A program made the position numbers and the translations under genes. Positions 1-64,000 of a DNA stretch of 64,000 nucleotides are shown here, piece by piece. The stretch covers positions 1 to 64,000 of the forward strand of contig CAYRRM010000002.1 of assembly GCA_964426675.1 (NCBI GenBank), in the 5' to 3' direction. The DNA is from an uncultured Lentisphaera sp. GTDB lineage: Bacteria > Verrucomicrobiota > Lentisphaeria > Victivallales > GWF2-50-93. Numbering within the stretch: position 1 is the first letter of the stretch; each line of letters begins with the position of its first letter. A model generated the notes under the pieces. That model was given only the letters and a program-made list of their open reading frames with translations. It was not told the DNA's origin and did no database searches.

Positions 1-26
1 TTTTAAATTCCCCCCAGAATACCAAT

Positions 27-116
27 TGGCGGAGAGAGAGGGATTCGAACCCCCGATACGGTTACCCGTATACAGCATTTCCAATGCTGCGCCTTCGACC
101 GCTCGGCCATCTCTCC
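27..116 (-). tRNA. tRNA-Ser (anticodon GGA), 90 nt with long variable arm
   Basis: The reverse complement reads GGAGAGATGGCCGAGCGGTCGAAGGCGC...GGGTTCGAATCCCTCTCTCTCCGCCA. The anticodon loop is tTGGAAa and the CCA is encoded. Confidence 0.9.
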
Positions 117-133
117 ATATGCAGGGATTATTA

Positions 134-220
134 TGGTGCCGGAGGAGGGACTCGAACCCTCATGCCCTTGCGGGCGCCAGATTTTGAGTCTGGTGCGTCT
201 GCCAATTCCACCACTCCGGC
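134..220 (-). tRNA. tRNA-Leu (anticodon CAA), 87 nt
   Basis: The reverse complement reads GCCGGAGTGGTGGAATTGGCAGACGCACCAGACTCAAAATCTGG...GGGTTCGAGTCCCTCCTCCGGCACCA, with a long variable arm. Confidence 0.9.
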
Positions 221-371
221 AATAAAAAACCCATTAATATAATTCACAGATTATAAATTAAAAGCAATGGAAATCTGAAAAATTTTCATTATTTTTTTTT
301 TTGAACTGTAAAAATAAATAATTCAATGTAAAATATAAAAAAATCAATTAAGAAAATCCTGGAGGCATGTA

Positions 372-1628
372 GTGTCAAAGTATAATAAGATAAAAGTTCC
401 TTTAGATGGGGAGAAGATAAAAATTAACTCAAAGGGGCAGTTGCTTGTTCCTGATAAACCGATAATAGCTTTTATAGAAGGGGATGGTATTGGTTCTGAT
501 ATCACTCGCGCCAGTATGATGATATGGAATGCGGCAGTTGAAAAGGCTTATTCGGGAAAAAAGAATGTGGCGTGGATGGAAATCTATGCTGGTGAAAAAG
601 CAAATAAAGTTTATGGAGAAGAGATATGGTTACCACAGGAAACTCTTGACGCCATTAGTGAGTATCTTATAGCTATAAAAGGTCCGCTTACGACTCCTAT
701 TGGAGGTGGAATAAGGTCTTTAAATGTAGCATTAAGGCAAAAACTTGACCTTTATGTTTGTTTACGCCCTGTAAAATACTTTAAAGGTGTTCCTTCTCCT
801 GTAAAGGCTCCGGAAAAAACTGATATGGTTGTATTCCGTGAAAATTCAGAAGATATTTATGCTGGTATTGAATGGAAAGCCGGGAGCCCTGAAGCTGAAA
901 AAGTAATATCATTTCTACAAAATGAAATGGGAGTGAAAAATATAAGATTTTCGCAGAATTGTGGTATAGGAGTAAAACCTATTTCAAAAGAAGGCACGGA
1001 AAGACTTGTCCGTGCTGCTCTTAATTATGCAATATCTCAGAAAAGACGCAGTGTGACGATTGTTCATAAAGGGAATATTATGAAATATACCGAGGGAGCA
1101 TTTAAAGAATGGGCCTATAACATTGTCAGAACAGAATTTTCTGATAGAGCTGTTGTAGCCGAAGATTGCAATTGGAAGGCTCCAGAGGGAAAAATTCTTG
1201 TAAAAGATTGTATTTGTGATGCATTTCTTCAACAAATTTTAACCCGTCCTGATGAATATGATGTAATAGCAACAATGAACTTAAATGGGGATTACATTTC
1301 GGATGCTCTTGCCGCGTGTGTTGGAGGTATAGGTATTGCTCCCGGAGCAAATATAAATTATCTTTCAGGGCATGCAGTATTTGAGGCTACTCATGGCACA
1401 GCACCGAAGTATGCCGGGCTTGATAAAGTAAATCCATCTTCACTTGTTCTTTCAGGAGAGATGATGTTTCGACATATTGGCTGGAATGAAGCCGCAAATT
1501 TAATTATTAAAGGCATAGAAAACGCGATTAAAGATAAAGTCGTTACGTATGATTTTGCCAGATTAATGGATGGAGCAAAAGAAGTATCTTGCTCTAATTT
1601 TGCAAGGGCAGTAGTTGAGAGAATGTAA
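372..1628 (+). CDS. icd: NADP-dependent isocitrate dehydrogenase
   Basis: The 418-aa product aligns over its whole length with prokaryotic Icd ([45 protein letters not shown]). The start is GTG, with a GGAGG RBS 6 nt upstream. Confidence 0.95.
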
Positions 1629-1649
1629 TTTTTCTGTGCCTCATTTTTT

Positions 1650-3323
1650 ATGGAGGCAATGATGGAGAAAATAGAGAGTTTTATTGAGAGGAATAGTCTC
1701 AAATGGTTCTTCTTTATTTTCTTTATAGCTATTTTCTTTAGGATTTTTAATATTTCAGTTCCAAGTTTATGGACTGATGAGATTTCAACTCTATGGGTAT
1801 CATCGGCACCAGGTCTTAAAGATGTCTGGGAAAGAGCTTCTGCAACTCAAGGAATGCACCCCCTGTATTTCTTGCTTCAGCACATAGTAATTTCCTTTTT
1901 GCCAGAGTCTGAAACTGTTATCAGAGGGATTTCGTGTACGGCATCAATAATTTCCGTTTTTTTAATATTCTGGTTAGCAAAAATTATTTTTAATGATGAA
2001 ATTCGGCCACTTATTTCGGCTGCGATTTTCGCAATACATTCTGAAGCAATTTATTACGCCCAGGAAGCGCGTCCTTATGCTCTGGCAATGATGTTTGCAC
2101 TTTCTTCAATGATATCATTTTTTGGTTTAAGAAAAAAAGAAAAATTTCTCTGGATATCAACTTTGTATGTGTTTTTTACTGTCCTTACTGTTTACATGCA
2201 TTATACTTTTGCCTCTCTATTGCTTTTTCAAAATATTTTCATTATTCTGACTTCTTTTGTAAGAAGATTTCGAGATGATGAGAGCTTTTCATTAAAAATC
2301 CCTTTAAAGAATTGGATTATACTTCAGTTAATATGCGTTTTTCTTATAGCTTTATCTTTTGCACACATAAATTCTCTTTATCATTCGCGTAATGCTATGA
2401 CTTGGATAAGAGACCTGGACTTTCAGGAGGCTGTGACTTTATTTATTTCAATGTTTGACTTAAAAATAATAATAATAATGTTTTGTGTTTCTATTATTTT
2501 TTATTTTTTTGAAAAGGTAAGCTTCCTGGACATATTGAAACGACTTGAATTTAAACCTTCTTTTATTTTGCTTATATGGCTTCTTTCTACGTTCATTTTT
2601 ATTTTTTCTGTATCAAAGATTCTGAAAACGCCCTTATTTGATCCCAGATATATGTTATTTGCTATGCCTGCTTATTACCTTTTACTTGCAAATTTTCTTG
2701 ATATTTTTAGAAGTGATATTTTAAGAACATCTTTTCCGGGGACATATTTTATAGTTTATCTTGGTCTTATATCAACTCCTCTTTATGCTGACAATGGTAG
2801 TTTTTGCAATAGGATACAGCATGATTGGAAAAGAGCGCTTCTTCACATACGCGCAAATTATCAACCAGATGATGCTATTCTCCTCAGGTATGGAGAGATA
2901 AAAGAAAACTGGATTCCTGATGACCCCAATATATTGATAAAGGAATATGTATCTGCTCCTTTCAGAATATTCTACTGGAAAAAAGGCAGTAATGAAGAAT
3001 TACCCCCTATTTTCAATCTTACATTTATTTGGGATAAAAGATTTTACCCATATTATGATAAAATTTTTAATGAATTATGCAAGCATAAAAGAGTATGGTT
3101 AATCGGTGTAAACCCACCCAATACTAACTATAAAATTCAATCCGTCGCAAAGTTTATGTGCGATGAGTTCTCTTTTAATAAAGTATGGGAATCTGATTTT
3201 TCCGGACTTTATCTTTGCTTATTAGAATCAAATCCAATTTTAAGGCAAAAATACCTCATACCTTCATATTATAAGGAGATCAGAGAAGAAATAAAAAAAC
3301 AAAAAAAGATGGAAAATAAATGA
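1650..3323 (+). CDS. GT-C family membrane glycosyltransferase (ArnT/PMT, GT39/83-like)
   Basis: The 557-aa polytopic membrane protein has an N-terminal periplasmic-loop DE motif (WTDEIST) typical of ArnT/PMT-type lipid-linked sugar transferases. The start codon is ambiguous, with ATG at 1650, 1662 or 1665. Confidence 0.55.
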   Translation: MEAMMEKIESFIERNSLKWFFFIFFIAIFFRIFNISVPSLWTDEISTLWVSSAPGLKDVWERASATQGMHPLYFLLQHIVISFLPESETVIRGISCTASIISVFLIFWLAKIIFNDEIRPLISAAIFAIHSEAIYYAQEARPYALAMMFALSSMISFFGLRKKEKFLWISTLYVFFTVLTVYMHYTFASLLLFQNIFIILTSFVRRFRDDESFSLKIPLKNWIILQLICVFLIALSFAHINSLYHSRNAMTWIRDLDFQEAVTLFISMFDLKIIIIMFCVSIIFYFFEKVSFLDILKRLEFKPSFILLIWLLSTFIFIFSVSKILKTPLFDPRYMLFAMPAYYLLLANFLDIFRSDILRTSFPGTYFIVYLGLISTPLYADNGSFCNRIQHDWKRALLHIRANYQPDDAILLRYGEIKENWIPDDPNILIKEYVSAPFRIFYWKKGSNEELPPIFNLTFIWDKRFYPYYDKIFNELCKHKRVWLIGVNPPNTNYKIQSVAKFMCDEFSFNKVWESDFSGLYLCLLESNPILRQKYLIPSYYKEIREEIKKQKKMENK

Positions 3324-4438
3324 AAGAAATAGTAACACCATATTACTTAATTGATGAGAAAAAATTGATGAAAAATATGAAAATCATCAAATATATCCGG
3401 GAAAAGTCAGGAGCAAAATCATTATTAGCATTGAAATGCTTTTCGACCTGGGGAGTCTTTCCATTAATGAGCAAATACATGGATGGAACAACAAGCAGTT
3501 CCCTCTTTGAAGCAAAGCTCGGTTTTGAAGAATTTGGCAAAGAAACTCATGCTTATAGTGTTGCCTATCCAGAAGATGAAATCTTAGAACTTGCGAAATT
3601 TGCCGATAAGATAATTTTCAATTCTGCATCGCAATTGTTTAGATATAAAAAATTCGTGAAGGGAAAAAACATTGGCGTAAGAGTTAATCCCGGAATAAGC
3701 TATTCCCACTTTGACCTTGCAAATCCAGCAAGAAGATATTCAAGACTTGGCATTCAAGATATAAAAACATTACGGACAATTTTACCTGAAATCAGTGGTT
3801 TAATGTTCCATTTCAATTGTGAAAATGATGATTTTGCGAATTTCGCAAGGTCGATTGATTTTATAGGGGAAAAATATGCATTTGCATTGAAAAAAGTCTC
3901 CTGGATAAGTCTCGGAGGTGGAATTTATTTCTCAAAGAAAGGGTATCCTTTAAATGCTTTTTGCAAGAAATTAAAAGATTTTTCTAAAAAATTTGAATTA
4001 CAGATTTATCTTGAACCTGGAGAATCATCAATTACAAATATCGCAGAACTTGTATGCACTGTAGTAGATATAGTAAAAAATAAAATAAACATAGCCATAG
4101 TAGATGCCTCAACTGAAGCCCATATGCTTGACTTGCTTATCTACAGAATACCTGCGAAAATCGCAAAACCAAAACTTAATGGTAAACACCAATTTATGAT
4201 TGCAGGGCGTTCTTGTCTTGCAGGTGATATATTCGGGACTTATAAATTTAAAAACCCCCTCAAAGTTGGAGATAAAATACACTTTGCGGATGCTGCAGGA
4301 TACACAATGGTAAAAAAGAATTGGTTCAATGGGCTTCCAATGCCTTCAATAGTGGTAAAAAGACTTAATAATTCGTTTGATGTTGTAAAACAATTTTCCT
4401 ATAATGACTTTAAGAACGCACTTGGCATTGAGAAATAA
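3320..4438 (+). CDS. nspC: carboxynorspermidine/carboxyspermidine decarboxylase
   Basis: The N-terminus TPYYLIDEKKL...LLALKCFSTWGVFPLMSKYMDGTTSSSLFEAKLG matches the NspC/CANSDC family. Its stop overlaps the previous gene. Confidence 0.85.
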   Translation: MKEIVTPYYLIDEKKLMKNMKIIKYIREKSGAKSLLALKCFSTWGVFPLMSKYMDGTTSSSLFEAKLGFEEFGKETHAYSVAYPEDEILELAKFADKIIFNSASQLFRYKKFVKGKNIGVRVNPGISYSHFDLANPARRYSRLGIQDIKTLRTILPEISGLMFHFNCENDDFANFARSIDFIGEKYAFALKKVSWISLGGGIYFSKKGYPLNAFCKKLKDFSKKFELQIYLEPGESSITNIAELVCTVVDIVKNKINIAIVDASTEAHMLDLLIYRIPAKIAKPKLNGKHQFMIAGRSCLAGDIFGTYKFKNPLKVGDKIHFADAAGYTMVKKNWFNGLPMPSIVVKRLNNSFDVVKQFSYNDFKNALGIEK

Positions 4439-4540
4439 AAATTATCATTTTTCTTTCTTTGATATTTTTTTATTGGAAATAAAATATTTTTCTGATATAT
4501 TCCCTATCTCTAATGAAGTGAAAAATGGAGAAAACGCACA

Positions 4541-5737
4541 ATGAGCAAAATAAAAGTTGATCATGTTTTTACTTCTGAGTCAGTCTCAGAAGGACACCCG
4601 GATAAAGTTTGTGACCAGATTTCGGATGCAATTTTAGATGCATGTTTAAAAGATGATCCGGATAGTCGTGTTGCTTGCGAAACACTTGCTACAACTGATT
4701 TAATAGTAATTTCAGGTGAAATAACTACGAAATCATTTGTTGATTGGGATGCTGTAGCAAGAAAGGTTGTAGCAGATATTGGATATACTGATAGAACAAT
4801 TGGTTTTTCAGCTGAAGATTGTAAAGTAATGATGTGCATTCATAAACAATCTCCCGATATATCTCAAGGAGTAACAGAAGGACAGGGTCTTTACAAGGAG
4901 CAGGGTGCAGGAGATCAGGGGATGATGTTTGGTTATGCGAGTAATGAAACTCCAGAACTGATGCCAGCTCCAATAATTTTTGCCCATCAGCTTGTTGAAG
5001 AATTTGCAAGATTAAGAAAAAATAATCCTAAAAAATATTATTTTCTCAGACCTGATTCCAAAAGTCAGGTATCTATAAGATATAAAAATGGAAAGCCGGA
5101 AAGAGTAGAAACAATAGTCCTTTCTCATCAACATACTCCAGATATGAAAAGAACACAACTTGAATCATTAGTCAAAGAAGTATCTAAGAAAATTATTTCC
5201 AAAGAACTTATGAAAGATAAGGTTAAATACTATGTAAATCCCACGGGAAAATTTGAGTTTGGAGGACCACATGCCGATACAGGACTTACTGGCAGAAAAA
5301 TAATAGTTGATACATATGGAGGTGTTGGGTCTCATGGGGGAGGAGCTTTTTCTGGAAAAGATCCGAGCAAAGTAGATCGTTCAGCCGCTTATATGTGTAG
5401 ATATATTGCAAAAAATATTGTTGCAGCGGGACTTGCAGAAAAGTGTGAAATACAGGTTGCTTATGCCATCGGTGTAGCAGAACCATTAAGTATTAATGTT
5501 GATACATATGGAACGGGAGCGCTCAAGAGTGATAGTTTATTAGAAAAAGTTGTTCGTAAAGTCTTTGACATGAGACCAGCTGCAATAATAGATACTCTAA
5601 AACTCAAATTTCCTCATAAAAATGGATGGTCCTATCAACAAACAGCCGCGTATGGTCATTTTGGACGCAACATCTTCCCATGGGAAAAAGTAAATAAAGT
5701 AAAAGAACTTCAGGCAGAAGCAAAAAAACTAAGTTAA
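4541..5737 (+). CDS. metK: S-adenosylmethionine synthetase
   Basis: [27 protein letters not shown]...[10 protein letters not shown] is the MetK signature. The product is 398 aa. Confidence 0.95.
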
Positions 5738-5787
5738 GGAATCTTTATATCAGCAAATTATAAAGCTCCTTTTCTACAAGAATTTTA

Positions 5788-6807
5788 ATGAAGACGGATC
5801 CTATAATTGAGCAAAAAGTTATCGGAGTGGGCTCTCCCATCCTCGATATAATAGTCTCTGTAGATGATGATTTTATTGAAAAAAAAGCTGGAGGAGGGAA
5901 AGGGGGTTCTGTAATGATTTCGGCTGCTGAATTTAATAAAATACTCGACTTGATAAAAACTGATAAAAAAATTGCTCCAGGCGGCTCTGCCGCAAATACT
6001 ATATTTGGTTTGACAAAACTCGGAGTACAAACAGAATTCTTAGGTGCTGTTGGGGAAGATGATGAAGGAAAATTTTACTGTGAACGATATAAAAAAATGG
6101 GAGGAAACCCTTTAAAAATAAGAGTTAAAAAGGATTTTCCTACAGGCAGATGTCTTTGTATGATATCTCCAGATTCACAGCGTACTATGCGAACCGACCT
6201 TGGCGCGGCAATAAGTCTCTCTGCTGATGAAGTAAATGAATGCGATTTTGAAGGACTCTCTCATCTCCATGTGGAAGGATATATGCTTTTTAACGATGCT
6301 CTATCATTAAAAATCCTCAGACTTGCTAAAAATTGCGGGCTTCGCATAAGTTTGGATTTGTCAAGTTTCGAGGTTGTTAGAGCATTTAAAAATCTTTGTG
6401 AAATTCTTTCCGACTATGTCGATATAGTTTTTGCTAACGAGGATGAGGCTGCTGAATTTACAAACGGGAAAAAACCAGAGGAGGCTCTAAATAAATTATC
6501 AGAATTATGCGAGATAGCTGTTGTAAAACTTGGTAAAGAAGGAGCTATCATAAGAAGTAAAAAAGACTTTTGCAAAGTTCCTGCAAAGATTGTTGATGCT
6601 GTTGATACAACCGGCGCTGGAGATATGTGGGCAACAGGATTTCTCTATGGAATATTTAAAGGTAAATCTCTCTATGAGGCAGGAACTTATGGAGCTATCG
6701 TAAGTTCAGAAGTCGTCAAAATTTTTGGAGCAGATATTTCTGAAAAACAATGGAGGAAGATAATAAAAACCATTAAAGCAATAGCCGAAAATGAAAAAGG
6801 AAGTTAA
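5788..6807 (+). CDS. PfkB-family carbohydrate/nucleoside kinase (adenosine-kinase-like)
   Basis: An N-terminal GG motif (APGGSAANT) and a C-terminal DTTGAGD anion hole match the PfkB family. Confidence 0.75.
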   Translation: MKTDPIIEQKVIGVGSPILDIIVSVDDDFIEKKAGGGKGGSVMISAAEFNKILDLIKTDKKIAPGGSAANTIFGLTKLGVQTEFLGAVGEDDEGKFYCERYKKMGGNPLKIRVKKDFPTGRCLCMISPDSQRTMRTDLGAAISLSADEVNECDFEGLSHLHVEGYMLFNDALSLKILRLAKNCGLRISLDLSSFEVVRAFKNLCEILSDYVDIVFANEDEAAEFTNGKKPEEALNKLSELCEIAVVKLGKEGAIIRSKKDFCKVPAKIVDAVDTTGAGDMWATGFLYGIFKGKSLYEAGTYGAIVSSEVVKIFGADISEKQWRKIIKTIKAIAENEKGS

Positions 6808-8344
6808 ATTAAACTGCATATTTGAAGTAGGTTTTCATAGTGAAAGAGAATATCAAAATCCCCCTTTCGAAAATGAATTAATAGCAGAGTTTTACTCTCC
6901 ATCAGGTAAAATTCTAAAAATCAGAGGCTTCTGGGATGGAAAAAGAAAATGGAAATTACGTTTTTCCCCAGATGAAATTGGACAATGGGAGTGGAAAACT
7001 TTTCCAGTTAACCTCGACAATGGACTTATAAAATCAGGTTCTTTTATATGTAATCAATATACAGGGAAAAATCCTGTTTATAAAAATGGTTCTTTAAAAA
7101 TTTCTAAAAATGGTTTTTATATTTCATACCAAAGTGAAGAGCCATTTTTTTGGCTTGGAGATACTGCATGGAATGGCGTAATACGCGGGGATGACAATAA
7201 TTGGCAAAAATACCTAAGAATTAGAAGAAAGCAGAAATTCAATGTAATACAATTTGTTGCTTGTCATTGGCGTGGCGATAGTGAAGATGAATTTGGAGAA
7301 AAGGCCTGTGATGATGAAGTATCTCCAATAAAGATAAACCCACGATTTTTTCAAAGAATTGATAAACGCATTTTCATGATAAATAAGTCTGGATTATATG
7401 CAGCGCCAGTAATATTATGGACACTCCTTGAAACCGATATTGGTCAAAAGTTATCTGAAGAAGATGCTATATTGTTGGCAAAATATATAGTTGCGAGATA
7501 TGATGCATGTCAATGCGTCTGGTTGCTTGGGGGGGATGGAGATTATCAAAAAATAGGTATTGAAAGATGGAAACGAATAGGAAGAGAAGTTTTTAAATTT
7601 TCCCATAAACGCCTTGCTACACTTCATCCATGTGGTCAAAACTGGGTTGGAGAAGAATTTCGTTCTGAAGATTGGTATAGTTTTATTGGTTATCAATCCG
7701 GGCATGGAGATAGTGATGAACATATTTCCTGGTTAGTGAAAGGTCCTCCTTCTCTAATGTGGAAGCATCAAATTCAGAAACCCGTAATTAATTTGGAACC
7801 AAACTATGAGAATGCCATTGCTTATCATCATCGCACACGTTTTAATGCTTACCATGTAAGACGCGCAGCATATTGGAGTTTATTCGTAAGCCCTCCTGCA
7901 GGAATTACCTATGGGCATGATTCTATATGGAATTGGAATTTTGAAACAGGACCAAGTGAAGGACATGGAAACTGGGGGGATAGATTAATAGAACCGTGGT
8001 ACATAGGACTTGAGACTGAAGGAATTTCTTCTATGACTTTAATGAAAAAAATAATAGAAAAGTTCAAATGGCATACCTTTAAACCTTTTAATGCGATATT
8101 AATGGAACAACCTGGCGATACAGATCCTAAAAAATTTATTGCTATTGTAAAATCTGAAGACAACATCGTTTTAGCTTATCTTCCCTGTGGAGGTGAACTT
8201 AAATTAAAGCCTGATATTAAAGTAACTGAAGTTTATTTAATAAACCCTGAAAACGGAAAAAAAACTAAAGTAAAGCAGGGAAATAATAACTTAATAAAAA
8301 CTTATCAAGAAAAAGATTGTCTCGTCACATTTAAAATGGCATAA
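6791..8344 (+). CDS. DUF5060/DUF4038-type putative glycoside hydrolase (GH140-like)
   Basis: The 517-aa product has an N-terminal Ig-like module followed by a TIM-barrel-like region. The family assignment is from memory of this architecture. Confidence 0.45.
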   Translation: MKKEVKLNCIFEVGFHSEREYQNPPFENELIAEFYSPSGKILKIRGFWDGKRKWKLRFSPDEIGQWEWKTFPVNLDNGLIKSGSFICNQYTGKNPVYKNGSLKISKNGFYISYQSEEPFFWLGDTAWNGVIRGDDNNWQKYLRIRRKQKFNVIQFVACHWRGDSEDEFGEKACDDEVSPIKINPRFFQRIDKRIFMINKSGLYAAPVILWTLLETDIGQKLSEEDAILLAKYIVARYDACQCVWLLGGDGDYQKIGIERWKRIGREVFKFSHKRLATLHPCGQNWVGEEFRSEDWYSFIGYQSGHGDSDEHISWLVKGPPSLMWKHQIQKPVINLEPNYENAIAYHHRTRFNAYHVRRAAYWSLFVSPPAGITYGHDSIWNWNFETGPSEGHGNWGDRLIEPWYIGLETEGISSMTLMKKIIEKFKWHTFKPFNAILMEQPGDTDPKKFIAIVKSEDNIVLAYLPCGGELKLKPDIKVTEVYLINPENGKKTKVKQGNNNLIKTYQEKDCLVTFKMA

Positions 8345-9116
8345 TATTTTTTGCTTTAAATTTATCCCTTACTCCATCGAATATTTTACTTTTTACAATA
8401 CCAATTTTGTCTAATCTATAGCAAAGACCTGTCCATAAACATCCTAAACCATATTTTATACTCCGACTAAAATTTATTGAAGATGCTTCTGGAAAATATT
8501 TTGTAGGACAACTTATTTCAGCAATTTTATAACCAAGATATAATATTTGGCAAAGCATTTGATTGTCAAAAACAAAATCGTCTGAATTATATGTGAAATC
8601 TATTTTTTGCAGTAATTCCCTTGAAAAAGCTCTATAGCCTGTGTGATATTCAGATAATTTTGCTCCTGTAAATATGTTTTCTACAAACGTTAAAAAACGA
8701 TTAGAAATATATTTGTAAAGAGGCATACCGCCTTGAATTGCATAACCGCCTAACATTCTTGAACCTAAAACGCAATGATAAAGCTCATTTCCAATTATTG
8801 AGACCATAGCTGGAATTAATTTAGGTGTATACTGATAATCAGGATGCACCATAATTATTATATCAGCACCAGCCTCAAGAGCCGCTTTATAGCATGTTTT
8901 TTGATTGGCTCCATATCCCTTGTTTTTGTCATGAGTTATGACTTTTATGCCTCTCAGTTTTTTTGCTAATTCAACTGTTTTATCACTACTTGCATCATCC
9001 ACAAGAATAATATAATCCACATAATCTTGCTGAACGATTTCATTGTAAGTGGCTTTAAGAGTTTTTTCCGCATTATAAGCAGGCAGGACAATAAGAACTT
9101 TTTTATTTTTATACAT
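8331..9116 (-). CDS. GT2 polyprenol-phosphate glycosyltransferase (DPM1/ArnC-like)
   Basis: VLIVLPAYNAEKTL...ILVDDASSDKT...DxD region is present and the size is 261 aa. Confidence 0.8.
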   Translation of the reverse strand: MYKNKKVLIVLPAYNAEKTLKATYNEIVQQDYVDYIILVDDASSDKTVELAKKLRGIKVITHDKNKGYGANQKTCYKAALEAGADIIIMVHPDYQYTPKLIPAMVSIIGNELYHCVLGSRMLGGYAIQGGMPLYKYISNRFLTFVENIFTGAKLSEYHTGYRAFSRELLQKIDFTYNSDDFVFDNQMLCQILYLGYKIAEISCPTKYFPEASSINFSRSIKYGLGCLWTGLCYRLDKIGIVKSKIFDGVRDKFKAKNIMPF

Positions 9117-9168
9117 TTTATCTATTTATTAATAGTCTTATTTTTGCAGGATTTTATATGTGGTAAAT

Positions 9169-9253
9169 TGGTGGTGGGGGGTGGATTCGAACCACCGAAG
9201 GCATCGCCGGCAGATTTACAGTCTGCTCCATTTGACCGCTCTGGAACCCCACC
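9169..9253 (-). tRNA. tRNA-Tyr (anticodon GTA), 85 nt
   Basis: The reverse complement reads GGTGGGGTTCCAGAGCGGTCAAATGGAGCAGACTGTAAATCTGC...GGTTCGAATCCACCCCCCACCA. Confidence 0.88.
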
Positions 9254-9261
9254 GTATAAAC

Positions 9262-9335
9262 TGGAGCGGGTGAAGGGAATCGAACCCTCACAATCAGCTT
9301 GGAAGGCTGATGTTCTACCATTGAACTACACCCGC
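9262..9335 (-). tRNA. tRNA-Gly (anticodon TCC), 74 nt
   Basis: The reverse complement reads GCGGGTGTAGTTCAATGGTAGAACATCAGCCTTCCAAGCTGATTGTGAGGGTTCGATTCCCTTCACCCGCTCCA. Confidence 0.9.
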
Positions 9336-9461
9336 ATTTTTTCTGAGGTTGTAATTTACATTATTTCAGTGCGTATTCAAACTCTTTTTTTAAAAATATT
9401 TCTTTTACAAAAAGCTTGACTAATTCTTTTTATCTGCTAAATTCAATTTATAAAATAATTT

Positions 9462-10049
9462 GTGTGTGCTAATATGCAATCATTTTTTAATCTTCTTAGT
9501 GGTGACCTCAAATATTATTGGATGCTTGCACTATCAGGAACGGTAATTTTTGTATTTCAGATAATCCTCCTTCTGATTTTTGGCGTAGGTTCTGATACAG
9601 ATGTAGATGCGGATCTAAATGGTATTGATGGAGATATGCATCCAGACACAGATATCGGTGATTTTCGCATAATATCCTTTAGAACCATTGTAGCATTTAT
9701 AACCTTCTTTGGCTGGGGGGGAATTATCTATGGTAAAGGAGGTTGGGGCTCTTTTATTGTTGCTCTAACCTGCGGTATATCTATGATGTTTATAACTGCT
9801 ATACTTATCTTTTATGTGTTAAAGCTTCAGCAAAGCGGAAATATTTACGCAAACGACATAATCGGAAAAACCGGAACGGTTTACCTTAAAATTCCAGCAG
9901 GGAAAAATGAGCATGGAAAAGTGACTGTCTTTACCGGGGCTGGAACACGAGAAGTCCTCGCTATATCAGAAGAGGAAATCCCCAATGGTGCTACAGTAAA
10001 AATAATATCACAAATAGGTCAAAATAAATTTTTAGTTGAAAAAATCTAA
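9462..10049 (+). CDS. NfeD-family membrane protein (YqiJ-like)
   Basis: TM helices are followed by a C-terminal OB-fold-like tail (TGTVYLKIP...KVTVFTGAGTREV). The gene lies immediately upstream of the flotillin gene. Confidence 0.65.
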   Translation: MCANMQSFFNLLSGDLKYYWMLALSGTVIFVFQIILLLIFGVGSDTDVDADLNGIDGDMHPDTDIGDFRIISFRTIVAFITFFGWGGIIYGKGGWGSFIVALTCGISMMFITAILIFYVLKLQQSGNIYANDIIGKTGTVYLKIPAGKNEHGKVTVFTGAGTREVLAISEEEIPNGATVKIISQIGQNKFLVEKI

Positions 10050-10064
10050 ATCAGGAGATTTAAA

Positions 10065-11513
10065 ATGGGTTCTTATATTATTCTATTCTTGCTGGCTGTC
10101 TTCTTTATCTTTTTTACATTAATTATTTTACTGAGCAGATATAAGAAGTGTCCCTCAGATAGAATAATGGTAATATATGGAAAAACTAAGGAAAGACGTG
10201 CCGCCAGATGTATTCACGGAGGTGCAGCATTCATAATGCCGGTTATTCAAGACTACGGTTTTATGAGCCTCAGACCTATGCAAATAGAGGTAAATCTAAC
10301 CAATGCTCTTTGTAAACAAAATATAAGAATCAATGTGCCATCAGTATTTACAGTCGGAATAAGTACTAACCCTGAATTAATGAATAATGCCGCCGAACGA
10401 TTATTTGGTTTGCACCCTGATACAATAGCAGATCTTGCAAAAGATATTATCTTTGGACAATTGCGTCTTGTAATTGCATCAATGACAATAGAAGAAATAA
10501 ATGCAGATAGAGATTCTTTCCTTAAAAATATAGAACAAAATGTTGCGGAAGAACTAAATAAACTCGGCTTACAATTGCTAAATGTAAATATCACAGATAT
10601 TACAGATGAAAGCGGATATATCACAGCAATAGGTAAAAAAGCAGCAGCAGAAGCCGTAAATGAAGCTCTCATTGATGTGGCAAATGCAGAGAAAAAAGGA
10701 CAAACTGGACAGGCCGTAGCTAAGAGAGACCAGAGAGTTCTAGTATCAAAAGCCAATGCTGAAGCAGCGGCAGGAGAAGCGTCTGCAGATAGAGACCGCA
10801 GAATTGCCATAAAACAAGCAGAAGCAGAAGCAATAAATGGAGAAAATTTATCTGCGATTGAAATTGCAAAATCAAATGCTATTAGGGCTGAGCAAGAAGC
10901 AGAAGCGTTTAGAAAAGCAGAAGCAGCAAAGCGTATAGCGCAAGCCCAAATAGAAAAAGCTGAATATGAGGCAGAACTCGAAGCTCAAAAATCTCGTGCA
11001 AAAATGGAAATGGAAAAACAAAATGCAGAGATAATTGTGCCATCTGAAATACAGAAAAAACAAATTGAAATAGCAGCAGAAGCAGAAGCAGAAAAGTATA
11101 GAAGAGAAGCAAAAGGAGAAGCAGATGCGATTTTCGCAAAATTAAGTGCTCAAGCTAAAGGGCAATTCGAAATACTTAAATCAAAAGGAGCAGGTTTCCA
11201 GGAAATTATCAAAGCGTGTAATGGCGATACAGATGCCGCTTCTAAGATGCTACTAATAGAAAAACTCGAAGAAATAGTGAAACTTCAAACCGAAGCAATA
11301 AAAAATATCAAGATAGATAAGGTTACTGTCTGGGATGGAGGGCAAAGGACTCCAGATGGCAAAACCTCTACGGCAAACTTTCTGAGTGGAATGATGCAAA
11401 GTCTTCCACCTCTTCACGACGTTGCAAGTATGGCCGGTATAGATTTGCCGGGTTATCTCGGAAAGGTAAAGGAATGCCCTGCTAACCAGAGTATTACAAA
11501 CGATAAAAAATAG
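10065..11513 (+). CDS. SPFH/band-7 flotillin-like protein (YqiK/FloA-like)
   Basis: An N-terminal TM segment and SPFH domain are followed by a long Ala/Glu-rich coiled coil. An AGGAG RBS is present. This is the classical NfeD partner. Confidence 0.8.
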   Translation: MGSYIILFLLAVFFIFFTLIILLSRYKKCPSDRIMVIYGKTKERRAARCIHGGAAFIMPVIQDYGFMSLRPMQIEVNLTNALCKQNIRINVPSVFTVGISTNPELMNNAAERLFGLHPDTIADLAKDIIFGQLRLVIASMTIEEINADRDSFLKNIEQNVAEELNKLGLQLLNVNITDITDESGYITAIGKKAAAEAVNEALIDVANAEKKGQTGQAVAKRDQRVLVSKANAEAAAGEASADRDRRIAIKQAEAEAINGENLSAIEIAKSNAIRAEQEAEAFRKAEAAKRIAQAQIEKAEYEAELEAQKSRAKMEMEKQNAEIIVPSEIQKKQIEIAAEAEAEKYRREAKGEADAIFAKLSAQAKGQFEILKSKGAGFQEIIKACNGDTDAASKMLLIEKLEEIVKLQTEAIKNIKIDKVTVWDGGQRTPDGKTSTANFLSGMMQSLPPLHDVASMAGIDLPGYLGKVKECPANQSITNDKK

Positions 11514-11538
11514 TTCGGGAATTTATTTCTTAATTCCT

Positions 11539-12165
11539 ATGTTTTCCAAAAAACTCTACCTTAGCCTGGAATTAATTGTATTATTTTTTCTTTTACCAGT
11601 ACTTTATCTTTTTTCTCCTATAAAGATTCATATATTATTGATACTCTCTGCAATAACAGTATTGTGTCTTATTATTCACTATTTTTCAGGAAATGAACTT
11701 TCCTTTAAAGTTCTACCTATCCCATCCAACTTAATAGAAATGTTTTTAACTTTTTTTATTATATCGATTCTATTGGGGATATTCGTTTATATTTATTTCC
11801 CTGAGAATTTTTTTTCATTCCCATTAAAAAACACTAAAATATGGATACTCGTGATGTTTTTTTATCCAATTTTATCAGTGTTACCGCAGGAGTTCATATA
11901 TAGAGTATTTTTTATCTCCAGATACCGCGAAATCTTAGGAGGAGAACGCTCTATGAGTCTTGTTAATGCTCTTGCTTTCGCTTTCCTTCACATTGTATTT
12001 AAAAATAGCCTCGCAGTAATCTTAACTTTCATAGCTTCCTTTATCTTTTATAGAAATTATCAAAGAAACCACTCACTGTTCTGGGTAAGCTTTGAACACT
12101 ACCTTTATGGAGCAATGATTTTTTCTATTGGATTAGGACGTTTTTTTTACAACGGTGTACATTAG
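11539..12165 (+). CDS. CPBP-family intramembrane metalloprotease (CAAX protease-like)
   Basis: The EFIYR (ExxxR) and FAFLH (FxxxH) motifs lie within TM helices. Confidence 0.7.
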   Translation: MFSKKLYLSLELIVLFFLLPVLYLFSPIKIHILLILSAITVLCLIIHYFSGNELSFKVLPIPSNLIEMFLTFFIISILLGIFVYIYFPENFFSFPLKNTKIWILVMFFYPILSVLPQEFIYRVFFISRYREILGGERSMSLVNALAFAFLHIVFKNSLAVILTFIASFIFYRNYQRNHSLFWVSFEHYLYGAMIFSIGLGRFFYNGVH

Positions 12166-12440
12166 CCTAAATCTTTCATAAAAAGTTTTAAAATAAACCG
12201 TAAAATCTATCATAACCTGTTATTTGGTAGTTTGTTACAAAAATACAAAAAACATGAGATTTACCAATGACACAGTGGAACACTTTAAAAGACAATTTTC
12301 AATCTAATTTTTTCCTGCTATTAAAAAGGGGGAAAGTTAAACTGTAGATTTTCTTCCACGTTGGTCTCATTTTGGCTCAGAATAGTTCCAAAAAGGAGCT
12401 GTCATCTCAAAGCCAACAATGGGAGAGACAATCTGTCAAA

Positions 12441-12535
12441 ATCATCAACCTAAAAAATTGACGAAGCATAATCTATAACAACTTTATTTTCATATACATA
12501 AAAATAAAAACAATTTTCAACAGCTTTTATTAGGA
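12441..12535. repeat. R1 repeat, degenerate copy 1 (hyperconserved core AGCATAATCTATAACAAC...TTTTCATATACATAAAAATAAAAACAATTTTCAA)
   Basis: The core is near-identical to those at 15145-15200 and 47051-47108. The upstream part of the element is diverged or deleted. Confidence 0.8.
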
Positions 12536-12919
12536 GCAATTTACAAGCATCTTAACAGCATAAATTCAAAAATCACATCGAGAAAATAACAAAAGTTAAC
12601 AGAGCCTGCCTTATGAAATAAGCAGATTAATGTTATTTTAAGATTTTCCTGCATTTCGTGTTTCAGTTAATTAAGAGATAAAAATGTCGGGAAAGATACG
12701 AATGGAATACAAATTATTTTATCATAGATATCAAATAATTCGAAGGGTTTGACTATCACAAAGGTTTGCGAGAACTTCAATATTTGAATATTGGAATAAA
12801 AATTTCAAATTGCATAAAATTACCAGAAAACAGCACAAAAAGAAGAGAAAAATTGTTTTTTTACATATAATATTTATAAAGTTAATTAAAAAAGTAAACA
12901 TTAAAGAAGGAGATGAAAA

Positions 12920-14299
12920 ATGAAATTCAAAGAAATGAAAATTAAAAGTTCTGATGGTTTAATATTTGGAAAGGCTCCAAATCCAGTAAAAACACGAAGA
13001 GGACTCTTAATTGGAGGTGGATTAGTGTATCCTGAATTAAATTTTACAGTTCCAGAATCTACTTTAATCAATAGAGATACATTGCCAGAACTTATTGATA
13101 TGTATTCAAATCTCGTAAAAAATGTTCTTGAAAGAGCTGTAGAACTTGAATCAAATGGTCTTGTCCTCGAATTTGAAACCTTGCTGGAAATGACAAATGA
13201 CCCATTTATTGGAACTGAAATTGTAAAGGCCATGAATAATATATGTGAAGAGTTTTATATAAAATATGGCTTAAAAACTGAAATACGTCTAACTCCTAAT
13301 GATAGTCGTGATATGGAAAGACCTCCCAAAATGAGAAATGGCAAATATCTTGATGCGATGTTTGAACTATTTGAGAAAGGCTCCGATGCTGGGGCTGATT
13401 TATTATCAATAGAGTCAACTGGCGGAAAGGAAATTCATGATGATGCGTTGATGAATTGCGATATAAGACTTTCCCTATTTTCCCTGGCTATTCTCGGCGT
13501 AAGAGATATGAAATTTTTATGGAATAATATTGTGAAAATTGCAAAAAGAAAGGGGAAAATTGCTGCATCAGATACTGCATGCGGTTTTGCAAATACAGCA
13601 ATGGTTCTGGCAGATAAAAATTATATTCCTAAAGTTTTTTCTGCTGCAGTGAGAATGATAAGTGTAGTAAGGAGTCTTGTAGCCATTGAAGAAGGAGCTC
13701 AAGGACCACATAAGGATTGCGGTTATGAAGGAGTCTATATAAAGGCAATATCCGGTATTCCTATATCTATGGAGGGAAAAAGTGCGGCATGCGCTCACCT
13801 CAGCCCGGTTGGGAACATATCCTGTGCAGCGGCAGATTTATGGAGTAATGAATCTGTTCAGAACATAAAACTCCTCGCAGGAATGGCTCCTACTGTATTT
13901 GAGGAAATTCTCGAATATGATACACGCATTTTAAACACAGCTTCCGCATGTGACGAGAAAAGTGCCAGGCAACTTCAAAAATTACTTATAGAATCAGATT
14001 GTCATCGTGATCCTCAGGCCTTCGTCTTATCCCCTGAATTTGTTTTAGAAGTTGCAAGTGAAATCTTAAAATATGATAATCACTATATGGCAGCTCTAAA
14101 AAGTTCTCTTAAAGGTCTTCAGATTTGTAAGGAAGCTATTAAATCTGGTTTTCTAAAAAGTTCAGAAAGAGAAAAAGACTGGCTGGAAAGGATTATAGAC
14201 GAATTATCAAGTTGTCCAGAAGATGAAAGCAAATTTATAGATGAAGTTTTACCTCTTGTTGATACTGAAAAGTGCGATTTAAAACAGTATGAACTCTGA
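12920..14299 (+). CDS. MtaB-family protein (methanol:corrinoid methyltransferase subunit B-like, TIM-barrel zinc enzyme)
   Basis: GADLLSIESTGGKEIHDDALMNCDI and DCGYEGVYIKAISGIPISMEGKSAACAHLS resemble remembered MtaB zinc-site regions. A strong AAGGAG RBS is present. No mtaC or mtaA lies adjacent. Confidence 0.5.
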   Translation: MKFKEMKIKSSDGLIFGKAPNPVKTRRGLLIGGGLVYPELNFTVPESTLINRDTLPELIDMYSNLVKNVLERAVELESNGLVLEFETLLEMTNDPFIGTEIVKAMNNICEEFYIKYGLKTEIRLTPNDSRDMERPPKMRNGKYLDAMFELFEKGSDAGADLLSIESTGGKEIHDDALMNCDIRLSLFSLAILGVRDMKFLWNNIVKIAKRKGKIAASDTACGFANTAMVLADKNYIPKVFSAAVRMISVVRSLVAIEEGAQGPHKDCGYEGVYIKAISGIPISMEGKSAACAHLSPVGNISCAAADLWSNESVQNIKLLAGMAPTVFEEILEYDTRILNTASACDEKSARQLQKLLIESDCHRDPQAFVLSPEFVLEVASEILKYDNHYMAALKSSLKGLQICKEAIKSGFLKSSEREKDWLERIIDELSSCPEDESKFIDEVLPLVDTEKCDLKQYEL

Positions 14300-14536
14300 A
14301 CAACATCATATTTTTTAAATACAGTTTGTTAAAATATATTCTGATTTTTCAAAAATTTTTTTGCGCGGTTTTTGATTTCTTAATTTTTCGCAAAAATTTT
14401 ATTTCCTAAGACACAACACATTACGGATTGATATTATACTTATTAAAATTTATAACACTTGAAAAAAAAGTATTATGATTTATATTTTGTGGAAAATTAT
14501 TCTTCTATGCGGAAAATATAATTATCTGTTAAATTA

Positions 14537-14692
14537 ATGAATAATATCAAGGAGAAATCAGATTTGACAAGAAATGAGGAAATAGAATTTTGTGACGGGT
14601 GTGGAAAACAGTTAACACCCGGAACTCCAAGATATCGGACAGATGAAGGAACTTTCTGTCCAGAATGTTATAAAAAAAGAATTTCAACGTGA
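14537..14692 (+). CDS. small zinc-ribbon protein (CxxC-x17-CxxC), absent from the ORF track
   Basis: The 51-codon ORF encodes ...EFCDGCGKQLTPGTPRYRTDEGTFCPECYKK. An AAGGAG at 14549-14554 sits 9 nt before an in-frame TTG at 14564, which is an alternative start. Confidence 0.4.
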   Translation: MNNIKEKSDLTRNEEIEFCDGCGKQLTPGTPRYRTDEGTFCPECYKKRIST

Positions 14693-14987
14693 TGGTAAAA
14701 TTTCTATTTCTGAGATAAAAATTTGGAAGAGCCTTAACGGCATTTATTTACTCATTTAGGGTAAATAAAATGGATTAGGTTTAGAAGCTTAATAATCAAG
14801 TACTAATAACTTTGCCAAGCCTTGAGTTTAAGAAGTAAAAATATACGTGATTTTGGATATTTTCAGTATTCTCATACAAACCGTATGTTGGTATATTTAT
14901 ATATCATTATAGTGTCAGGGAGATAATATTCCATCTTGATAATTTCTCCAGTTTAAATTATTTAAAAACTTTTTGGTTAAGTTCATC

Positions 14988-15215
14988 CTCTAAATTAAGC
15001 AGTTGGGCGCATCTGCCGTAGATAGTAGGTAGCAAAACGAGCTGTAGCAACTACTAGTGGAAGCTAACGAAGTAGATACGATAAATACGGACAGCCATTC
15101 GCGGGTTGAAAATCGTAAAAAATCGTCAACCTAAAAGGTTGACGAAGCATAATCTATAACAACCTTATTTTCATATACATAAAAATAAAAACAATTTTCA
15201 ACTGATTTTTTTAGG
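14988..15215. repeat. R1 repeat, full copy 2 (about 225 bp), contains the perfect hairpin CGTCAACC-TAAAA-GGTTGACG at 15124-15144
   Basis: It aligns along its whole length with 46893-47120 and with the partial copy at 12441-12535. Confidence 0.85.
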
Positions 15216-15299
15216 TTCATTAGTGTAGTATATACAACGTTCTAAATAGAGCTTTTACATAATTCTTTATATAATAAATCAGTATTTTCAGAGAGGAGA

Positions 15300-16133
15300 T
15301 TACTTTATTTTTTGATACACTCTAATATAATCAATGATAAATTGTTGTGGTAAGATATTGTCATCTATTTTGCCACCCCAAGTACCGCCGATTGCGAAGT
15401 TCATAAGGATATAAAAAGGTTCTCTGAATGGATTATAATTTTCTTCATCTGCTTCTGAAACATTGAATGAGAAATATTTATTTTCATCAAAGAAAAAGTT
15501 AATTTCTTCTGAATTCCATTCAATGGCATAAATATGGAAATCATCAAAAGGTTTTTCTGTGTAAAATTTTCCTCCTTTAGACTTATGCTTACCGTTTATT
15601 GCAAAATGTACTGTTCCATGAATTGTCCCTGGTTCTTTACCAACAAATTCCATAATGTCTATTTCTCCACATGTTGGCCATCCTTTTGTATCGTGGGAAT
15701 CTCCCAACATCCATATAGCTGGCCAAACGCCTTGGCCATGTGGAAGTTTTGCTTTTACTTCAATGCGTCCGTATTTAACGCTGAACTTATTTTTTGTAAT
15801 AATGCTTGCTGCGGTATAATCTGCATATTCCAATTTTGTTTTCCAGGAGTTTGATCCTAGTTTAAACATGTGATTTTTAAATTTTTCTTTTCTGCATTCG
15901 ATAATCAAGAGCCCATTTTCTACTCTGGCATTTTCCATTCTTTCCCGGGTATAATATTGTTTTTCTTCATTTCTTACAAAGCCATATTCATAGTTCCATT
16001 TTGTTGGGTCAGGTAAACCATTGTTATTGAATTCATCACACCATATGAGTTTCCATTCATCGGGATTATCTGCTTTGGTTATAGTTGGTAAAATTATTAT
16101 GGTGCTCATCAGGAGAAGAAGTTCTAAATTCAT
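15300..16133 (-). CDS. GH16 family beta-glucanase (laminarinase-like), secreted
   Basis: A signal peptide is present, together with the catalytic EIDIMEF (ExDxxE) motif and the WPA(I)WML motif. Confidence 0.85.
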   Translation of the reverse strand: MNLELLLLMSTIIILPTITKADNPDEWKLIWCDEFNNNGLPDPTKWNYEYGFVRNEEKQYYTRERMENARVENGLLIIECRKEKFKNHMFKLGSNSWKTKLEYADYTAASIITKNKFSVKYGRIEVKAKLPHGQGVWPAIWMLGDSHDTKGWPTCGEIDIMEFVGKEPGTIHGTVHFAINGKHKSKGGKFYTEKPFDDFHIYAIEWNSEEINFFFDENKYFSFNVSEADEENYNPFREPFYILMNFAIGGTWGGKIDDNILPQQFIIDYIRVYQKIK

Positions 16134-16146
16134 TGCTCATACATCC

Positions 16147-16944
16147 TTAATTTTTCTTTAAAGAATCAAGATATTCTGATGGTGTCATAAATATAGAGCC
16201 TTTTTCAATTAGATAGTCGATAATTTTTTTGAAATTATTCCATTTTTCTTCAGTATTCCACATATTTGGATGACCTTGCATGCATATATATGGTTTTTTA
16301 GGGGCGAATTTTTCATATGCCTTTTTGAAATTGTCGAAGTCAGGAAGACCCGGTTTCAATTCTAAATTTACATTTCTTTCGAAGATAAATTTACTTGTTT
16401 TTTTTGAAGGGGGGGAATAAAAAAAGACCATTTTAATTTCAGGGATTTGTTCAAGTGCAAGGAAAGTCTCTTCGCTTGTTCCTGACCAATGCGGCCCAAA
16501 AGCTTTTAAAATTATTCCTGTTTTTTCTTTCATAAGATTTTGTGTTTTTTCAAGAGCTTGTTTTTGTTCTTCCAATGATGTTTTTTCAAATTCTGCGCTA
16601 TCATTTTGTCCTTTACGATTCTTGTACCCATGATTCCAGAGTTCAAAACCTTTTTTATCTAGATCTTTTAGATAATCGAAGTATTTTTGATTATTTTCTT
16701 CTAAAGTAAAACCAATTACTCCTATAGAAGCTTTCAATTTTTTGGCAAGTATATAATCTACTACCTTTTGCCAGCGTGGTGAAACTGGCAGTGAGCCATC
16801 TGAAGGAGCTCCCGATGTACCCATATCGTCTAATTTAAGAATGACTATTGGGACATTTTGTTTTGCAGTGTCCTGAGCATTAAGTAAAATGCCTGAAAAT
16901 AATGCAGCAGCTAACAACTGAGTTCCAAGTAATGAGATTTTCAT
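16147..16944 (-). CDS. secreted carbohydrate deacetylase-like protein (putative)
   Basis: A signal peptide follows M16 (MKISLLGTQLLAAALF), and an AGGAG RBS lies 9 nt upstream of that ATG. The LKLDDMG motif resembles YdjC/polysaccharide-deacetylase DD(F/M)G motifs. Confidence 0.35.
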   Translation of the reverse strand: MKISLLGTQLLAAALFSGILLNAQDTAKQNVPIVILKLDDMGTSGAPSDGSLPVSPRWQKVVDYILAKKLKASIGVIGFTLEENNQKYFDYLKDLDKKGFELWNHGYKNRKGQNDSAEFEKTSLEEQKQALEKTQNLMKEKTGIILKAFGPHWSGTSEETFLALEQIPEIKMVFFYSPPSKKTSKFIFERNVNLELKPGLPDFDNFKKAYEKFAPKKPYICMQGHPNMWNTEEKWNNFKKIIDYLIEKGSIFMTPSEYLDSLKKN

Positions 16945-16982
16945 TTTTTTTACTCCTTTTTTTAAGAAAATTAAAAATTTAA

Positions 16983-19900
16983 TTACCATCTGTAGTATCT
17001 ATATGGGTCATCTTCAGCAATTGGGTTTTGTAGATAGTAAGAGTTAATCCATGGAGCTGATTTTCTTTTTATCCTTGGTTGTTCTCTGAATCCTCCATTC
17101 ATATAAGTATCATTAACTTTTACAACGAGAGTGTTTTTTTCTTTTTTTCTTAGGATTTCTGTTTTGAATGTATAAGTTCTTGGAGCATTCCAATAGTTTT
17201 TTGGATTTGTAGTTTTTGTGAGCTCTCCGAGAAATTGTTCATTGAGCCACGTCCATGATTCATCATCTATTCCACCCAATTCAAGGGTGAGTTCATCTTC
17301 ATTTTCAAATTCTTGTGGGAGAGTAAATTTCAATCTATACCAGAAAAAACCATCATATCCATTTAAATCTTTTCTTAGTAAGTCAAACATTCCAGGAACT
17401 AATATGGGTTCCCATGTAGAATCATCAAAGTTTTCTTTCATCCAACCTGCAGATTCTCCTATATTATCTTTATCAGGTACACCTTTCCAATCTTTAACTA
17501 ATCTTAAAATTGAAGATGAAGGAGTTCTTGCGAAATTCGCAAGTAATTGAGTTGTCATTGTTGCGTGAAGATTTGCCAATAGCCTTGAAATAAGGAAACA
17601 GTTCCTGCGATATGTTGTCCTTTGATATGGTTTTGTTGTATAATCAATATTCCATGGTGCTATTTGAACTAAAGCGACAGTACCATTACCTACTTTTAGG
17701 ATTTTAAGCATTTCTACTGAATCTCTGTCTTTTTCTGTAAAGGCATCAAAGCTGAATTTTCCTCTAAAATGCAATTCAGAGTTTGAGATTCCATTAAGTT
17801 CTTTTGCTGTCATATTCTCCATTGTGGATGAAAACCCTGTGAAGTGCTCCATTTTTAGCATATTTGGTAGAATATTTGATATTGTTTTTTCATCAAGTCC
17901 TATTGTGAGTAAGTTTGCTCCTTGATATACCAGATCTTTTAGCGATGAAGATTTGCTATTTGGGCCGATTACAACGAGAGAGTTAAGAGGTGTAATTTTT
18001 TCATTATTGAGCTTAGAAAACTTAACTCCAAGAGCCTCAAGAAGATTTGCACCTTCCTGATTTCCATCATAATAAACAGATCTTATTTTTTCAATATGGA
18101 CTTTATCGAGATATTTGACTATATTTTTTGTAATTTGGAGAGCAACCGGGTCATTTTCGGTTCTTCCTGAGACATCAAGCTGACAGAAAATAATTTTTTT
18201 ATTCCCTTCAGAATATTCAATAAGAGGAGAGTATTGTAAATCAAAGCCACAATCAACAATGGGCAACCAGTTACCTCGTTCTGGTTTTTCTATTACGATT
18301 GAAGCTACATTTCCACTATTCCCACAACGCCATACTCGAGTATTCAAAAAGCCACACCATTCCCATTGAGGATCGTGCTCTTCAAATTCCTCTAAATCAG
18401 TGAGATAAGGAGGAGTAAGCGTGGATTCTCCACGCCAATCCCTTAGCATGTCCTCATCTATGCCAGTCAGAACAGGATGATTTTTACTTCTAATAAAGAG
18501 ATTGCGAAAACCATAAATATTTATTCGGAAACCCAGTTTATTTGACAAAGAAATTTCATTTTGTTCAAATACAATCATTTTTAGTGGTTTATCACTCTTT
18601 GAAAAATCGTGATTAGCATCTTTTTCCTGAAGGGCATTTTTGCCGATTATGAGAATCCTATTTTCATCGGGTTCAAAGTCTGAGTATGAAACAATTTTTT
18701 TATAGTTTATAGAAGATTCATCAAATAGGCGTGTTGTATCACCTTTTGGATCAAATAGATATACTTCTGAATCAATATTAATATTTGCAAGATTGAGTTT
18801 AAGTATATTGAAAGAGAAAATATCACTACATTTCCATTTTTCTTCAAAGTTAAATTCTGCAATCATTTTCAGTGATTGTTTTTTTTCTGGAGCTTTGAAT
18901 TTGATAGGACAAAATTTGATTTCTCCTGGTTTTAGTTCAACTTCTCCTCTTCCTTCTATATTAGTTGACTCGATTTTCCAGGAATATTTACATTTAACAT
19001 TTTCTCTTGAGTCATTGATAATGACCAGTTGTTTGGCGATATTTTCTCCCGGGAGAAAGTTATGAGACTTATCTGTGAACTTTGGATATCCACCTACAAA
19101 ACCAAGGTATTCCATATTATTTTTAAGGAATATTTTCCCAAGTGAAGATGGGATGAAATTACTTTCATCTCCTGGATCATTTATAAACTGAGCCCCTGAA
19201 TGAAAAAAGTCAGGTACAATACCTGGCTTTTGCAGTGTTTTGTATTTTAAGGGGTTATCTTTATCTGGAGTTTCTTTTACTCTTTGCCATAGAGAAGCTT
19301 GATCCCATGGAAGTATTGAAGAAACCCCCCAGGCTCTATGTGAACGCCAGTTGTCGGAAGCATAGTATGAGGTAATTTCCCTATAATTTTCTTCCATTGA
19401 TGAAAGAGTTGGCACAAAAATGCTCCAATGGAAAGGCTTCCCTATCGCAAAATTTTTTTCTTCCGCTTCAATAAGTTCAATTTTTTTAGGAGTCATATTA
19501 TAGGCTTTTTCTCCTGTTATTGCTGCTGAAAATTCGCTATCCCAAACACTTTGATATGCCAGGCATCTCCAGATGAATTCAGGTCCTCGATAACTTGACC
19601 ATGAAGCGATATGAGGGAGCCCCCATTCTACAAAGAAAAAGGGTTTTACTCCATTTTTGCTCCAATGTTCTAACCACTCAGAACGTTCCTGTCGTGGGGC
19701 CCAGTTAAGATAACAATTTACAGTGTATATATCTCCAAGATTTCCACACTGATGATGGTAAACAGGTCTGGTTGGATCAATTTTTTTTGCTATAGAAGCA
19801 GCTTTTTCAGATTTTTCTCTTCTTTCTATATAAGAACCTTTTTTACCTTTTTCAATTTCACTTTTTAGTCTCTCTGGCATATATGTTCCATCTAATTTTA

Positions 19901-22310
19901 GAGGATTCTGATCCCCATGGTAGCCATTTGCATTATGATTCATTGCATACATTATTATTGATGGATGGTTTTTAACACGTGAAATAAGCCATTCGGTGAT
20001 TTCTGCATAACTTTTTACTGCAGATTCGTTATTAAACCAGTCAAAATTTTTGACATGCGGTAATGAGAATGAAAGCAGTATTCCACTCTGGTCTGCGGCT
20101 TCAAGAATTGAGTCCATATATGACACGTCGCCAGGAGCAAAATCATAATTGCCTGTAATAAAAAAATTAAAACCATATGCTTTCATTCTTTTACAAAGAT
20201 TAATTCCAGCTGAAAAATCACATTTATCGGCAAAATCGGCAATGCTGTTTACCCATAGAGCTCTTAATCTTATCAATTTACCATTTAGAAAAAAGTTTTT
20301 ACCATCTATTTTAAATTCCCTAAAACCAAATTTTACAGGAAAAAATTCATCTATTTTTTCACCCTTTTCATTTTGAAGGGTTATTTTGGTTGAGTAAAGA
20401 TTATGGGGAGCATTTGTATCCCATAAGAGAGGATCTTTCCATTCATCTGAAAGGATATAAGTATCATTTTCATCTGAAAAAACGATTTTATCTGATTTGA
20501 AAAATTTTATTTGTTTATTAGAAGCATCAAAAATTTCTGAAGAGAGAAAATAATTTCCTGGTATAACTCTGGCAACTTTTATTTTAAAAGTAATCTTTTT
20601 TTCGGATACAGAAGTAATTACGTGAACATCCGTGATAGAATTTGTTTTGGGTTCTGAATACAGAAAAAGATCTCCAGTTATTCCCTTGAGTTTAACGACT
20701 GCTTTACTGGCAATAACGCGATCTGGAGCCATAAAAACTTTTTTTTCAGCCTCGAGAGGCCTTGCTGTAACAAGTAAAGTTAATCTATGTTTTTTACCGG
20801 GGATTACTGAATCGGTAATATCAAAATTTCCTCCTGGAAACCATTTTTCTCCAATATATTTTCTATCAATAAATATTTTTGCGTGTGTTTGTAACATTGT
20901 AAAATCGAGGTAAATTTTTCTATCATTCCAGGAGAGAGGTACCTCAATTTCTCTTTCATACCAGAGTTGCTCTATATTTTTTCCATTGAGCATATCTTCT
21001 GCCATTGGAGGAAAAAGAAATTTTTGCGTTGACTCTTTTAATGTCCAATCTGTTGTTGGCCAAATACCGGGAACCTTAAACCACCCCCATCCAACTCCTT
21101 CTGGAGGAGGGATTTCTTCATTTTTTACTTCGGGTATAACCCTCCATAGGCCATTAATACAAATCTTTTCTCTGCTAAAATTTGTAAGTTTCCATGCTTG
21201 ATTAATATCCCATGGATTTTTGTCAGCGGTTTCTGGCAGAGGCATATCACCTTTAAAATTGAGGGAAGTTAATTTTACAGTAATATCTGAGAATTCAACT
21301 TGACCTGAAGTGCCAAAATTAGCCGGATTCAGGATCAGGGCTGTTGCTCCAGGAGGGATTTTATAATCGCGCTCACAGTAAATCCAATCATCAGAAGATC
21401 CCGACCAATTAAAAACATCAGGCCAATCTCCTACTCTATTTCCAGAGTCATCTGCGAAATTCATCGCCATCCTGGCATTTTGCCAGTTTTCTTTATCTGG
21501 AATCACATTTTTGTATCTTGCTTTAAATGAAATTTTTAATGTTCTCCATGTAGGTTCAAGTTCTATAATTTTCTGAAGGCTTTTTTTTCCTCCTTCTATC
21601 ATAAGCCATCGCTTTCCATTCTCAGAAGGATAACTTATTCCATCTCTTTTAGTCCAGCCATCGGGGAGATCATCATTGTTAGAGTCTTCTTTAAAATCAC
21701 CATTATTAAGAATATTACTGTTTAGCTTTTTGAAGTCGGAATCATCCGGTTCATAACGGTCTTTTTTTATTTTGCTTACAGTCAGATTGATCTCGCTAAA
21801 TTCAACAATTCCATTTTTCCCAAAATTCGCTGGTTGAAGGAGGAGATAATCCGCACCTTCCGGTATTTTATATTCGCGTTCAAAATATACCCAACCATTT
21901 GAATTTCCTATTTCGCCCCATACGTCTGGCCAATTTCCTACCCTTTTCCCATTTTTATCATTGAAAACCATAGCCATCCTGGCCGTTTTCCAATCTTGAT
22001 CGCCTACTTCGACATCTTTATACCTGACTTTAAAGGATAGCTTCAATTGCATCCATGAATTTTTTAGTGGAATTTTTGTTGCGGCAAAATGATTTCCTCC
22101 TTCTATTTTTAATAACCTTTTGCCGCTTTCAATAGGATATGAAATACCTTCAGATACCTCCCATCCATCAGGTATCCCGTTATTATCCCTATCAATACTA
22201 AAATCTGAATTAAGAATAATGTTTTCTCCTGGAAGAAAAAGGGGAAATATAACAAATATGAATAAAATCACTGGTAAAGTGTGAAAGGATGATTTCATTT
22301 TTTTCTCCAT
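16983..22310 (-). CDS. giant secreted multidomain glycoside hydrolase (GH2-like sugar-binding and TIM-barrel regions) with two tandem N-terminal CBM-like modules of about 150 aa
   Basis: The product is 1775 aa with a signal peptide. The true start is probably the ATG at 22298. Internal repeats span aa 30-178 and 199-348. GH2-type W-rich sugar-binding motifs occur mid-protein and C-terminally. Confidence 0.6.
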   Translation of the reverse strand: MEKKMKSSFHTLPVILFIFVIFPLFLPGENIILNSDFSIDRDNNGIPDGWEVSEGISYPIESGKRLLKIEGGNHFAATKIPLKNSWMQLKLSFKVRYKDVEVGDQDWKTARMAMVFNDKNGKRVGNWPDVWGEIGNSNGWVYFEREYKIPEGADYLLLQPANFGKNGIVEFSEINLTVSKIKKDRYEPDDSDFKKLNSNILNNGDFKEDSNNDDLPDGWTKRDGISYPSENGKRWLMIEGGKKSLQKIIELEPTWRTLKISFKARYKNVIPDKENWQNARMAMNFADDSGNRVGDWPDVFNWSGSSDDWIYCERDYKIPPGATALILNPANFGTSGQVEFSDITVKLTSLNFKGDMPLPETADKNPWDINQAWKLTNFSREKICINGLWRVIPEVKNEEIPPPEGVGWGWFKVPGIWPTTDWTLKESTQKFLFPPMAEDMLNGKNIEQLWYEREIEVPLSWNDRKIYLDFTMLQTHAKIFIDRKYIGEKWFPGGNFDITDSVIPGKKHRLTLLVTARPLEAEKKVFMAPDRVIASKAVVKLKGITGDLFLYSEPKTNSITDVHVITSVSEKKITFKIKVARVIPGNYFLSSEIFDASNKQIKFFKSDKIVFSDENDTYILSDEWKDPLLWDTNAPHNLYSTKITLQNEKGEKIDEFFPVKFGFREFKIDGKNFFLNGKLIRLRALWVNSIADFADKCDFSAGINLCKRMKAYGFNFFITGNYDFAPGDVSYMDSILEAADQSGILLSFSLPHVKNFDWFNNESAVKSYAEITEWLISRVKNHPSIIMYAMNHNANGYHGDQNPLKLDGTYMPERLKSEIEKGKKGSYIERREKSEKAASIAKKIDPTRPVYHHQCGNLGDIYTVNCYLNWAPRQERSEWLEHWSKNGVKPFFFVEWGLPHIASWSSYRGPEFIWRCLAYQSVWDSEFSAAITGEKAYNMTPKKIELIEAEEKNFAIGKPFHWSIFVPTLSSMEENYREITSYYASDNWRSHRAWGVSSILPWDQASLWQRVKETPDKDNPLKYKTLQKPGIVPDFFHSGAQFINDPGDESNFIPSSLGKIFLKNNMEYLGFVGGYPKFTDKSHNFLPGENIAKQLVIINDSRENVKCKYSWKIESTNIEGRGEVELKPGEIKFCPIKFKAPEKKQSLKMIAEFNFEEKWKCSDIFSFNILKLNLANINIDSEVYLFDPKGDTTRLFDESSINYKKIVSYSDFEPDENRILIIGKNALQEKDANHDFSKSDKPLKMIVFEQNEISLSNKLGFRINIYGFRNLFIRSKNHPVLTGIDEDMLRDWRGESTLTPPYLTDLEEFEEHDPQWEWCGFLNTRVWRCGNSGNVASIVIEKPERGNWLPIVDCGFDLQYSPLIEYSEGNKKIIFCQLDVSGRTENDPVALQITKNIVKYLDKVHIEKIRSVYYDGNQEGANLLEALGVKFSKLNNEKITPLNSLVVIGPNSKSSSLKDLVYQGANLLTIGLDEKTISNILPNMLKMEHFTGFSSTMENMTAKELNGISNSELHFRGKFSFDAFTEKDRDSVEMLKILKVGNGTVALVQIAPWNIDYTTKPYQRTTYRRNCFLISRLLANLHATMTTQLLANFARTPSSSILRLVKDWKGVPDKDNIGESAGWMKENFDDSTWEPILVPGMFDLLRKDLNGYDGFFWYRLKFTLPQEFENEDELTLELGGIDDESWTWLNEQFLGELTKTTNPKNYWNAPRTYTFKTEILRKKEKNTLVVKVNDTYMNGGFREQPRIKRKSAPWINSYYLQNPIAEDDPYRYYRW

Positions 22311-22322
22311 TTTTTTTATTAT

Positions 22323-23426
22323 TTATATTTTTTGGATGGCAACATTCTTTATGGTGGAAATAGTTTGACCTTTTATAAAAATAGGGTTAAATAAAATGTA
22401 TCTTTCATGAATATTATTTTTATTAAATAACAAATCTACTGCTGCCTTTCCCATTTCCGCAAGAGGTTGAACCATACACGTCATAAGCAACCCTGTTTCA
22501 TCATTGAAATTAGCAGAAGCCTTGTAATTTATTATTGACAGTTCATCAGGAATAATTAGTCCATTGTTAAGCAATTCAGAAACATATTTTGTTACAAAAT
22601 CATAGCCAACGATTATAGCAGCAGTATAGTTTCTATTTGAAATAAATTCTCTCGCATATTTTATCCCTTCATTTGAATGATCTTTATATTTTATAATTAA
22701 AGTAGGATCTAATTTGAGACCAGAACTTTTTATGCCATTTTTGTAACCTTCTATTCGTGCTAACGCAGATGGAATGTGATTAAAATTCTTTGTAATATCA
22801 AAAAATGCAATACGTTGGTGTCCCATTGATACAAGTTTTTTAACGGCGGTATATATACAATACTCATGATTTACCTCAACATATGGAATATTTGCCCCAT
22901 CAGACGGAGTACCGATACTAACGCAAGGAATATTCTTTCTCAAAATAGGCTCTACAAATTTTTTATCTGAAAGAGAACCTGAGAGAATCACTCCACTACA
23001 ACTATCTTTTTTTATACTATGTTCTACATAAGTTATAAAATCATTAGCTAAAGGAATATTTTTTAGGAAAACAGGACAGTCCTTATCAAGCAATCCTTCA
23101 TGAACTCCAGACAAAATTTCAGTACCAAAGAAATCATGTATATGTGGATTTACGGTTATAACATAAACTGGTTTAATTAATGGTGCTGGTACTTCTGTTT
23201 TTGACTTTATTACAACGGTTCCTTTTCCTTGAATACGTTTTAAATAACCTTTCTCAACTAAAACTGAAATAGCAGCACGAACAGTAACCCGACTTGCTCC
23301 AGTCATAGCCATTAAGTCATTTTCAGATGGAATACAAATTCCAGGAGGATATAAACCTGTTTCAATGGCATTCAAAAGCCGTAACTCTATCTGTTTTTTC
23401 TTGCTATGAACCACTTCATTAATCAT
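22323..23426 (-). CDS. transcriptional regulator with a GntR-type wHTH fused to a LacI/PBP1 sugar-binding domain
   Basis: LMAMTGASRVTVRAAISVLVEKGYL is the HTH. The C-terminal fold is periplasmic-binding-like. The gene sits divergent from and adjacent to the GH locus. Confidence 0.7.
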   Translation of the reverse strand: MINEVVHSKKKQIELRLLNAIETGLYPPGICIPSENDLMAMTGASRVTVRAAISVLVEKGYLKRIQGKGTVVIKSKTEVPAPLIKPVYVITVNPHIHDFFGTEILSGVHEGLLDKDCPVFLKNIPLANDFITYVEHSIKKDSCSGVILSGSLSDKKFVEPILRKNIPCVSIGTPSDGANIPYVEVNHEYCIYTAVKKLVSMGHQRIAFFDITKNFNHIPSALARIEGYKNGIKSSGLKLDPTLIIKYKDHSNEGIKYAREFISNRNYTAAIIVGYDFVTKYVSELLNNGLIIPDELSIINYKASANFNDETGLLMTCMVQPLAEMGKAAVDLLFNKNNIHERYILFNPIFIKGQTISTIKNVAIQKI

Positions 23427-23695
23427 ATTTTATTAAAAAGTTGTATTATTTAAATATAAGATATTAATTTATCTAAAAATTTCAAATACAAAAAATATTT
23501 TTTTATATTTTTAAATGTAATTACTTTATAATTAATAAGTTATATTCTTAAAAAAAAATAAAAATATTTTCTCTTTTAAAATTTGACTTTTAATTATTAT
23601 AATTTATATTTATAATAAAAAAATATATATTTGTATTATTAAATTATTATCAAAATGATTGATTTTTCCAGAAAAGAAGTTAACTATTAATTAAA

Positions 23696-24472
23696 ATGGA
23701 GAAGAATATGAAAGCTTATCTTAAAAAAGAGAAAATCATAGTTTATAAAATCTCCTTTACTTTGATAGAATTACTTGTTGTTATCTCTATTATAGCTGTT
23801 TTATTAGCATTACTCCTTCCTTCTCTAAAAGCAGCCAAAGAGTTTGCAAAAAGTATTCAATGTAAAAATAATCTGAGGCAAATTGGGCTTACGATGTTTA
23901 ATTTTAGTTCAGAGCATGATGGTTACCTTCCGTGTACATTCACAAACGATAAGGTTTCTGATCATCAGGATGAGTTGTTTCCTGAAGATGCTTATATGCT
24001 TCCAACTGGTAATCCACGTTGGTTTCAAAATTCTCCCAGCAATACTTATTGGGAATATTTTAAATCTTGTGCCAAATTATTATGTCCTTCAAACGCCAGA
24101 CTAGATATTATTAGAACAAAAGCTTTGATAAATATTAATTCTGGTTCTGACGATGCAGTTACATATGCGGTATCTGATAGAATTTCCAGATGGCAGTGTT
24201 ATGGGGCCTCTGTTCATTACAAAGCAAAACTGGATAAAATAGATCCCAAAAAATTTATGTTTACTGACAGATCAGATTTTGCTACTACAACCGGTGGGGG
24301 ACAGACAACATTTTTTTACGCTAAGTCAGTAATGACCGCAACTTTTGAACAAATAGGTTGGCCTCATAAAGGGGTAAATTCAATTCACTTTGATGGACAT
24401 ATTGATTTTTTTCATTTTAATCACCGCCCAATTTCTCAAAATGACCCACCATTTCAGCCATGGTTATTTTAA
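23696..24472 (+). CDS. prepilin-type N-terminal cleavage/methylation domain protein with DUF1559-like domain
   Basis: [24 protein letters not shown] is the prepilin-type TM helix. The likely start is the ATG at 23708, with a GGAG 6 nt upstream. Confidence 0.8.
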
Positions 24473-24611
24473 GAGGGGATTAATATTTTCAGGATTAATT
24501 AATACTTTCTCTTATTAGACCGTTCCAAAAAAAATCCTCGTTTTCCTATTGTTTTTAGAAGGGATTACTGTATAATTATGTATAATATAGACTACAAAAA
24601 TCTCTTTTTAT

Positions 24612-25391
24612 ATGAAAATTAAAGGTTTGTTTACATTGATAGAACTTTTAGTTGTAATTGCAATAATAGCAATCCTGGCCTCTCTTCTTCTTCCAGCCTT
24701 ACAAAGAGCTAAAGAAAGTGCGCGAACTATTGCATGTGTTGAAAATATGAAACAGATTGGTTATGCACATAATTGTTATATAAGCGATTTCAATGAGTAT
24801 ATTACTCCTTCGTATATGACTGATAATGGACAGAAACCATCATATAACTATCCTGCGTTTTGGAGTCCATGCTGGAGTTCATACGTTTTCTTGGGACAAT
24901 ATCTTTATACTGTAAAAGACCCTACGAACTATCTTAACTGTCCAAATGGTTATGGGTGGTGGGTTTTTATCGACCCTAAATTTAATTGCCCTACAGGTCA
25001 ACCTTTTTATGCTCCTTTAGGTTGGGATCATCTTGCTCAGATAAGATATGGGATGCGTACAGATATAGGATGGATTGGCAGTATTGCGGATTGGAATACT
25101 AAGATGGTTCATATTTCAAGGATTCAAAGCGCATCGCGAGAACCTCTGATATTTGATTGTATTATCGAAAGATTCTGTCCAGGTTATTCTTGTGAATTCT
25201 ATGGCACAAAAGATGGAACAGCAGATAATTGGGGCGCTGGAAATCCTACGTCTATGTACAATTGGGCAAGGAGGCATGGTGGAGGAAAGAATTCGGGTAA
25301 TATTTTATTTATTGATGGTCATGTTTTAACTTCTTCTAATGTAAGAAATATGTATTTATCAGGAGATATTCTCTGGAAATGGTATCCATAA
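24612..25391 (+). CDS. prepilin-type N-terminal cleavage/methylation domain protein with DUF1559-like domain
   Basis: [29 protein letters not shown] is the prepilin-type TM helix. Confidence 0.8.
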
Positions 25392-25574
25392 AATTCCCAT
25401 TTAGTCTTTTTATAGAGGAATGTCAATCAATATCTTTTTTTTATTATCTATATGTGACATATCAATTCCTGAAAGAGTCCTATTGTAGGGTCTGCTGAAA
25501 AAAGATTTTTGAGTTTTGGGCAAAAAGTTTTTTGCGCATACTTCTATATTTTATGAAAAATTTATCTTCATTCC

Positions 25575-25844
25575 CTATGCGTCTAAGCCTTCGGCTTGGA
25601 TCATGCTCTGACGATTGCGGTTGGTTTTCAGGTTCATTCCGAGAAGCCCCAGCTGCGTATCCAGCGCAGGACGCCCAAGCCTGGAAAGCTTCGAGGCGTA
25701 TTCACGCCCCTCCTCCCACGGAACCATGCCGGACATCTTCATCCACCTGTTATCCGGATCCAAGCCGCCACCAAAAGGAAAAATATTCTGGAACAGCTCT
25801 CCGGTATACCTATTCTTTTTTCTGTATATCTGAATGTCCTCCAA
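25575..25844 (-). pseudogene. IS5-family transposase N-terminal fragment (DUF772-like), truncated
   Basis: LFQNIFPFGGGLDPDNRWMKMSGMVPWEE...GRPAL resembles the IS5/IS1182 N-terminal domain. Only 89 aa are intact. GC content here is well above the flanking DNA. Confidence 0.6.
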
Positions 25845-26062
25845 TTTGACGGCTCAAGTGGGAGGTTTTTGAAGTGACATCTTGATATTCCTTGCAATTT
25901 AAACCATTTTTTGATAACATTATACTATATAAATATTTACTTATCAAGTTATTATATAATATTTTTTGAATTTTTCAGTAAAGCCTAAATAGTTTTCTGT
26001 TTAATATTCAATTTTTTAGGCGGATTTTTTTTTGAAAACCAAGTAGAAAGAGTCTTTTTTAA

Positions 26063-26117
26063 GGGCTGGCAATGGAGCTAAGCGGAATTACCGTCCGTGT
26101 GCAGCGCCTTGTTAGGC
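26063..26117 (-). other. integron attC site, truncated (R'' GCCTAAC present on the minus strand, R' side replaced by AT-rich DNA)
   Basis: AGCGGAATTACCGTCCG...TTGTTAGGC is about 85% identical to the internal arm of the attC at 26930-27004. It lacks the partner GTTRRRY box. Confidence 0.6.
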
Positions 26118-26132
26118 ATTTTTGCTTCGCTT

Positions 26133-26462
26133 TCATCCAAACGCAAACCCAAGTATCATGAGAAAGATCGTGCCCACAAGAGATACAACTGATAACACAG
26201 TGCCCAAGATAGCAAAAATCTTATTTCTATCTTTCTGCAAGAGCCCACCAATACCCAAACCAAGGGCGAGAAGGTCACCCGAAAGGAAGGCAAAAAGAAA
26301 AAGGCCAAGCATAACCGCGCCAGCAGACTCTTCATCAATACCTCCTGGAATAGATGCTTCCATAACTGCGCCGATTACGATAATCAGGAAAATGAAGGTT
26401 CCTGAGACGATGCTTATGATGAATGATGCAATTCCAAGCCCTGAGTGTTTTTGCTCTTGCAT
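26133..26462 (-). CDS. gene-cassette ORF 1: small membrane protein (109 aa, 3-4 TM helices)
   Basis: It lies between two attC sites. Coding statistics are consistent with the GC-rich island. No recognisable family. Confidence 0.5.
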   Translation of the reverse strand: MQEQKHSGLGIASFIISIVSGTFIFLIIVIGAVMEASIPGGIDEESAGAVMLGLFLFAFLSGDLLALGLGIGGLLQKDRNKIFAILGTVLSVVSLVGTIFLMILGFAFG

Positions 26463-26484
26463 ATGTTAGTCCTTATTTTTTGAT

Positions 26485-26543
26485 GCCTAACGTGGGCATC
26501 AGCGGCGCGGTCCTTCCGCGTCCGCTGGAGTGCTTTGTTGGGC
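26485..26543 (-). other. integron attC site (59-be): minus strand reads GCCCAAC-(45 nt imperfect palindrome)-GTTAGGC
   Basis: The boxes are canonical R'' RYYYAAC and R' GTTRRRY. The inner L''/L' arms pair as CAGCGGaCGCGG with CCGCGCCGCTG, giving extrahelical bases. Confidence 0.75.
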
Positions 26544-26909
26544 AATGGGATCTGACCATTTTCTTCTGCTTAAAATTCCAAATGGCGTAAACATTGGCCA
26601 GATCCACAATAGATTCCACCAATTCAATCCGATAGTGCTTAGACCGCCGTATGACCATATGGCCCAAGCTACAGATAGGAAAAATATCCCATATGGCGCG
26701 AGCATTAGCTTCCAATAATGCGTTGAAGCAAAACGCCATGGTGAGAAAAAAAGAATTGTGAAAACAGAGACGCCAACCAGAGCTATACCCAATACCCCCT
26801 GCTCTATTTTTTCTTGGAAAAGAAAGACAATGGAGAGTACGAGAACCCAGATAAAACCACCGAGCCAACCCGCCGTCCAACCGATTTTTTCACCTATTCT
26901 GTCTTTCAC
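26499..26909 (-). CDS. gene-cassette ORF 2: small membrane protein (about 136 aa)
   Basis: A GTG start at 26909 is preceded by GAGGTG 6 nt upstream and sits just after the R' box of the upstream attC. The upstream ATG proposed in the ORF track would run through the attC. Confidence 0.5.
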   Translation of the reverse strand: MKDRIGEKIGWTAGWLGGFIWVLVLSIVFLFQEKIEQGVLGIALVGVSVFTILFFSPWRFASTHYWKLMLAPYGIFFLSVAWAIWSYGGLSTIGLNWWNLLWIWPMFTPFGILSRRKWSDPIAQQSTPADAEGPRR

Positions 26910-26929
26910 TGTTTCACCTCTTGATAAGA

Positions 26930-27004
26930 GCCCAACGTTCCGCATAACCGGCTGGCAATTGACAGCAGCGGAATTGCCAGTCCGAGTTGACGCGGTTGTT
27001 AGGT
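26930..27004 (-). other. integron attC site: minus strand reads ACCTAAC-(61 nt)-GTTGGGC
   Basis: R'' and R' boxes are canonical. The internal arm is shared with the truncated site at 26063-26117. Confidence 0.75.
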
Positions 27005-27010
27005 TTCCAT

Positions 27011-27577
27011 TCATATTTCAAGCACATCAGGTGTTCGGCTACGGATGCTTTGAATGAAATAATTGAGTGTTTCTGGCCACAGAAGCGCTGCATTGGTTGG
27101 GCTCGCAGGGGGCGGTGCCCAGCTACCCGTAATCTTTCCTGCTTTGATCGAACCGTCAAGATACAGGAACTCGTAAATTGGACCATCAACGTCGTTATCC
27201 ATGCGTTGAAAGTCATTGCGATTTACCAGCAAGGGATCTTCGTCTATGAAAAGGCCGTTGAGGCGCAATAAGATCGGGGTCCAGCCGTTATCAGAATAAC
27301 CCCAGACATCCATAACCTCATATAAAGACAAGTTTGTCTTGTTCTGTTTTGGCTTCAGATCGATCAGAAGGGTGCTGTCCAAGTAATCAGGATGTCTGCC
27401 CAATTCGCTAACTATATCGACATGCCATTTACAAGGTTCTCCTTGATCGGGCGGCAGCTTAAGGCCTAACAGCCAGGGAATAAATCCATTATTAGATCCG
27501 AAAAGAGAGACTTGTTCTTTGAACTCATATCGATTTGCGTTTGTTGCGAGGCGAGTTCTTTTGTATAGGGCATACAT
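27011..27577 (-). CDS. gene-cassette-like ORF 3: hypothetical protein (188 aa)
   Basis: A GGAGG RBS lies 6 nt upstream. The stop is 7 nt before the attC R'' box. Confidence 0.5.
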   Translation of the reverse strand: MYALYKRTRLATNANRYEFKEQVSLFGSNNGFIPWLLGLKLPPDQGEPCKWHVDIVSELGRHPDYLDSTLLIDLKPKQNKTNLSLYEVMDVWGYSDNGWTPILLRLNGLFIDEDPLLVNRNDFQRMDNDVDGPIYEFLYLDGSIKAGKITGSWAPPPASPTNAALLWPETLNYFIQSIRSRTPDVLEI

Positions 27578-27773
27578 AACATCCTCCTAATGTTAATAGT
27601 TGGAAATCCTTTTCCTAGATTAGTATATTGCGATATTCGCAAAAGTCGAGCTTAAAATCTTTTGAACTGGCAATATTCTATTTGCTGAAAGGGTATAATT
27701 CAGTTTTATATTGGAATTACCATGTATATATGGAATTTTCAGATAAAGGAATTGGGCTTATTGATAGTATTTC

Positions 27774-28265
27774 TTAATTATTTATTTGAGGTTTACTTAT
27801 TGCTGCTCTACCGGTACGACTCATTTCTATTATTCCAAAAGGTCTTACAAGTTCAATAAAGTCTGAAATCTTTTCATCCCTTCCAGATAGTTCTATTCCA
27901 ATTTCATCAATTCCAACACACACAATTTTCCCCTCAAATATTTCAACCAATTCTATAATCTGCGACCGCGTCTCAGCTGTAGTTTTAACTTTCATAAGTA
28001 AGAGTTCTCGTTCTATAAAATTTCCAGGACTGGTGAAGTCAATAACTTTTATGACATCTATCAGTTTGCTAACCTGTTTATCTATCTGCTCTATGATCCT
28101 ATCATCGCCTGATGTTACAATAGTCATCCTCGATATTTTCGGATTTTCCGTTGTATTCACTGATAATGATTCTATATTGTAACCTCTACCGCTAAAAAGT
28201 CCTGCAACTCTGGCAAGAACACCAAATTTATTTTCAACGAGAACTGATATGGTATGTTTTTTCAT
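27774..28265 (-). CDS. ilvH: acetolactate synthase small (regulatory) subunit
   Basis: ISVLVENKFGVLARVAGLFSGRGYNIESLSV...SRMTIV is the ACT-domain IlvH/IlvN signature over 163 aa. Confidence 0.85.
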   Translation of the reverse strand: MKKHTISVLVENKFGVLARVAGLFSGRGYNIESLSVNTTENPKISRMTIVTSGDDRIIEQIDKQVSKLIDVIKVIDFTSPGNFIERELLLMKVKTTAETRSQIIELVEIFEGKIVCVGIDEIGIELSGRDEKISDFIELVRPFGIIEMSRTGRAAISKPQINN

Positions 28266-28298
28266 TTTTCTCCTTTTTCTCCCTTTTTTTATTTCATT

Positions 28299-28697
28299 CT
28301 ATTCTGCTTGAGTGACAAGTGAAACTTCTTTTATTCCAGCTTCTTTTGCTACTTTCATAATTTCCATTACTTCTTTATATTGCCTACTTCCATCTGCTCG
28401 AATCAATAGTGATAATTTATTGTTAAGAGTACGCGCTTTTATTAGCTCTTCTTTTAATTCGGAAATTATACATTTTTTTTTATCAAACTGAATTATACCA
28501 TTTTTATCGAGATTTATCACTTTAAAATTTTCATCAGGTAATTTTTCAGCGTTCATTTCTGGTGGGGTTACATTAACGCCATACTCCATCAATGGGACTG
28601 TTATCATAAAGGTTATAAGAAGCAAAAAGGTAAGGTCTATAAGGGGCGTCATGTTAATATCATCTATAAGCCTTAATTGAGACCTTTGCCGTGGCAT
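28299..28697 (-). CDS. exbD: ExbD/TolR biopolymer transport protein
   Basis: TPLIDLTFLLLITFMI is the N-terminal TM helix and the size is typical. Confidence 0.8.
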   Translation of the reverse strand: MPRQRSQLRLIDDINMTPLIDLTFLLLITFMITVPLMEYGVNVTPPEMNAEKLPDENFKVINLDKNGIIQFDKKKCIISELKEELIKARTLNNKLSLLIRADGSRQYKEVMEIMKVAKEAGIKEVSLVTQAE

Positions 28698-28699
28698 AA

Positions 28700-29425
28700 C
28701 TATTCTCCAAGTTGTTCTAATTTAACTTTCGCCATAAATTCCTCTACAAAGTTATCCATTGTAACAATCATTTGCCTTATAGTATTTGATAGTAAATTAT
28801 ATCCTATTAATGAGGGAATAGCAACTACTAATCCGACTACAGTTGTGAGTAAAGCTCCACTTATACCTGGAGCCATTGCGTTGATTTCTGCCTTGCCATG
28901 TATTGCCATTGCACAAAAGGCCATCATAATCCCCCATACAGTTCCAAACAAACCTAAAAGAGGACTTACACTTACTGCTGTTGAAAGAAAACCCATCTTG
29001 TCTTCAAGACGCACTATCTGATCTGCTACAGCTCTATCAAGAGTACTTCTTAAAGTTTCTATTTGTGCAGTAGAGAGTTTTTTTATTGGAATTTGTGTGC
29101 CATATTGTTCTGCAAACTCCAGCGGAATGCCGTAAAAAGCTAACAATTCATCTGCTCCAGCTTGATAAACCCTTGCAACGGGCCCCTTAATTTCCATGCT
29201 CTTTCTGTATAGAGATAAAGGAAACTTTTTCTCTCTAAAAAGCCACGAAAATAAAAGAGAATTCCTTTTTGCCCTGTAAAGCAATATACCCTTGTCAATC
29301 ATTATAGTCCAGGTAAAAATTGAAAATAGAATAAGTATCAACACTATCGCTTTTCCAACAGTATCTGACTGTTGATATGGATAATAAGGGCTAACATAAA
29401 TAGCTGGTATCATGAGTAATTTCAT
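28700..29425 (-). CDS. exbB: MotA/TolQ/ExbB proton-channel protein
   Basis: It has three TM helices and the conserved C-terminal TM2-3 region (GLFGTVWGIMMAF, ALLTTVVGL). Confidence 0.8.
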   Translation of the reverse strand: MKLLMIPAIYVSPYYPYQQSDTVGKAIVLILILFSIFTWTIMIDKGILLYRAKRNSLLFSWLFREKKFPLSLYRKSMEIKGPVARVYQAGADELLAFYGIPLEFAEQYGTQIPIKKLSTAQIETLRSTLDRAVADQIVRLEDKMGFLSTAVSVSPLLGLFGTVWGIMMAFCAMAIHGKAEINAMAPGISGALLTTVVGLVVAIPSLIGYNLLSNTIRQMIVTMDNFVEEFMAKVKLEQLGE

Positions 29426-29514
29426 TTTTGAAAGAATATCTCCAGTTTTTTTACGAATATTAACTTGAAAGAAAATAAATCAAGTATGAAATTTGTAATT
29501 TTAACACATTTGAA

Positions 29515-30252
29515 CTATTTTTTTCTTATATATACAGTTACTTTTGTGCCCACTCTTGGAACTCTCTCCGAAAAAATTTCAAGTACAGAATCATCAGTTG
29601 CATCATCGGAAGGATTATCTATAATCGTATTACCAAATGTCCATGTATTTGCTATATTTCCTTCTTCTTTTGCAAGACAAGTTCCATCATGAGTGAAATT
29701 TGAACCCACAAAAACCCAATCACTGAGTTGTCTTTCCTTTCCCGTCTTAATTTCTCGAATCCATTTTTCTACTGGAATCCTCTTCCCCCCTTCAGGTTCA
29801 ACTTCTATTTTTAGCAAGGTTCCTTGTTGTATATGGCCTCCAGGAGTTCTGAGACCATTTTCAGCCCCAATAAGCAAGAGCGCTATTTGCAAATCGAGTG
29901 GTTCTAAATTTGTAATCAATAAACTTTCATGGGCTCTACCACCCGGTATACAAATTAGAACTTCAATTTCTCCTGCTTTCAAATTTACCTCAGCAGGGAA
30001 TGAAATTTCCATTTTTTTTCGATCTATTTTTGCTAAACCTATTTTTATATTGCCATCTTCTAAGACTTCACCCCCTAATTTTTTCAACAAATTTATTTCC
30101 TGTTCAGACAGAGGAGGAAGTTCTGCCTCTTTTTTTTCGTTTATGTTAGTATTTTCTTCAGAGTGAATTGACTTACATCCACTGAACAAAATAGTTGATG
30201 CAAAAACTGCAAAAATAAAAAAATTTATAGAATTTTTACAAAATTTTTCCAT
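29515..30252 (-). CDS. lipoprotein, hypothetical
   Basis: A signal peptide with lipobox LFSGC is present. Confidence 0.5.
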   Translation of the reverse strand: MEKFCKNSINFFIFAVFASTILFSGCKSIHSEENTNINEKKEAELPPLSEQEINLLKKLGGEVLEDGNIKIGLAKIDRKKMEISFPAEVNLKAGEIEVLICIPGGRAHESLLITNLEPLDLQIALLLIGAENGLRTPGGHIQQGTLLKIEVEPEGGKRIPVEKWIREIKTGKERQLSDWVFVGSNFTHDGTCLAKEEGNIANTWTFGNTIIDNPSDDATDDSVLEIFSERVPRVGTKVTVYIRKK

Positions 30253-30477
30253 ATATTTGAAATTAAAAATTTTATCAATATACAGCGTGTATAACTTTTA
30301 TCAAAATCCAGTTTTTTTCTGAAAAATTTATTGTATTGTAAACCATAACTTCTAAAAAGCAATGCACTAAGTCATCATCTTTCCGATTTAACCTGTTTTT
30401 TCATAAAAAAATCTGAAAAGCACTAAAAAACACTGATATCTTTTTTAGAGGATGATTTTTTATACGCAATTTGTGAC

Positions 30478-30548
30478 ATTTCATTTTTTCACATTTTCCC
30501 TATGGGAAAAGTATTGTGTCCCAGCTTCGTTATCAACTTGCAGTAGTT
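30478..30548. repeat. R2 repeat copy B (CATTT...ATTTTTTC.CATTT...ATTGTGTCCCA...CAACTTGCAGTAGTT)
   Basis: About 80% identical to 50196-50282. Confidence 0.7.
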
Positions 30549-30781
30549 ACTCCTATCGCATCTCAGTCCCTCACTGCTATGATATCCTGGCTTCCTAAAA
30601 TATATTGAATAGCTTAACATCTTCATATCCTACAAGGTTATTACATAATACATTCTCTCTAAGAAATACATAGAAGCTCAGGAAATATTAGACTGTTCCA
30701 AAAAGAAAAAAATAAAAAATTGATTTATTTTGATAATCTACAGTTATATTATTTTTGTAACATTAAATGAGGGAGATCTCT

Positions 30782-33265
30782 ATGAAAAAACAAAATATTA
30801 TTCTAACTCCAACCCAATATTCATATTCTCCTCTGGAAAAAGTAAAAATTAGTGGAATAAAAGGTTTGAAATTAATTGTTTTAGATGGGAATGGAGATGA
30901 ATACATCAGGTTTGAAAAATTGTCATCAAATGAAGTTGATTTTTTCTGTGGAGCTACCGCTGGCATACAAACGATTTTAATCTATGATAATGAGATATTG
31001 CTAAAAAGAATAAAAATAAGGGTAATAGTTAAAACGGAAATCATTGATAGCAAAAAAAAGTTTTCACGATTATTAGACAATTTATTTTTAACTATGTGTA
31101 GATCATGTGGAGGAGATGGTGCCCAGTTTATACAGGTCAATGGAAAAATTTATAATTATTTCATCCGCTGGTTAAGAGATCATACCCATACTCTAAAAGG
31201 AATGAAGTATTTTTACCCTTTGATAAAACAAGGATTAGAAATTTATGCTGATACTCAAAGAAAAGATGGCATGCTATTTGAACGGATAGCTCCCAAAAAA
31301 AAAGATGTTCAGGGATGGAGAGATTACACATTCAAAGAAGGGAACTTTATAAAGACTGTTTACTCTAATGACAATAAGACAGGTATCCCATATACGCTTC
31401 AGAGAATTCCAGTAGAAAATGATGTAGAATATCTTTTTATAGAATGCCTTTACTATACCTGGAAAGCTACAGGAGACACCTTATGGATGAGCAAATATCT
31501 CGACCATTGTATAAAAGCGGTGCATTATTCTACAACAAACAAATTCCGATGGAGTAAAAAATATGGACTATTGAAACGTGCATATACTATTGATACCTGG
31601 GATTTTATACATAGTGATGACGGAAAATATACTCTTGGAGACAACTGTTTTGACAAAAACAGGACTGTCTTTGGAATAATGTTTGGGGATAATACAGGAA
31701 TGGCAATGTCATGCAAATATCTTTCAGAAATGTTAGAATATGTAGGGAGAAAAAAAGAAGCTAAAAAATATAAAAATTTATCTAAAAAACTCCTTGCAAA
31801 TCTCGAAAAAATTTCATGGAATGGGAAGTTCTACAAACATCACGTCAGTGAGGATCCTTCCTTTAAGAGAGACGTTGGAAATACAAATGAAAATGAACAG
31901 GTTACTTTGTCAAATGCGTATTCAATAAATAGAGATATTGGACTTGATAAAAGCATTGCGATTATCAATACATACAAAAACATAAGAAAAAATATGCCAA
32001 AGAATAGCCCTGGTGAATTTTACAACTGTTATCCTCCATTTGAAAAAGGATTTGGAGAACACAATTCAATATGGCAATATATGAATGGAGGAGTTTCAAC
32101 TATTGTTGCAGGAGAACTTGCAAGAGGAGCATTTCTGTGCGGAGAAGAAGAATATGCTATCGATATAATGAATAGAATTTTAAATCTAGCCGACAAATAT
32201 AATGGGCATCTGCATGTTTGTTTTAATGGTAACCCTCAAAAAAAAGCTCCTGACAGGAATTTTGACTGCTTAGACCTTGCGGATTTCGCGAACGTAAGCA
32301 CAAAATGGCGTAAAGAAGCAGGTTGGGGTGAAAAAGGCAATGATTTATCTAATTTACCCACCGGTAGAAAAACTTTTTTAGAAATTCCTTTTCTTCTCAG
32401 AGAAAAAGGAATAGGATTATCTGAATTTCGTTCTGGTTACCATAAAGAAATATCATTACCTTTAGAAAAAAAATTTTCTTCTCTATACCTCTTACATACG
32501 TTTTCAGGACATGGGACAATAATAGCCGAATTAACGTTATACTATAGTGATAATACCTCGGAATCTGTTTACATTCAGAATAAAAAAAATATAGGAAATT
32601 GGTTTATGCCAGATTCGGAGGAAATTGCACATATGTGTCATGAGCCCAAATTGGAAAAGGGTTGGCCTGAATATCAGATTGCCTGGAGAGGTTCAAGTGG
32701 AAAATTTGATAATGTTGGTATTTATATATGGGGATTAGATAACCCTCACCCTGAGAAAGAAGTATCTAAAATCTCTTTTAGCATTATGAAAAATAATACA
32801 GCTTATCTTGTATCAGGAATTACTTTATCAGATAAACCCGTCTGGTTTCAACAAAGTGAACTTTCTTTTGGCATTCCAGATGCATGGGGCGCTGCAGCTA
32901 TAGTTTATTCGTTGATTGAAGGGCTTTCCGGAGTTACAGATAAAGGAATAGCCTTTGATAATGTCGAAATATCCCCAAGATGGGGATTTTTTGAAGAAAA
33001 AAAAGTCAAAGTATCTGTAACATACCCAGCTTCGAATGGTTATGTAACATATCTATGGGAAAAAAACTTAGACGAAGAGAAATTAATTTTTACTACATCT
33101 GCAGAAAAATCACTTATAAGACTACCTTTAACTAATAAAAAACATAAAAATTTATTCGTTAACGGAAAACCTGTAAAATTTAACATTATCAAAATTAATG
33201 AGAAACTTTATATTGAAGCAAATATTTACAAAAAGGGCGTCCACAAATTAGTATTGAGTCCTTGA
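30782..33265 (+). CDS. large hypothetical protein, possible (alpha/alpha)6-barrel glycoside-hydrolase-like
   Basis: The 827-aa product starts at the ATG at 30782, with GAGGGAG 6 nt upstream. No confident family. Confidence 0.3.
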   Translation: MKKQNIILTPTQYSYSPLEKVKISGIKGLKLIVLDGNGDEYIRFEKLSSNEVDFFCGATAGIQTILIYDNEILLKRIKIRVIVKTEIIDSKKKFSRLLDNLFLTMCRSCGGDGAQFIQVNGKIYNYFIRWLRDHTHTLKGMKYFYPLIKQGLEIYADTQRKDGMLFERIAPKKKDVQGWRDYTFKEGNFIKTVYSNDNKTGIPYTLQRIPVENDVEYLFIECLYYTWKATGDTLWMSKYLDHCIKAVHYSTTNKFRWSKKYGLLKRAYTIDTWDFIHSDDGKYTLGDNCFDKNRTVFGIMFGDNTGMAMSCKYLSEMLEYVGRKKEAKKYKNLSKKLLANLEKISWNGKFYKHHVSEDPSFKRDVGNTNENEQVTLSNAYSINRDIGLDKSIAIINTYKNIRKNMPKNSPGEFYNCYPPFEKGFGEHNSIWQYMNGGVSTIVAGELARGAFLCGEEEYAIDIMNRILNLADKYNGHLHVCFNGNPQKKAPDRNFDCLDLADFANVSTKWRKEAGWGEKGNDLSNLPTGRKTFLEIPFLLREKGIGLSEFRSGYHKEISLPLEKKFSSLYLLHTFSGHGTIIAELTLYYSDNTSESVYIQNKKNIGNWFMPDSEEIAHMCHEPKLEKGWPEYQIAWRGSSGKFDNVGIYIWGLDNPHPEKEVSKISFSIMKNNTAYLVSGITLSDKPVWFQQSELSFGIPDAWGAAAIVYSLIEGLSGVTDKGIAFDNVEISPRWGFFEEKKVKVSVTYPASNGYVTYLWEKNLDEEKLIFTTSAEKSLIRLPLTNKKHKNLFVNGKPVKFNIIKINEKLYIEANIYKKGVHKLVLSP

Positions 33266-33322
33266 AATTATAGAAAAGAGAGATATATTCCCGAATGTTA
33301 TTTTATTTATGAGGCTATTGCG

Positions 33323-34258
33323 ATGGAATTTGTAATTGAAGCAGAAAATTTAAGTAAAACATATGGCTCTTTTTTCTGGAAACAAAAGAAACCTGCATTA
33401 AATAAGTTAAATTTACAAATTCCCAAAGGTATTATTTATGGTTTTCTCGGACCCAATGGGGCTGGCAAGACAACTACCATAAAGTTAATTATGGACTTAA
33501 TAAGGCCAACTGAAGGCAAAGTACTTATTTTTGGTAAAGAACCTTCAGACACAGAATTGAAAAAACAACTCGGCTTTCTTCCAGATTACCCGGCTTTCAG
33601 CACTTATTTGACAGCCAGAGAATTCCTTAGCATCTGTGCTAAATTACTCCAGATTCCGCCTTTAGAACGCTCTACAAGGATTGAAGAGGTTCTTGATATT
33701 GTGAAAATGACAAAACATGCCGATACAAAACTTGGAGGTTTTTCAAGAGGTATGTTGCAGAGAATTGGCATTGCACAGGCTATCTTGAATAAACCAAGCC
33801 TTTTAATTCTTGATGAACCTCTTACCGGACTTGATCCTCACGGGAGGCAAGAATTGATGCAGATTATTTCTGAACAGAAGAAAAAGGGTATCAATGTTTT
33901 CTTTTCAAGCCATATTCTTTACGATGTTGAAAAAATCTGCGATTATATTGGAATTCTAAATGAAGGTGAACTGTTATGTTCAGGCCCCATAGAGTCTCTT
34001 TTATCAGAATCTGGGGCAAGAGTCCATGTAAAACATGGAGAAAACGAGATTGCACATATGCTGATGGATGATGCTACCGGAAGCGTTAAACTGCCTGATG
34101 GCAGTTGGGACTTTGTTTTTCCTGCAAAACCAGAGATAAAAAAGAAACTTGAAGATTTTCAAAATAAATACCCTTCTTCTTTAACAATTACCCCTTCTAG
34201 AGAAAAACTTGAAGATTTTTTCTTCCGAAAGATTGAAAATTCCAAAAACATAATATAA
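33323..34258 (+). CDS. ABC transporter ATP-binding protein
   Basis: Walker A is GPNGAGKTT, the signature is FSRGMLQRIGIAQA and Walker B is LLILDEPLTGLD. Confidence 0.9.
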   Translation: MEFVIEAENLSKTYGSFFWKQKKPALNKLNLQIPKGIIYGFLGPNGAGKTTTIKLIMDLIRPTEGKVLIFGKEPSDTELKKQLGFLPDYPAFSTYLTAREFLSICAKLLQIPPLERSTRIEEVLDIVKMTKHADTKLGGFSRGMLQRIGIAQAILNKPSLLILDEPLTGLDPHGRQELMQIISEQKKKGINVFFSSHILYDVEKICDYIGILNEGELLCSGPIESLLSESGARVHVKHGENEIAHMLMDDATGSVKLPDGSWDFVFPAKPEIKKKLEDFQNKYPSSLTITPSREKLEDFFFRKIENSKNII

Positions 34259-34302
34259 ATTATAAAGTTTTTATTTACATATATAAATCTATGGAGGAAA
34301 AA

Positions 34303-35031
34303 ATGAGTGAAATTATGGCAATTGCCAGTAGTACCTGGCGTCGCATTCTCAGAATGAAGTCAGTGTATTTCCTGATACTCTGCACTATCATTTTGATTGC
34401 ATGCGCTTATAACTACGATGTGCTCTCTATTGGGAGACATAAAGAACTAATGATGAACGTATCTCTCTTTCTCAATACTATCGCGGCAGTAATCGTTGCA
34501 ATTTCATTAACATTTGAGTTACCCAAAGATATAAAAAGCGGAGTCGCTTCGACTTTACTTTCAAAACCTCTGGGCAGAACTCAGTATTTAATAGGAAAAC
34601 TTGTTGGCACAATAATTACAGGTGTTATCATTTGCGCATTAATTACTGTTGGCTTTTCATTTGTATTTAATACATTCTTTGAAAAAACGCCAATTTCAAT
34701 GATTCAAGGACACATTATGATAATTGCCTCTTTATTGCCGATGTGTGCGATAGCCTTACTTTTTTCAGTGCTTCTACCGGAATCAATTGCTGCGATAGTG
34801 GCAGCAATAATTATTGCTCTATCTTTTTCCGCCACTAAGTTAAGCGCTATTAAGTATATATATGGCGGAATTATTCCAGATTTAAATTTGTTTGATCTGA
34901 GGGGAGAAGCAGTTTGGGGAGCAAATATTAGCGTTACCTATATGCTACTCACTATTGTATGGGGAATAGTTTTTTGTGTATTTGCTTCTACTCTTGCAAG
35001 TTTAATATTCGGTTATAAGGACCTTAAATAA
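34303..35031 (+). CDS. ABC-2-type permease
   Basis: Six TM helices are predicted. A GGAGG RBS lies 5 nt before the ATG at 34303. Confidence 0.65.
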   Translation: MSEIMAIASSTWRRILRMKSVYFLILCTIILIACAYNYDVLSIGRHKELMMNVSLFLNTIAAVIVAISLTFELPKDIKSGVASTLLSKPLGRTQYLIGKLVGTIITGVIICALITVGFSFVFNTFFEKTPISMIQGHIMIIASLLPMCAIALLFSVLLPESIAAIVAAIIIALSFSATKLSAIKYIYGGIIPDLNLFDLRGEAVWGANISVTYMLLTIVWGIVFCVFASTLASLIFGYKDLK

Positions 35032-35042
35032 GGGGGGATGAA

Positions 35043-36011
35043 ATGAAAAAAAAGTCTTTAATAATACATATCGTTCTAATAATTGTAAGTGTAGTGGTAG
35101 GCGGAAAAATAGCTTCAACTCTCGTTAATGAGCAAGGTAAAATATGTATATCAAAACCATTCGAAAATAATAGAAACTTTTTTGGTGTAAATAGATTTGC
35201 TGCAGATGTTCAGTGGATGCTGTTTGTAAATTACTGCGGAACAATTAACAGCGTTAATGCGGAGAATGCCCCAATCATTTATAAAAAAGTAATGAGTATA
35301 ATACAGAATAATCCTGATTTTGAACAGGCGTATGAAATTGGGAGTCTAATGTTGTCTGTTGAAACACCAGAAAAAGCTGTTGAGATTTTAAAGAGAGCTT
35401 GTGATAATCCAAGGCTAAATAGAAATTGGGAGTTGCCATTTTTAGCTGGTTTCATAGTATCCCATCATATGAAAGATAAAAAAATTGAAGGTAAAGTAAA
35501 GAAAGAGGATTTAGCTGAATATTTCTTTAGCCTTGCAGCTCAGAGATCATCTCCCCCAGAGCCACATGTAATTTCTTCATATATGCGAGCAAAAGCCCAA
35601 AAACTAATCGGTAAAAAATGGAGAGGAATTCAGGTTACAAGCGACAGACAAGCATTTCTGTGTGCACTCATTGATACTCATCTTGAAAATACAATCCGAC
35701 CAGAAGGAGCTTATGCATCTTCATTTAATATAACTTCATTTGGGAAAATGACTATTATCGAGAAAATTCTATCTGTTGCTCAATCTTTAAAAGAAGAAGA
35801 AAAAGATAATCAAAATGTAACAGCAACTATAGATAAAATGAAAGAGTTGGTTTTCAAAAATTCACATATTTGTGAACAATGCCTTACCCCATATGGTCCT
35901 GGAGAAAAATACTGTTCATCATGTGGTGCAAAAGTAGAAGTTTATGGAACTTGTAGTAAATGTGGTGCAGTGAAAAAAGGTAAATATTGCAGCAATTGTG
36001 GAGCTGAGTAA
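35043..36011 (+). CDS. membrane-anchored protein with C-terminal double zinc ribbon (DZR-like)
   Basis: An N-terminal signal-anchor is followed at the C-terminus by CEQC...CSSCG...CSKCG...CSNCG. Confidence 0.55.
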   Translation: MKKKSLIIHIVLIIVSVVVGGKIASTLVNEQGKICISKPFENNRNFFGVNRFAADVQWMLFVNYCGTINSVNAENAPIIYKKVMSIIQNNPDFEQAYEIGSLMLSVETPEKAVEILKRACDNPRLNRNWELPFLAGFIVSHHMKDKKIEGKVKKEDLAEYFFSLAAQRSSPPEPHVISSYMRAKAQKLIGKKWRGIQVTSDRQAFLCALIDTHLENTIRPEGAYASSFNITSFGKMTIIEKILSVAQSLKEEEKDNQNVTATIDKMKELVFKNSHICEQCLTPYGPGEKYCSSCGAKVEVYGTCSKCGAVKKGKYCSNCGAE

Positions 36012-36720
36012 ATTAAATATAAAAATTAACAAAAGGGCTTTCGGTCTAATGATCGGAGCCCTTTTGATTTTATTTCTTTCTGAAGCTATACTTAGAGAAG
36101 CTTCAGTTGCTTCTCTCAAAACTAAGGAAAAAGATCTCGATAGTATTCTTGCTTCAGTTCCCTCTTTTTTAAGAGGAAGAATTAAATCACGCATTGAAAT
36201 GATGCAGTTAAGAGATGCTGTAACACAGGCCAAAACTGATCAGGAAAAAATTAATGCCCTCTCTGCTCTTGCTGCTTATATCAAGGACGAGGATGAAAAA
36301 GAAAAATTGTATTTAGAAATATTAAAACTCCCCAGAATGGTTCAATCATATCCTGCAATGATATTTTTCCTCGAAAAAGATATTTCAAAACATAAAATTT
36401 CAATTGAAGAATATCACAATTTTATATTTAATTGTCCTACGTTAAACCGTTATTCATTATGGTCAATTGGCTTACAGGAACTTAAAGATAAAAAAAAAGA
36501 AAGAGACATTCAGTTAAAATATCTTATGCCTTTGCTTTCCATAAAACCAGACTTTTACGATTATAAACAACTTTATAGGACTATATATGAACTTGCTGTG
36601 AGATTGGATGATAAAGAAACTGCAAAAAAAGCAGACGAATTGTCTATTATATGTGAGGAATTGCCAACCATCTTTGAAGAAACGGAAAGAATTGAAAAAG
36701 AAAAAATGTCTTCAAAATGA
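35998..36720 (+). CDS. membrane-anchored hypothetical protein
   Basis: It overlaps the neighbouring genes at both ends, which suggests translational coupling. Confidence 0.45.
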   Translation: MELSKLNIKINKRAFGLMIGALLILFLSEAILREASVASLKTKEKDLDSILASVPSFLRGRIKSRIEMMQLRDAVTQAKTDQEKINALSALAAYIKDEDEKEKLYLEILKLPRMVQSYPAMIFFLEKDISKHKISIEEYHNFIFNCPTLNRYSLWSIGLQELKDKKKERDIQLKYLMPLLSIKPDFYDYKQLYRTIYELAVRLDDKETAKKADELSIICEELPTIFEETERIEKEKMSSK

Positions 36721-37505
36721 AAAAAGTATTTGCAATTGCTGAATTTACTATCAGAAAAGTAGAAGAACCTGCATTTATTATTCTTCTGGCGTTTGGCGTA
36801 ATATGTGGTTATTTTGTTTCGGAAATGGAAGTTTTTAATTTAGGAAAAGAATACTTACAAATAGAAGCTTTTTCATCTCAATCAGAACAGGCATTACCAC
36901 TCCTTGGAGGATTTGTTGTCCTAATTATGCTTACTCTTTTACTTTCCACTTTTTATGGGGCAACAGATGTCCCTAGAGAAATAGAGTCTGGAATAACAAT
37001 GCTTCTGCTTGGAAAACCAATTTCAAGAACTGAATTTCTCCTTGGTAAATACCTGGGAATTGTCTGTATATCGTTGCTTTTTTATTTCCTTTCATCTATT
37101 GCTCTTGTTGTTGGACACTTTTTCAAAACTGGTCAGTTTTTGGCTATAAACCTGATTTTGCGTCAATTATTATTAATTCTCTTGATATTTCCACTAACAG
37201 CACTCAACATAACCTTCTCATGTTTTTTTAATGACCTAAGTGCTATTATTATTTCAGCAATATACTTACTCTTTTCACTTGCAGCCTCCTTAATCCCAAT
37301 TGCACTAACTCTTATTCCAAAAAGTGCTGGTATAGATATCTGGCTGAATTTGATATATTATTTATTTCCAAATCTATTCTTTTTCCTGCTTCCTTCTAAA
37401 ATACCAGGCGTCATATTCATCTCAATGATATTATATGCTATCTCATTATCTCTTTGTTTTCTCTTTATTGCTTCTGTTAAATTTGAAAACAAGGACTTAA
37501 TTTAA
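36717..37505 (+). CDS. ABC-2-type permease-like membrane protein
   Basis: It is polytopic and completes the putative ABC operon. Confidence 0.55.
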   Translation: MKKVFAIAEFTIRKVEEPAFIILLAFGVICGYFVSEMEVFNLGKEYLQIEAFSSQSEQALPLLGGFVVLIMLTLLLSTFYGATDVPREIESGITMLLLGKPISRTEFLLGKYLGIVCISLLFYFLSSIALVVGHFFKTGQFLAINLILRQLLLILLIFPLTALNITFSCFFNDLSAIIISAIYLLFSLAASLIPIALTLIPKSAGIDIWLNLIYYLFPNLFFFLLPSKIPGVIFISMILYAISLSLCFLFIASVKFENKDLI

Positions 37506-37509
37506 AAAT

Positions 37510-38391
37510 ATGACTAAAATACTTAATTTAGGCTCGCTAAATATTGACTACGTATATTTCGTTGATAATTTCGTTAAACCAGGTGAGACAATGTCAAGCA
37601 TTACCTTGTCCAAATTTGCTGGAGGAAAAGGATTAAATCAATCTATTGCCCTTGCAAATGCCGGCGCAAAAGTCTTTCACGTCGGAAAAACAGGGAAAGA
37701 AGCCAAATTCCTTATAAATACTCTAAAAAAATCCTCCGTAAATTGCTCCTTTATAGAACTTTCAAATGATGAAAGTGGACATGCCATTATTCAGGTCAAT
37801 AAAAAAGGCGAAAATTGTATTATAATCCACGGTGGTACAAATAAAACAATAAATATCAAATTATTAAAAATGGCTTTTGCGAATTTCGCAGAAGGAGACT
37901 TCTTTCTAACTCAAAATGAAACTAATTTAATCTCGGAAGCATTCAATATAGCGAAAAAAAAGAAAATGAAAATTGTATTTAATCCGGCACCCATAACAAA
38001 AGATATCAAGAAATACCCTCTTGATATGGTCGATATCCTGATCCTGAATGAAAGCGAATTAGAAAAACTTTTTGGAAAAATACAAAATTTCAAAAAACTT
38101 ATTGATATTAGAAAAAAATTCAATTTTGAAACAATAATTTTAACCCTCGGAGCAAAAGGCGCAGTAATTTGTGAACAAAACAACTTGCATTTTGAACCAG
38201 CCGTGAAAGTAAAAACTGTAGATACAACAGCAGCAGGCGATACTTTTGTCGGCTTCTTCATCGCCCAAAAAATGCAGGGAAAAAACTCTCTGGAAGCTGT
38301 CAAAATAGCAGTAAAAGCTTCCGCAATATGCGTCCAAAAAAAAGGAGCCTCTAACTCTATACCTAAACTAAAAGAAGTAATTCTCTCGTAA
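37510..38391 (+). CDS. rbsK: ribokinase
   Basis: FAGGKGLNQSIALANAGA (GGKGxNQ) and DTTAAGDTFVGFF motifs are present. Confidence 0.7.
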   Translation: MTKILNLGSLNIDYVYFVDNFVKPGETMSSITLSKFAGGKGLNQSIALANAGAKVFHVGKTGKEAKFLINTLKKSSVNCSFIELSNDESGHAIIQVNKKGENCIIIHGGTNKTINIKLLKMAFANFAEGDFFLTQNETNLISEAFNIAKKKKMKIVFNPAPITKDIKKYPLDMVDILILNESELEKLFGKIQNFKKLIDIRKKFNFETIILTLGAKGAVICEQNNLHFEPAVKVKTVDTTAAGDTFVGFFIAQKMQGKNSLEAVKIAVKASAICVQKKGASNSIPKLKEVILS

Positions 38392-38430
38392 ATATAGCGT
38401 CAAAAACTACTCTCTTTTTCCGTCAAAATA

Positions 38431-39678
38431 ATGTCAAAAAACATTTTCCAAAAAATATCAATAGAAATACCCGAAATAACCATTGATAAAATTGTTTTTG
38501 GGGGAAATGGAATTGGAAAAAATGACGGAAAAATAACATTTATTCCATCAGTAATTGACGGAGAAAAACTCGAAGCAGAAATTTATCAGAGAAAAAAGAA
38601 TTTTGATTTTGCTTTTTGCAAAAAAATTTTAAAAAAGTCTTCTCATAGGATTTATCCTGAGTGTCCACATTCATTAAGAATTGGAGAAAATCCTTTTTTG
38701 TACTGTTCAAATTGTTCATATCAGCATATTTCCTATGACTATGAAATAGAATTAAAAAAACAACAATTAGAATCTTTACTAAGGAAAATCGCTAAAATTA
38801 ATGATATCCCTGAAATTGAAAAGATAGCTTCGCCCTCGCCATTATTCTATAGAAGAAAAATATCTATGACTATAGGAGTCAATAAAGATGGTAGAAAACA
38901 TCTCGGTTATATTGGACTTGACAATAAAACTATCGTAGAAATTAATGAATGTTTTTTAGCCGTTAAAGCAATAAATAAAAGGATAAAAGAAATTTTAAGT
39001 GATAAAGTTCTTGATAATTACAAAGTTGGTGATCAGATATTCTGGCGTTGGACAGAAAATGATGGACTTGTAGAATGGATAAACCCTGGACCACAACCAA
39101 ATAAGATTTTAACAGAAAATACGATAATCGGTAAGATAAGTTATCCTGCATCATCATTTTTTCAGGTTTCAACTTTTGCATCCGATATGCTTTTCAAAAA
39201 AGTTTTTGATATCATATCTGAGTTACAACCTGAGATAGTGATAGATTTCTATTGCGGATCAGGTATTTTCGCACTTTGTGCAATAAAAAACTCTGCGAAA
39301 TTCGCAATTGGCATAGAGAATGATAAGAAATCTATTGAATGTGCTAAAATTAATGCCGCAAACCTTGGTGTTGCCGAAAAAGTTGAATTTCTTCACCAAA
39401 CATCCGAAAAAGCCTCTCTGAAAATATTAAAAAAATATACCTCAAATAATTTGCTTGTTATCCTTGACCCCCCACGATCTGGACTTTCAAAAAAAGTTAT
39501 CGAAGGTATTCTTGAAGTATCTCCTACTCAAATACTGTATATATCATGTTCACCTGATACGTTATCACGAGATATAAAATTATTATCTGAAAAATACAAA
39601 ATTTTAAAACTTTTTCTATGCGATCTCTTTCCAAGAACACAGCATTTTGAAAGTATTGCTTTATTAAAAAAAAACTGA
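38431..39678 (+). CDS. TRAM-domain 23S rRNA (uracil-5)-methyltransferase (RlmD/RumA family)
   Basis: An N-terminal TRAM domain, a four-Cys cluster (CPHS...CSNC) and a C-terminal class I SAM MTase domain are present. Confidence 0.7.
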   Translation: MSKNIFQKISIEIPEITIDKIVFGGNGIGKNDGKITFIPSVIDGEKLEAEIYQRKKNFDFAFCKKILKKSSHRIYPECPHSLRIGENPFLYCSNCSYQHISYDYEIELKKQQLESLLRKIAKINDIPEIEKIASPSPLFYRRKISMTIGVNKDGRKHLGYIGLDNKTIVEINECFLAVKAINKRIKEILSDKVLDNYKVGDQIFWRWTENDGLVEWINPGPQPNKILTENTIIGKISYPASSFFQVSTFASDMLFKKVFDIISELQPEIVIDFYCGSGIFALCAIKNSAKFAIGIENDKKSIECAKINAANLGVAEKVEFLHQTSEKASLKILKKYTSNNLLVILDPPRSGLSKKVIEGILEVSPTQILYISCSPDTLSRDIKLLSEKYKILKLFLCDLFPRTQHFESIALLKKN

Positions 39679-39952
39679 AATAACTTTTCTTACAGATGCA
39701 AATATAGTTTTGACTTGCAAGTTACAAATCATCGCATTTTTCCTCTATAAAATCATAGTTGAAGTATATTAGAAGCTTATTTTGTGTTTTAAAAAAATCA
39801 TAAAATGAAGAGGTTAAAATTCGTAATTTTCTAATTGACTTTTTTTTTTGAAAGATTATTATTTTTCATTGTGATTATGTTATTTTTTTTGATTTATTTT
39901 TGAAAAAATAAAATTTTATAAAAGTTAAAAAAAGCAAAACAGGAGAGAAAAA

Positions 39953-40942
39953 ATGAGGCCAGTAACTTTATTTACAGGACAATGGGCTGACTTAAAACTT
40001 GAATCACTCGCAAAAAAAGCCAAAGAATGGGGATATGATGGACTCGAACTTGCATGTTGGGGAGATCATTTTGAAGTAGATAAAGTAAACGAAAAATATT
40101 GCAAAGAAAAAAAAGAATTACTTGCAGATTATGGCTTGAAAGTTTTTGCTATTTCATCTCACCTCGTAGGACAGGCTATTTGCGATAACATAGATATTCG
40201 CCATAAAAGTATTTTACCTGATTACGTATGGGGGGATGGAGATCCTGAGGGCGTTCGCAAACGTGCTGCAAAAGAGATGATAAAGACTGCGAAAGCCGCA
40301 AAAATGCTCGGTGTAAAAGTGGTAAATGGTTTCACCGGCAGTTCAATATGGCATCTTCTGTATTCATTTCCTCCTGTAAGTCCAGAAATGATAGACAATG
40401 GATATAAAGATTTTGCAGCAAGATGGATTCCAATACTCGATGAATTTAAAAATTGTGGAGTTAAATTTGCTCTTGAAGTTCATCCAACTGAGATAGCCTT
40501 TGATATAGCATCTGCAGAACGTGCAATTTCCGCCTTGAAAAATCACCCTGCTTTTGGTTTTAACTTTGATCCAAGCCACTTCGGATATCAAGGGGTAGAT
40601 TATATACAGTTTATATATAAATTCGCAAAAAAAATCTTTCACTGTCACATGAAGGATGTTTATTGGTCGGATGTTCCAGTTGAAGTCGGAGTTTTTGGTG
40701 GACATATTGATTTTGGTGATAAACGCAGATTTTGGGATTTTCGCTCACTTGGAAGGGGAAAAATAAAATTTGAAGAAGTGATACGCGCCCTAAATAGAAT
40801 TGGTTATAATGGTCCTTTATCTGTGGAATGGGAAGACAGTGGTATGGATCGTGAGCACGGAGCAGCCGAAGCGTGTAAATTCGTAAAGAAAATTGATTTC
40901 AAACCATCCGCAATAAAGTTTGATGGACAATTTGATAAGTAG
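39953..40942 (+). CDS. sugar phosphate isomerase/epimerase (xylose-isomerase-like TIM barrel)
   Basis: [17 protein letters not shown] plus the metal-binding E/D/H pattern match the AP-endonuclease-2/TIM family. Confidence 0.7.
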
Positions 40943-42381
40943 TGAACATAGCGCTCGTATATCCTGATATATCAATAAGAGAACGATACGGCGCTGATAT
41001 AGGGGAAATAGGAGGACGCCAGGCACCACTCGGCGTCCTTTATCTTTCTTCATTTTTGAAAAAAAAATCTCATAATGTAATTGTAATTGATGCTGCTGCA
41101 GAAAACCTCGATAACAATGAAATAATAAGAAGAATAATAAAACACGACGCAAAACTGGTTGGAATCTCTTCAACTTCTGTTGCTTTGCAAAATTCGAAGA
41201 TACTGGCTAAGAATTTGAAGTCAGAGTTAAATGTGAGAACTGTTATAGGTGGACCGCATATCAGCTCAAATCCCGATGATATCTCAAAACTTAATGAGTT
41301 TGATTTTGGAATAATTGGGGAAGGAGAGCTCTCTCTTGCAAATTTAGCAGAAAAGATACAAGAAAATTCGAACGATTTTTCAGAAGTTCCAAATCTTATA
41401 TGGCGGCGTGGAGAAGAAGTTGTTCGAAATGAGAGAATTCAGTATATTGAGAATTTAGATATCCTGCCTTTTCCAGATCGAGATGCCCTCACTGATATAG
41501 AACTTTATCGTCCACCAATAGGCTGTTATTTGAGAGAACCTGTTGTGTCTATTATAACTTCAAGAGGTTGTCCATATCAATGTATATTTTGTGATAAGTC
41601 TGTATTTGGAAATAAAATAAGATTTTTTTCTTCTGAATATGTAATTTCAGAAATAGAAATGATAATAAGAAAGTACAAAGCGAGGGAACTTGCTTTTGTG
41701 GATGATACTTTTCCATGTAATAGAAAAAGATTCATAGAAATTCTTGAAAGTATTATCCGTAAGAACTTCAAAATCAGATGGTCGTGTATGTCAAATGCGA
41801 ATGATCTTAATGAAGATATCATTATGTTAATGAAAAAAGCGGGATGCTGGCAAATTGCCATAGGTATAGAAAGTGGAGACGACGAAATCCTCAAAAAAAT
41901 CAAAAAAAAGACCAATACTGAACAAATCAGAAGAATTGTAACATTTGCGCATAAATTAAATATCTTTGTAAAAGGATTCTTTATGATAGGACATCCAGGA
42001 GAAGACATGAAAAGTATTGAAAAGACAAAAAAATTTGCCCTTTCCATTCCATTAACCGATATAACATATACAATTGCAACTCCAATAAAAGGCTCTGAAT
42101 TCTATAATATGGCTATTTCAGGAAAATTTGGGTACTTTGAAAATGTTAAACCATCAGAACTAAATTACTGGAAACCAATATTCATACCAAAAAATCTAAA
42201 TAAGGAAATATTATTAAAAAAACAAAAAGAATTTTTTAAAGATTTTTACTTAAGACCACAAATTTTATACAGACAAATACTGAAAATAAGATCCATTAAA
42301 AATTTGATCAGGTTCATAAGAACTGCTATAAAAATTGTATTTATTGCTCTTCAACAAGGTAATTTTGAAAATAACCAGTGA
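40942..42381 (+). CDS. B12-binding-domain radical SAM protein (class B)
   Basis: The N-terminal Rossmann-like cobalamin-binding domain (VIVIDAAAENL...GISSTS) is followed by a CxxxCxxC motif (CPYQCIFC). The GTG start overlaps the preceding TAG in taGTG. Confidence 0.75.
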   Translation: MNIALVYPDISIRERYGADIGEIGGRQAPLGVLYLSSFLKKKSHNVIVIDAAAENLDNNEIIRRIIKHDAKLVGISSTSVALQNSKILAKNLKSELNVRTVIGGPHISSNPDDISKLNEFDFGIIGEGELSLANLAEKIQENSNDFSEVPNLIWRRGEEVVRNERIQYIENLDILPFPDRDALTDIELYRPPIGCYLREPVVSIITSRGCPYQCIFCDKSVFGNKIRFFSSEYVISEIEMIIRKYKARELAFVDDTFPCNRKRFIEILESIIRKNFKIRWSCMSNANDLNEDIIMLMKKAGCWQIAIGIESGDDEILKKIKKKTNTEQIRRIVTFAHKLNIFVKGFFMIGHPGEDMKSIEKTKKFALSIPLTDITYTIATPIKGSEFYNMAISGKFGYFENVKPSELNYWKPIFIPKNLNKEILLKKQKEFFKDFYLRPQILYRQILKIRSIKNLIRFIRTAIKIVFIALQQGNFENNQ

Positions 42382-44108
42382 TTACAAGAATTTTTCCCTC
42401 TCTGTTTTTAGAATATTTAAGATTTTTTCTGTAAGTCCTGTTATATCAAACATGTGCGACTCCTTATCTCCGCGCCGTTTAAACTCAACTTTATTTTCAG
42501 ATATGGTTTTTGGGGAAATTACAATTCTAAAAGGAACTCCTATAAGATCTGCATCATTAAACATAAACCCGGCTTTTTCCCCACGATCATCATATAAAAC
42601 ATCTATTCCTGCAGAAAGTAAAGAATTATAAATTTCTTCTGCCTTTGAGCAAATATTATTTTGATTCAGATTTAACACGCAAAGATGAACATCAAAAGGA
42701 GAAATACTTATAGGCCAAATGGGACCATACTGATCATAATTTTGCTCTATAACTGCTGCCATTGTTCTACCTATTCCAATACCATAACACCCCATAATCA
42801 TAGGATGTTTTTTCCCATTCGCATCAAGAAATTCACATTTCATAGAAGAAGAATATTTTGTCCCAAGCTTAAATATATTACCTATTTCTATTCCGCGCTT
42901 CATCAGGAGCGGCTGACCTGTTACTGGACATGGATCACCTTCTCTAACGCAAGCAATATCGGCTACGATAGCACCTTCAGGCATATCTCTATTAAAATTG
43001 AAGTTCTTTATGTGAAAATCAGGTTCATTAGCGCCAACAGTTAGATTTGATGATTCGGCAATTGAGCGATCTACTATTATTTTTACTTTTTCAGGATTAA
43101 GATTCAGGGGAGATGCATAACCAGGCTCAGCTCCACAACTCCTTATTAAATCATCATTTGCAAATGAAATATCGTCTATCTGAAGAATCCTTCTGACCTT
43201 GCTTTCATTTACCTCAAAATCTCCCCTTATCATGGCAAATATAAGTTGATCTTCTTTGGTCTTGTAAAAAACTGCTTTTCCTGTTTCCGATATATTCTGT
43301 CCTAAAAACTCTGCAACTTCTTCAATAGTTTTCTTTCCCGGTGTTGGAACTTTTTCAAGTGCCAAAGGAGGAGATTTTGAAAATTTCAATGCAGAATATG
43401 CAACTTCTTTATTGGCTTTATATGAACCATCTGGCGACATAAAAATAGTATCCTCTCCACAATCCGCTACTGCCATAAATTCGTGTGAAATGTTTCCTCC
43501 CATCATTCCTGGATTTGACTCAATACATAAAAAATCTTTAAAGCCACAACGTCTAAAAATTTTTTCATAGGCATGCAAGGTCTGTGTATAAAATTCATCA
43601 AGGCATTCCTGGGTAGCGTGAAATGAATAAGCGTCTTTCATTTTAAATTCTCTTACTCTTATGAGTCCTGCACGAGGTCTGGCTTCATCTCTATACTTTG
43701 TTTGTATTTGATATAACATTATCGGCAATTGTTTATAACTATTTACTTCTGTTCTCGTAAGGTGCACTACAGCTTCTTCATGAGTCATTGCCAATAGCAT
43801 ATCCTTTTTATTTCTGTCCTTGAATCTCAACAATTCTTCTCCGACACTGTGATACCTCCCAGATTCTTCCCATAGTTCGCTAGGAAGCACAACGGGCATT
43901 GTTACCTCTTGCCCGCCAATTTTATTCATTTCTTCTCTGATTATATTTTCAATCTTCGCACAAATTTTGTGCCCAAGCGGTAAAAGTGAATAAATTCCAG
44001 TAGAAACAGGTCTAATATACCCCCCCCTTATTAAGAATATATGACTTGGAGTTTTCGCATCTTTTGGAGCTTCTTTTATCCTTCTACCAACTAATTTTGA
44101 CATTTTCA
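42382..44108 (-). CDS. proS: prolyl-tRNA synthetase (bacterial type with editing domain)
   Basis: Class II aaRS motifs and an INS domain are present. The start is probably M31 (MKMSKLVGRR) at 44108. Confidence 0.92.
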
Positions 44109-44299
44109 TAATTTTACCAACCTTTTTTTTGCGTAAATTAGAACAAAAAGTGAAAAGTTCCAACCAGAAGGAAGAAATATATTCAGGATTTTCCTGCATT
44201 TTCTAAGTTTATTTAAAAAAAAATTTGACTTAAATGTTTATAATTTTACATACTTTTGTATGATTTCTTAATTATTATTCTGGAGGGTGATAAAAACAA

Positions 44300-46477
44300 T
44301 CATACTATCGTTAGTAGTTTTGCAGAATTTGGAGCAATATCTACTACCCCAATTTCTGACTGCATTGTGGCAAATGTATCACTGAAATTCGCAAGAAAAA
44401 TATATTTCTTTTGATCAAAGCCTCGAACCCAAACAGCTTTTACTCTATTATTAGAATGAATCTGACCACATTGAATCTTTTTTGTCTCTTCAGGCGAAGC
44501 ATTAGAAAAAACAAGAAATCCAATATCTACCAAAATCTCATCTGAAACACATCGTTTCAAATTAGAATTGGCATTCGTACAAATTTCGTCTATAAAGAGA
44601 GTTTTATAACGACCACCGCGTCGGTTTTTAGAACGACTAATCTGCAAACAATCAGCTCCATAAATAAGTGATATGCCAAGAATTTCATCTATATTTAGCC
44701 ACTTGCTATTAATTTGCATCAAATAGTCGTTTGAAGGTGGAGATGACAATTCATAACTACCTTCAGCGGAAATAGTAACCCTTTTATAATTATTAAAGAG
44801 ATCATTAGGAATATTAAGATGCAAAGCTTTTAATTCAATAATATATCCCACACGATTTGGAGATGCTATGACATACTGAAGACAAATGCATGTTTTATTA
44901 TCAGGCAATGCTGAAAAGGCTATATATGAAATTGCCTGATCCGTACAATAACCGCCTTCATCCACTACAACGTCTACTCCTTCCATTATAGAACCATATG
45001 CAATAAAACCTCCATCAATGGCTTCTACCTTTCCTGTTAATAATCGACGATGCCTTGAAGGGAATAAACCATCATCCCCAATAAATCGAACAACAGGACA
45101 CATATTTAAAGACCATTCAGCAAGGTCTCCTTTTTGTGGCGGAAGGCATAACGCCTGGGCCAAACCATCGGCCCTCCACGAAAAAGAGCTAAAACGCGTA
45201 GGTGAACGATGCAGAACTGCTCCGTGTTCCTCCTCAATCCAGAGTACAGAACTCGATTCATTTAAATCTTTTTTTGGAATGGAACTATTTGCTTTTATCA
45301 AAGGTAAATAATTCAAAAGCATTGAGAGAACACATGCGCGGTCTGACTCAATTCTTGTATAATAATGAGGATTTGTAAGGCGTAAATTCTCCAACCTTTT
45401 GCTATAAAAAGACCCATCCTCGTTTTCTACAGCTTCTCTTTCCATCAAGTCAAGCTGGGATTCCACAAGTTGAAATGCGTTAGAATCATTAAAAAAATCC
45501 ATAGCAAAAAGTAATGATGGAAGAAGATATTCCTGACAATACGCATAACGCACCCGTGTATCTCCACCAATTCGTGCCAATCTCCCATCTTCAAATATCA
45601 TTCTGGAAAGCACATTCCAAAGATCAAGCTGATGATGATACAAACTTTCAGGAGGTCTTATTCCCAAACTTTTAAAATCAAAATGGAGTATGGCAGCATT
45701 ACTTATACATATTACCATATATCCTACGTTTAAATATCCATGATGGTCCAACGCATATGAGGGGAAAAAATTTGCCCCAACATGCCAATCTTTAACTGGA
45801 ATACCAGAAATGATAGTTTGATCATCAGCATCTGCTTCAACTGAAATACCATTAACAAGATACTTATCAGCAAGTTTTAACCAGGCATTTCTATTTTTTT
45901 CATGAGGGTATAAATGGGCGATTCTATGTAAAAAGCAACCATTCCATATATTTGACTCTGGATTATTACAGCCACTACTATTCCATTTAGCAGCACATAC
46001 TCCTTTATGATTGGCTCGCCTTCCATGATATAAAATCCAATCAGCTTCATTTATTAATAAACAGTGTAATGAGGAAAGCTCGTCATTAGATAACAATGAT
46101 TTTATATACTTTAATCCATGAAATGCACGTTCTATTCCGAGTATACTAATCCAACTATTGCCCCATTTTTTTCCATCATTTCCTACTTCTCTTCCAGTTA
46201 TATGAGTATTTAGCGCAAAGCGAAGAGAAGCTATTGCACGTTTTTCTAGTGCAGACTTTTTATTCGGATCTAGAGTAAGAGAAGATAAAGTTGAAACTGC
46301 AGCAAGATAATTCCAATTAGACTGGACTCCCCAATGCAGATATCCTGGCCCAAAACATCCAGATGGTGCATTATGATTAGCCTCATACCAGTAACAGTTC
46401 ATCGCACTAATCCAATTCTCAAGTAGATTTTTAGCCCTATTAAGTATTTTATTTTTTCTGTTTAAATATGAGTCCAT
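44300..46477 (-). CDS. hypothetical protein, possibly a heparinase II/III-like toroid-fold polysaccharide-degrading enzyme
   Basis: The product is 725 aa. No confident family. LDHHGYLNVGY loosely resembles lyase motifs. Confidence 0.25.
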   Translation of the reverse strand: MDSYLNRKNKILNRAKNLLENWISAMNCYWYEANHNAPSGCFGPGYLHWGVQSNWNYLAAVSTLSSLTLDPNKKSALEKRAIASLRFALNTHITGREVGNDGKKWGNSWISILGIERAFHGLKYIKSLLSNDELSSLHCLLINEADWILYHGRRANHKGVCAAKWNSSGCNNPESNIWNGCFLHRIAHLYPHEKNRNAWLKLADKYLVNGISVEADADDQTIISGIPVKDWHVGANFFPSYALDHHGYLNVGYMVICISNAAILHFDFKSLGIRPPESLYHHQLDLWNVLSRMIFEDGRLARIGGDTRVRYAYCQEYLLPSLLFAMDFFNDSNAFQLVESQLDLMEREAVENEDGSFYSKRLENLRLTNPHYYTRIESDRACVLSMLLNYLPLIKANSSIPKKDLNESSSVLWIEEEHGAVLHRSPTRFSSFSWRADGLAQALCLPPQKGDLAEWSLNMCPVVRFIGDDGLFPSRHRRLLTGKVEAIDGGFIAYGSIMEGVDVVVDEGGYCTDQAISYIAFSALPDNKTCICLQYVIASPNRVGYIIELKALHLNIPNDLFNNYKRVTISAEGSYELSSPPSNDYLMQINSKWLNIDEILGISLIYGADCLQISRSKNRRGGRYKTLFIDEICTNANSNLKRCVSDEILVDIGFLVFSNASPEETKKIQCGQIHSNNRVKAVWVRGFDQKKYIFLANFSDTFATMQSEIGVVDIAPNSAKLLTIV

Positions 46478-46892
46478 AAACTTATATCCTCATTTTTTTA
46501 CTTCTTACATCAATACAAAATTACCGAGCACTTCACCTAAATTTTCAAATTCTATTATCTAATAGATTATAAATACCTAAATATAAAGATATTATAGATA
46601 TCCAATGGTTTATTTTTTCTTCAAATTTTTGGCTAAATTCCCACAAGGTTCCAGCCAGGCCATTGTGTGAAGCACTGATTACGGAGAAAGATCTTCTATA
46701 CCAGCGTCCTTTCTCCATTCTCATACTGACTAAAAGCAAAATATAGGTTAAAAAAAATTAAACACAAGAACAAATGCATTTAAGGAAAAATAAATCATAT
46801 GTTTGAATTTTCTACTTCTGAAAAAAAACTTTATTAAAACCTTTGTCTGTTTACCCAAATTTTGCACCTCAATCAGCCAGCAAGAGTTTTTC

Positions 46893-47120
46893 CTAAATTA
46901 AGCAGTTGGACGCATTTGCCGTAGATACCAGGTAGCGAGACAACGCTGTAGTAACTAAAATCGAAATTAAAGAAGTAGATACGATAAATGCGGACAAGCC
47001 CGCGCGAGTTAAAAAATTGTAAAAAAATCGTCAACCTAAAAGTTTGATGGAGCATAATCTATAAAAACCCTATTTTCATATACATAAAAATAAAAACAAT
47101 TTTCAATTGCTTTTTTAGGA
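46893..47120. repeat. R1 repeat, full copy 3
   Basis: It aligns along its full length with 14988-15215. The core 47051-47108 is near-identical. Confidence 0.85.
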
Positions 47121-47377
47121 TAATAAATGTGGTGTGAACTGCATTGCTGTTCACGAAATTATCCTTTTGTGCTATGCTGATAGAACTTGCAAGGAATCGC
47201 CTTGATTCCTCGCAACTATGCCATACTGGCAAAACGCAAGATATAGGCTAATTTCATAAATTTTTTGAATTTAAGAATAAGTTTTTATTGAGAGTAAGGT
47301 ACATTTTTTAATATTGATTAATCGCGTTTACGAGAGGATAGAAATGCCATCAAATATGACCACGTGAAAACGGTAAA

Positions 47378-49204
47378 TTAAGGAAAGATCATAGCCTCTG
47401 AAAAAATCATCTGAAATTCTGGGTCCAGAGATATCTCAATATAATTAGTTTTTTCTGCAAGCTCCTCAGCTTTTCTTCTTCTTTCTCCAGAAAGCAGAGC
47501 TTCTTTTGCTCCTTCTGAAGAAGTATTGCCAACATATCTTATTTTATAATCTGGAATATTTGGAAGTAAACCAATACGCACAGCATTATTTCTACGAATG
47601 AAATTTCCAAAACCACCTGCTACTAATACTGTATCAAGCTCTTCTGGAGTTATTCCAATTTTTTGTAACAAGATATTTATAGTTGCCCTTATAGCTCCTG
47701 TAGCAAGTTGAATTTCCCTGATATCTCTTTGAGAGATAAAAATCTTTTTTTTGTTATCTGCCTGGAGAAGAAAATCCCATGTCTGGCCATCATCTCGAGA
47801 TATGAGCCTATCTTTTAAAATTTTTGGTAGAGATGATAATTCATCAGGTGATAAAATTCTACCTGAAGACTCAAGAATGCCAATTTTCAGTAACTCTGCA
47901 GTTGAATCTATAACAGCACTTCCGCAAATTCCTAAAGGCGCTGTATTGCCTATGACATTTAAATGAACTCCTTCTCTGTTAATAATAACTTTTTCTATTG
48001 CTCCTTTTGAAGCTCTCATTCCGTATTCAATCCTTGCTCCTTCAAATGCTGGGCCTGCTGCAGCAGAAGCAGCAAATAAATTCCCTCCATTAGCTAAGAC
48101 AATTTCTCCATTTGTTCCTATATCAATGAAAAGTGTGGGTTTTTCCCTTTCATCAAGTCTGCAAGCACTTATTCCTGCGGTTATATCCCCACCAACAAAT
48201 CCCCCTATCAGGGGGAATATATATACTGGTGCTTCTGGATTTATATCAATACCCAAATCATTGGCTTCGAATAAAAGAGGTTTTTTAAATGGTGGGACAA
48301 ATGGAATCTCTCCTAAGTTTTTCGCTGTTATACCGCAAAAGAAACATTCCATTACTGTGTTTCCTGCTACCGCTGCAGAGTAGATATTTTTTTGTTTAAT
48401 ACCATTATCCTGACAAAGTTGTCGAATCAAATTATTAACAGCCTGAATAACAAGACTCTGAAGCTGTTCAAGATTTTCAGCAGACTTTTTTTCTGCCATT
48501 ATTCTTGAAATAAGATCATCTCCAAATTTTGTTTGTGGGTTTAATGATCCTTTACTATCAATAGTTTTTCCTTTTACAATATCTATCAAGGAAACAACTA
48601 TCGTTGTTGTCCCAATATCAACAGCAACTGCAAAATTAATGGATTCTGTATTTCCCTTATCCAGACAAATAATTTTATTATCACTTAGTACCGCTGTCCC
48701 TTTGAAGGAATTTTCTCTTAAAAACATCGGAATAGTTCTTAGCGTCTCTAAAGATATATCCTGAACAGAAAGATCCTCACGAAGTGCCTCAAAATCTGCT
48801 TTTTGATTTTCGAGAGAAGGTGGAATAAGAGAAAAAAATTTCTTTCGCACAAGTGGGGAATTTTCTAATAAAAATGGCTTATCGTCCTGGGTTAAAATAA
48901 GCAATTCATTTTCAAAAATAGTTTCAGACGGTACATCAATTTCGAGATTATCTTTTATTTTTAGTCTGCACGCAAGTCTCCAACCATTTTCAAGTTCTTC
49001 TTGAGAAAAAAACTTTTTGCACTGTTCATCTGGAGTAGATTCACCAGATATTACTCTTATTTTGCATTTTCCACATATACCCTGTCCTGCGCAAGGATTT
49101 TTTATCAAAATGCCAGCTCTCATTATACATTCGAGCAAAGAGGAGTCCTCCAAAGCATAAATTTCCTTTTTATAGTGGGGAAAATAAATCCTATAGTTCT
49201 TCAT
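47378..49204 (-). CDS. RACo-like ATP-dependent corrinoid reductive activase (2Fe-2S ferredoxin domain plus ASKHA/DUF4445)
   Basis: The N-terminal plant-type ferredoxin motif is CAGQGICGKCK, followed by the ASKHA phosphate-1 motif VDIGTTT. Confidence 0.65.
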   Translation of the reverse strand: MKNYRIYFPHYKKEIYALEDSSLLECIMRAGILIKNPCAGQGICGKCKIRVISGESTPDEQCKKFFSQEELENGWRLACRLKIKDNLEIDVPSETIFENELLILTQDDKPFLLENSPLVRKKFFSLIPPSLENQKADFEALREDLSVQDISLETLRTIPMFLRENSFKGTAVLSDNKIICLDKGNTESINFAVAVDIGTTTIVVSLIDIVKGKTIDSKGSLNPQTKFGDDLISRIMAEKKSAENLEQLQSLVIQAVNNLIRQLCQDNGIKQKNIYSAAVAGNTVMECFFCGITAKNLGEIPFVPPFKKPLLFEANDLGIDINPEAPVYIFPLIGGFVGGDITAGISACRLDEREKPTLFIDIGTNGEIVLANGGNLFAASAAAGPAFEGARIEYGMRASKGAIEKVIINREGVHLNVIGNTAPLGICGSAVIDSTAELLKIGILESSGRILSPDELSSLPKILKDRLISRDDGQTWDFLLQADNKKKIFISQRDIREIQLATGAIRATINILLQKIGITPEELDTVLVAGGFGNFIRRNNAVRIGLLPNIPDYKIRYVGNTSSEGAKEALLSGERRRKAEELAEKTNYIEISLDPEFQMIFSEAMIFP

Positions 49205-49272
49205 TTTTTATTTTATATTTTACTAAATGGATTAATGTATATTCAAAAACTATAATCTCAAAAAAACAAATT

Positions 49273-49944
49273 ATGAAGTTTTTGGATTTTCACAGCCATT
49301 TCAGGAATTTTTCTGCAAAAGAGACTGCAATTGTATCAATTTTTCCAAATGAATGCTCATGGGAAAATCGTAATGATGTCTACTTTTCCTGCGGAATACA
49401 TCCTAATTTCATACCAGAAGATTGCAATGTTTTAAGTCAATACATTCATATTTTAAAAAAACGAATGGAGACAAAAAAATTTTTAGCCATAGGGGAATGT
49501 GGACTGGATAGAACTTCTAAGTCCTCTATTGAAAGACAGATAAAGATATTAAATTTGCAGATAGAAATAGCTTGCGAATTTCGCAAACCAATAATTATAC
49601 ATTGTGTAAGAGCTTACGGCGAGATGTTGTCATTAAAAAAACAGTATAATAAATTAAGACTTCCCTTTGTAATTCATGGTTTCAGAGGATCAATAAAACT
49701 CGCAGAACAATTAACTGAAGCTGGTTTTATATTATCTTTTGGATATAAAATTTTAAAAGATCAAAATAAAATGAATGTTATTTCTGAATTAAAGGATAAA
49801 ATTTTTTTTCTTGAAAGTGATGAAGAAAAATATGGAGTAATCCCACTGTACCACGAAATAGCTAGATATTTAAAATGGGACGTAGAGGAACTAAAAGAAA
49901 AAATTAATATTTGGGCAAAAAGCTTATTCAATATCGATTTTTAG
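49273..49944 (+). CDS. tatD: TatD-family metal-dependent hydrolase/DNase
   Basis: A TIM-barrel amidohydrolase pattern is present (DFHSH, ECGLD, HCVRA). Confidence 0.7.
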   Translation: MKFLDFHSHFRNFSAKETAIVSIFPNECSWENRNDVYFSCGIHPNFIPEDCNVLSQYIHILKKRMETKKFLAIGECGLDRTSKSSIERQIKILNLQIEIACEFRKPIIIHCVRAYGEMLSLKKQYNKLRLPFVIHGFRGSIKLAEQLTEAGFILSFGYKILKDQNKMNVISELKDKIFFLESDEEKYGVIPLYHEIARYLKWDVEELKEKINIWAKSLFNIDF

Positions 49945-49997
49945 ATTGCTTTTCAAAAATTATATTGTATATTTTGGAAATTCTTTACTTCATAAAT

Positions 49998-50074
<77 letters not shown>

Positions 50075-50195
50075 TTTTTTAATTCTTTCTAAGTAAAACT
50101 AAAACTGCAAAGAAATTCTCAAAAAAATTATTCTTTGATTTCTCTTTGATTCCGAAATTTGATGTATGTGTCCTTAATATCTACATTAAAAAAAT

Positions 50196-50282
50196 CACAT
50201 TTTTCGATATTTTATTTTTTCGCATTTAAACTCGAAGGTAAAAACATTGTGTCCCACCTTTATATGCAACTTGCAGTAGTTT
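50196..50282. repeat. R2 repeat copy A
   Basis: See 30478-30548. It lies in the spacer between tRNA-Val and the groEL terminator, with no adjacent gene start. Confidence 0.7.
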
Positions 50283-50378
50283 TTAAACAATGTCGTTTTA
50301 ACGCTTAATATATCTACGACTGTTTTTTGTAAAATGGCAGTGTGAGTGAAATTCAGCTTCTGGCAAGGTATAAAAAAA

Positions 50379-50404
50379 AAAGGCGCGCAAGGCGCGCCTT
50401 TTCT
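50379..50404. terminator. bidirectional rho-independent terminator (GC palindrome AAAGGCGCGCAAGGCGCGCCTTT flanked by A10/T-runs)
   Basis: It lies immediately after the groEL stop on the minus strand and about 300 nt after tRNA-Val on the plus strand. Confidence 0.8.
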
Positions 50405-50415
50405 GAGGAATTTAA

Positions 50416-52059
<1,644 letters not shown>

Positions 52060-52081
52060 TTATTTTATCTTTTACTTAAAT

Positions 52082-52378
52082 TTATTCAACTATTGCAAGA
52101 ATATCGCTTTGACTAAGGATTTTATACTCTTTATCATTGTATTTTACTTCGGTTCCACCATATTTACTCATCAGTATGGTGTCACCTACTTTTACATCGA
52201 ATGGGATTTTATTTCCTTTTTCATCAAGTTTGCCAGTTCCCAATGCTATTACTTTTCCTTCCATAGGTTTTTCTTTTGCGGAATCAGGAATTACAATTCC
52301 GCCTTTAACTTGTTCTTTCTCTTCAACCGGTTCAACAAGGATACGGTCTCCGAGTGGTTTGATGTTGACTTTGCTCAT
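52082..52378 (-). CDS. groS: co-chaperonin GroES
   Basis: The 98-aa product carries [33 protein letters not shown]. Confidence 0.95.
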
Positions 52379-52423
52379 TTTTTTCTCCTTTTTTTTTGTT
52401 TTTTTGGTTGAGTGTTTTATTTG

Positions 52424-54355
52424 TTAATTTTCATCGTCAATTACTTCTGCGTCAACGACTTTTTCATCGCTTTTTGTGTTTTGTTTATTTTTTTCTTCTT
52501 TTTTTTCCTTGTTTGAGTTTGTGAAAGAAGACGGGTCTGGAGTTTTCCCTGCGCCTCCTGCATTTTTATATATTTCTTCTCCCATTTTTTGGAGAAGTGA
52601 TTCGAGTTCACCGAGGGCTTTTTTCATTTCATCGGTATCGTCTTTATCTTTTGCTTTCTTTAGTTGTTCTATCTTATCTTTTATTGGTTTTTTGACATTT
52701 TCTGGCAATTTATCTTCAAATTCCTTCATTTGTTTTTCGGTCTGATAAATTGTAGAGTCTGTTCTATTTCTGAGTTCAACTTTTTCTTTTTCAAGTTTAT
52801 CTTGTTGAGAGTATTTTTCAGCTTCTTTTACCATTTTTTCAATATCTTCTTGACTCAGACCTGAACTTGCGGTTATCGTTATTTTTTGTTCTTTTCCTGT
52901 TCCGAGATCTTTTGCTGTTACGTGTAGTATCCCATTTGCATCTATGTCAAAAGTTACTTCTATTTGAGGAACACCTCTTGGGGCTGGTGGTATTCCATCA
53001 AGTCTGAATCGGCCAATACTTTTATTATCTTTTGCCATTGGCCTTTCTCCCTGCAATACATGTATATCAACAGAAGGTTGATTATCGGAAGCCGTGCTAA
53101 AAATTTCACTCTTTCTTGTTGGAATAGTAGTATTTCTTTCTATAAGTCTGGTCATCACACCTCCAAGGGTTTCAATTCCTAAAGAAAGCGGTGTGACATC
53201 GAGTAAAACGACATCTTGAACCTGTCCTCCAAGTACTCCTCCTTGAATAGCTGCTCCGATAGCGACAACTTCATCCGGATTAACGCCCTTATGAGGTTCT
53301 TTACCAAAGAATTTCTTTGCAGTTTCAATAACCCTAGGCATTCTGGTTTGTCCTCCGACAAGTATAACTTCTTTAATATCTGAAGTTTTTAAGCCGGAAT
53401 CTTTCATACAATTTTCAACAGGCTTTATTGTTTTTTCAACCAGGTGGTCAACAAGTTCTTCAAGTTTTGCTCTCGTAAGTGTCATTGTAAGATGTTTAGG
53501 CCCAGAAGCATCTGCTGTAATAAAAGGAAGGTTTATCTCTGTTGTCATGTTCGTAGAGAGTTCGCATTTTGCTTTTTCAGCAGCTTCTTTTAACCTTTGA
53601 AGAGCTTGAGGATCTTTTGTTAAATCTATCCCATTTTCTTTCTTGAATTCGGCAACAATCCAGTTTATTATAGCTTGATCAAAATCATCTCCTCCAAGGT
53701 GAGTATCTCCATTCGTTGCTTTAACTTCAAAAACACCATCACCAATTTCAAGAATGGATATATCGAATGTTCCACCGCCAAGGTCATAAACAGCTACGGC
53801 TTCATCTTTTTTCTTATCGAGGCCGTACGCAAGAGCAGCGGCAGTAGGTTCATTTATAATTCTTTTTACATCGAGTCCTGCTATCTTTCCAGCGTCTTTT
53901 GTTGCCTGTCTTTGACTGTCATTAAAATAAGCAGGAACAGTGATTACAGCTTCTTTTATTTCTTCTCCTAAGTAGGCTTCAGCATCCGATTTAAGTTTTT
54001 GTAGTATCATTGCGGAAATTTCAGGCGGAGAATAAATTTTATCACCAATTTTTACATGAGCATCGCCATTTTTAGCTTCGACAACTTCATACGGAACTAA
54101 TTCCAATTCTCTTTTTACTTCACTATATTTTCTACCCATAAAGCGTTTTATCGAAAAGATGGTGTTTTTAGGATTTGTAACAGCCTGGCGTTTTGCTGTC
54201 TGTCCCACTAATCTTTCACCACTTTTTGTAAAAGCCACAACAGAAGGAGTAGTTCTCATTCCTTCTCTATTAGGAATAACTTTTATTTCACCATGATCCA
54301 TTACAGCCATACAGTTGTTGGTTGTCCCCAAATCTATTCCAAGAATTTTACCCAT
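52424..54355 (-). CDS. dnaK: molecular chaperone DnaK (Hsp70)
   Basis: The start is at M18 ([14 protein letters not shown]), with a GGAG RBS 8 nt upstream. The ORF-track N-terminal extension is unlikely to be translated. Confidence 0.96.
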
Positions 54356-54763
54356 AATCTTACTCCATTTTTTTTTGCCTAACTTCATTAGCAATAAATA
54401 TGCCATATATTTTTAAAAAATTATAACATATTAAAGATAAATGAATTATAAATAAATGAATAAGAAAAAGGTAAATCAATATTCAGGTTTTTTGCTAAAA
54501 CCTGTCTCACATATGAGACACTATGACACTATTTCACTTAATTCTCCTATTTCTTAGGATAAAATTCGTTTATTTATGTTTGTATATGAGTGTCACAGGA
54601 TAATAGGTAGAGTTTCTTGTGCATTAAACATATACAAACAGTTAGAAATGCCAGGTCTCATTGAATTTGGAACTAAGCACAGGGGGAAAGCAATGAGGAG
54701 GTAGATTTATCGCAAAACGCGATATAATTAGGAATTTTTCAATAAATTACAGGGGGCACTGTT

Positions 54764-55804
54764 TTACCTTGCTTGCGACACAGAGGCTCTTTCTATTAAC
54801 TTAGGTATCAACTTTAATTCGTGAATACTTTCAAAACCTTGTTGATTTTCTATTTTTGAGAATATTGTCTCAACAGCATTTTTACCGAGTGCTGCTCCAT
54901 CTATTGCTACGGTAGTTAACGGAGGGTCTATCATTTCACCAAAAGAAATATTATCAAAACCAACAATTGAGATATCATCCGGCACTTTTACACCCATATT
55001 TTTAAGGGTTTTTATAAGATTAATAGCAATCATATCGTCGTATGCGAAAATCGCAGTCGGAGAATACGGAGAGTTAAAAATTCCTTCTATCATCTCAATA
55101 TACTGATCTGAATCCCTATCTTCAGTGCATAAATTAACAACCTTACTTTCTAAAGAGGCGTTTTCCATACTCATCTTGTATGCCGTAAATCTGACCTGTA
55201 CTGTTAATTCTGGTTCTTCCGGACATAAATAGACGATTTTTTTATGTCCTTTTGATATTAAGTATTCTGTCATCATTTGAACTCCTAAAGAATCGTCGAA
55301 ACTTACAATATCACATTTAAGTCCAAAAATCTTCTTTAAGGAAACGAGAGGTTTTTGAGACGCCACTTTGTTTAACATTTGTACAGTTTTTCTATGTTCA
55401 CAAGGGGTGATTATTATCCCATCAACTTGTCCGGATTTCATTCGTGTGAGAATTTTCTCCTGATTTTCAATGTTATTATCGACCAGAGATAATAAGGCAG
55501 AATATCCTTTTGATATTGTATACTTTTCTATTTCTGTTACCATTTCACATAAAAATGGATTTCTTAAATCTGGCACAATTATTCCTATGCACTCTGTTTT
55601 TCCTTTTACTAACCTTCTGGCACTCATATCTGGATAATATCCCATTCTTTTGGCTGCTTCAAGAATGCGTTGACGTGTTTCAGGATTTATATCTTTACGA
55701 TTATCATTGAAGGCCCTGGACACCGTGCCTCGTGAGATTCCAAGGGCCGTTGCTACATCATTGATAGAAATTTTCTTCTTTAATCTTTGCTTTTTTTTTA
55801 ACAT
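54764..55804 (-). CDS. LacI-family transcriptional regulator
   Basis: The N-terminal HTH is ISINDVATALGISRGTVSRAFN, followed by a PBP1 sugar-binding domain. Confidence 0.85.
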   Translation of the reverse strand: MLKKKQRLKKKISINDVATALGISRGTVSRAFNDNRKDINPETRQRILEAAKRMGYYPDMSARRLVKGKTECIGIIVPDLRNPFLCEMVTEIEKYTISKGYSALLSLVDNNIENQEKILTRMKSGQVDGIIITPCEHRKTVQMLNKVASQKPLVSLKKIFGLKCDIVSFDDSLGVQMMTEYLISKGHKKIVYLCPEEPELTVQVRFTAYKMSMENASLESKVVNLCTEDRDSDQYIEMIEGIFNSPYSPTAIFAYDDMIAINLIKTLKNMGVKVPDDISIVGFDNISFGEMIDPPLTTVAIDGAALGKNAVETIFSKIENQQGFESIHELKLIPKLIERASVSQAR

Positions 55805-56141
55805 ATAACTCGTGAGTGCTTTTCATTAGTTATTATAAGGCAAGAAAAATGAAATTCAAGTTTTTTTCTTAATCTTCCGTGAACGATAATTATTAGCCCT
55901 TTAATTTAGAAATTATTTTAAATCTTATTAATTTTGTAGTTCTATCGATAAAAGGAAGCAAATATTTCATTCAATCATTTAATAAAAGTATTTGGATGCC
56001 TCAGGTAATATGGAGTACATTTTCCAAAAAAAATTGGAAAATAGCCTGCCAAATCTATTGCTGTTATACCTTTTAACTAAAGATTTCTCAGGATATTTTT
56101 TAAGGTTCAATGGAAAATTTAGGTAAAAAACAAAAAAAAAC

Positions 56142-56170
56142 TTGAAATTGATGTCGATATCAATTATAAT
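56142..56170 (+). promoter_or_regulatory. sigma-70-like promoter (TTGAAA-N17-TATAAT) with embedded LacI-type palindromic operator TGATGTCGATATCA (56149-56162)
   Basis: The hexamers and spacing were read directly. The operator fits the TGnnnnCGnnnnCA family and lies 30 nt upstream of the LacI-family gene start. Confidence 0.55.
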
Positions 56171-56199
56171 ATCGATATTAAAATTATTTGAGGTCTGTT

Positions 56200-57165
56200 A
56201 TGACATTAAAAGATGTTGCTGAGGATGCTGGTGTTGCTTTAAACACTGCGCGAAAAGCATTGCAAGGTGATTCCAGTGTCAGACACTACATAAGAGATCG
56301 TGTTATAAGATCTGCGAAAAAGCTTTCTTACACGCCAAACATATTGGCGCGAGGTTTACGCGTAAAGAGCTTGAATCTTGTTCCAATATCTGTGATAAAG
56401 ATGAATGAGGCTTATTTTGGCTCTCTCGCTATTAACATTTCGGATTGTCTTGTTTCTGCCGGGTTCGAGCCACTTCTCTGCACTCAGCCCTCTCGTTTGA
56501 TTGAGATAAACAAAACACTACACTCTTGTGCGTGCATATTTTGTTATGCGGTTGATGAAACGATGGTAAGGTCTTTGGCAAACTCTCAGAAGGTTGTTAC
56601 AATCAATGCTCCGGAATATTCAATTCACAATGCAGGTAATGTGATATGTGACTTTGACTCGGGTTACATTGATGCAACTAATTACGTTATTTCTACAGGC
56701 AGGACGAGAGTGGCCATTTTATCTGATTACTATACGGAATGTGTGGAATTGGGCAAGCCGCTTTTGAAATTCGGAAAAGTTCCGGAAACGCTTGCTGACT
56801 CTGGTTTAAAACTTGTTTCGCCTCGGAACGTGCCATCGTTTAGAAACGAGGCCGAGCTCGCTGATTTTCTGTCAAGGTCAAGAAAAAATAAAGTGGACGC
56901 TGTTTTTTGCGAGAACGATGTCATCGCTGCAAAGCTATATTCTATTCTTGCATCGATGGGATATCGCATTCCGGAAGATGTTTTAATAATTGGTTGTGAT
57001 GCGAATATTCCTTTGGAAGGATGCCTCAGCATGAAAATTGACTGTGCTGATATAGCCAAAAAGGCGGTTTCAGTTCTTAGGAAACTTTTCGAGGGAGAGG
57101 GAAAATCCATTATTGAACTTTCAATACCATATCTAGTTAATTCAAAAGGCAAAAGAATAATATAG
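56200..57165 (+). CDS. LacI-family transcriptional regulator
   Basis: The HTH is [19 protein letters not shown]. The ATG at 56200 has a GAGG 6 nt upstream. The TTG at 56188 proposed in the ORF track is less likely. Confidence 0.8.
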
Positions 57166-57175
57166 GAGGTGGAAA

Positions 57176-57868
57176 ATGGTGAGAGAAAAAATGAGTAGTA
57201 AGTTCACTTTGATTGAATTGTTGGTTGTGATTGCGATAATTGCGATTCTCGCAGCGTTGTTACTGCCATCGCTCAAGAGCGCGAAGGACACAGCGAAGAT
57301 GTCGCTATGCAAGAGCAACATGAAACAATTGTATTATGGATTTCAAAACTATGCCGACGACTGGAGTGGATACATGCCCTACCTCGGAGAGGGTGCATCG
57401 TCTCGCTGGAATCAAAACCATGTCTCCAGAATCGCCGAATATTGGAGGAAAGGGAATCTCGTCCCATCGGCATCAAGCGTTGAATTTTGTCCCTCTTACA
57501 CAAAATGGAAAGGGGATTACGCCTACAACAGAGGAGCAATAGCATGTAACCAGCAATTGGGCTCCACCCAGTTCTACGCAACTGTCAGAAGTTGGTATAA
57601 GATTGCCAGGCCGAGCCTAACCGTCGCCTTTCTCGACGGCCTCATCGAGCGCAGTTGTACATACTTCGGTCAGTTGCCGGGAATAACAGGACTCGATTGG
57701 AATACCAGCGAGAATGCAATGAACAGCAACTACAACTACGAGAAACGGCATTTCAGGGGGACGAACATCATCTTTGCCGATGGCCATGCGTCCTATGCCA
57801 AGGAACTCAAGCCGATGAATCTATCCAAGGAACTAACCGTCCTCCACGATGCCAGCGATATCAATTGA
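57176..57868 (+). CDS. prepilin-type N-terminal cleavage/methylation domain protein with DUF1559-like domain
   Basis: [29 protein letters not shown] is the prepilin-type TM helix. An AGGAGGTGG RBS is present. GC content is higher than the genome background. Confidence 0.8.
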
Positions 57869-57882
57869 ATAGTTTACGAATC

Positions 57883-57910
57883 CGGCTAATGGCCGGTTTC
57901 GCCGAAACCG
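57883..57910 (+). terminator. tandem GC hairpins (CCGGCTAATGGCCGG, CGGTTTCGCCGAAACCG) downstream of the DUF1559 gene
   Basis: The inverted repeats were read directly. The U-tract is weak. Confidence 0.4.
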
Positions 57911-58304
57911 CTGCGGACGGCTCGGAGAGCCATCCCTACCAGAGAATGTAAACAATATGATGACCTCATTAGTAACTGATGAGCCTGCTGCAATTTCTTA
58001 CAAAGAGTAGGACAAGAAACGAAAAATTTAAGTCCTTCCCCTCTCATCCTACACATCAGACTCAGAAAACGCAAAAATATGAATTAATACTGAATTGCTC
58101 ATATCGTGTAAATAGGAATTAAGATGGAATTTCTTCAAATGAGAAAAAATAAAATTCTTCCCATTTCTGGGTAATAATGCCCCCAGCTACTCACTTACTT
58201 TGATTCCAATCCTGAGACACATCTCATAATTTTAAAAGTATTTTTGAATATATATTTACTGATGATAGATTATAGCATTTTGAACTTATCATGGAAAGCG
58301 ATTA

Positions 58305-59600
58305 ATGAAGATTTTAGATACAAAAAATAAAAACGATTTGAACAGCCTTTTTGCTCTTTTTAATAGAGACGCTTATCCAAAGCAAATAGAAAAAGAGCTT
58401 TCTCTGATTCTTGAGGAAGTAGCGCAAAAAGGGGATAAAGCAGTTGCGAAGTTCGCAAGGAAATTCGATGGTATAGAATTACAAAAGGATATGTTCAGGA
58501 TAAAGGAAGATGAATTTAAAGAAGCGGAAAAAAATCTTAATGATGAAGTGAAAAAAAGCATACTGTTTGCAATTAATAATATTCAAGATTTTGCGAAGAG
58601 ACAAATTCCTAAAAGTTATAGATTTTCTCCGCGGAAAGGTGTTATTTTAGGGGAAAAATTCACACCTCTCAACAGAGTTGCTGTTTATATTCCCGGAGGG
58701 ACGGCACCTCTTGTTTCTACCGCAATACACACTATCGCTATTGCAAAAATTGCAGGTGTTAAAGAAATAGTAGCTACAACACCCCCAGGAGAGAAAGGAA
58801 AGATTCCAGATGCCATACTTTTTGCAATGAAAAATGCTGGAATAACTGAGGCTTACAGACTTGGCGGAGTATATGGAATTGCTGCTTTAGCTTACGGCAC
58901 TGAAAGTATTAAAAAAGTTGAAAAGATTGTTGGCCCCGGTAATGCATATGTGACCGCGGCAAAGAAAATGATTTATGGAAAAACCGGGATAGACATGGTC
59001 GCAGGCCCCTCCGAAATTATGATAATCGCTGATTCTTCCGCAAAATCAAAATTCATTGCTGCGGATTTATTATCTCAGGCTGAACATGGAAGCGGATTTG
59101 AACAATCTGTCCTGCTTACAAATGATAAAAAACTCATCGAGAAAACTGCTCACGAAATAGAAAAATTGTCAAATGATATAATAAAAAAGTCAAAACCTTT
59201 AAAAAAAGTAATTGAAAACGGATTATTTCTCGTTTTAGTTAGAAATTTAGAAGAAGCTGCGAAAATCGCGTCTGAATATGCACCAGAACACCTTGAAATA
59301 TTATGCGAAAATCCAGAACGAGTTGCAAATAAAATTTCAGCTGCTGGGGCAATTTTTATAGGATGTTGGACACCTGAGGCTGTAGGTGACTATGTAGCAG
59401 GTCCGAGTCATGTATTGCCAACGGGAGGAACAGCAAAATTTTTTAATGGTTTGTCTACTGAACATTTTTTTCGCAGAAGCAGCATAATAAAATATTCAAA
59501 GGATGCCCTTAAGAAAGAGTCGAATGCTATCATGAAAATAGCTGAATTAGAAGGACTTGACGCTCATAAGTTAAGTGTAAAGCTAAGAGTTGAAAGTTAA
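58305..59600 (+). CDS. hisD: histidinol dehydrogenase
   Basis: GPGNAYVTAAKKMIYG...AGPSEIMIIAD...SQAEHG is the HisD signature. Confidence 0.93.
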   Translation: MKILDTKNKNDLNSLFALFNRDAYPKQIEKELSLILEEVAQKGDKAVAKFARKFDGIELQKDMFRIKEDEFKEAEKNLNDEVKKSILFAINNIQDFAKRQIPKSYRFSPRKGVILGEKFTPLNRVAVYIPGGTAPLVSTAIHTIAIAKIAGVKEIVATTPPGEKGKIPDAILFAMKNAGITEAYRLGGVYGIAALAYGTESIKKVEKIVGPGNAYVTAAKKMIYGKTGIDMVAGPSEIMIIADSSAKSKFIAADLLSQAEHGSGFEQSVLLTNDKKLIEKTAHEIEKLSNDIIKKSKPLKKVIENGLFLVLVRNLEEAAKIASEYAPEHLEILCENPERVANKISAAGAIFIGCWTPEAVGDYVAGPSHVLPTGGTAKFFNGLSTEHFFRRSSIIKYSKDALKKESNAIMKIAELEGLDAHKLSVKLRVES

Positions 59601-59605
59601 TAGAT

Positions 59606-60940
59606 ATGCCAAAATTATCTCCATCAATTCCATTGGATAAAGATTTCGTTGAGAATGAAGTCAATAATCTGCATATAAAGTCTCTTTCTACAGCAAGTAT
59701 CAGGGAAATTGTAAAACTCGCTCACAATATTGAAAATAAAAGTGGGCTTAGATTTATCCATATGGAAATGGGCGTTCCTGGTTTACCACCGAATCCAATT
59801 GGAGTAAAAGCTCAGATAAAAGCCCTTAAAAAGGGAATTGCCGCGAAATATCCCCATATTGAGGGTATTCCTGAACTAAAAGAGGCTATTGCGAAATTCG
59901 CAAAATTATTTATGAATCTCGATATTTCCCCAGAACATTGTTATCCTACTGTAGGTTCAATGCAAGGAGGATTTGCCGCCTTTATGACATTGTGTCGGAG
60001 AGAAGCTAACAGGAAGACTTTATTTATTGACCCGGGCTTTCCAGTTCAGAAACAGCAGCACAGAGTTTTGGGGTTGAAATATGAAAGCTTTGATATTTAC
60101 GATTACAGGGGTGAAAAACTTGAAAATAAACTTAAATCATACCTGGAAAATGCAGATATTTCTACGATAGTTTATTCCTCTCCAAATAATCCATCCTGGA
60201 TAGTTTTTACCGAAGATGAACTTAAAATTATAGGTAAACTTTGTCAGAAATACGATGTTGTCGCAGTTGAAGATTTTGCGTACTTTGCAATGGACTTTAG
60301 AAAAGACTACTCAAAACCAGGTCATTTCCACCCAAGCATCTCAAAATATACTGACAATTACTTGATTCTTCTTTCAAGTTCAAAAGTTTTCAGTTATGCA
60401 GGGGAGAGAATATCGGCAATGATAATATCACCTGCTCTTGCTTCGAGGAATTTTCCAGAACTTATCAAATTTTTTGGAACAGAAAATTTAGAACATGCTC
60501 TAATATATGGGGCTCTTTATACTCTTTCCTCAGGCACAAGCCATTCTGCTCAATATGCACTAAGTGCCATGCTCGAATCAGCTAACAAAGGCGAAGATTT
60601 TATTACTCCAGTCAAAGAATATGGAAGGCGGGCAAAAAAAATGAAGGAAATTTTTCTTAGAAATTCCTTTAAGCTTGTTTATGATAATGATGCCGGTGAA
60701 GAATTGGCTGATGGGTTTTATTTTACCTTAGAATACCCCGGAATGAATAGTGAAGAACTCCTTCAGGAGTTACTTAGATACGGTATCAGTGCAATATCAC
60801 TTAAAATCACGGGAAGTCAGAGCAACACTGGAATTAGAGCCTGTGTTTCAATGGTTGATGAAAAAAAAATTGCTGACCTTGAAAAAAGGATTACACTCTT
60901 TTCTTCCCTGAACAAAAAAACTAACAATACAAGGAAATAA
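59606..60940 (+). CDS. class I/II PLP-dependent aminotransferase (possibly a histidinol-phosphate aminotransferase analogue)
   Basis: The PLP-lysine region is SSSKVFSYAGERIS. The gene is 6 nt downstream of hisD. At 444 aa it is longer than canonical HisC. Confidence 0.55.
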   Translation: MPKLSPSIPLDKDFVENEVNNLHIKSLSTASIREIVKLAHNIENKSGLRFIHMEMGVPGLPPNPIGVKAQIKALKKGIAAKYPHIEGIPELKEAIAKFAKLFMNLDISPEHCYPTVGSMQGGFAAFMTLCRREANRKTLFIDPGFPVQKQQHRVLGLKYESFDIYDYRGEKLENKLKSYLENADISTIVYSSPNNPSWIVFTEDELKIIGKLCQKYDVVAVEDFAYFAMDFRKDYSKPGHFHPSISKYTDNYLILLSSSKVFSYAGERISAMIISPALASRNFPELIKFFGTENLEHALIYGALYTLSSGTSHSAQYALSAMLESANKGEDFITPVKEYGRRAKKMKEIFLRNSFKLVYDNDAGEELADGFYFTLEYPGMNSEELLQELLRYGISAISLKITGSQSNTGIRACVSMVDEKKIADLEKRITLFSSLNKKTNNTRK

Positions 60941-60943
60941 AAA

Positions 60944-61918
60944 CTACTTAGCGGATTCTTTTATCATATCCATTAATCTTGCAAAACGAAGTCCTACTTC
61001 AGCTGGACATGGATTATTTATCTTTCCTTCTCTGACTTTGAGGAATTGTTCCCAAACTCCTTTAGACTTTTCATATTTTACCTGTCGAAAATCACTATCC
61101 TTATCTTTTTTTATAAGTAATCTTTCACCCCAAATTCCTGTCATTATCACGCCTTTGTCACCGCATATTATAACTTCTGAACTACAATGTACTGAATCTC
61201 CTGCTGCAAGCATAGAAATCATAATACCACTAACAGAAATCGCGGTTATGGATGAATTTATTTCGACAGGAGCTCCGCAATTATCAAAAATAGCGCTTAC
61301 TTTTTTTATATCTTCTCCTAAAATATCAACTACAGTATTTAGCATATGTGAGCCGGTATCAAAAAGGAAACCTCCTCCTGAAATTTCAGGATTTTGTCTC
61401 CACGTACCTTTTGTTCCACTTTTCCATTTTTGATATACGTATGCGGATATCGCTGAGACCCTTCCAATCTCTCCACGTCCGATAATTTCTTTTGCCTTTT
61501 TAATGGCTGGCGATAGACTTCCAGGAAAAGCAACAACAACAAGACGTTTAAGACGATCTCTCAATGAAATAATCTTTTTTGCCTCAGACGTATTCATTAC
61601 CATGGGTTTTTCAATGCAAACATCCATCCCTGCCTCCATACAATCTTTCGCATTTTCAAAATGATACTTATGCGGAGAACAAATGAGCGCAGCATCAGCA
61701 CTTCCCTGTGATTTTATAAAATCTGAAATATTTTCATAGAAAGGAGGACATTTTACTTTGTGCTCATTGAATAATTCAACTGCTTTTTCTCTGGAAAATT
61801 GATTTGGTTCTATAAGGGCAACTATCTTTGTTGAATTTTTCATTTTCAGTAATATTGCATTAATATGATGGCGCGCAAAACCGCCAACTCCAACTATGAT
61901 GCATCTTGTTTTTTTCAT
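60944..61918 (-). CDS. Gfo/Idh/MocA-family NAD(P)-dependent oxidoreductase
   Basis: An N-terminal Rossmann segment CIIVGVGGFARHH and the conserved EKP motif are present. Confidence 0.8.
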   Translation of the reverse strand: MKKTRCIIVGVGGFARHHINAILLKMKNSTKIVALIEPNQFSREKAVELFNEHKVKCPPFYENISDFIKSQGSADAALICSPHKYHFENAKDCMEAGMDVCIEKPMVMNTSEAKKIISLRDRLKRLVVVAFPGSLSPAIKKAKEIIGRGEIGRVSAISAYVYQKWKSGTKGTWRQNPEISGGGFLFDTGSHMLNTVVDILGEDIKKVSAIFDNCGAPVEINSSITAISVSGIMISMLAAGDSVHCSSEVIICGDKGVIMTGIWGERLLIKKDKDSDFRQVKYEKSKGVWEQFLKVREGKINNPCPAEVGLRFARLMDMIKESAK

Positions 61919-61976
61919 ATTTTTTTTCCTCCATTTCTTTTTTGTATTTTTAAAAAAAAAGAGCTTGTATAATACT

Positions 61977-63296
61977 CTAAATTAAATCAAGGAAAGCACC
62001 TTTTTCAATTAATTTTTTGCGAATTTCGCAACCATCAAGTAGATTTACCGGCTTACCTGTTTTTACTGAAGTAGCTGCAGCCATTCCCGCTGCTTGCCCA
62101 ATTGAACATGCTGAAGGCATTACTCGGAAACTGCTATGGATTGCGTGATCTGCTGATATAGGTCTACCGCCTATCAAAAGATTATCACAGTCTTTTGGAA
62201 CTATACAGCCATAAGGTATTTCGTACCATTCTGTTCTCGGCATATGTAATAATTCAGTACCAGTGCCATTAGGATTATGAATATCTATAGGATAATTTAC
62301 TCTGCATATGGCGTCAGGGAATTTTTGTCTGTTTTTAAAAACATCAGATGTTATATAATTTAAGCCTTTTATTCGACGAGTCTCGCGTACTCCAATATGA
62401 TGAGCCATAGAAGATATTGATGCATTTTCAAAACCTGCCACATATTTCCTGAGGAACTTCACTAATTGTCTCACCTGTCTATGTCCTTCAAGTTCCGCTT
62501 CGGACAATTCAATCCCATTTATTCCATTTTTCTTTATAACTCTTGTCGAATTAAAATGAACTGTATTTTCATCTATACACATGAAGAATAATACATCTTC
62601 TCGTGGACAAATAATTTCTCCGCTTTCTTTCGCTTTATTGTAAAGTTCAGTGATTTTTTCACGAGTTGGCATTCTTTTTATGTCAACATTAGACATTTTA
62701 AAACATGTGGTCATTGGTTGACAATATCCAGACGGTCCACCTATTTCAAATTCGCAACCTGCTTTTGCTGCGAGGTCTCCATCTCCTGTACAATCTATAT
62801 AATTTTTTGCCCGTGCTGCCGAATATCCTGATTTAGATAGCAAAACTATGAAGTCTATCTTTCTATCCTTCTTTTTTAAGTCAGCAAGCCAATGATGATA
62901 AATTATTTTTACTCCTGCCTCAAGGCAGATATCTTCAGCTGCTAAAGCTGCGATGTCTTTCTGAATCCTAAGGTCTTCTCGTGCTAACCCCTCTGATTTA
63001 AGTTTTTTAAATGGAGATGAATCAGGATAATATTCTTTCATTCTGCGTACCCAGTCAAAATAAACAGGTTTATCCATGGTATTGTCGGTAAAATGATTTG
63101 GCATAAAAGGTTGAACTTCGCCGATTGATGCCATTCCTCCCAGCACTCCATATCTTTCAATAAGAATGGTATTTGCTCCTTCTCTTGCGCTCATTACTGC
63201 AGCCCCAATACCTCCTGGACCGCCTCCAATAACGATGACATCGGCCTCTGCAATAAGTGGTAAATCCACGTTAAATTCATAGTTCAATTTTTTCAT
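61977..63296 (-). CDS. FAD-dependent oxidoreductase (pfam12831-like)
   Basis: VIVIGGGPGGIGAA is the dinucleotide-binding motif. The start is probably MKKLNYE. Confidence 0.7.
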   Translation of the reverse strand: MKKLNYEFNVDLPLIAEADVIVIGGGPGGIGAAVMSAREGANTILIERYGVLGGMASIGEVQPFMPNHFTDNTMDKPVYFDWVRRMKEYYPDSSPFKKLKSEGLAREDLRIQKDIAALAAEDICLEAGVKIIYHHWLADLKKKDRKIDFIVLLSKSGYSAARAKNYIDCTGDGDLAAKAGCEFEIGGPSGYCQPMTTCFKMSNVDIKRMPTREKITELYNKAKESGEIICPREDVLFFMCIDENTVHFNSTRVIKKNGINGIELSEAELEGHRQVRQLVKFLRKYVAGFENASISSMAHHIGVRETRRIKGLNYITSDVFKNRQKFPDAICRVNYPIDIHNPNGTGTELLHMPRTEWYEIPYGCIVPKDCDNLLIGGRPISADHAIHSSFRVMPSACSIGQAAGMAAATSVKTGKPVNLLDGCEIRKKLIEKGAFLDLI

Positions 63297-63319
63297 TATA
63301 AACACCTCTTTTAATAATT

Positions 63320-63916
63320 TTATTTTTCACTTTCATCTTCTTCTGAGCTATTGTCGATGCTTCCTCCTTGAATGAATTGGAAGAATAAAAACATAACCCC
63401 CGAAAAAATTGCAACGTAAAAGTAAATATTTTGCATTCCACTAAACATTTTTTCGAGCCTATCGGAATAAAATGCCGGTGCTGGCCATTTTTGAATAGTA
63501 TTTGAGATCCATTTTGAAAGAAAATGAATGGAAGGAAGAGCAAGCAAAATCCCCATAAGTGTCCATATAGAGTAAAACTTACCCGTCGCAAGACTCGCTA
63601 CTGCAGAAGAAGGAAATTGCCCACATAATACCACCCCTGCCGCAAAGAGCATGCCCCCGATGAGAGCTCCCCAGAAGAAAGAAGGACGTGTCTGAATTGA
63701 TACTAAACCATAATTTTTGGCAAAATAAAAAATTAATACCCCAAATGCAATTGATGAAAAAAGCACTTTGAAAAATTTCCCATTTTTCATAGAAAGTTGG
63801 TCTATTAATGTTTTTCTCCAACCCATTTCTGATTGAATGAGAAAAAAACCAAATGCTGTTCCTAACAATAATCCAGCTAATAAACGATATGTTCCTTCAA
63901 GAGATAAAGGTGACAT
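63320..63916 (-). CDS. YeeE/YedE-like membrane protein (putative sulfur-compound transporter component)
   Basis: It is polytopic with a conserved glycine-rich TM segment. The start is probably the ATG at 63916, with an AGGA RBS. The upstream region runs off the window. Confidence 0.4.
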   Translation of the reverse strand: MSPLSLEGTYRLLAGLLLGTAFGFFLIQSEMGWRKTLIDQLSMKNGKFFKVLFSSIAFGVLIFYFAKNYGLVSIQTRPSFFWGALIGGMLFAAGVVLCGQFPSSAVASLATGKFYSIWTLMGILLALPSIHFLSKWISNTIQKWPAPAFYSDRLEKMFSGMQNIYFYVAIFSGVMFLFFQFIQGGSIDNSSEEDESEK

Positions 63917-64000
63917 TAATTTAATTCCTTTTTTTCTTCTTTTCCGAAAAATTACCAGCCACAGCTGCTCTTGCAAAACCAGAAAAAACCACACCCCAAA

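Follow-up and report, generated by a model that had tools for sequence, protein, structure and literature searches.

A dispersed intergenic repeat of probable MITE-like character in an uncultured Victivallales bacterium

Between the genes of an uncultured Victivallales bacterium we observed a short repeat, R1, which on balance we read as a lineage-specific, non-coding, MITE-like dispersed element. An earlier note on the 64-kb stretch of DNA analysed here (the window) had considered that R1 could be a MITE, a cassette carrying a promoter, or a tiny transcript that ends in a terminator. We favour a MITE-like element because R1 has discrete ends and terminal inverted repeats, is dispersed through unrelated contexts and is absent from the corresponding loci of a sister species.

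Results

Copies and distribution of R1

The window contains three copies of R1, all on the plus strand (12425-12534, 14989-15215 and 46892-47119), and the placement given in the earlier note was borne out. Copy 2 (14989-15215, 227 bp; nhmmer 14990-15212, E = 6.7e-73) and copy 3 (46892-47119, 228 bp) are full length, with 82-84% identity over their end-to-end alignment. Copy 1 (12425-12534) is truncated, retaining the right ~108 bp (model positions 119-224) with a hairpin remnant, the conserved core and the right end, and is identical to copy 2 at 96/108 positions (89%). All three copies contain the 34-mer TTTTCATATACATAAAAATAAAAACAATTTTCAA unchanged, and 100 dinucleotide shuffles gave 0 matches to it. 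The earlier note had let its case depend on whether further copies exist, and a metagenome scan turned up three extra full copies, A, B and C, on contigs from the same samples as the window. The known total is at least five full copies and one truncated copy at six different loci, with lengths of 220-230 bp and typically ~228 bp. The contig carrying copy C could be linked to a Victivallales MAG through a 100%-identical PtsP. Copies were present in all same-species assemblies examined, and short-read contigs break repeatedly within R1, the behaviour expected of a repeat.

Apart from one diverged element in the sister species, we detected R1 in a single species-level lineage only. A 28-mer from the core had 0 matches in 185,579 species genomes, and the R1 profile gave no match in L106-L109, in L111 or in the 81 loci from MtaB relatives and the sister-species contig L025. 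Phage and plasmid collections and viral contigs also gave no matches to R1. There are no transposase or integrase genes in the 64-kb window, nor did the few genes inspected next to copies A, B and C include one; no further element with R1 ends was present in the 111 loci fetched. We therefore rejected R1 as part of an IS or prophage, an outcome against which the earlier note had set its proposal, on the basis of the window, the phage and plasmid collections and the viral contigs.

R1 has sharp ends and nested inverted repeats

Similarity between copies begins and ends abruptly, with the same outer boundaries in all five full copies, and comparison of these five revealed no flanking sequence co-duplicated with R1. 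The ends form imperfect terminal inverted repeats, AACCTAAATTAAGCAGTTG / CAACTGCTTTTTTTAGGTT, with 17/19 positions matched in copy A. In copy 2 the left repeat TCTAAATTAAGCAGTTG (14989-15005, plus strand) pairs with the right repeat CAACTGATTTTTTTAGG (15199-15215, plus strand), and the observed 17-mer end match was reached by 0/200 shuffles. The repeats, a feature absent from the earlier note, occur in all full copies with small indels. Inside them lies a second, 12-nt inverted repeat (92% in copy A), its left arm GTTGAAAATCGT at 15105-15116 on the plus strand and its partner ACAATTTTCAAC at 15191-15202; a counterpart of this inner pair is also present in the sister-species element.

A target-site duplication is only hinted at. 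The 5-bp flanks agree at 17/25 positions when compared within copies; across copies (44 derangements) the mean was 13.5 and the maximum 16, with boundary and length chosen post hoc. Copy 2, flanked on both sides by a perfect TTCAT, is the only copy with a clear duplication.

Inverted repeats around a ~200-bp segment holding a promoter-like motif could also describe an invertible promoter (inverton), and copies 1 and 2, as direct repeats around a 2.5-kb segment, some other substrate of site-specific recombination of the att or attC kind. We consider this highly improbable. Orientation was uniform in every assembly spanning a copy, amounting to 4 sequences for copy 2 (the window and 3 contigs) and 9 for copy 3 (the window and 8 contigs), and four of the five full copies face gene 3' ends only. 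The window yielded no recombinase gene. R1 moreover reads GTTGGGC ... TTTCAAC (GTTRRRY...RYYYAAC), the reverse of the attC order RYYYAAC ... GTTRRRY, and the window has neither an array nor an integrase.

Genes beside R1 are functionally unrelated

The gene map confirmed that copies 1 and 2 bracket only the MtaB gene (12920-14299) and a small zinc-ribbon ORF of 51 aa (14537-14692), as had been claimed. Copy 1 sits between a 208-aa gene and MtaB, and copy 2 between convergent neighbours, the zinc-ribbon ORF and MtaB on the plus strand and GH16 on the minus strand. Copy 3 was also correctly placed in the spacer between RACo and the 725-aa gene; the spacer is 900 nt long, with RACo (minus strand) on one side and a 64-aa ORF and the 725-aa gene (minus strand) on the other. 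Four of the five full copies lie between convergent genes. The remaining copies adjoin genes for a HAD hydrolase, a fucosidase, an M20 peptidase, a sulfatase, a DUF4340 protein and PtsP. The genes beside R1 are functionally unrelated, and the suggested link to corrinoid or B12 metabolism fails, those beside copies A, B and C being unrelated to corrinoid metabolism. R1 does not look like a switch for vitamin-B12-related genes.

Comparison with the sister species

The nearest sister species has ~84% nucleotide identity in genes. R1 is missing there at all four loci compared (the copy 1/2, copy 3 and copy C loci). All four are synteny breakpoints, and we found no clean empty site because the sister-species loci are rearranged and not simply insertion-free. 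The sister species, although lacking R1 there, has MtaB and the zinc-ribbon ORF at the same locus. MtaB is ancestral at this position and therefore was not brought in by R1, which led us to reject delivery of an MtaB cassette by the flanking copies. The earlier note had seen copy 3 as positioned to drive the 725-aa gene. This is unsupported, because the sister-species orthologue (78% identical) has tRNA-Val directly upstream and no R1, and we rejected R1 as a conserved upstream element of this gene since tRNA-Val takes that place in the sister species.

The sister species does contain one related element of 257 bp, the left module of which is homologous to that of R1 (nhmmer E = 9.7e-6). It has the same nested inverted-repeat layout with different terminal repeat sequences, and three positions of the inner repeat are altered on both arms relative to R1. 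It is the left module that is conserved across species, not the core or the putative sRNA region discussed below.

These comparisons bear on a reading in which R1 would itself be immobile, a remnant of segmental duplication or rearrangement, with gene conversion through ectopic recombination homogenising the longest identical tract while the rest drifts. The synteny breakpoints at all four comparable loci are consistent with this, as are the clustering of three of the six known copies within 35 kb and the gradient of conservation toward the core described below, which is not a step. It nevertheless appears unlikely to us, given five full copies with identical sharp boundaries, terminal inverted repeats and no co-duplicated flanks, and a sister element that has the R1 layout with ends of its own.

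A near-invariant core inside R1

The hyperconserved core spans 56 nt on the plus strand (15146-15201 in copy 2, 47051-47106 in copy 3 and 12465-12520 in copy 1). Variable columns number 6/62 in the core versus 67/133 in the left module (Fisher p = 1e-8), and conservation climbs as a gradient toward the core, with no step. The earlier note took this conservation as an argument for selection; the lower variability of the core is statistically sound, but selection is not its sole possible cause. A second invariant island, AGTAGATACGATAAAT (15071-15086, plus strand), lies in the otherwise variable left module, and its GTAGATA is repeated at 15019-15025. The most conserved part of R1 is the internal 56-nt stretch beside one end, not the two terminal repeats.

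We identified no conserved ORF in R1, as indels break the frames and a common start codon is absent. A minus-strand frame through the core (..KKAVENCFYFYVYENKVVIDYASS..) seems conserved only because the DNA is invariant. We rejected it as protein coding: its start differs from copy to copy, copies 3 and B have a broken frame, and changes at the C-terminal end are non-synonymous.

Promoter-like motif and hairpin

On its minus strand the core carries a -35-like TTGAAA (15201-15196), an 18-nt spacer and a -10-like TATATG (15177-15172). The earlier description of a good sigma-70 promoter holds in that the motif is there; it is, however, sub-consensus, its spacing is 18 nt, and a standard sigma-70 scan called it in no copy, because the -10 hexamer TATATG is without the final T. 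The perfect hairpin and U-run reported for copy 2 on the minus strand are real (15145-15123; TCGTCAACC-UUUU-AGGUUGACGA, then the U-run), and perfect in this copy only. No terminator hairpin was called in copies 3 and A, where unpaired substitutions are visible in the alignment. A promoter and terminator are accordingly not kept in all R1 copies, the promoter being called in none and the terminator in copy 2 only.

Could the copies be sibling sRNA genes? The core would then hold a minus-strand promoter and regulator sites, producing a ~50-nt RNA with a predicted single-stranded seed, GGUUGUUAUAGAUUAUGCUU, and an intrinsic terminator. The TTGAAA-18-TATATG motif follows an A-tract and is similar to the promoter of tRNA-Val in this genome (TTGCTT-16-TATATT), the perfect hairpin and U-run of copy 2 lie ~30 nt downstream, the core is significantly conserved, and a site between convergent genes is typical for free-standing sRNA genes. 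MITE-derived sRNAs are also documented (PMC10969869), which we counted in favour. Against this, the -10 hexamer is without its near-invariant final T and the scan calls no copy, the hairpin substitutions in copies 3 and A are uncompensated, and the putative seed is variable while the promoter spacer is invariant. The reading also leaves the 130-bp left module and the terminal inverted repeats unexplained, and it is the left module that is kept across species, not the putative sRNA. We give it an outside chance. A leader peptide or attenuator, built from a mini-ORF MYMKIRLL and alternative GGUUG/CAACC pairings, was rejected: substitutions in the arms, judged by eye in the alignment, are uncompensated, and four of the five copies are without a downstream gene.

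Structure of R1

A scan against Rfam at gathering thresholds, proposed in the earlier note as a check, matched R1 to no family, including the cobalamin riboswitch, 6S and T-box. At E <= 10 the sole overlap with R1 was STnc50 in copy 3 (47083-47158, minus strand), at 23.6 bits versus a gathering score of 55 (E = 0.22), and the remaining matches were noise outside R1. Copy 2 (z = -3.5 on both strands) and the sister-species element (z = -5.5 and -4.0) had folding energies well below those of shuffled sequences; the minus strand of copy 3 had z = -0.5. We saw no convincing covariation on either strand; RNAalifold gave positive covariation terms on R1 with only 2-4 compensated pairs. We also rejected an RNA fold shared by the left modules of the two species, as RNAalifold gave only -6 kcal/mol and a net covariation bonus was absent.

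R1 might still be a structured ncRNA or ssDNA element in which two nested long-range helices are functional, for example as a module of a terminator or 3'-UTR. The sister element has kept both the outer (17-19 nt) and the inner (12 nt) inverted repeat despite changed sequences, the three altered inner-repeat positions have changed on both arms, and copy 2 and the sister element fold well below shuffles. Yet both strands fold equally well with no strand-specific G-U signal, the RNAalifold covariation terms are positive and the compensated pairs few, and the minus strand of copy 3 departs little from its shuffles. Predictions leave the most conserved segment, which is AT-rich, mostly unpaired, an Rfam match is lacking, and transposon ends, too, would be expected to change in pairs. 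On this evidence we regard such a function as quite unlikely.

A further possibility is that R1 and its sister relative form a clade-specific functional non-coding element, either a domesticated MITE with identical sibling-sRNA promoters or a structured RNA or ssDNA element, its helices kept by compensatory change and its core under strong purifying selection. We regard this as improbable.

Discussion

Prokaryotic MITEs are described as shorter than 500 bp, with terminal inverted repeats of 4-30 bp, direct repeats that decay over time, and intergenic or 3'-UTR sites; they can carry sigma-70-like promoters and terminator-like hairpins and act as recombination hot spots (PMC10969869). In our analysis the features of R1 appear to agree with these criteria: it is under 500 bp, has no conserved ORF, is bounded by terminal inverted repeats, and occurs in multiple dispersed intergenic copies, at low copy number. 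Only about six copies are visible and the 64-kb window has no transposase, which count against a MITE-like reading, as do the clear target duplication in copy 2 alone and the rearranged state of the sister-species loci, none of which is a clean empty site. Conservation of an internal stretch rather than of the terminal repeats is unusual, and counts against a purely selfish MITE.

If R1 is MITE-like, it would be a ~228-bp element with imperfect terminal inverted repeats on the outside and an inner repeat, GTTGAAAATCGT / ACAATTTTCAAC, enclosing an AT-rich right-hand module of ~100 bp. Its copies would have gathered in long lineage-specific spacers, mostly between convergent 3' ends, at synteny breakpoints. 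The near-invariance of the right-hand module may reflect cis sequences for propagation, comprising a transposase-binding region like that of an IS end and an inward promoter; alternatively, it could be a ~100-bp identical tract homogenised by ectopic recombination or gene conversion. The core would have no regulatory role tied to neighbouring genes, and any promoter or terminator activity would be a by-product, as in other bacterial MITEs.

On this MITE-like reading R1 would matter chiefly for annotation and assembly of the Victivallales lineage, where it would break short-read contigs and mark rearrangement junctions, and control of MtaB, RACo or the 725-aa gene should not be ascribed to it. 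The phylum Lentisphaerota, in which we know of hardly any mobile or regulatory non-coding elements that have been characterised, would also gain a described MITE-like family. A near-invariant core in an element that otherwise drifts would provide a tractable case for asking whether such constancy comes from sequences required in cis for propagation, from gene conversion or from a host function.

Several known repeat systems invite comparison. The bcr1 repeat of the Bacillus cereus group is a ~155-bp intergenic repeat bounded by terminal inverted repeats, with a 5-bp AT-rich duplication (TTTAT), which can be transcribed and is present in tens or more copies per genome. The flanks of R1 resemble this duplication in their AT-rich pentamers (TTCAT, TTAAA, TTTAT), although the R1 duplication is only putative, the two sequences are unrelated and R1 has far fewer known copies (~6). 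The Correia repeat-enclosed elements, MITEs of Neisseria, are similarly bounded by terminal inverted repeats, non-coding and dispersed, at 100-200+ bp, and share with R1 sigma-70-like motifs near an end, an association with rearrangement and stem-loops in transcripts, which for R1 are predicted (PMC10969869). In contrast to R1, Correia elements exceed 100 copies, duplicate a TA target and are often found immediately upstream of genes; the ~6 known copies of R1 lie mostly at gene 3' ends and show no more than a weak 5-bp duplication signal, and the sequences are dissimilar. Coxiella QMITE2 and the SPRITE of S. pneumoniae are, like R1, chiefly 3' untranslated or intergenic; SPRITE holds a hairpin resembling a Rho-independent terminator, and Coxiella MITEs yield sRNAs (PMC10969869). 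Their hosts and sequences are unrelated to those of R1, in which the terminator hairpin is intact in one copy only. The enterobacterial ERIC/IRU repeats share with R1 an imperfectly palindromic form, a length of 100-250 bp, a lineage-variable copy number and a place in intergenic DNA that is transcribed, in the case of R1 presumably (PMC10969869), but ERIC is kept across bacterial families, whereas R1 was found only in one species-level lineage, with a diverged element in the sister species.

Copies and ends of the R1 repeat

The window DNA is bacterial, with a GC content of ~35%, and codes for a long-arm tRNA-Tyr, for a ProRS of the bacterial type that includes an editing domain, and for a RACo carrying a 2Fe-2S domain. 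Proteins identical to those of the window were found in anaerobic-digester metagenomes and in MAGs named 'Victivallales bacterium' at NCBI. The tRNA promoters of this genome have a sigma-70-like look, as in TTGCTT-16-TATATT for tRNA-Val.

The non-coding intergenic repeat R1, of ~228 bp, was proposed in the earlier note to occur three times in the window, which we could confirm: the 34-mer TTTTCATATACATAAAAATAAAAACAATTTTCAA lies exactly at 12487, 15168 and 47073, all on the plus strand, compared with 0 in 100 shuffles. A repeat finder returned this three-member family together with two further blocks common to copies 2 (14989-15215) and 3 (46892-47119), which share 82-84% identity across ~228 columns. 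Copy 1 (12425-12534) consists of the right 108 bp alone, with 96/108 positions identical to copy 2. An R1 profile search of the window revealed no additional diverged copies, and no transposase or integrase is encoded there.

Using a 24-mer from the core, the hyperconserved 56-nt right-hand stretch of R1 (15146-15201 in copy 2), we identified three more distinct full-length copies on metagenome contigs, A (L018/L020), B (L019/L022) and C (L021/L024). Their source samples are the same as those of the window organism, and copy C is tied to the same MAG lineage through a PtsP that is 100% identical. Alignment of the five full copies revealed common sharp boundaries with unrelated flanks. The ends of R1 are mutual inverted repeats, AACCTAAATTAAGCAGTTG and CAACTGCTTTTTTTAGGTT in copy A (17/19 matching, reached by 0/200 shuffles), and an inner inverted repeat, GTTGAAAATCGT and ACAATTTTCAAC (11/12), encloses the right-hand module. 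In independent short-read assemblies, contigs L003, L006, L014, L015 and L018 break off within R1, at or close to the invariant core, as a repeat would lead one to expect, showing that R1 limits assembly of this genome. A core search of a 185,579-genome collection, from which the window species is absent, found nothing, as did R1 searches of viral contigs, plasmids and phages and an end-sequence search across all 111 fetched loci.

Comparison with a sister species

The closest comparison came from a sister species in metagenome JGI 3300014197, with ~84% nucleotide identity in the genes held in common. Here the locus of copies 1 and 2 reads GH2, DUF2334, GH16, GlcNAc-2-epimerase, Zn-ribbon ORF, MtaB, YdjC, and R1 is absent; an R1 search of its contig L025 and of the loci of 80 MtaB relatives also found nothing. 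As this locus holds both MtaB and the conserved 51-aa Zn-ribbon ORF without R1, these genes are ancestral at the site, and the idea that bracketing R1 copies delivered MtaB as a cassette does not hold. In the window the MtaB segment (12810-14297), which takes in the gene and 110 nt upstream of it, has the opposite orientation to L106:5398-6883 of the sister species, and in place of the epimerase gene there are 594 nt holding copy 2, with no epimerase remnant. A more distant relative has GH16 followed by the epimerase, as in the sister species.

At the copy 3 locus, the sister species carries TatD and tRNA-Val directly upstream of the orthologue (78% identical) of the 725-aa gene and on the same strand (L025:1-460), with neither RACo nor R1 before it. 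In the window the 725-aa gene and TatD-tRNA-Val are separated by RACo, R1 copy 3 and a 64-aa ORF (46478-50074), and TatD-tRNA-Val is inverted. At the copy C locus, homology to the sister species stops 31 nt short of R1, and a different neighbour follows downstream. At each comparable locus, therefore, the sister species has no R1 and synteny is broken.

Several neighbouring genes are of interest in themselves. The MtaB-family gene (12920-14299, plus strand) has no adjoining MtaC or MtaA gene in the annotated stretches around it. Its closest homologues outside the clade are from Bacteroidales and Clostridia MAGs at 50-61% identity, including isolates labelled Tannerellaceae and Candidatus Symbiothrix, which suggests that the gene may have undergone horizontal exchange. 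The CxxC...CxxC zinc-ribbon ORF (14537-14692, plus strand) is probably a genuine small gene; it lacks a Pfam match and shares 69% identity with a 53-aa ORF in the corresponding position of the sister species. The 725-aa protein (44300-46477, minus strand) contains no Pfam domain, yet hundreds of proteins from MAGs of Planctomycetota, Chloroflexota (Anaerolineae, Caldilineaceae), Spirochaetota and Lentisphaerota are homologous to it at 45-55% identity, placing it in a widespread uncharacterised family.

Genomic context and flanks

Four of the five full R1 copies lie between convergent genes, and copy 3 sits between tandem minus-strand genes. The genes beside copies A, B and C encode a HAD hydrolase, a fucosidase, an M20 peptidase, a sulfatase, a DUF4340 protein and PtsP. 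These are functionally unrelated, so it is a coincidence that two window copies lie near MtaB and RACo, and the suggested link to corrinoid genes does not hold.

With the R1 ends set as CCT...AGG, copy 2 has TTCAT on both sides. Across the five copies, the 5-bp flanks give 17/25 within-copy matches against a mean of 13.5 for mismatched pairings, and 0/44 derangements reach 17. These flanks hint at a 5-bp duplication of an AT-rich target that has since decayed, but they do not prove it: the boundaries and length were picked after seeing the data.

Conservation and possible transcription of the core

The variation in R1 is strongly non-uniform: 67/133 columns vary in the left module, the remainder to the left of the core, against 6/62 in the core (Fisher p = 1.2e-8). 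Whichever two copies are compared, their left modules are 65-82% identical and their cores 92-98%, upholding the earlier view that the core is the more conserved. Uninterrupted invariance extends over 36 nt at most, and the left module contains a second invariant island, AGTAGATACGATAAAT; conservation climbs toward the core as a gradient, without a step. The invariance of the core could reflect a cis requirement for propagation, gene conversion restricted to the longest identical tract, or a role for the host, for instance as a promoter or sRNA. We rejected an apparent open reading frame through the core, since it looks conserved only because the DNA itself does not vary.

On the minus strand the core reads TTGAAA - 18 nt - TATATG. 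These hexamers of the proposed sigma-70-like promoter are present, but the -10 lacks the final T and a consensus scan called none of the copies. The spacer and flanks are as invariant as the hexamers, so promoter function alone does not account for the conservation. The minus-strand hairpin and U-run were confirmed in copy 2 but called only there, and the hairpin arms of copies 3 and A carry uncompensated substitutions.

Folding of copy 2 exceeds that of shuffles equally on both strands (z = -3.5), a symmetry of the kind that a DNA palindrome would show; for copy 3 the plus-strand z is -2.9 and the minus-strand z is -0.5. RNAalifold returned positive covariation terms on either strand, with only two compensated pairs. 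No Rfam match overlaps R1 at gathering thresholds; at E <= 10 the sole overlap is a weak one, STnc50 at copy 3, which scores 23.6 bits where the gathering score is 55 (E = 0.22), the remaining matches being noise away from R1. That R1 is an sRNA gene is improbable, given the sub-consensus -10, a terminator decaying among the copies and a putative transcript lacking cross-species conservation.

A related element and comparison with known MITEs

In the sister species the R1 profile matches a single intergenic site, L110:14272-14373 (E = 9.7e-6), within a 257-bp unit (L110:14243-14499) that has a Na+/H+ exchanger gene on one side and a VWA gene on the other. This unit has its own terminal inverted repeat, TTAACCTGCATATTTCA and TGAAATATGCAGGCTAA (16/17), and an inner 12-nt inverted repeat, ATGAAAAATCAT and ATGATTTTTTAT, in a position equivalent to that of R1. 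Its left ~100 nt are homologous to the R1 left module, and the R1 core is unrecognisable. The nested layout has thus been kept across species while the end sequences changed on both arms, as would be expected of transposon ends co-evolving with a transposase, and equally of a folded RNA or ssDNA element. The unit folds with z = -5.5 on the plus and -4.0 on the minus strand; the cross-species consensus fold of the left module is weak. Just beyond its right end, two overlapping sigma-70-like matches (L110:14514-14546, minus strand) point into the unit, toward the Na+/H+ exchanger gene.

The earlier note had left a terminated transcript, a promoter cassette and a MITE as options. We lean towards the last of these, with R1 as a new MITE-like family. 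R1 is small and non-coding, its discrete ends carry terminal inverted repeats, its copies are scattered among unrelated genes and favour 3'-3' spacers, and it is lineage-restricted, tied to rearrangements and furnished with promoter-like and terminator-like motifs. This combination agrees with the published description of prokaryotic MITEs (PMC10969869), and on that account we class R1 provisionally as MITE-like.

What the first reader, a model, noticed from the sequence alone, without database searches (positions are those of the whole stretch)
12920..14692. Orphan MtaB-family (methanol:corrinoid methyltransferase-like) gene with a downstream mini zinc-ribbon ORF, and no MtaC/MtaA partners
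The 459-aa product carries sequence blocks that I recognise as MtaB-like (GADLLS.ES.GGKE, DCGYE...K.AI.G.P..MEGK...CAH). MtaB is normally encoded with its corrinoid protein MtaC and with MtaA, but here it stands alone in a 2.5-kb segment bounded by R1 repeats. It is followed by an unannotated 51-codon CxxC...CxxC zinc-ribbon ORF with a strong AAGGAG SD. Elsewhere in the window are a RACo-type corrinoid reductive activase and a B12-binding radical-SAM gene, so the organism appears to use corrinoid-dependent chemistry. MtaB homologues outside methylotrophic methanogens and acetogens are functionally uncharacterised.
Basis: partly seen in the sequence, partly recalled or inferred. Interest (0 to 1): 0.55.

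Follow-up and report, generated by a model that had tools for sequence, protein, structure and literature searches.

The report
Solitary bacterial methanol methyltransferase (MtaB) gene
This is an intact, conserved gene for the zinc enzyme that takes the methyl group off methanol and puts it on vitamin B12, in a sugar-fermenting Victivallales bacterium. It looks "orphan" only because its usual partner genes are scattered in this genome, so it is an ordinary, though experimentally unstudied, member of a known enzyme system.

Summary
ORF 12920-14299 is a full-length MtaB-family protein: Pfam PF12176 at 532 bits, TM-score 0.93 to M. barkeri MtaB, and the Glu/Cys/Cys zinc site conserved. The 64-kb window contains no MtaC or MtaA gene.

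"Orphan" describes gene order, not function. The protein belongs to a large bacterial clade found in at least 591 species genomes. Its usual operon is AraC | corrinoid protein - URO-D methyltransferase - MtaB - COG0523 - RACo. In a 78%-identical relative, MtaB lies next to the ortholog of the window's RACo-TatD pair. A 64% Lentisphaerae relative carries the whole operon. Solitary mtaB copies recur in several subclades and in Moorella.

The gene is native (typical GC) and under strong purifying selection (dN/dS 0.06).

The zinc-ribbon ORF is a real gene but occurs in only two species. Its orientation relative to mtaB differs between them, and closer mtaB relatives lack it. The AAGGAG motif lies inside the 51-codon ORF.

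R1 is a dispersed intergenic repeat carrying a terminator, not a cassette boundary.

Verdict: a new member of a known kind, of modest interest. The bacterial clade as a whole has no characterisation in the papers searched.

The parts
12920..14299 (+). mtaB-family gene (459 aa): predicted zinc-dependent methanol:corrinoid methyltransferase (MT I)
   Evidence: Pfam PF12176 at 531.9 bits, full length. 2i2x_A at E 5e-84 and 37.5% identity. AF2 model pLDDT 89.3, TM 0.93 to 2i2x_A. E165/C221/C267 align with the Zn ligands and are invariant in 28 clade members. dN/dS 0.058 against the 90% ortholog.
12907..12912 (+). AAGGAG Shine-Dalgarno of mtaB, 7 nt before the ATG
   Evidence: Read directly from the sequence.
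14537..14692 (+). Small CxxC...CxxC zinc-ribbon ORF (51 aa from the ATG, or 42 aa from the TTG at 14564 that is preceded by AAGGAG at 14549-14554)
   Evidence: ORF. Only sub-threshold Pfam zinc-ribbon hits. Only two protein clusters in 5.8 billion, this species and a roughly 84%-nt relative. Core residues 18-51 show 13 synonymous against 5 non-synonymous codon differences. In L009 it is divergent from mtaB; it is absent from L092 and L093.
12427..12534 (+). R1a: truncated copy (3' 108 nt) of a dispersed intergenic repeat
   Evidence: the repeat finder family D1; alignment A2.
14990..15217 (+). R1b: full copy (about 230 nt) of the intergenic repeat, between the convergent zinc-ribbon ORF and the GH16 gene
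   Evidence: No Rfam family.
15123..15145 (-). Intrinsic-terminator hairpin plus T-run inside R1b, placed to terminate the minus-strand GH2/DUF2334/GH16 operon
   Evidence: Terminator scan: 10-bp stem, 5 GC pairs, TTTTTT tail; fold.
46892..47123 (+). R1c: third copy of the repeat, immediately downstream of the minus-strand RACo gene
47378..49204 (-). RACo-type reductive activase of corrinoid proteins (608 aa), the one partner gene of the system present in the window
   Evidence: Pfam Fer2, RACo_linker, Raco_middle and RACo_C_ter. 72% identical over its full length to the RACo that lies convergent to the mtaB ortholog in L092.
49273..49944 (+). TatD-family gene, a synteny marker paired with RACo both here and next to mtaB in L092
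   Evidence: Pfam TatD_DNase; 55% identity to the L092 neighbour.

Best explanation
The gene encodes a functional methyltransferase I of the MtaB type. A Glu/Cys/Cys-bound zinc polarises the C-O bond of methanol, and the methyl group passes to Co(I) of a corrinoid. In this Victivallales genome the components of the usual system are scattered rather than in one operon. Those components are MT I (MtaB), a roughly 207-aa B12-binding corrinoid protein, a URO-D-type MT II, and a RACo reductive activase. MtaB is at 12.9 kb and RACo at 47.4 kb. The corrinoid protein and MT II are presumably elsewhere in the genome and may be shared with URO-D-type demethylases, as in Victivallis. The likely methanol source is de-esterification of pectin-like polysaccharides by this glycan-degrading fermenter, and the methyl group probably ends on tetrahydrofolate.

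Shown: family membership, fold, conserved metal site, purifying selection, native composition, and partner genes in relatives. Inferred: methanol as substrate, the identity and location of the corrinoid protein and MT II in this genome, and the fate of the methyl group.
For: Family and fold. Zinc ligands aligned and invariant.

The clade's operon partners were identified by Pfam as B12-binding_2+B12-binding, URO-D, cobW/COG0523, RACo and Met_synt_B12-like. Among 49 well-flanked loci the counts are MtaC 36, RACo 20, CobW 20 and URO-D 16.

L092 (78% ortholog): mtaB is convergent with RACo (72% to the window's RACo) and TatD. L094 (64% ortholog): AraC | CP - two URO-D-like genes - RACo - MtaB - Met_synt_B12-like.

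The corrinoid protein is 81-86% conserved across Victivallales, including V. vadensis, where it sits with two URO-D genes and RACo.

dN/dS is 0.058, and GC and GC3 match the neighbouring genes.

Literature: CoP and MT II can be shared between MT I enzymes, and Moorella has a solitary mtaB2 (PMC13391211). COG0523 clusters with mta genes (PMC2770081).
Against: No corrinoid protein or MT II was found for this organism. Only 64 kb of a contig of at least 343 kb could be read, and attempts to reach further failed.

The protein scores 409.6 bits against the NCBIfam MtaB equivalog, below the 720 cutoff, and is only 37.5% identical to the one structurally characterised MtaB. Substrate identity is therefore not secured.

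All close Victivallales relatives lack an adjacent MtaC, so a lineage-specific change of partner cannot be excluded.
Confidence: 0.65

Rival explanations
1. Same chemistry but a different methyl donor. The bacterial clade would demethylate another small O-, S- or ester-methyl compound, for example a methylated sugar or methanethiol, rather than free methanol.
For: Below the MtaB equivalog cutoff and on a long branch separated from M. barkeri MtaB. Neighbours in relatives often include sulfatases, glycoside hydrolases and AraC/GntR sugar-type regulators. Some loci are followed by PALP and Cys/Met PLP enzymes (L029, L032, L038, L086).
Against: The zinc ligands and the surrounding motifs are invariant and shared with M. 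barkeri MtaB. To my knowledge, no PF12176 member with a substrate other than methanol (or ethanol at trace level) is known. Acetogen MtaBs that do use methanol are also only about 56% identical to each other.
Confidence: 0.15
2. A truly stand-alone MtaB. The solitary Victivallales subclade would have no dedicated corrinoid protein. It would methylate free cobamide or dock on the B12 domain of another enzyme such as MetH or a class-B radical-SAM enzyme.
For: All eight members of the Victivallales subclade (seven Victivallales plus Holophagae L015) lack an adjacent MtaC. Ten of 49 well-flanked loci have no partner gene at all. From my own knowledge, M. barkeri MtaB methylates free cob(I)alamin in vitro (Sauer & Thauer 1997).
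Against: The RACo ortholog is adjacent in L092 and RACo is retained in the window, and RACo acts on protein-bound corrinoids. L094 has the full operon. The radical-SAM gene near mtaB in L009 is only a 30% paralog of the window's, so that link is not conserved.
Confidence: 0.1
3. MtaB and the zinc-ribbon mini-protein form a functional pair. The mini-protein would be a zinc donor, regulator or subunit, making this a new two-gene module, possibly mobilised between the R1 repeats.
For: The two genes are neighbours in both species that have the small ORF, despite an inversion of mtaB between them. The zinc-ribbon core is under purifying selection. 108-nt direct repeats flank the pair.
Against: The small ORF exists in only two protein clusters out of 5.8 billion. 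It is absent next to the 78% and 77% mtaB orthologs. It has its own conserved 5' region, and it also keeps its position relative to the GH16 operon. R1 has a fourth copy at an unrelated locus with no corrinoid genes and is absent from L009. The gene's composition is native.
Confidence: 0.05

Closest known systems
MtaB of Methanosarcina barkeri (PDB 2i2x, MtaBC complex)
   Same: Same Pfam family over the full length, same TIM-barrel fold (TM 0.93), and the same Glu/Cys/Cys zinc-site positions.
   Different: Only 37.5% identical. Fails the NCBIfam methanogen equivalog cutoff. No adjacent mtaC. The host has no methanogenesis, so the methyl acceptor downstream cannot be coenzyme M.
Bacterial methanol methyltransferase systems MtaABC of acetogens (Moorella thermoacetica, Acetobacterium woodii, Eubacterium callanderi) and of Desulfotomaculum kuznetsovii
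   Same: The logic is MT I + CoP + MT II + activating enzyme with methyl transfer to THF. Solitary mtaB copies and shared CoP/MT II are documented (PMC13391211; PMC5770442).
   Different: Those organisms feed the methyl group into the Wood-Ljungdahl pathway or sulfate respiration. The host here is a polysaccharide-fermenting Victivallales, and its genes are dispersed. I could not obtain the acetogen sequences to place them in the tree.
The uncharacterised bacterial MtaB clade of Bacteroidales, Ignavibacteria, Spirochaetes, Anaerolineales and Calditrichota (public annotations 'methanol--corrinoid methyltransferase' or 'MtaB domain-containing protein')
   Same: 57-64% identity and the same invariant residues. 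The window protein nests inside this clade.
   Different: Most members sit in an AraC | MtaC-(URO-D)-MtaB-COG0523-RACo operon. The Victivallales branch, including this gene, has lost that adjacency.
URO-D-type corrinoid O-demethylase-like operon of Victivallis vadensis (URO-D - CP - URO-D - RACo - DUF1638)
   Same: A Victivallales corrinoid protein plus activase system that could supply the missing CoP and MT II.
   Different: It contains no MtaB. Whether this window's species has the operon is unknown.

Membership tests
MtaB family (Pfam PF12176) | Full-length HMM match above the gathering threshold | tested here: met
   531.9 bits against a cutoff of 25; residues 2-457 on profile positions 3-459 of 460.
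MtaB family (Pfam PF12176) | TIM-barrel fold of MtaB, with a closer match to it than to any other barrel family | tested here: met
   AF2 model pLDDT 89.3, pTM 0.91. Foldseek hit to 2i2x_A at TM 0.93, E 1e-34; the next hit has TM 0.37.
MtaB family (Pfam PF12176) | Zinc site Glu164/Cys220/Cys269 (M. barkeri numbering, recalled from Hagemeier et al. 2006) | tested here: met
   These positions align to E165/C221/C267, which are invariant in 28 clade sequences. The 3D geometry of the model's site was not inspected.
NCBIfam NF040651 MtaB_Meth (equivalog of methanogen MtaB) | Score at or above the curated equivalog cutoff | tested here: not met
   409.6 bits against a cutoff of 720. The protein is therefore not filed as the methanogen equivalog.
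Three-component corrinoid methyltransferase system (MT I / CoP / MT II + activase) | Cognate corrinoid protein (B12-binding_2 + B12-binding) encoded with MT I | tested here: not met
   No hit in the 64-kb window to an MtaC HMM built from 45 clade neighbours. Present next to orthologs in L094 and in 32 of 49 related loci. The rest of this genome could not be searched.
Three-component corrinoid methyltransferase system (MT I / CoP / MT II + activase) | MT II (URO-D/MtaA-type) gene | tested here: not met
   No URO-D HMM hit in the window. The whole genome is not testable with these tools.
Three-component corrinoid methyltransferase system (MT I / CoP / MT II + activase) | Reductive activase (RACo/RamA type) | tested here: met
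   RACo at 47378-49204. Its 72% ortholog is adjacent to the mtaB ortholog in L092.
Three-component corrinoid methyltransferase system (MT I / CoP / MT II + activase) | Methanol-dependent methylation of Co(I) | not testable with these tools
   Requires an enzyme assay.
Zinc-ribbon mini-proteins (for ORF 14537-14692) | Two CxxC knuckles and a match to a curated zinc-ribbon model | tested here: inconclusive
   C19xxC22 and C41xxC44 are present. The best Pfam hits (LIM, DZR, Zn_ribbon_9) score about 19 bits, all below their cutoffs.

The most novel reading that the evidence does not exclude
The solitary-mtaB subclades (Victivallales, some Spirochaetes, Porphyromonadaceae, Mariniphaga) may have dispensed with a dedicated MtaC. 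They would use methanol to methylate a shared or free corrinoid that feeds biosynthesis, for example homocysteine to methionine. In Mariniphaga, mtaB is followed by PALP and Cys/Met-PLP genes. This would be an unrecognised methanol sink in non-acetogenic, polysaccharide-fermenting bacteria of guts and digesters. In this species the lineage-specific zinc-ribbon mini-protein could be an accessory factor.
Probability: 0.1. Interest if true: 0.65.

Novelty: new member of a known kind. Interest (0 to 1): 0.3.

Why it matters
On its own, this gene is a routine member of a known enzyme family whose partner genes have been dispersed by rearrangement.

The wider point is that a large bacterial MtaB clade exists in polysaccharide-degrading anaerobes that lack the Wood-Ljungdahl pathway. 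It spans at least 591 species genomes, mainly Bacteroidales, Victivallales, Ignavibacteria and Spirochaetes. I found no characterisation of it in the papers searched.

If these enzymes really consume methanol released from pectin, they compete with methylotrophic methanogens and acetogens for methanol in guts, sediments and digesters. That would affect methane budgets. This window does not test the idea; it only adds one more instance.

Tried and rejected
1. R1 as a riboswitch, known RNA or marker of a corrinoid regulon. Rfam gave no hit at gathering thresholds and only noise at E up to 5. The single metagenome scan found a fourth copy (L091) between unrelated convergent genes with no corrinoid genes nearby. 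Rejected.

2. An mtaB cassette inserted between R1 repeats, or recent horizontal transfer. L009 has mtaB and the small ORF at the same GH16-adjacent locus without R1, and GC and GC3 are native. Rejected.

3. A link between mtaB and the B12-binding radical-SAM gene. The L009 neighbour is only a 30% paralog of the window's gene. Rejected.

4. Pseudogene remnants of mtaC, mtaA or cobW in the long intergenic regions. None found.

5. The Kountz & Balskus 'mlp' clusters (PMC10418091). That paper concerns MtaA homologs and mentions MtaB only in passing, so it is not relevant here.

6. Finding this organism's corrinoid protein. Walking off the window ends failed: contigs break at the tRNA cluster, and my guessed start for the last ORF is not on record. 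Matching NCBI accession series also failed because the candidates carry no accessions.

7. Literature searches for this clade in Bacteroidota or Lentisphaerae found nothing specific.

8. I did not place the acetogen MtaB sequences in the tree, because I had no way to fetch them.

Full report
**1. What is in the sequence**

ORF 12920-14299 (+) encodes 459 aa and is preceded by AAGGAG at 12907-12912. It matches Pfam MtaB (PF12176) end to end at 531.9 bits, E 1.8e-159. The only PDB sequence hit is M. barkeri MtaB, 2i2x_A, at E 5e-84 and 37.5% identity.

An AlphaFold2 model built on a 28-sequence alignment has pLDDT 89.3 and pTM 0.91. Its best PDB match is 2i2x_A with TM 0.93. The next-best TIM barrels reach only TM 0.37.

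The M. barkeri zinc ligands Glu164/Cys220/Cys269 (numbering recalled from Hagemeier et al. 2006) align with E165/C221/C267. These residues are invariant across the clade alignment.

Against the NCBIfam methanogen equivalog MtaB_Meth, the protein scores 409.6 bits, below the 720 cutoff. It is an MtaB-family member but not the methanogen equivalog.

**2. Host and state of the gene**

Exact-sequence look-ups place the protein in several "Victivallales bacterium" MAGs. It is annotated there as "methyltransferase MtaB domain-containing protein" (HOK04495.1, HPO89652.1, HRR27784.1), with a longest contig of 343 kb. The DUF1559 and N-methyl proteins in the window fit a PVC-group host.

GC is 0.359 against a window mean of 0.347, and GC3 is 0.235, both matching neighbouring genes. 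Against the 90%-identical ortholog in L009, dN/dS is 0.058. The gene is native, intact and under strong purifying selection.

**3. Is it an orphan?**

Locally, yes. I built profile HMMs from the clade's neighbour genes and searched all stop-to-stop ORFs of 50 aa or more in the window. They find no MtaC-type corrinoid protein, no URO-D/MtaA and no COG0523. They find only RACo at 47378-49204. The long intergenic regions hold no pseudogene remnants of these partners.

Comparatively, no. At least 7,050 protein clusters match the query, and at least 591 species genomes encode a relative. The closest 80 genome loci (56-63% identity) come from Bacteroidales, Victivallales, Ignavibacteria, Spirochaetes, Anaerolineales, Calditrichota and other phyla.

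I clustered the neighbours of 81 loci (the genome-scan loci plus L007, L009 and L010) and annotated the cluster representatives with Pfam. This gives a recurrent operon:

- an AraC regulator, transcribed divergently;
- a corrinoid protein (B12-binding_2 + B12-binding);
- a URO-D methyltransferase, present in some loci;
- MtaB;
- cobW/COG0523;
- RACo;
- a Met_synt_B12-like protein, present in some loci.

Forty-nine genome-scan loci have at least 3 kb on both sides of mtaB. Among them:

| Feature | Loci (of 49) |
|---|---|
| MtaC within 3 kb | 32 |
| MtaC anywhere in the locus | 36 |
| At least one partner gene | 39 |
| No partner gene at all | 10 |

COG0523 clustering with mta genes is already known (PMC2770081).

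**4. The Victivallales branch**

In a neighbour-joining tree, the window protein groups with the other Victivallales sequences and one Holophagae sequence. None of them has an adjacent MtaC. Other solitary groups are Spirochaetes, a Porphyromonadaceae set and Mariniphaga. Two closer relatives are informative.

- **L092 (78% identical MtaB).** mtaB is convergent with a RACo gene that is 72% identical over its full length to the window's RACo. That RACo is followed by the TatD ortholog, the same RACo-TatD pair found at 47.4-49.9 kb in the window.
- **L094 (64% identical; Lentisphaerae GWF2_52_8).** This locus has AraC | corrinoid protein - two URO-D-like genes - RACo - MtaB - Met_synt_B12-like.

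The L094 corrinoid protein is 81-86% conserved across Victivallales, including cultured Victivallis vadensis. There it lies in a URO-D - CP - URO-D - RACo - DUF1638 operon without mtaB.

Published work states that CoP and MT II can be shared between MT I enzymes. It also reports that Moorella thermoacetica carries a solitary mtaB2 (PMC13391211).

The simplest reading is that this genome has a dispersed, not incomplete, methanol methyltransferase system. I could not verify the corrinoid protein and MT II for this species, because only the 64-kb window was accessible and attempts to go further failed.

**5. The zinc-ribbon ORF**

ORF 14537-14692 has C19xxC22 and C41xxC44. All Pfam zinc-ribbon hits are below their thresholds.

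The AAGGAG at 14549-14554 lies inside the ATG-started ORF and 9 nt before an in-frame TTG at 14564. NCBI MAG records use either start: 42 aa in HOK04496.1 and 51 aa in HRR06823.1. In L009 only the ATG is available as a conventional start, and about 57 nt upstream of it is conserved between the two species.

The protein has only two clusters in 5.8 billion sequences, this species and L009's. Residues 18-51 show 13 synonymous against 5 non-synonymous codon differences, so the ORF is a real coding gene.

In L009 it is divergent from mtaB, because the mtaB block is inverted relative to the window. It is absent beside the 78% and 77% mtaB orthologs. A functional link to MtaB is therefore weakly supported at best.

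**6. The R1 repeats**

There are three copies in the window:

- 12427-12534, a truncated copy;
- 14990-15217;
- 46892-47123.

A fourth copy lies in a contig from a sister sample and most likely the same organism (L091 9110-9343). It sits between unrelated convergent genes, with no corrinoid genes nearby. There is no Rfam match.

On the minus strand the element carries a canonical intrinsic terminator (15145-15123). It is positioned after the GH16 operon, and the R1c copy sits directly after RACo. R1 is absent from L009. It is a dispersed intergenic repeat, not evidence for a mobile mtaB cassette.

**7. Mechanism and rivals**

Best explanation (confidence about 0.65): a zinc-dependent methanol:corrinoid methyltransferase loads a corrinoid protein encoded elsewhere. 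RACo re-reduces that protein, and a URO-D-type MT II unloads it, probably to THF. The methanol would come from polysaccharide de-esterification.

Rivals:

- another methyl donor (0.15);
- a truly stand-alone enzyme acting on free or foreign corrinoids (0.10);
- an MtaB/zinc-ribbon module (0.05).

The B12-binding radical-SAM gene is not linked. The radical-SAM gene near mtaB in L009 is only a 30% paralog of the window's.

**8. Novelty**

Bacterial mtaB genes across many phyla have been noted in MAG surveys (PMC10805028). MtaB systems have also been studied in a sulfate reducer (PMC5770442). I found nothing specific on the Bacteroidota or Victivallales clade.

The finding is a correct identification of a new member of a known kind. 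The "orphan" aspect is explained by gene dispersal, and interest is modest.

Noticed in passing
window 12427-12534, 14990-15217, 46892-47123; L091 9110-9343: A repeat of about 230 nt occurs in intergenic DNA, with at least four copies in this organism. It has a 9-10 bp hairpin (TCGTCAACC-loop-GGTTGACGA) that forms an intrinsic terminator on the minus strand, plus a conserved AT-rich 75-nt arm. It matches no Rfam family. Whether it is a REP/MITE-like element or an sRNA gene is open.
   Followed up: partly
L029 and L032 (Mariniphaga), also L038, L086, L084: In some Bacteroidales, mtaB is directly followed by a PALP enzyme (cysteine synthase or cystathionine beta-synthase type) and a Cys/Met-metabolism PLP enzyme, with no MtaC nearby. 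This hints at a link between this MtaB clade and sulfur-amino-acid or methionine metabolism.
   Followed up: no
L095/L096 8971-13851 (Victivallis vadensis): An AraC | URO-D - corrinoid protein - URO-D - RACo - DUF1638 operon lies beside SASA esterase and CBM9 genes. It looks like an O-demethylase-type system in a glycan-degrading context. Its corrinoid protein is 81-86% conserved across Victivallales.
   Followed up: partly
L094 2060-4419: Two tandem 385/384-aa paralogs, 85% identical to each other, have no precomputed Pfam hit. They match my URO-D HMM only weakly (E about 1e-15-1e-16). They sit between the corrinoid protein and RACo and may be a divergent MT II/MT I family.
   Followed up: partly
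L010 (Calditrichaeota) 1-16654: In this large cluster, MtaB lies with a B12-binding protein, two URO-D genes, RACo, an MR_MLE enzyme, a zinc ADH, an FAD protein, an aminotransferase, GxGYxYP and a xylose-isomerase-like TIM barrel. This suggests a sugar-derivative pathway that includes a demethylation step.
   Followed up: no
window 12947-12982 vs 42126-42161: A 36-nt stretch with 83% reverse complementarity links the 5' coding region of mtaB and the 3' part of the B12-binding radical-SAM gene (repeat finder I2). By a rough estimate it is probably chance in AT-rich DNA.
   Followed up: no
window 1650-3323, 30767-33265, 44300-46477: Three large ORFs (557, 832 and 725 aa) have no Pfam family. The 725-aa ORF lies directly downstream of RACo, after the R1c terminator.
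   Followed up: no
window 15300-22310 vs L009 2-3488: The GH2 (1,775 aa) - DUF2334 - GH16 operon next to mtaB is syntenic in the related species. However, L009 has an extra GlcNAc-2-epimerase-like gene and an inverted mtaB, so there has been local rearrangement around this locus.
   Followed up: partly
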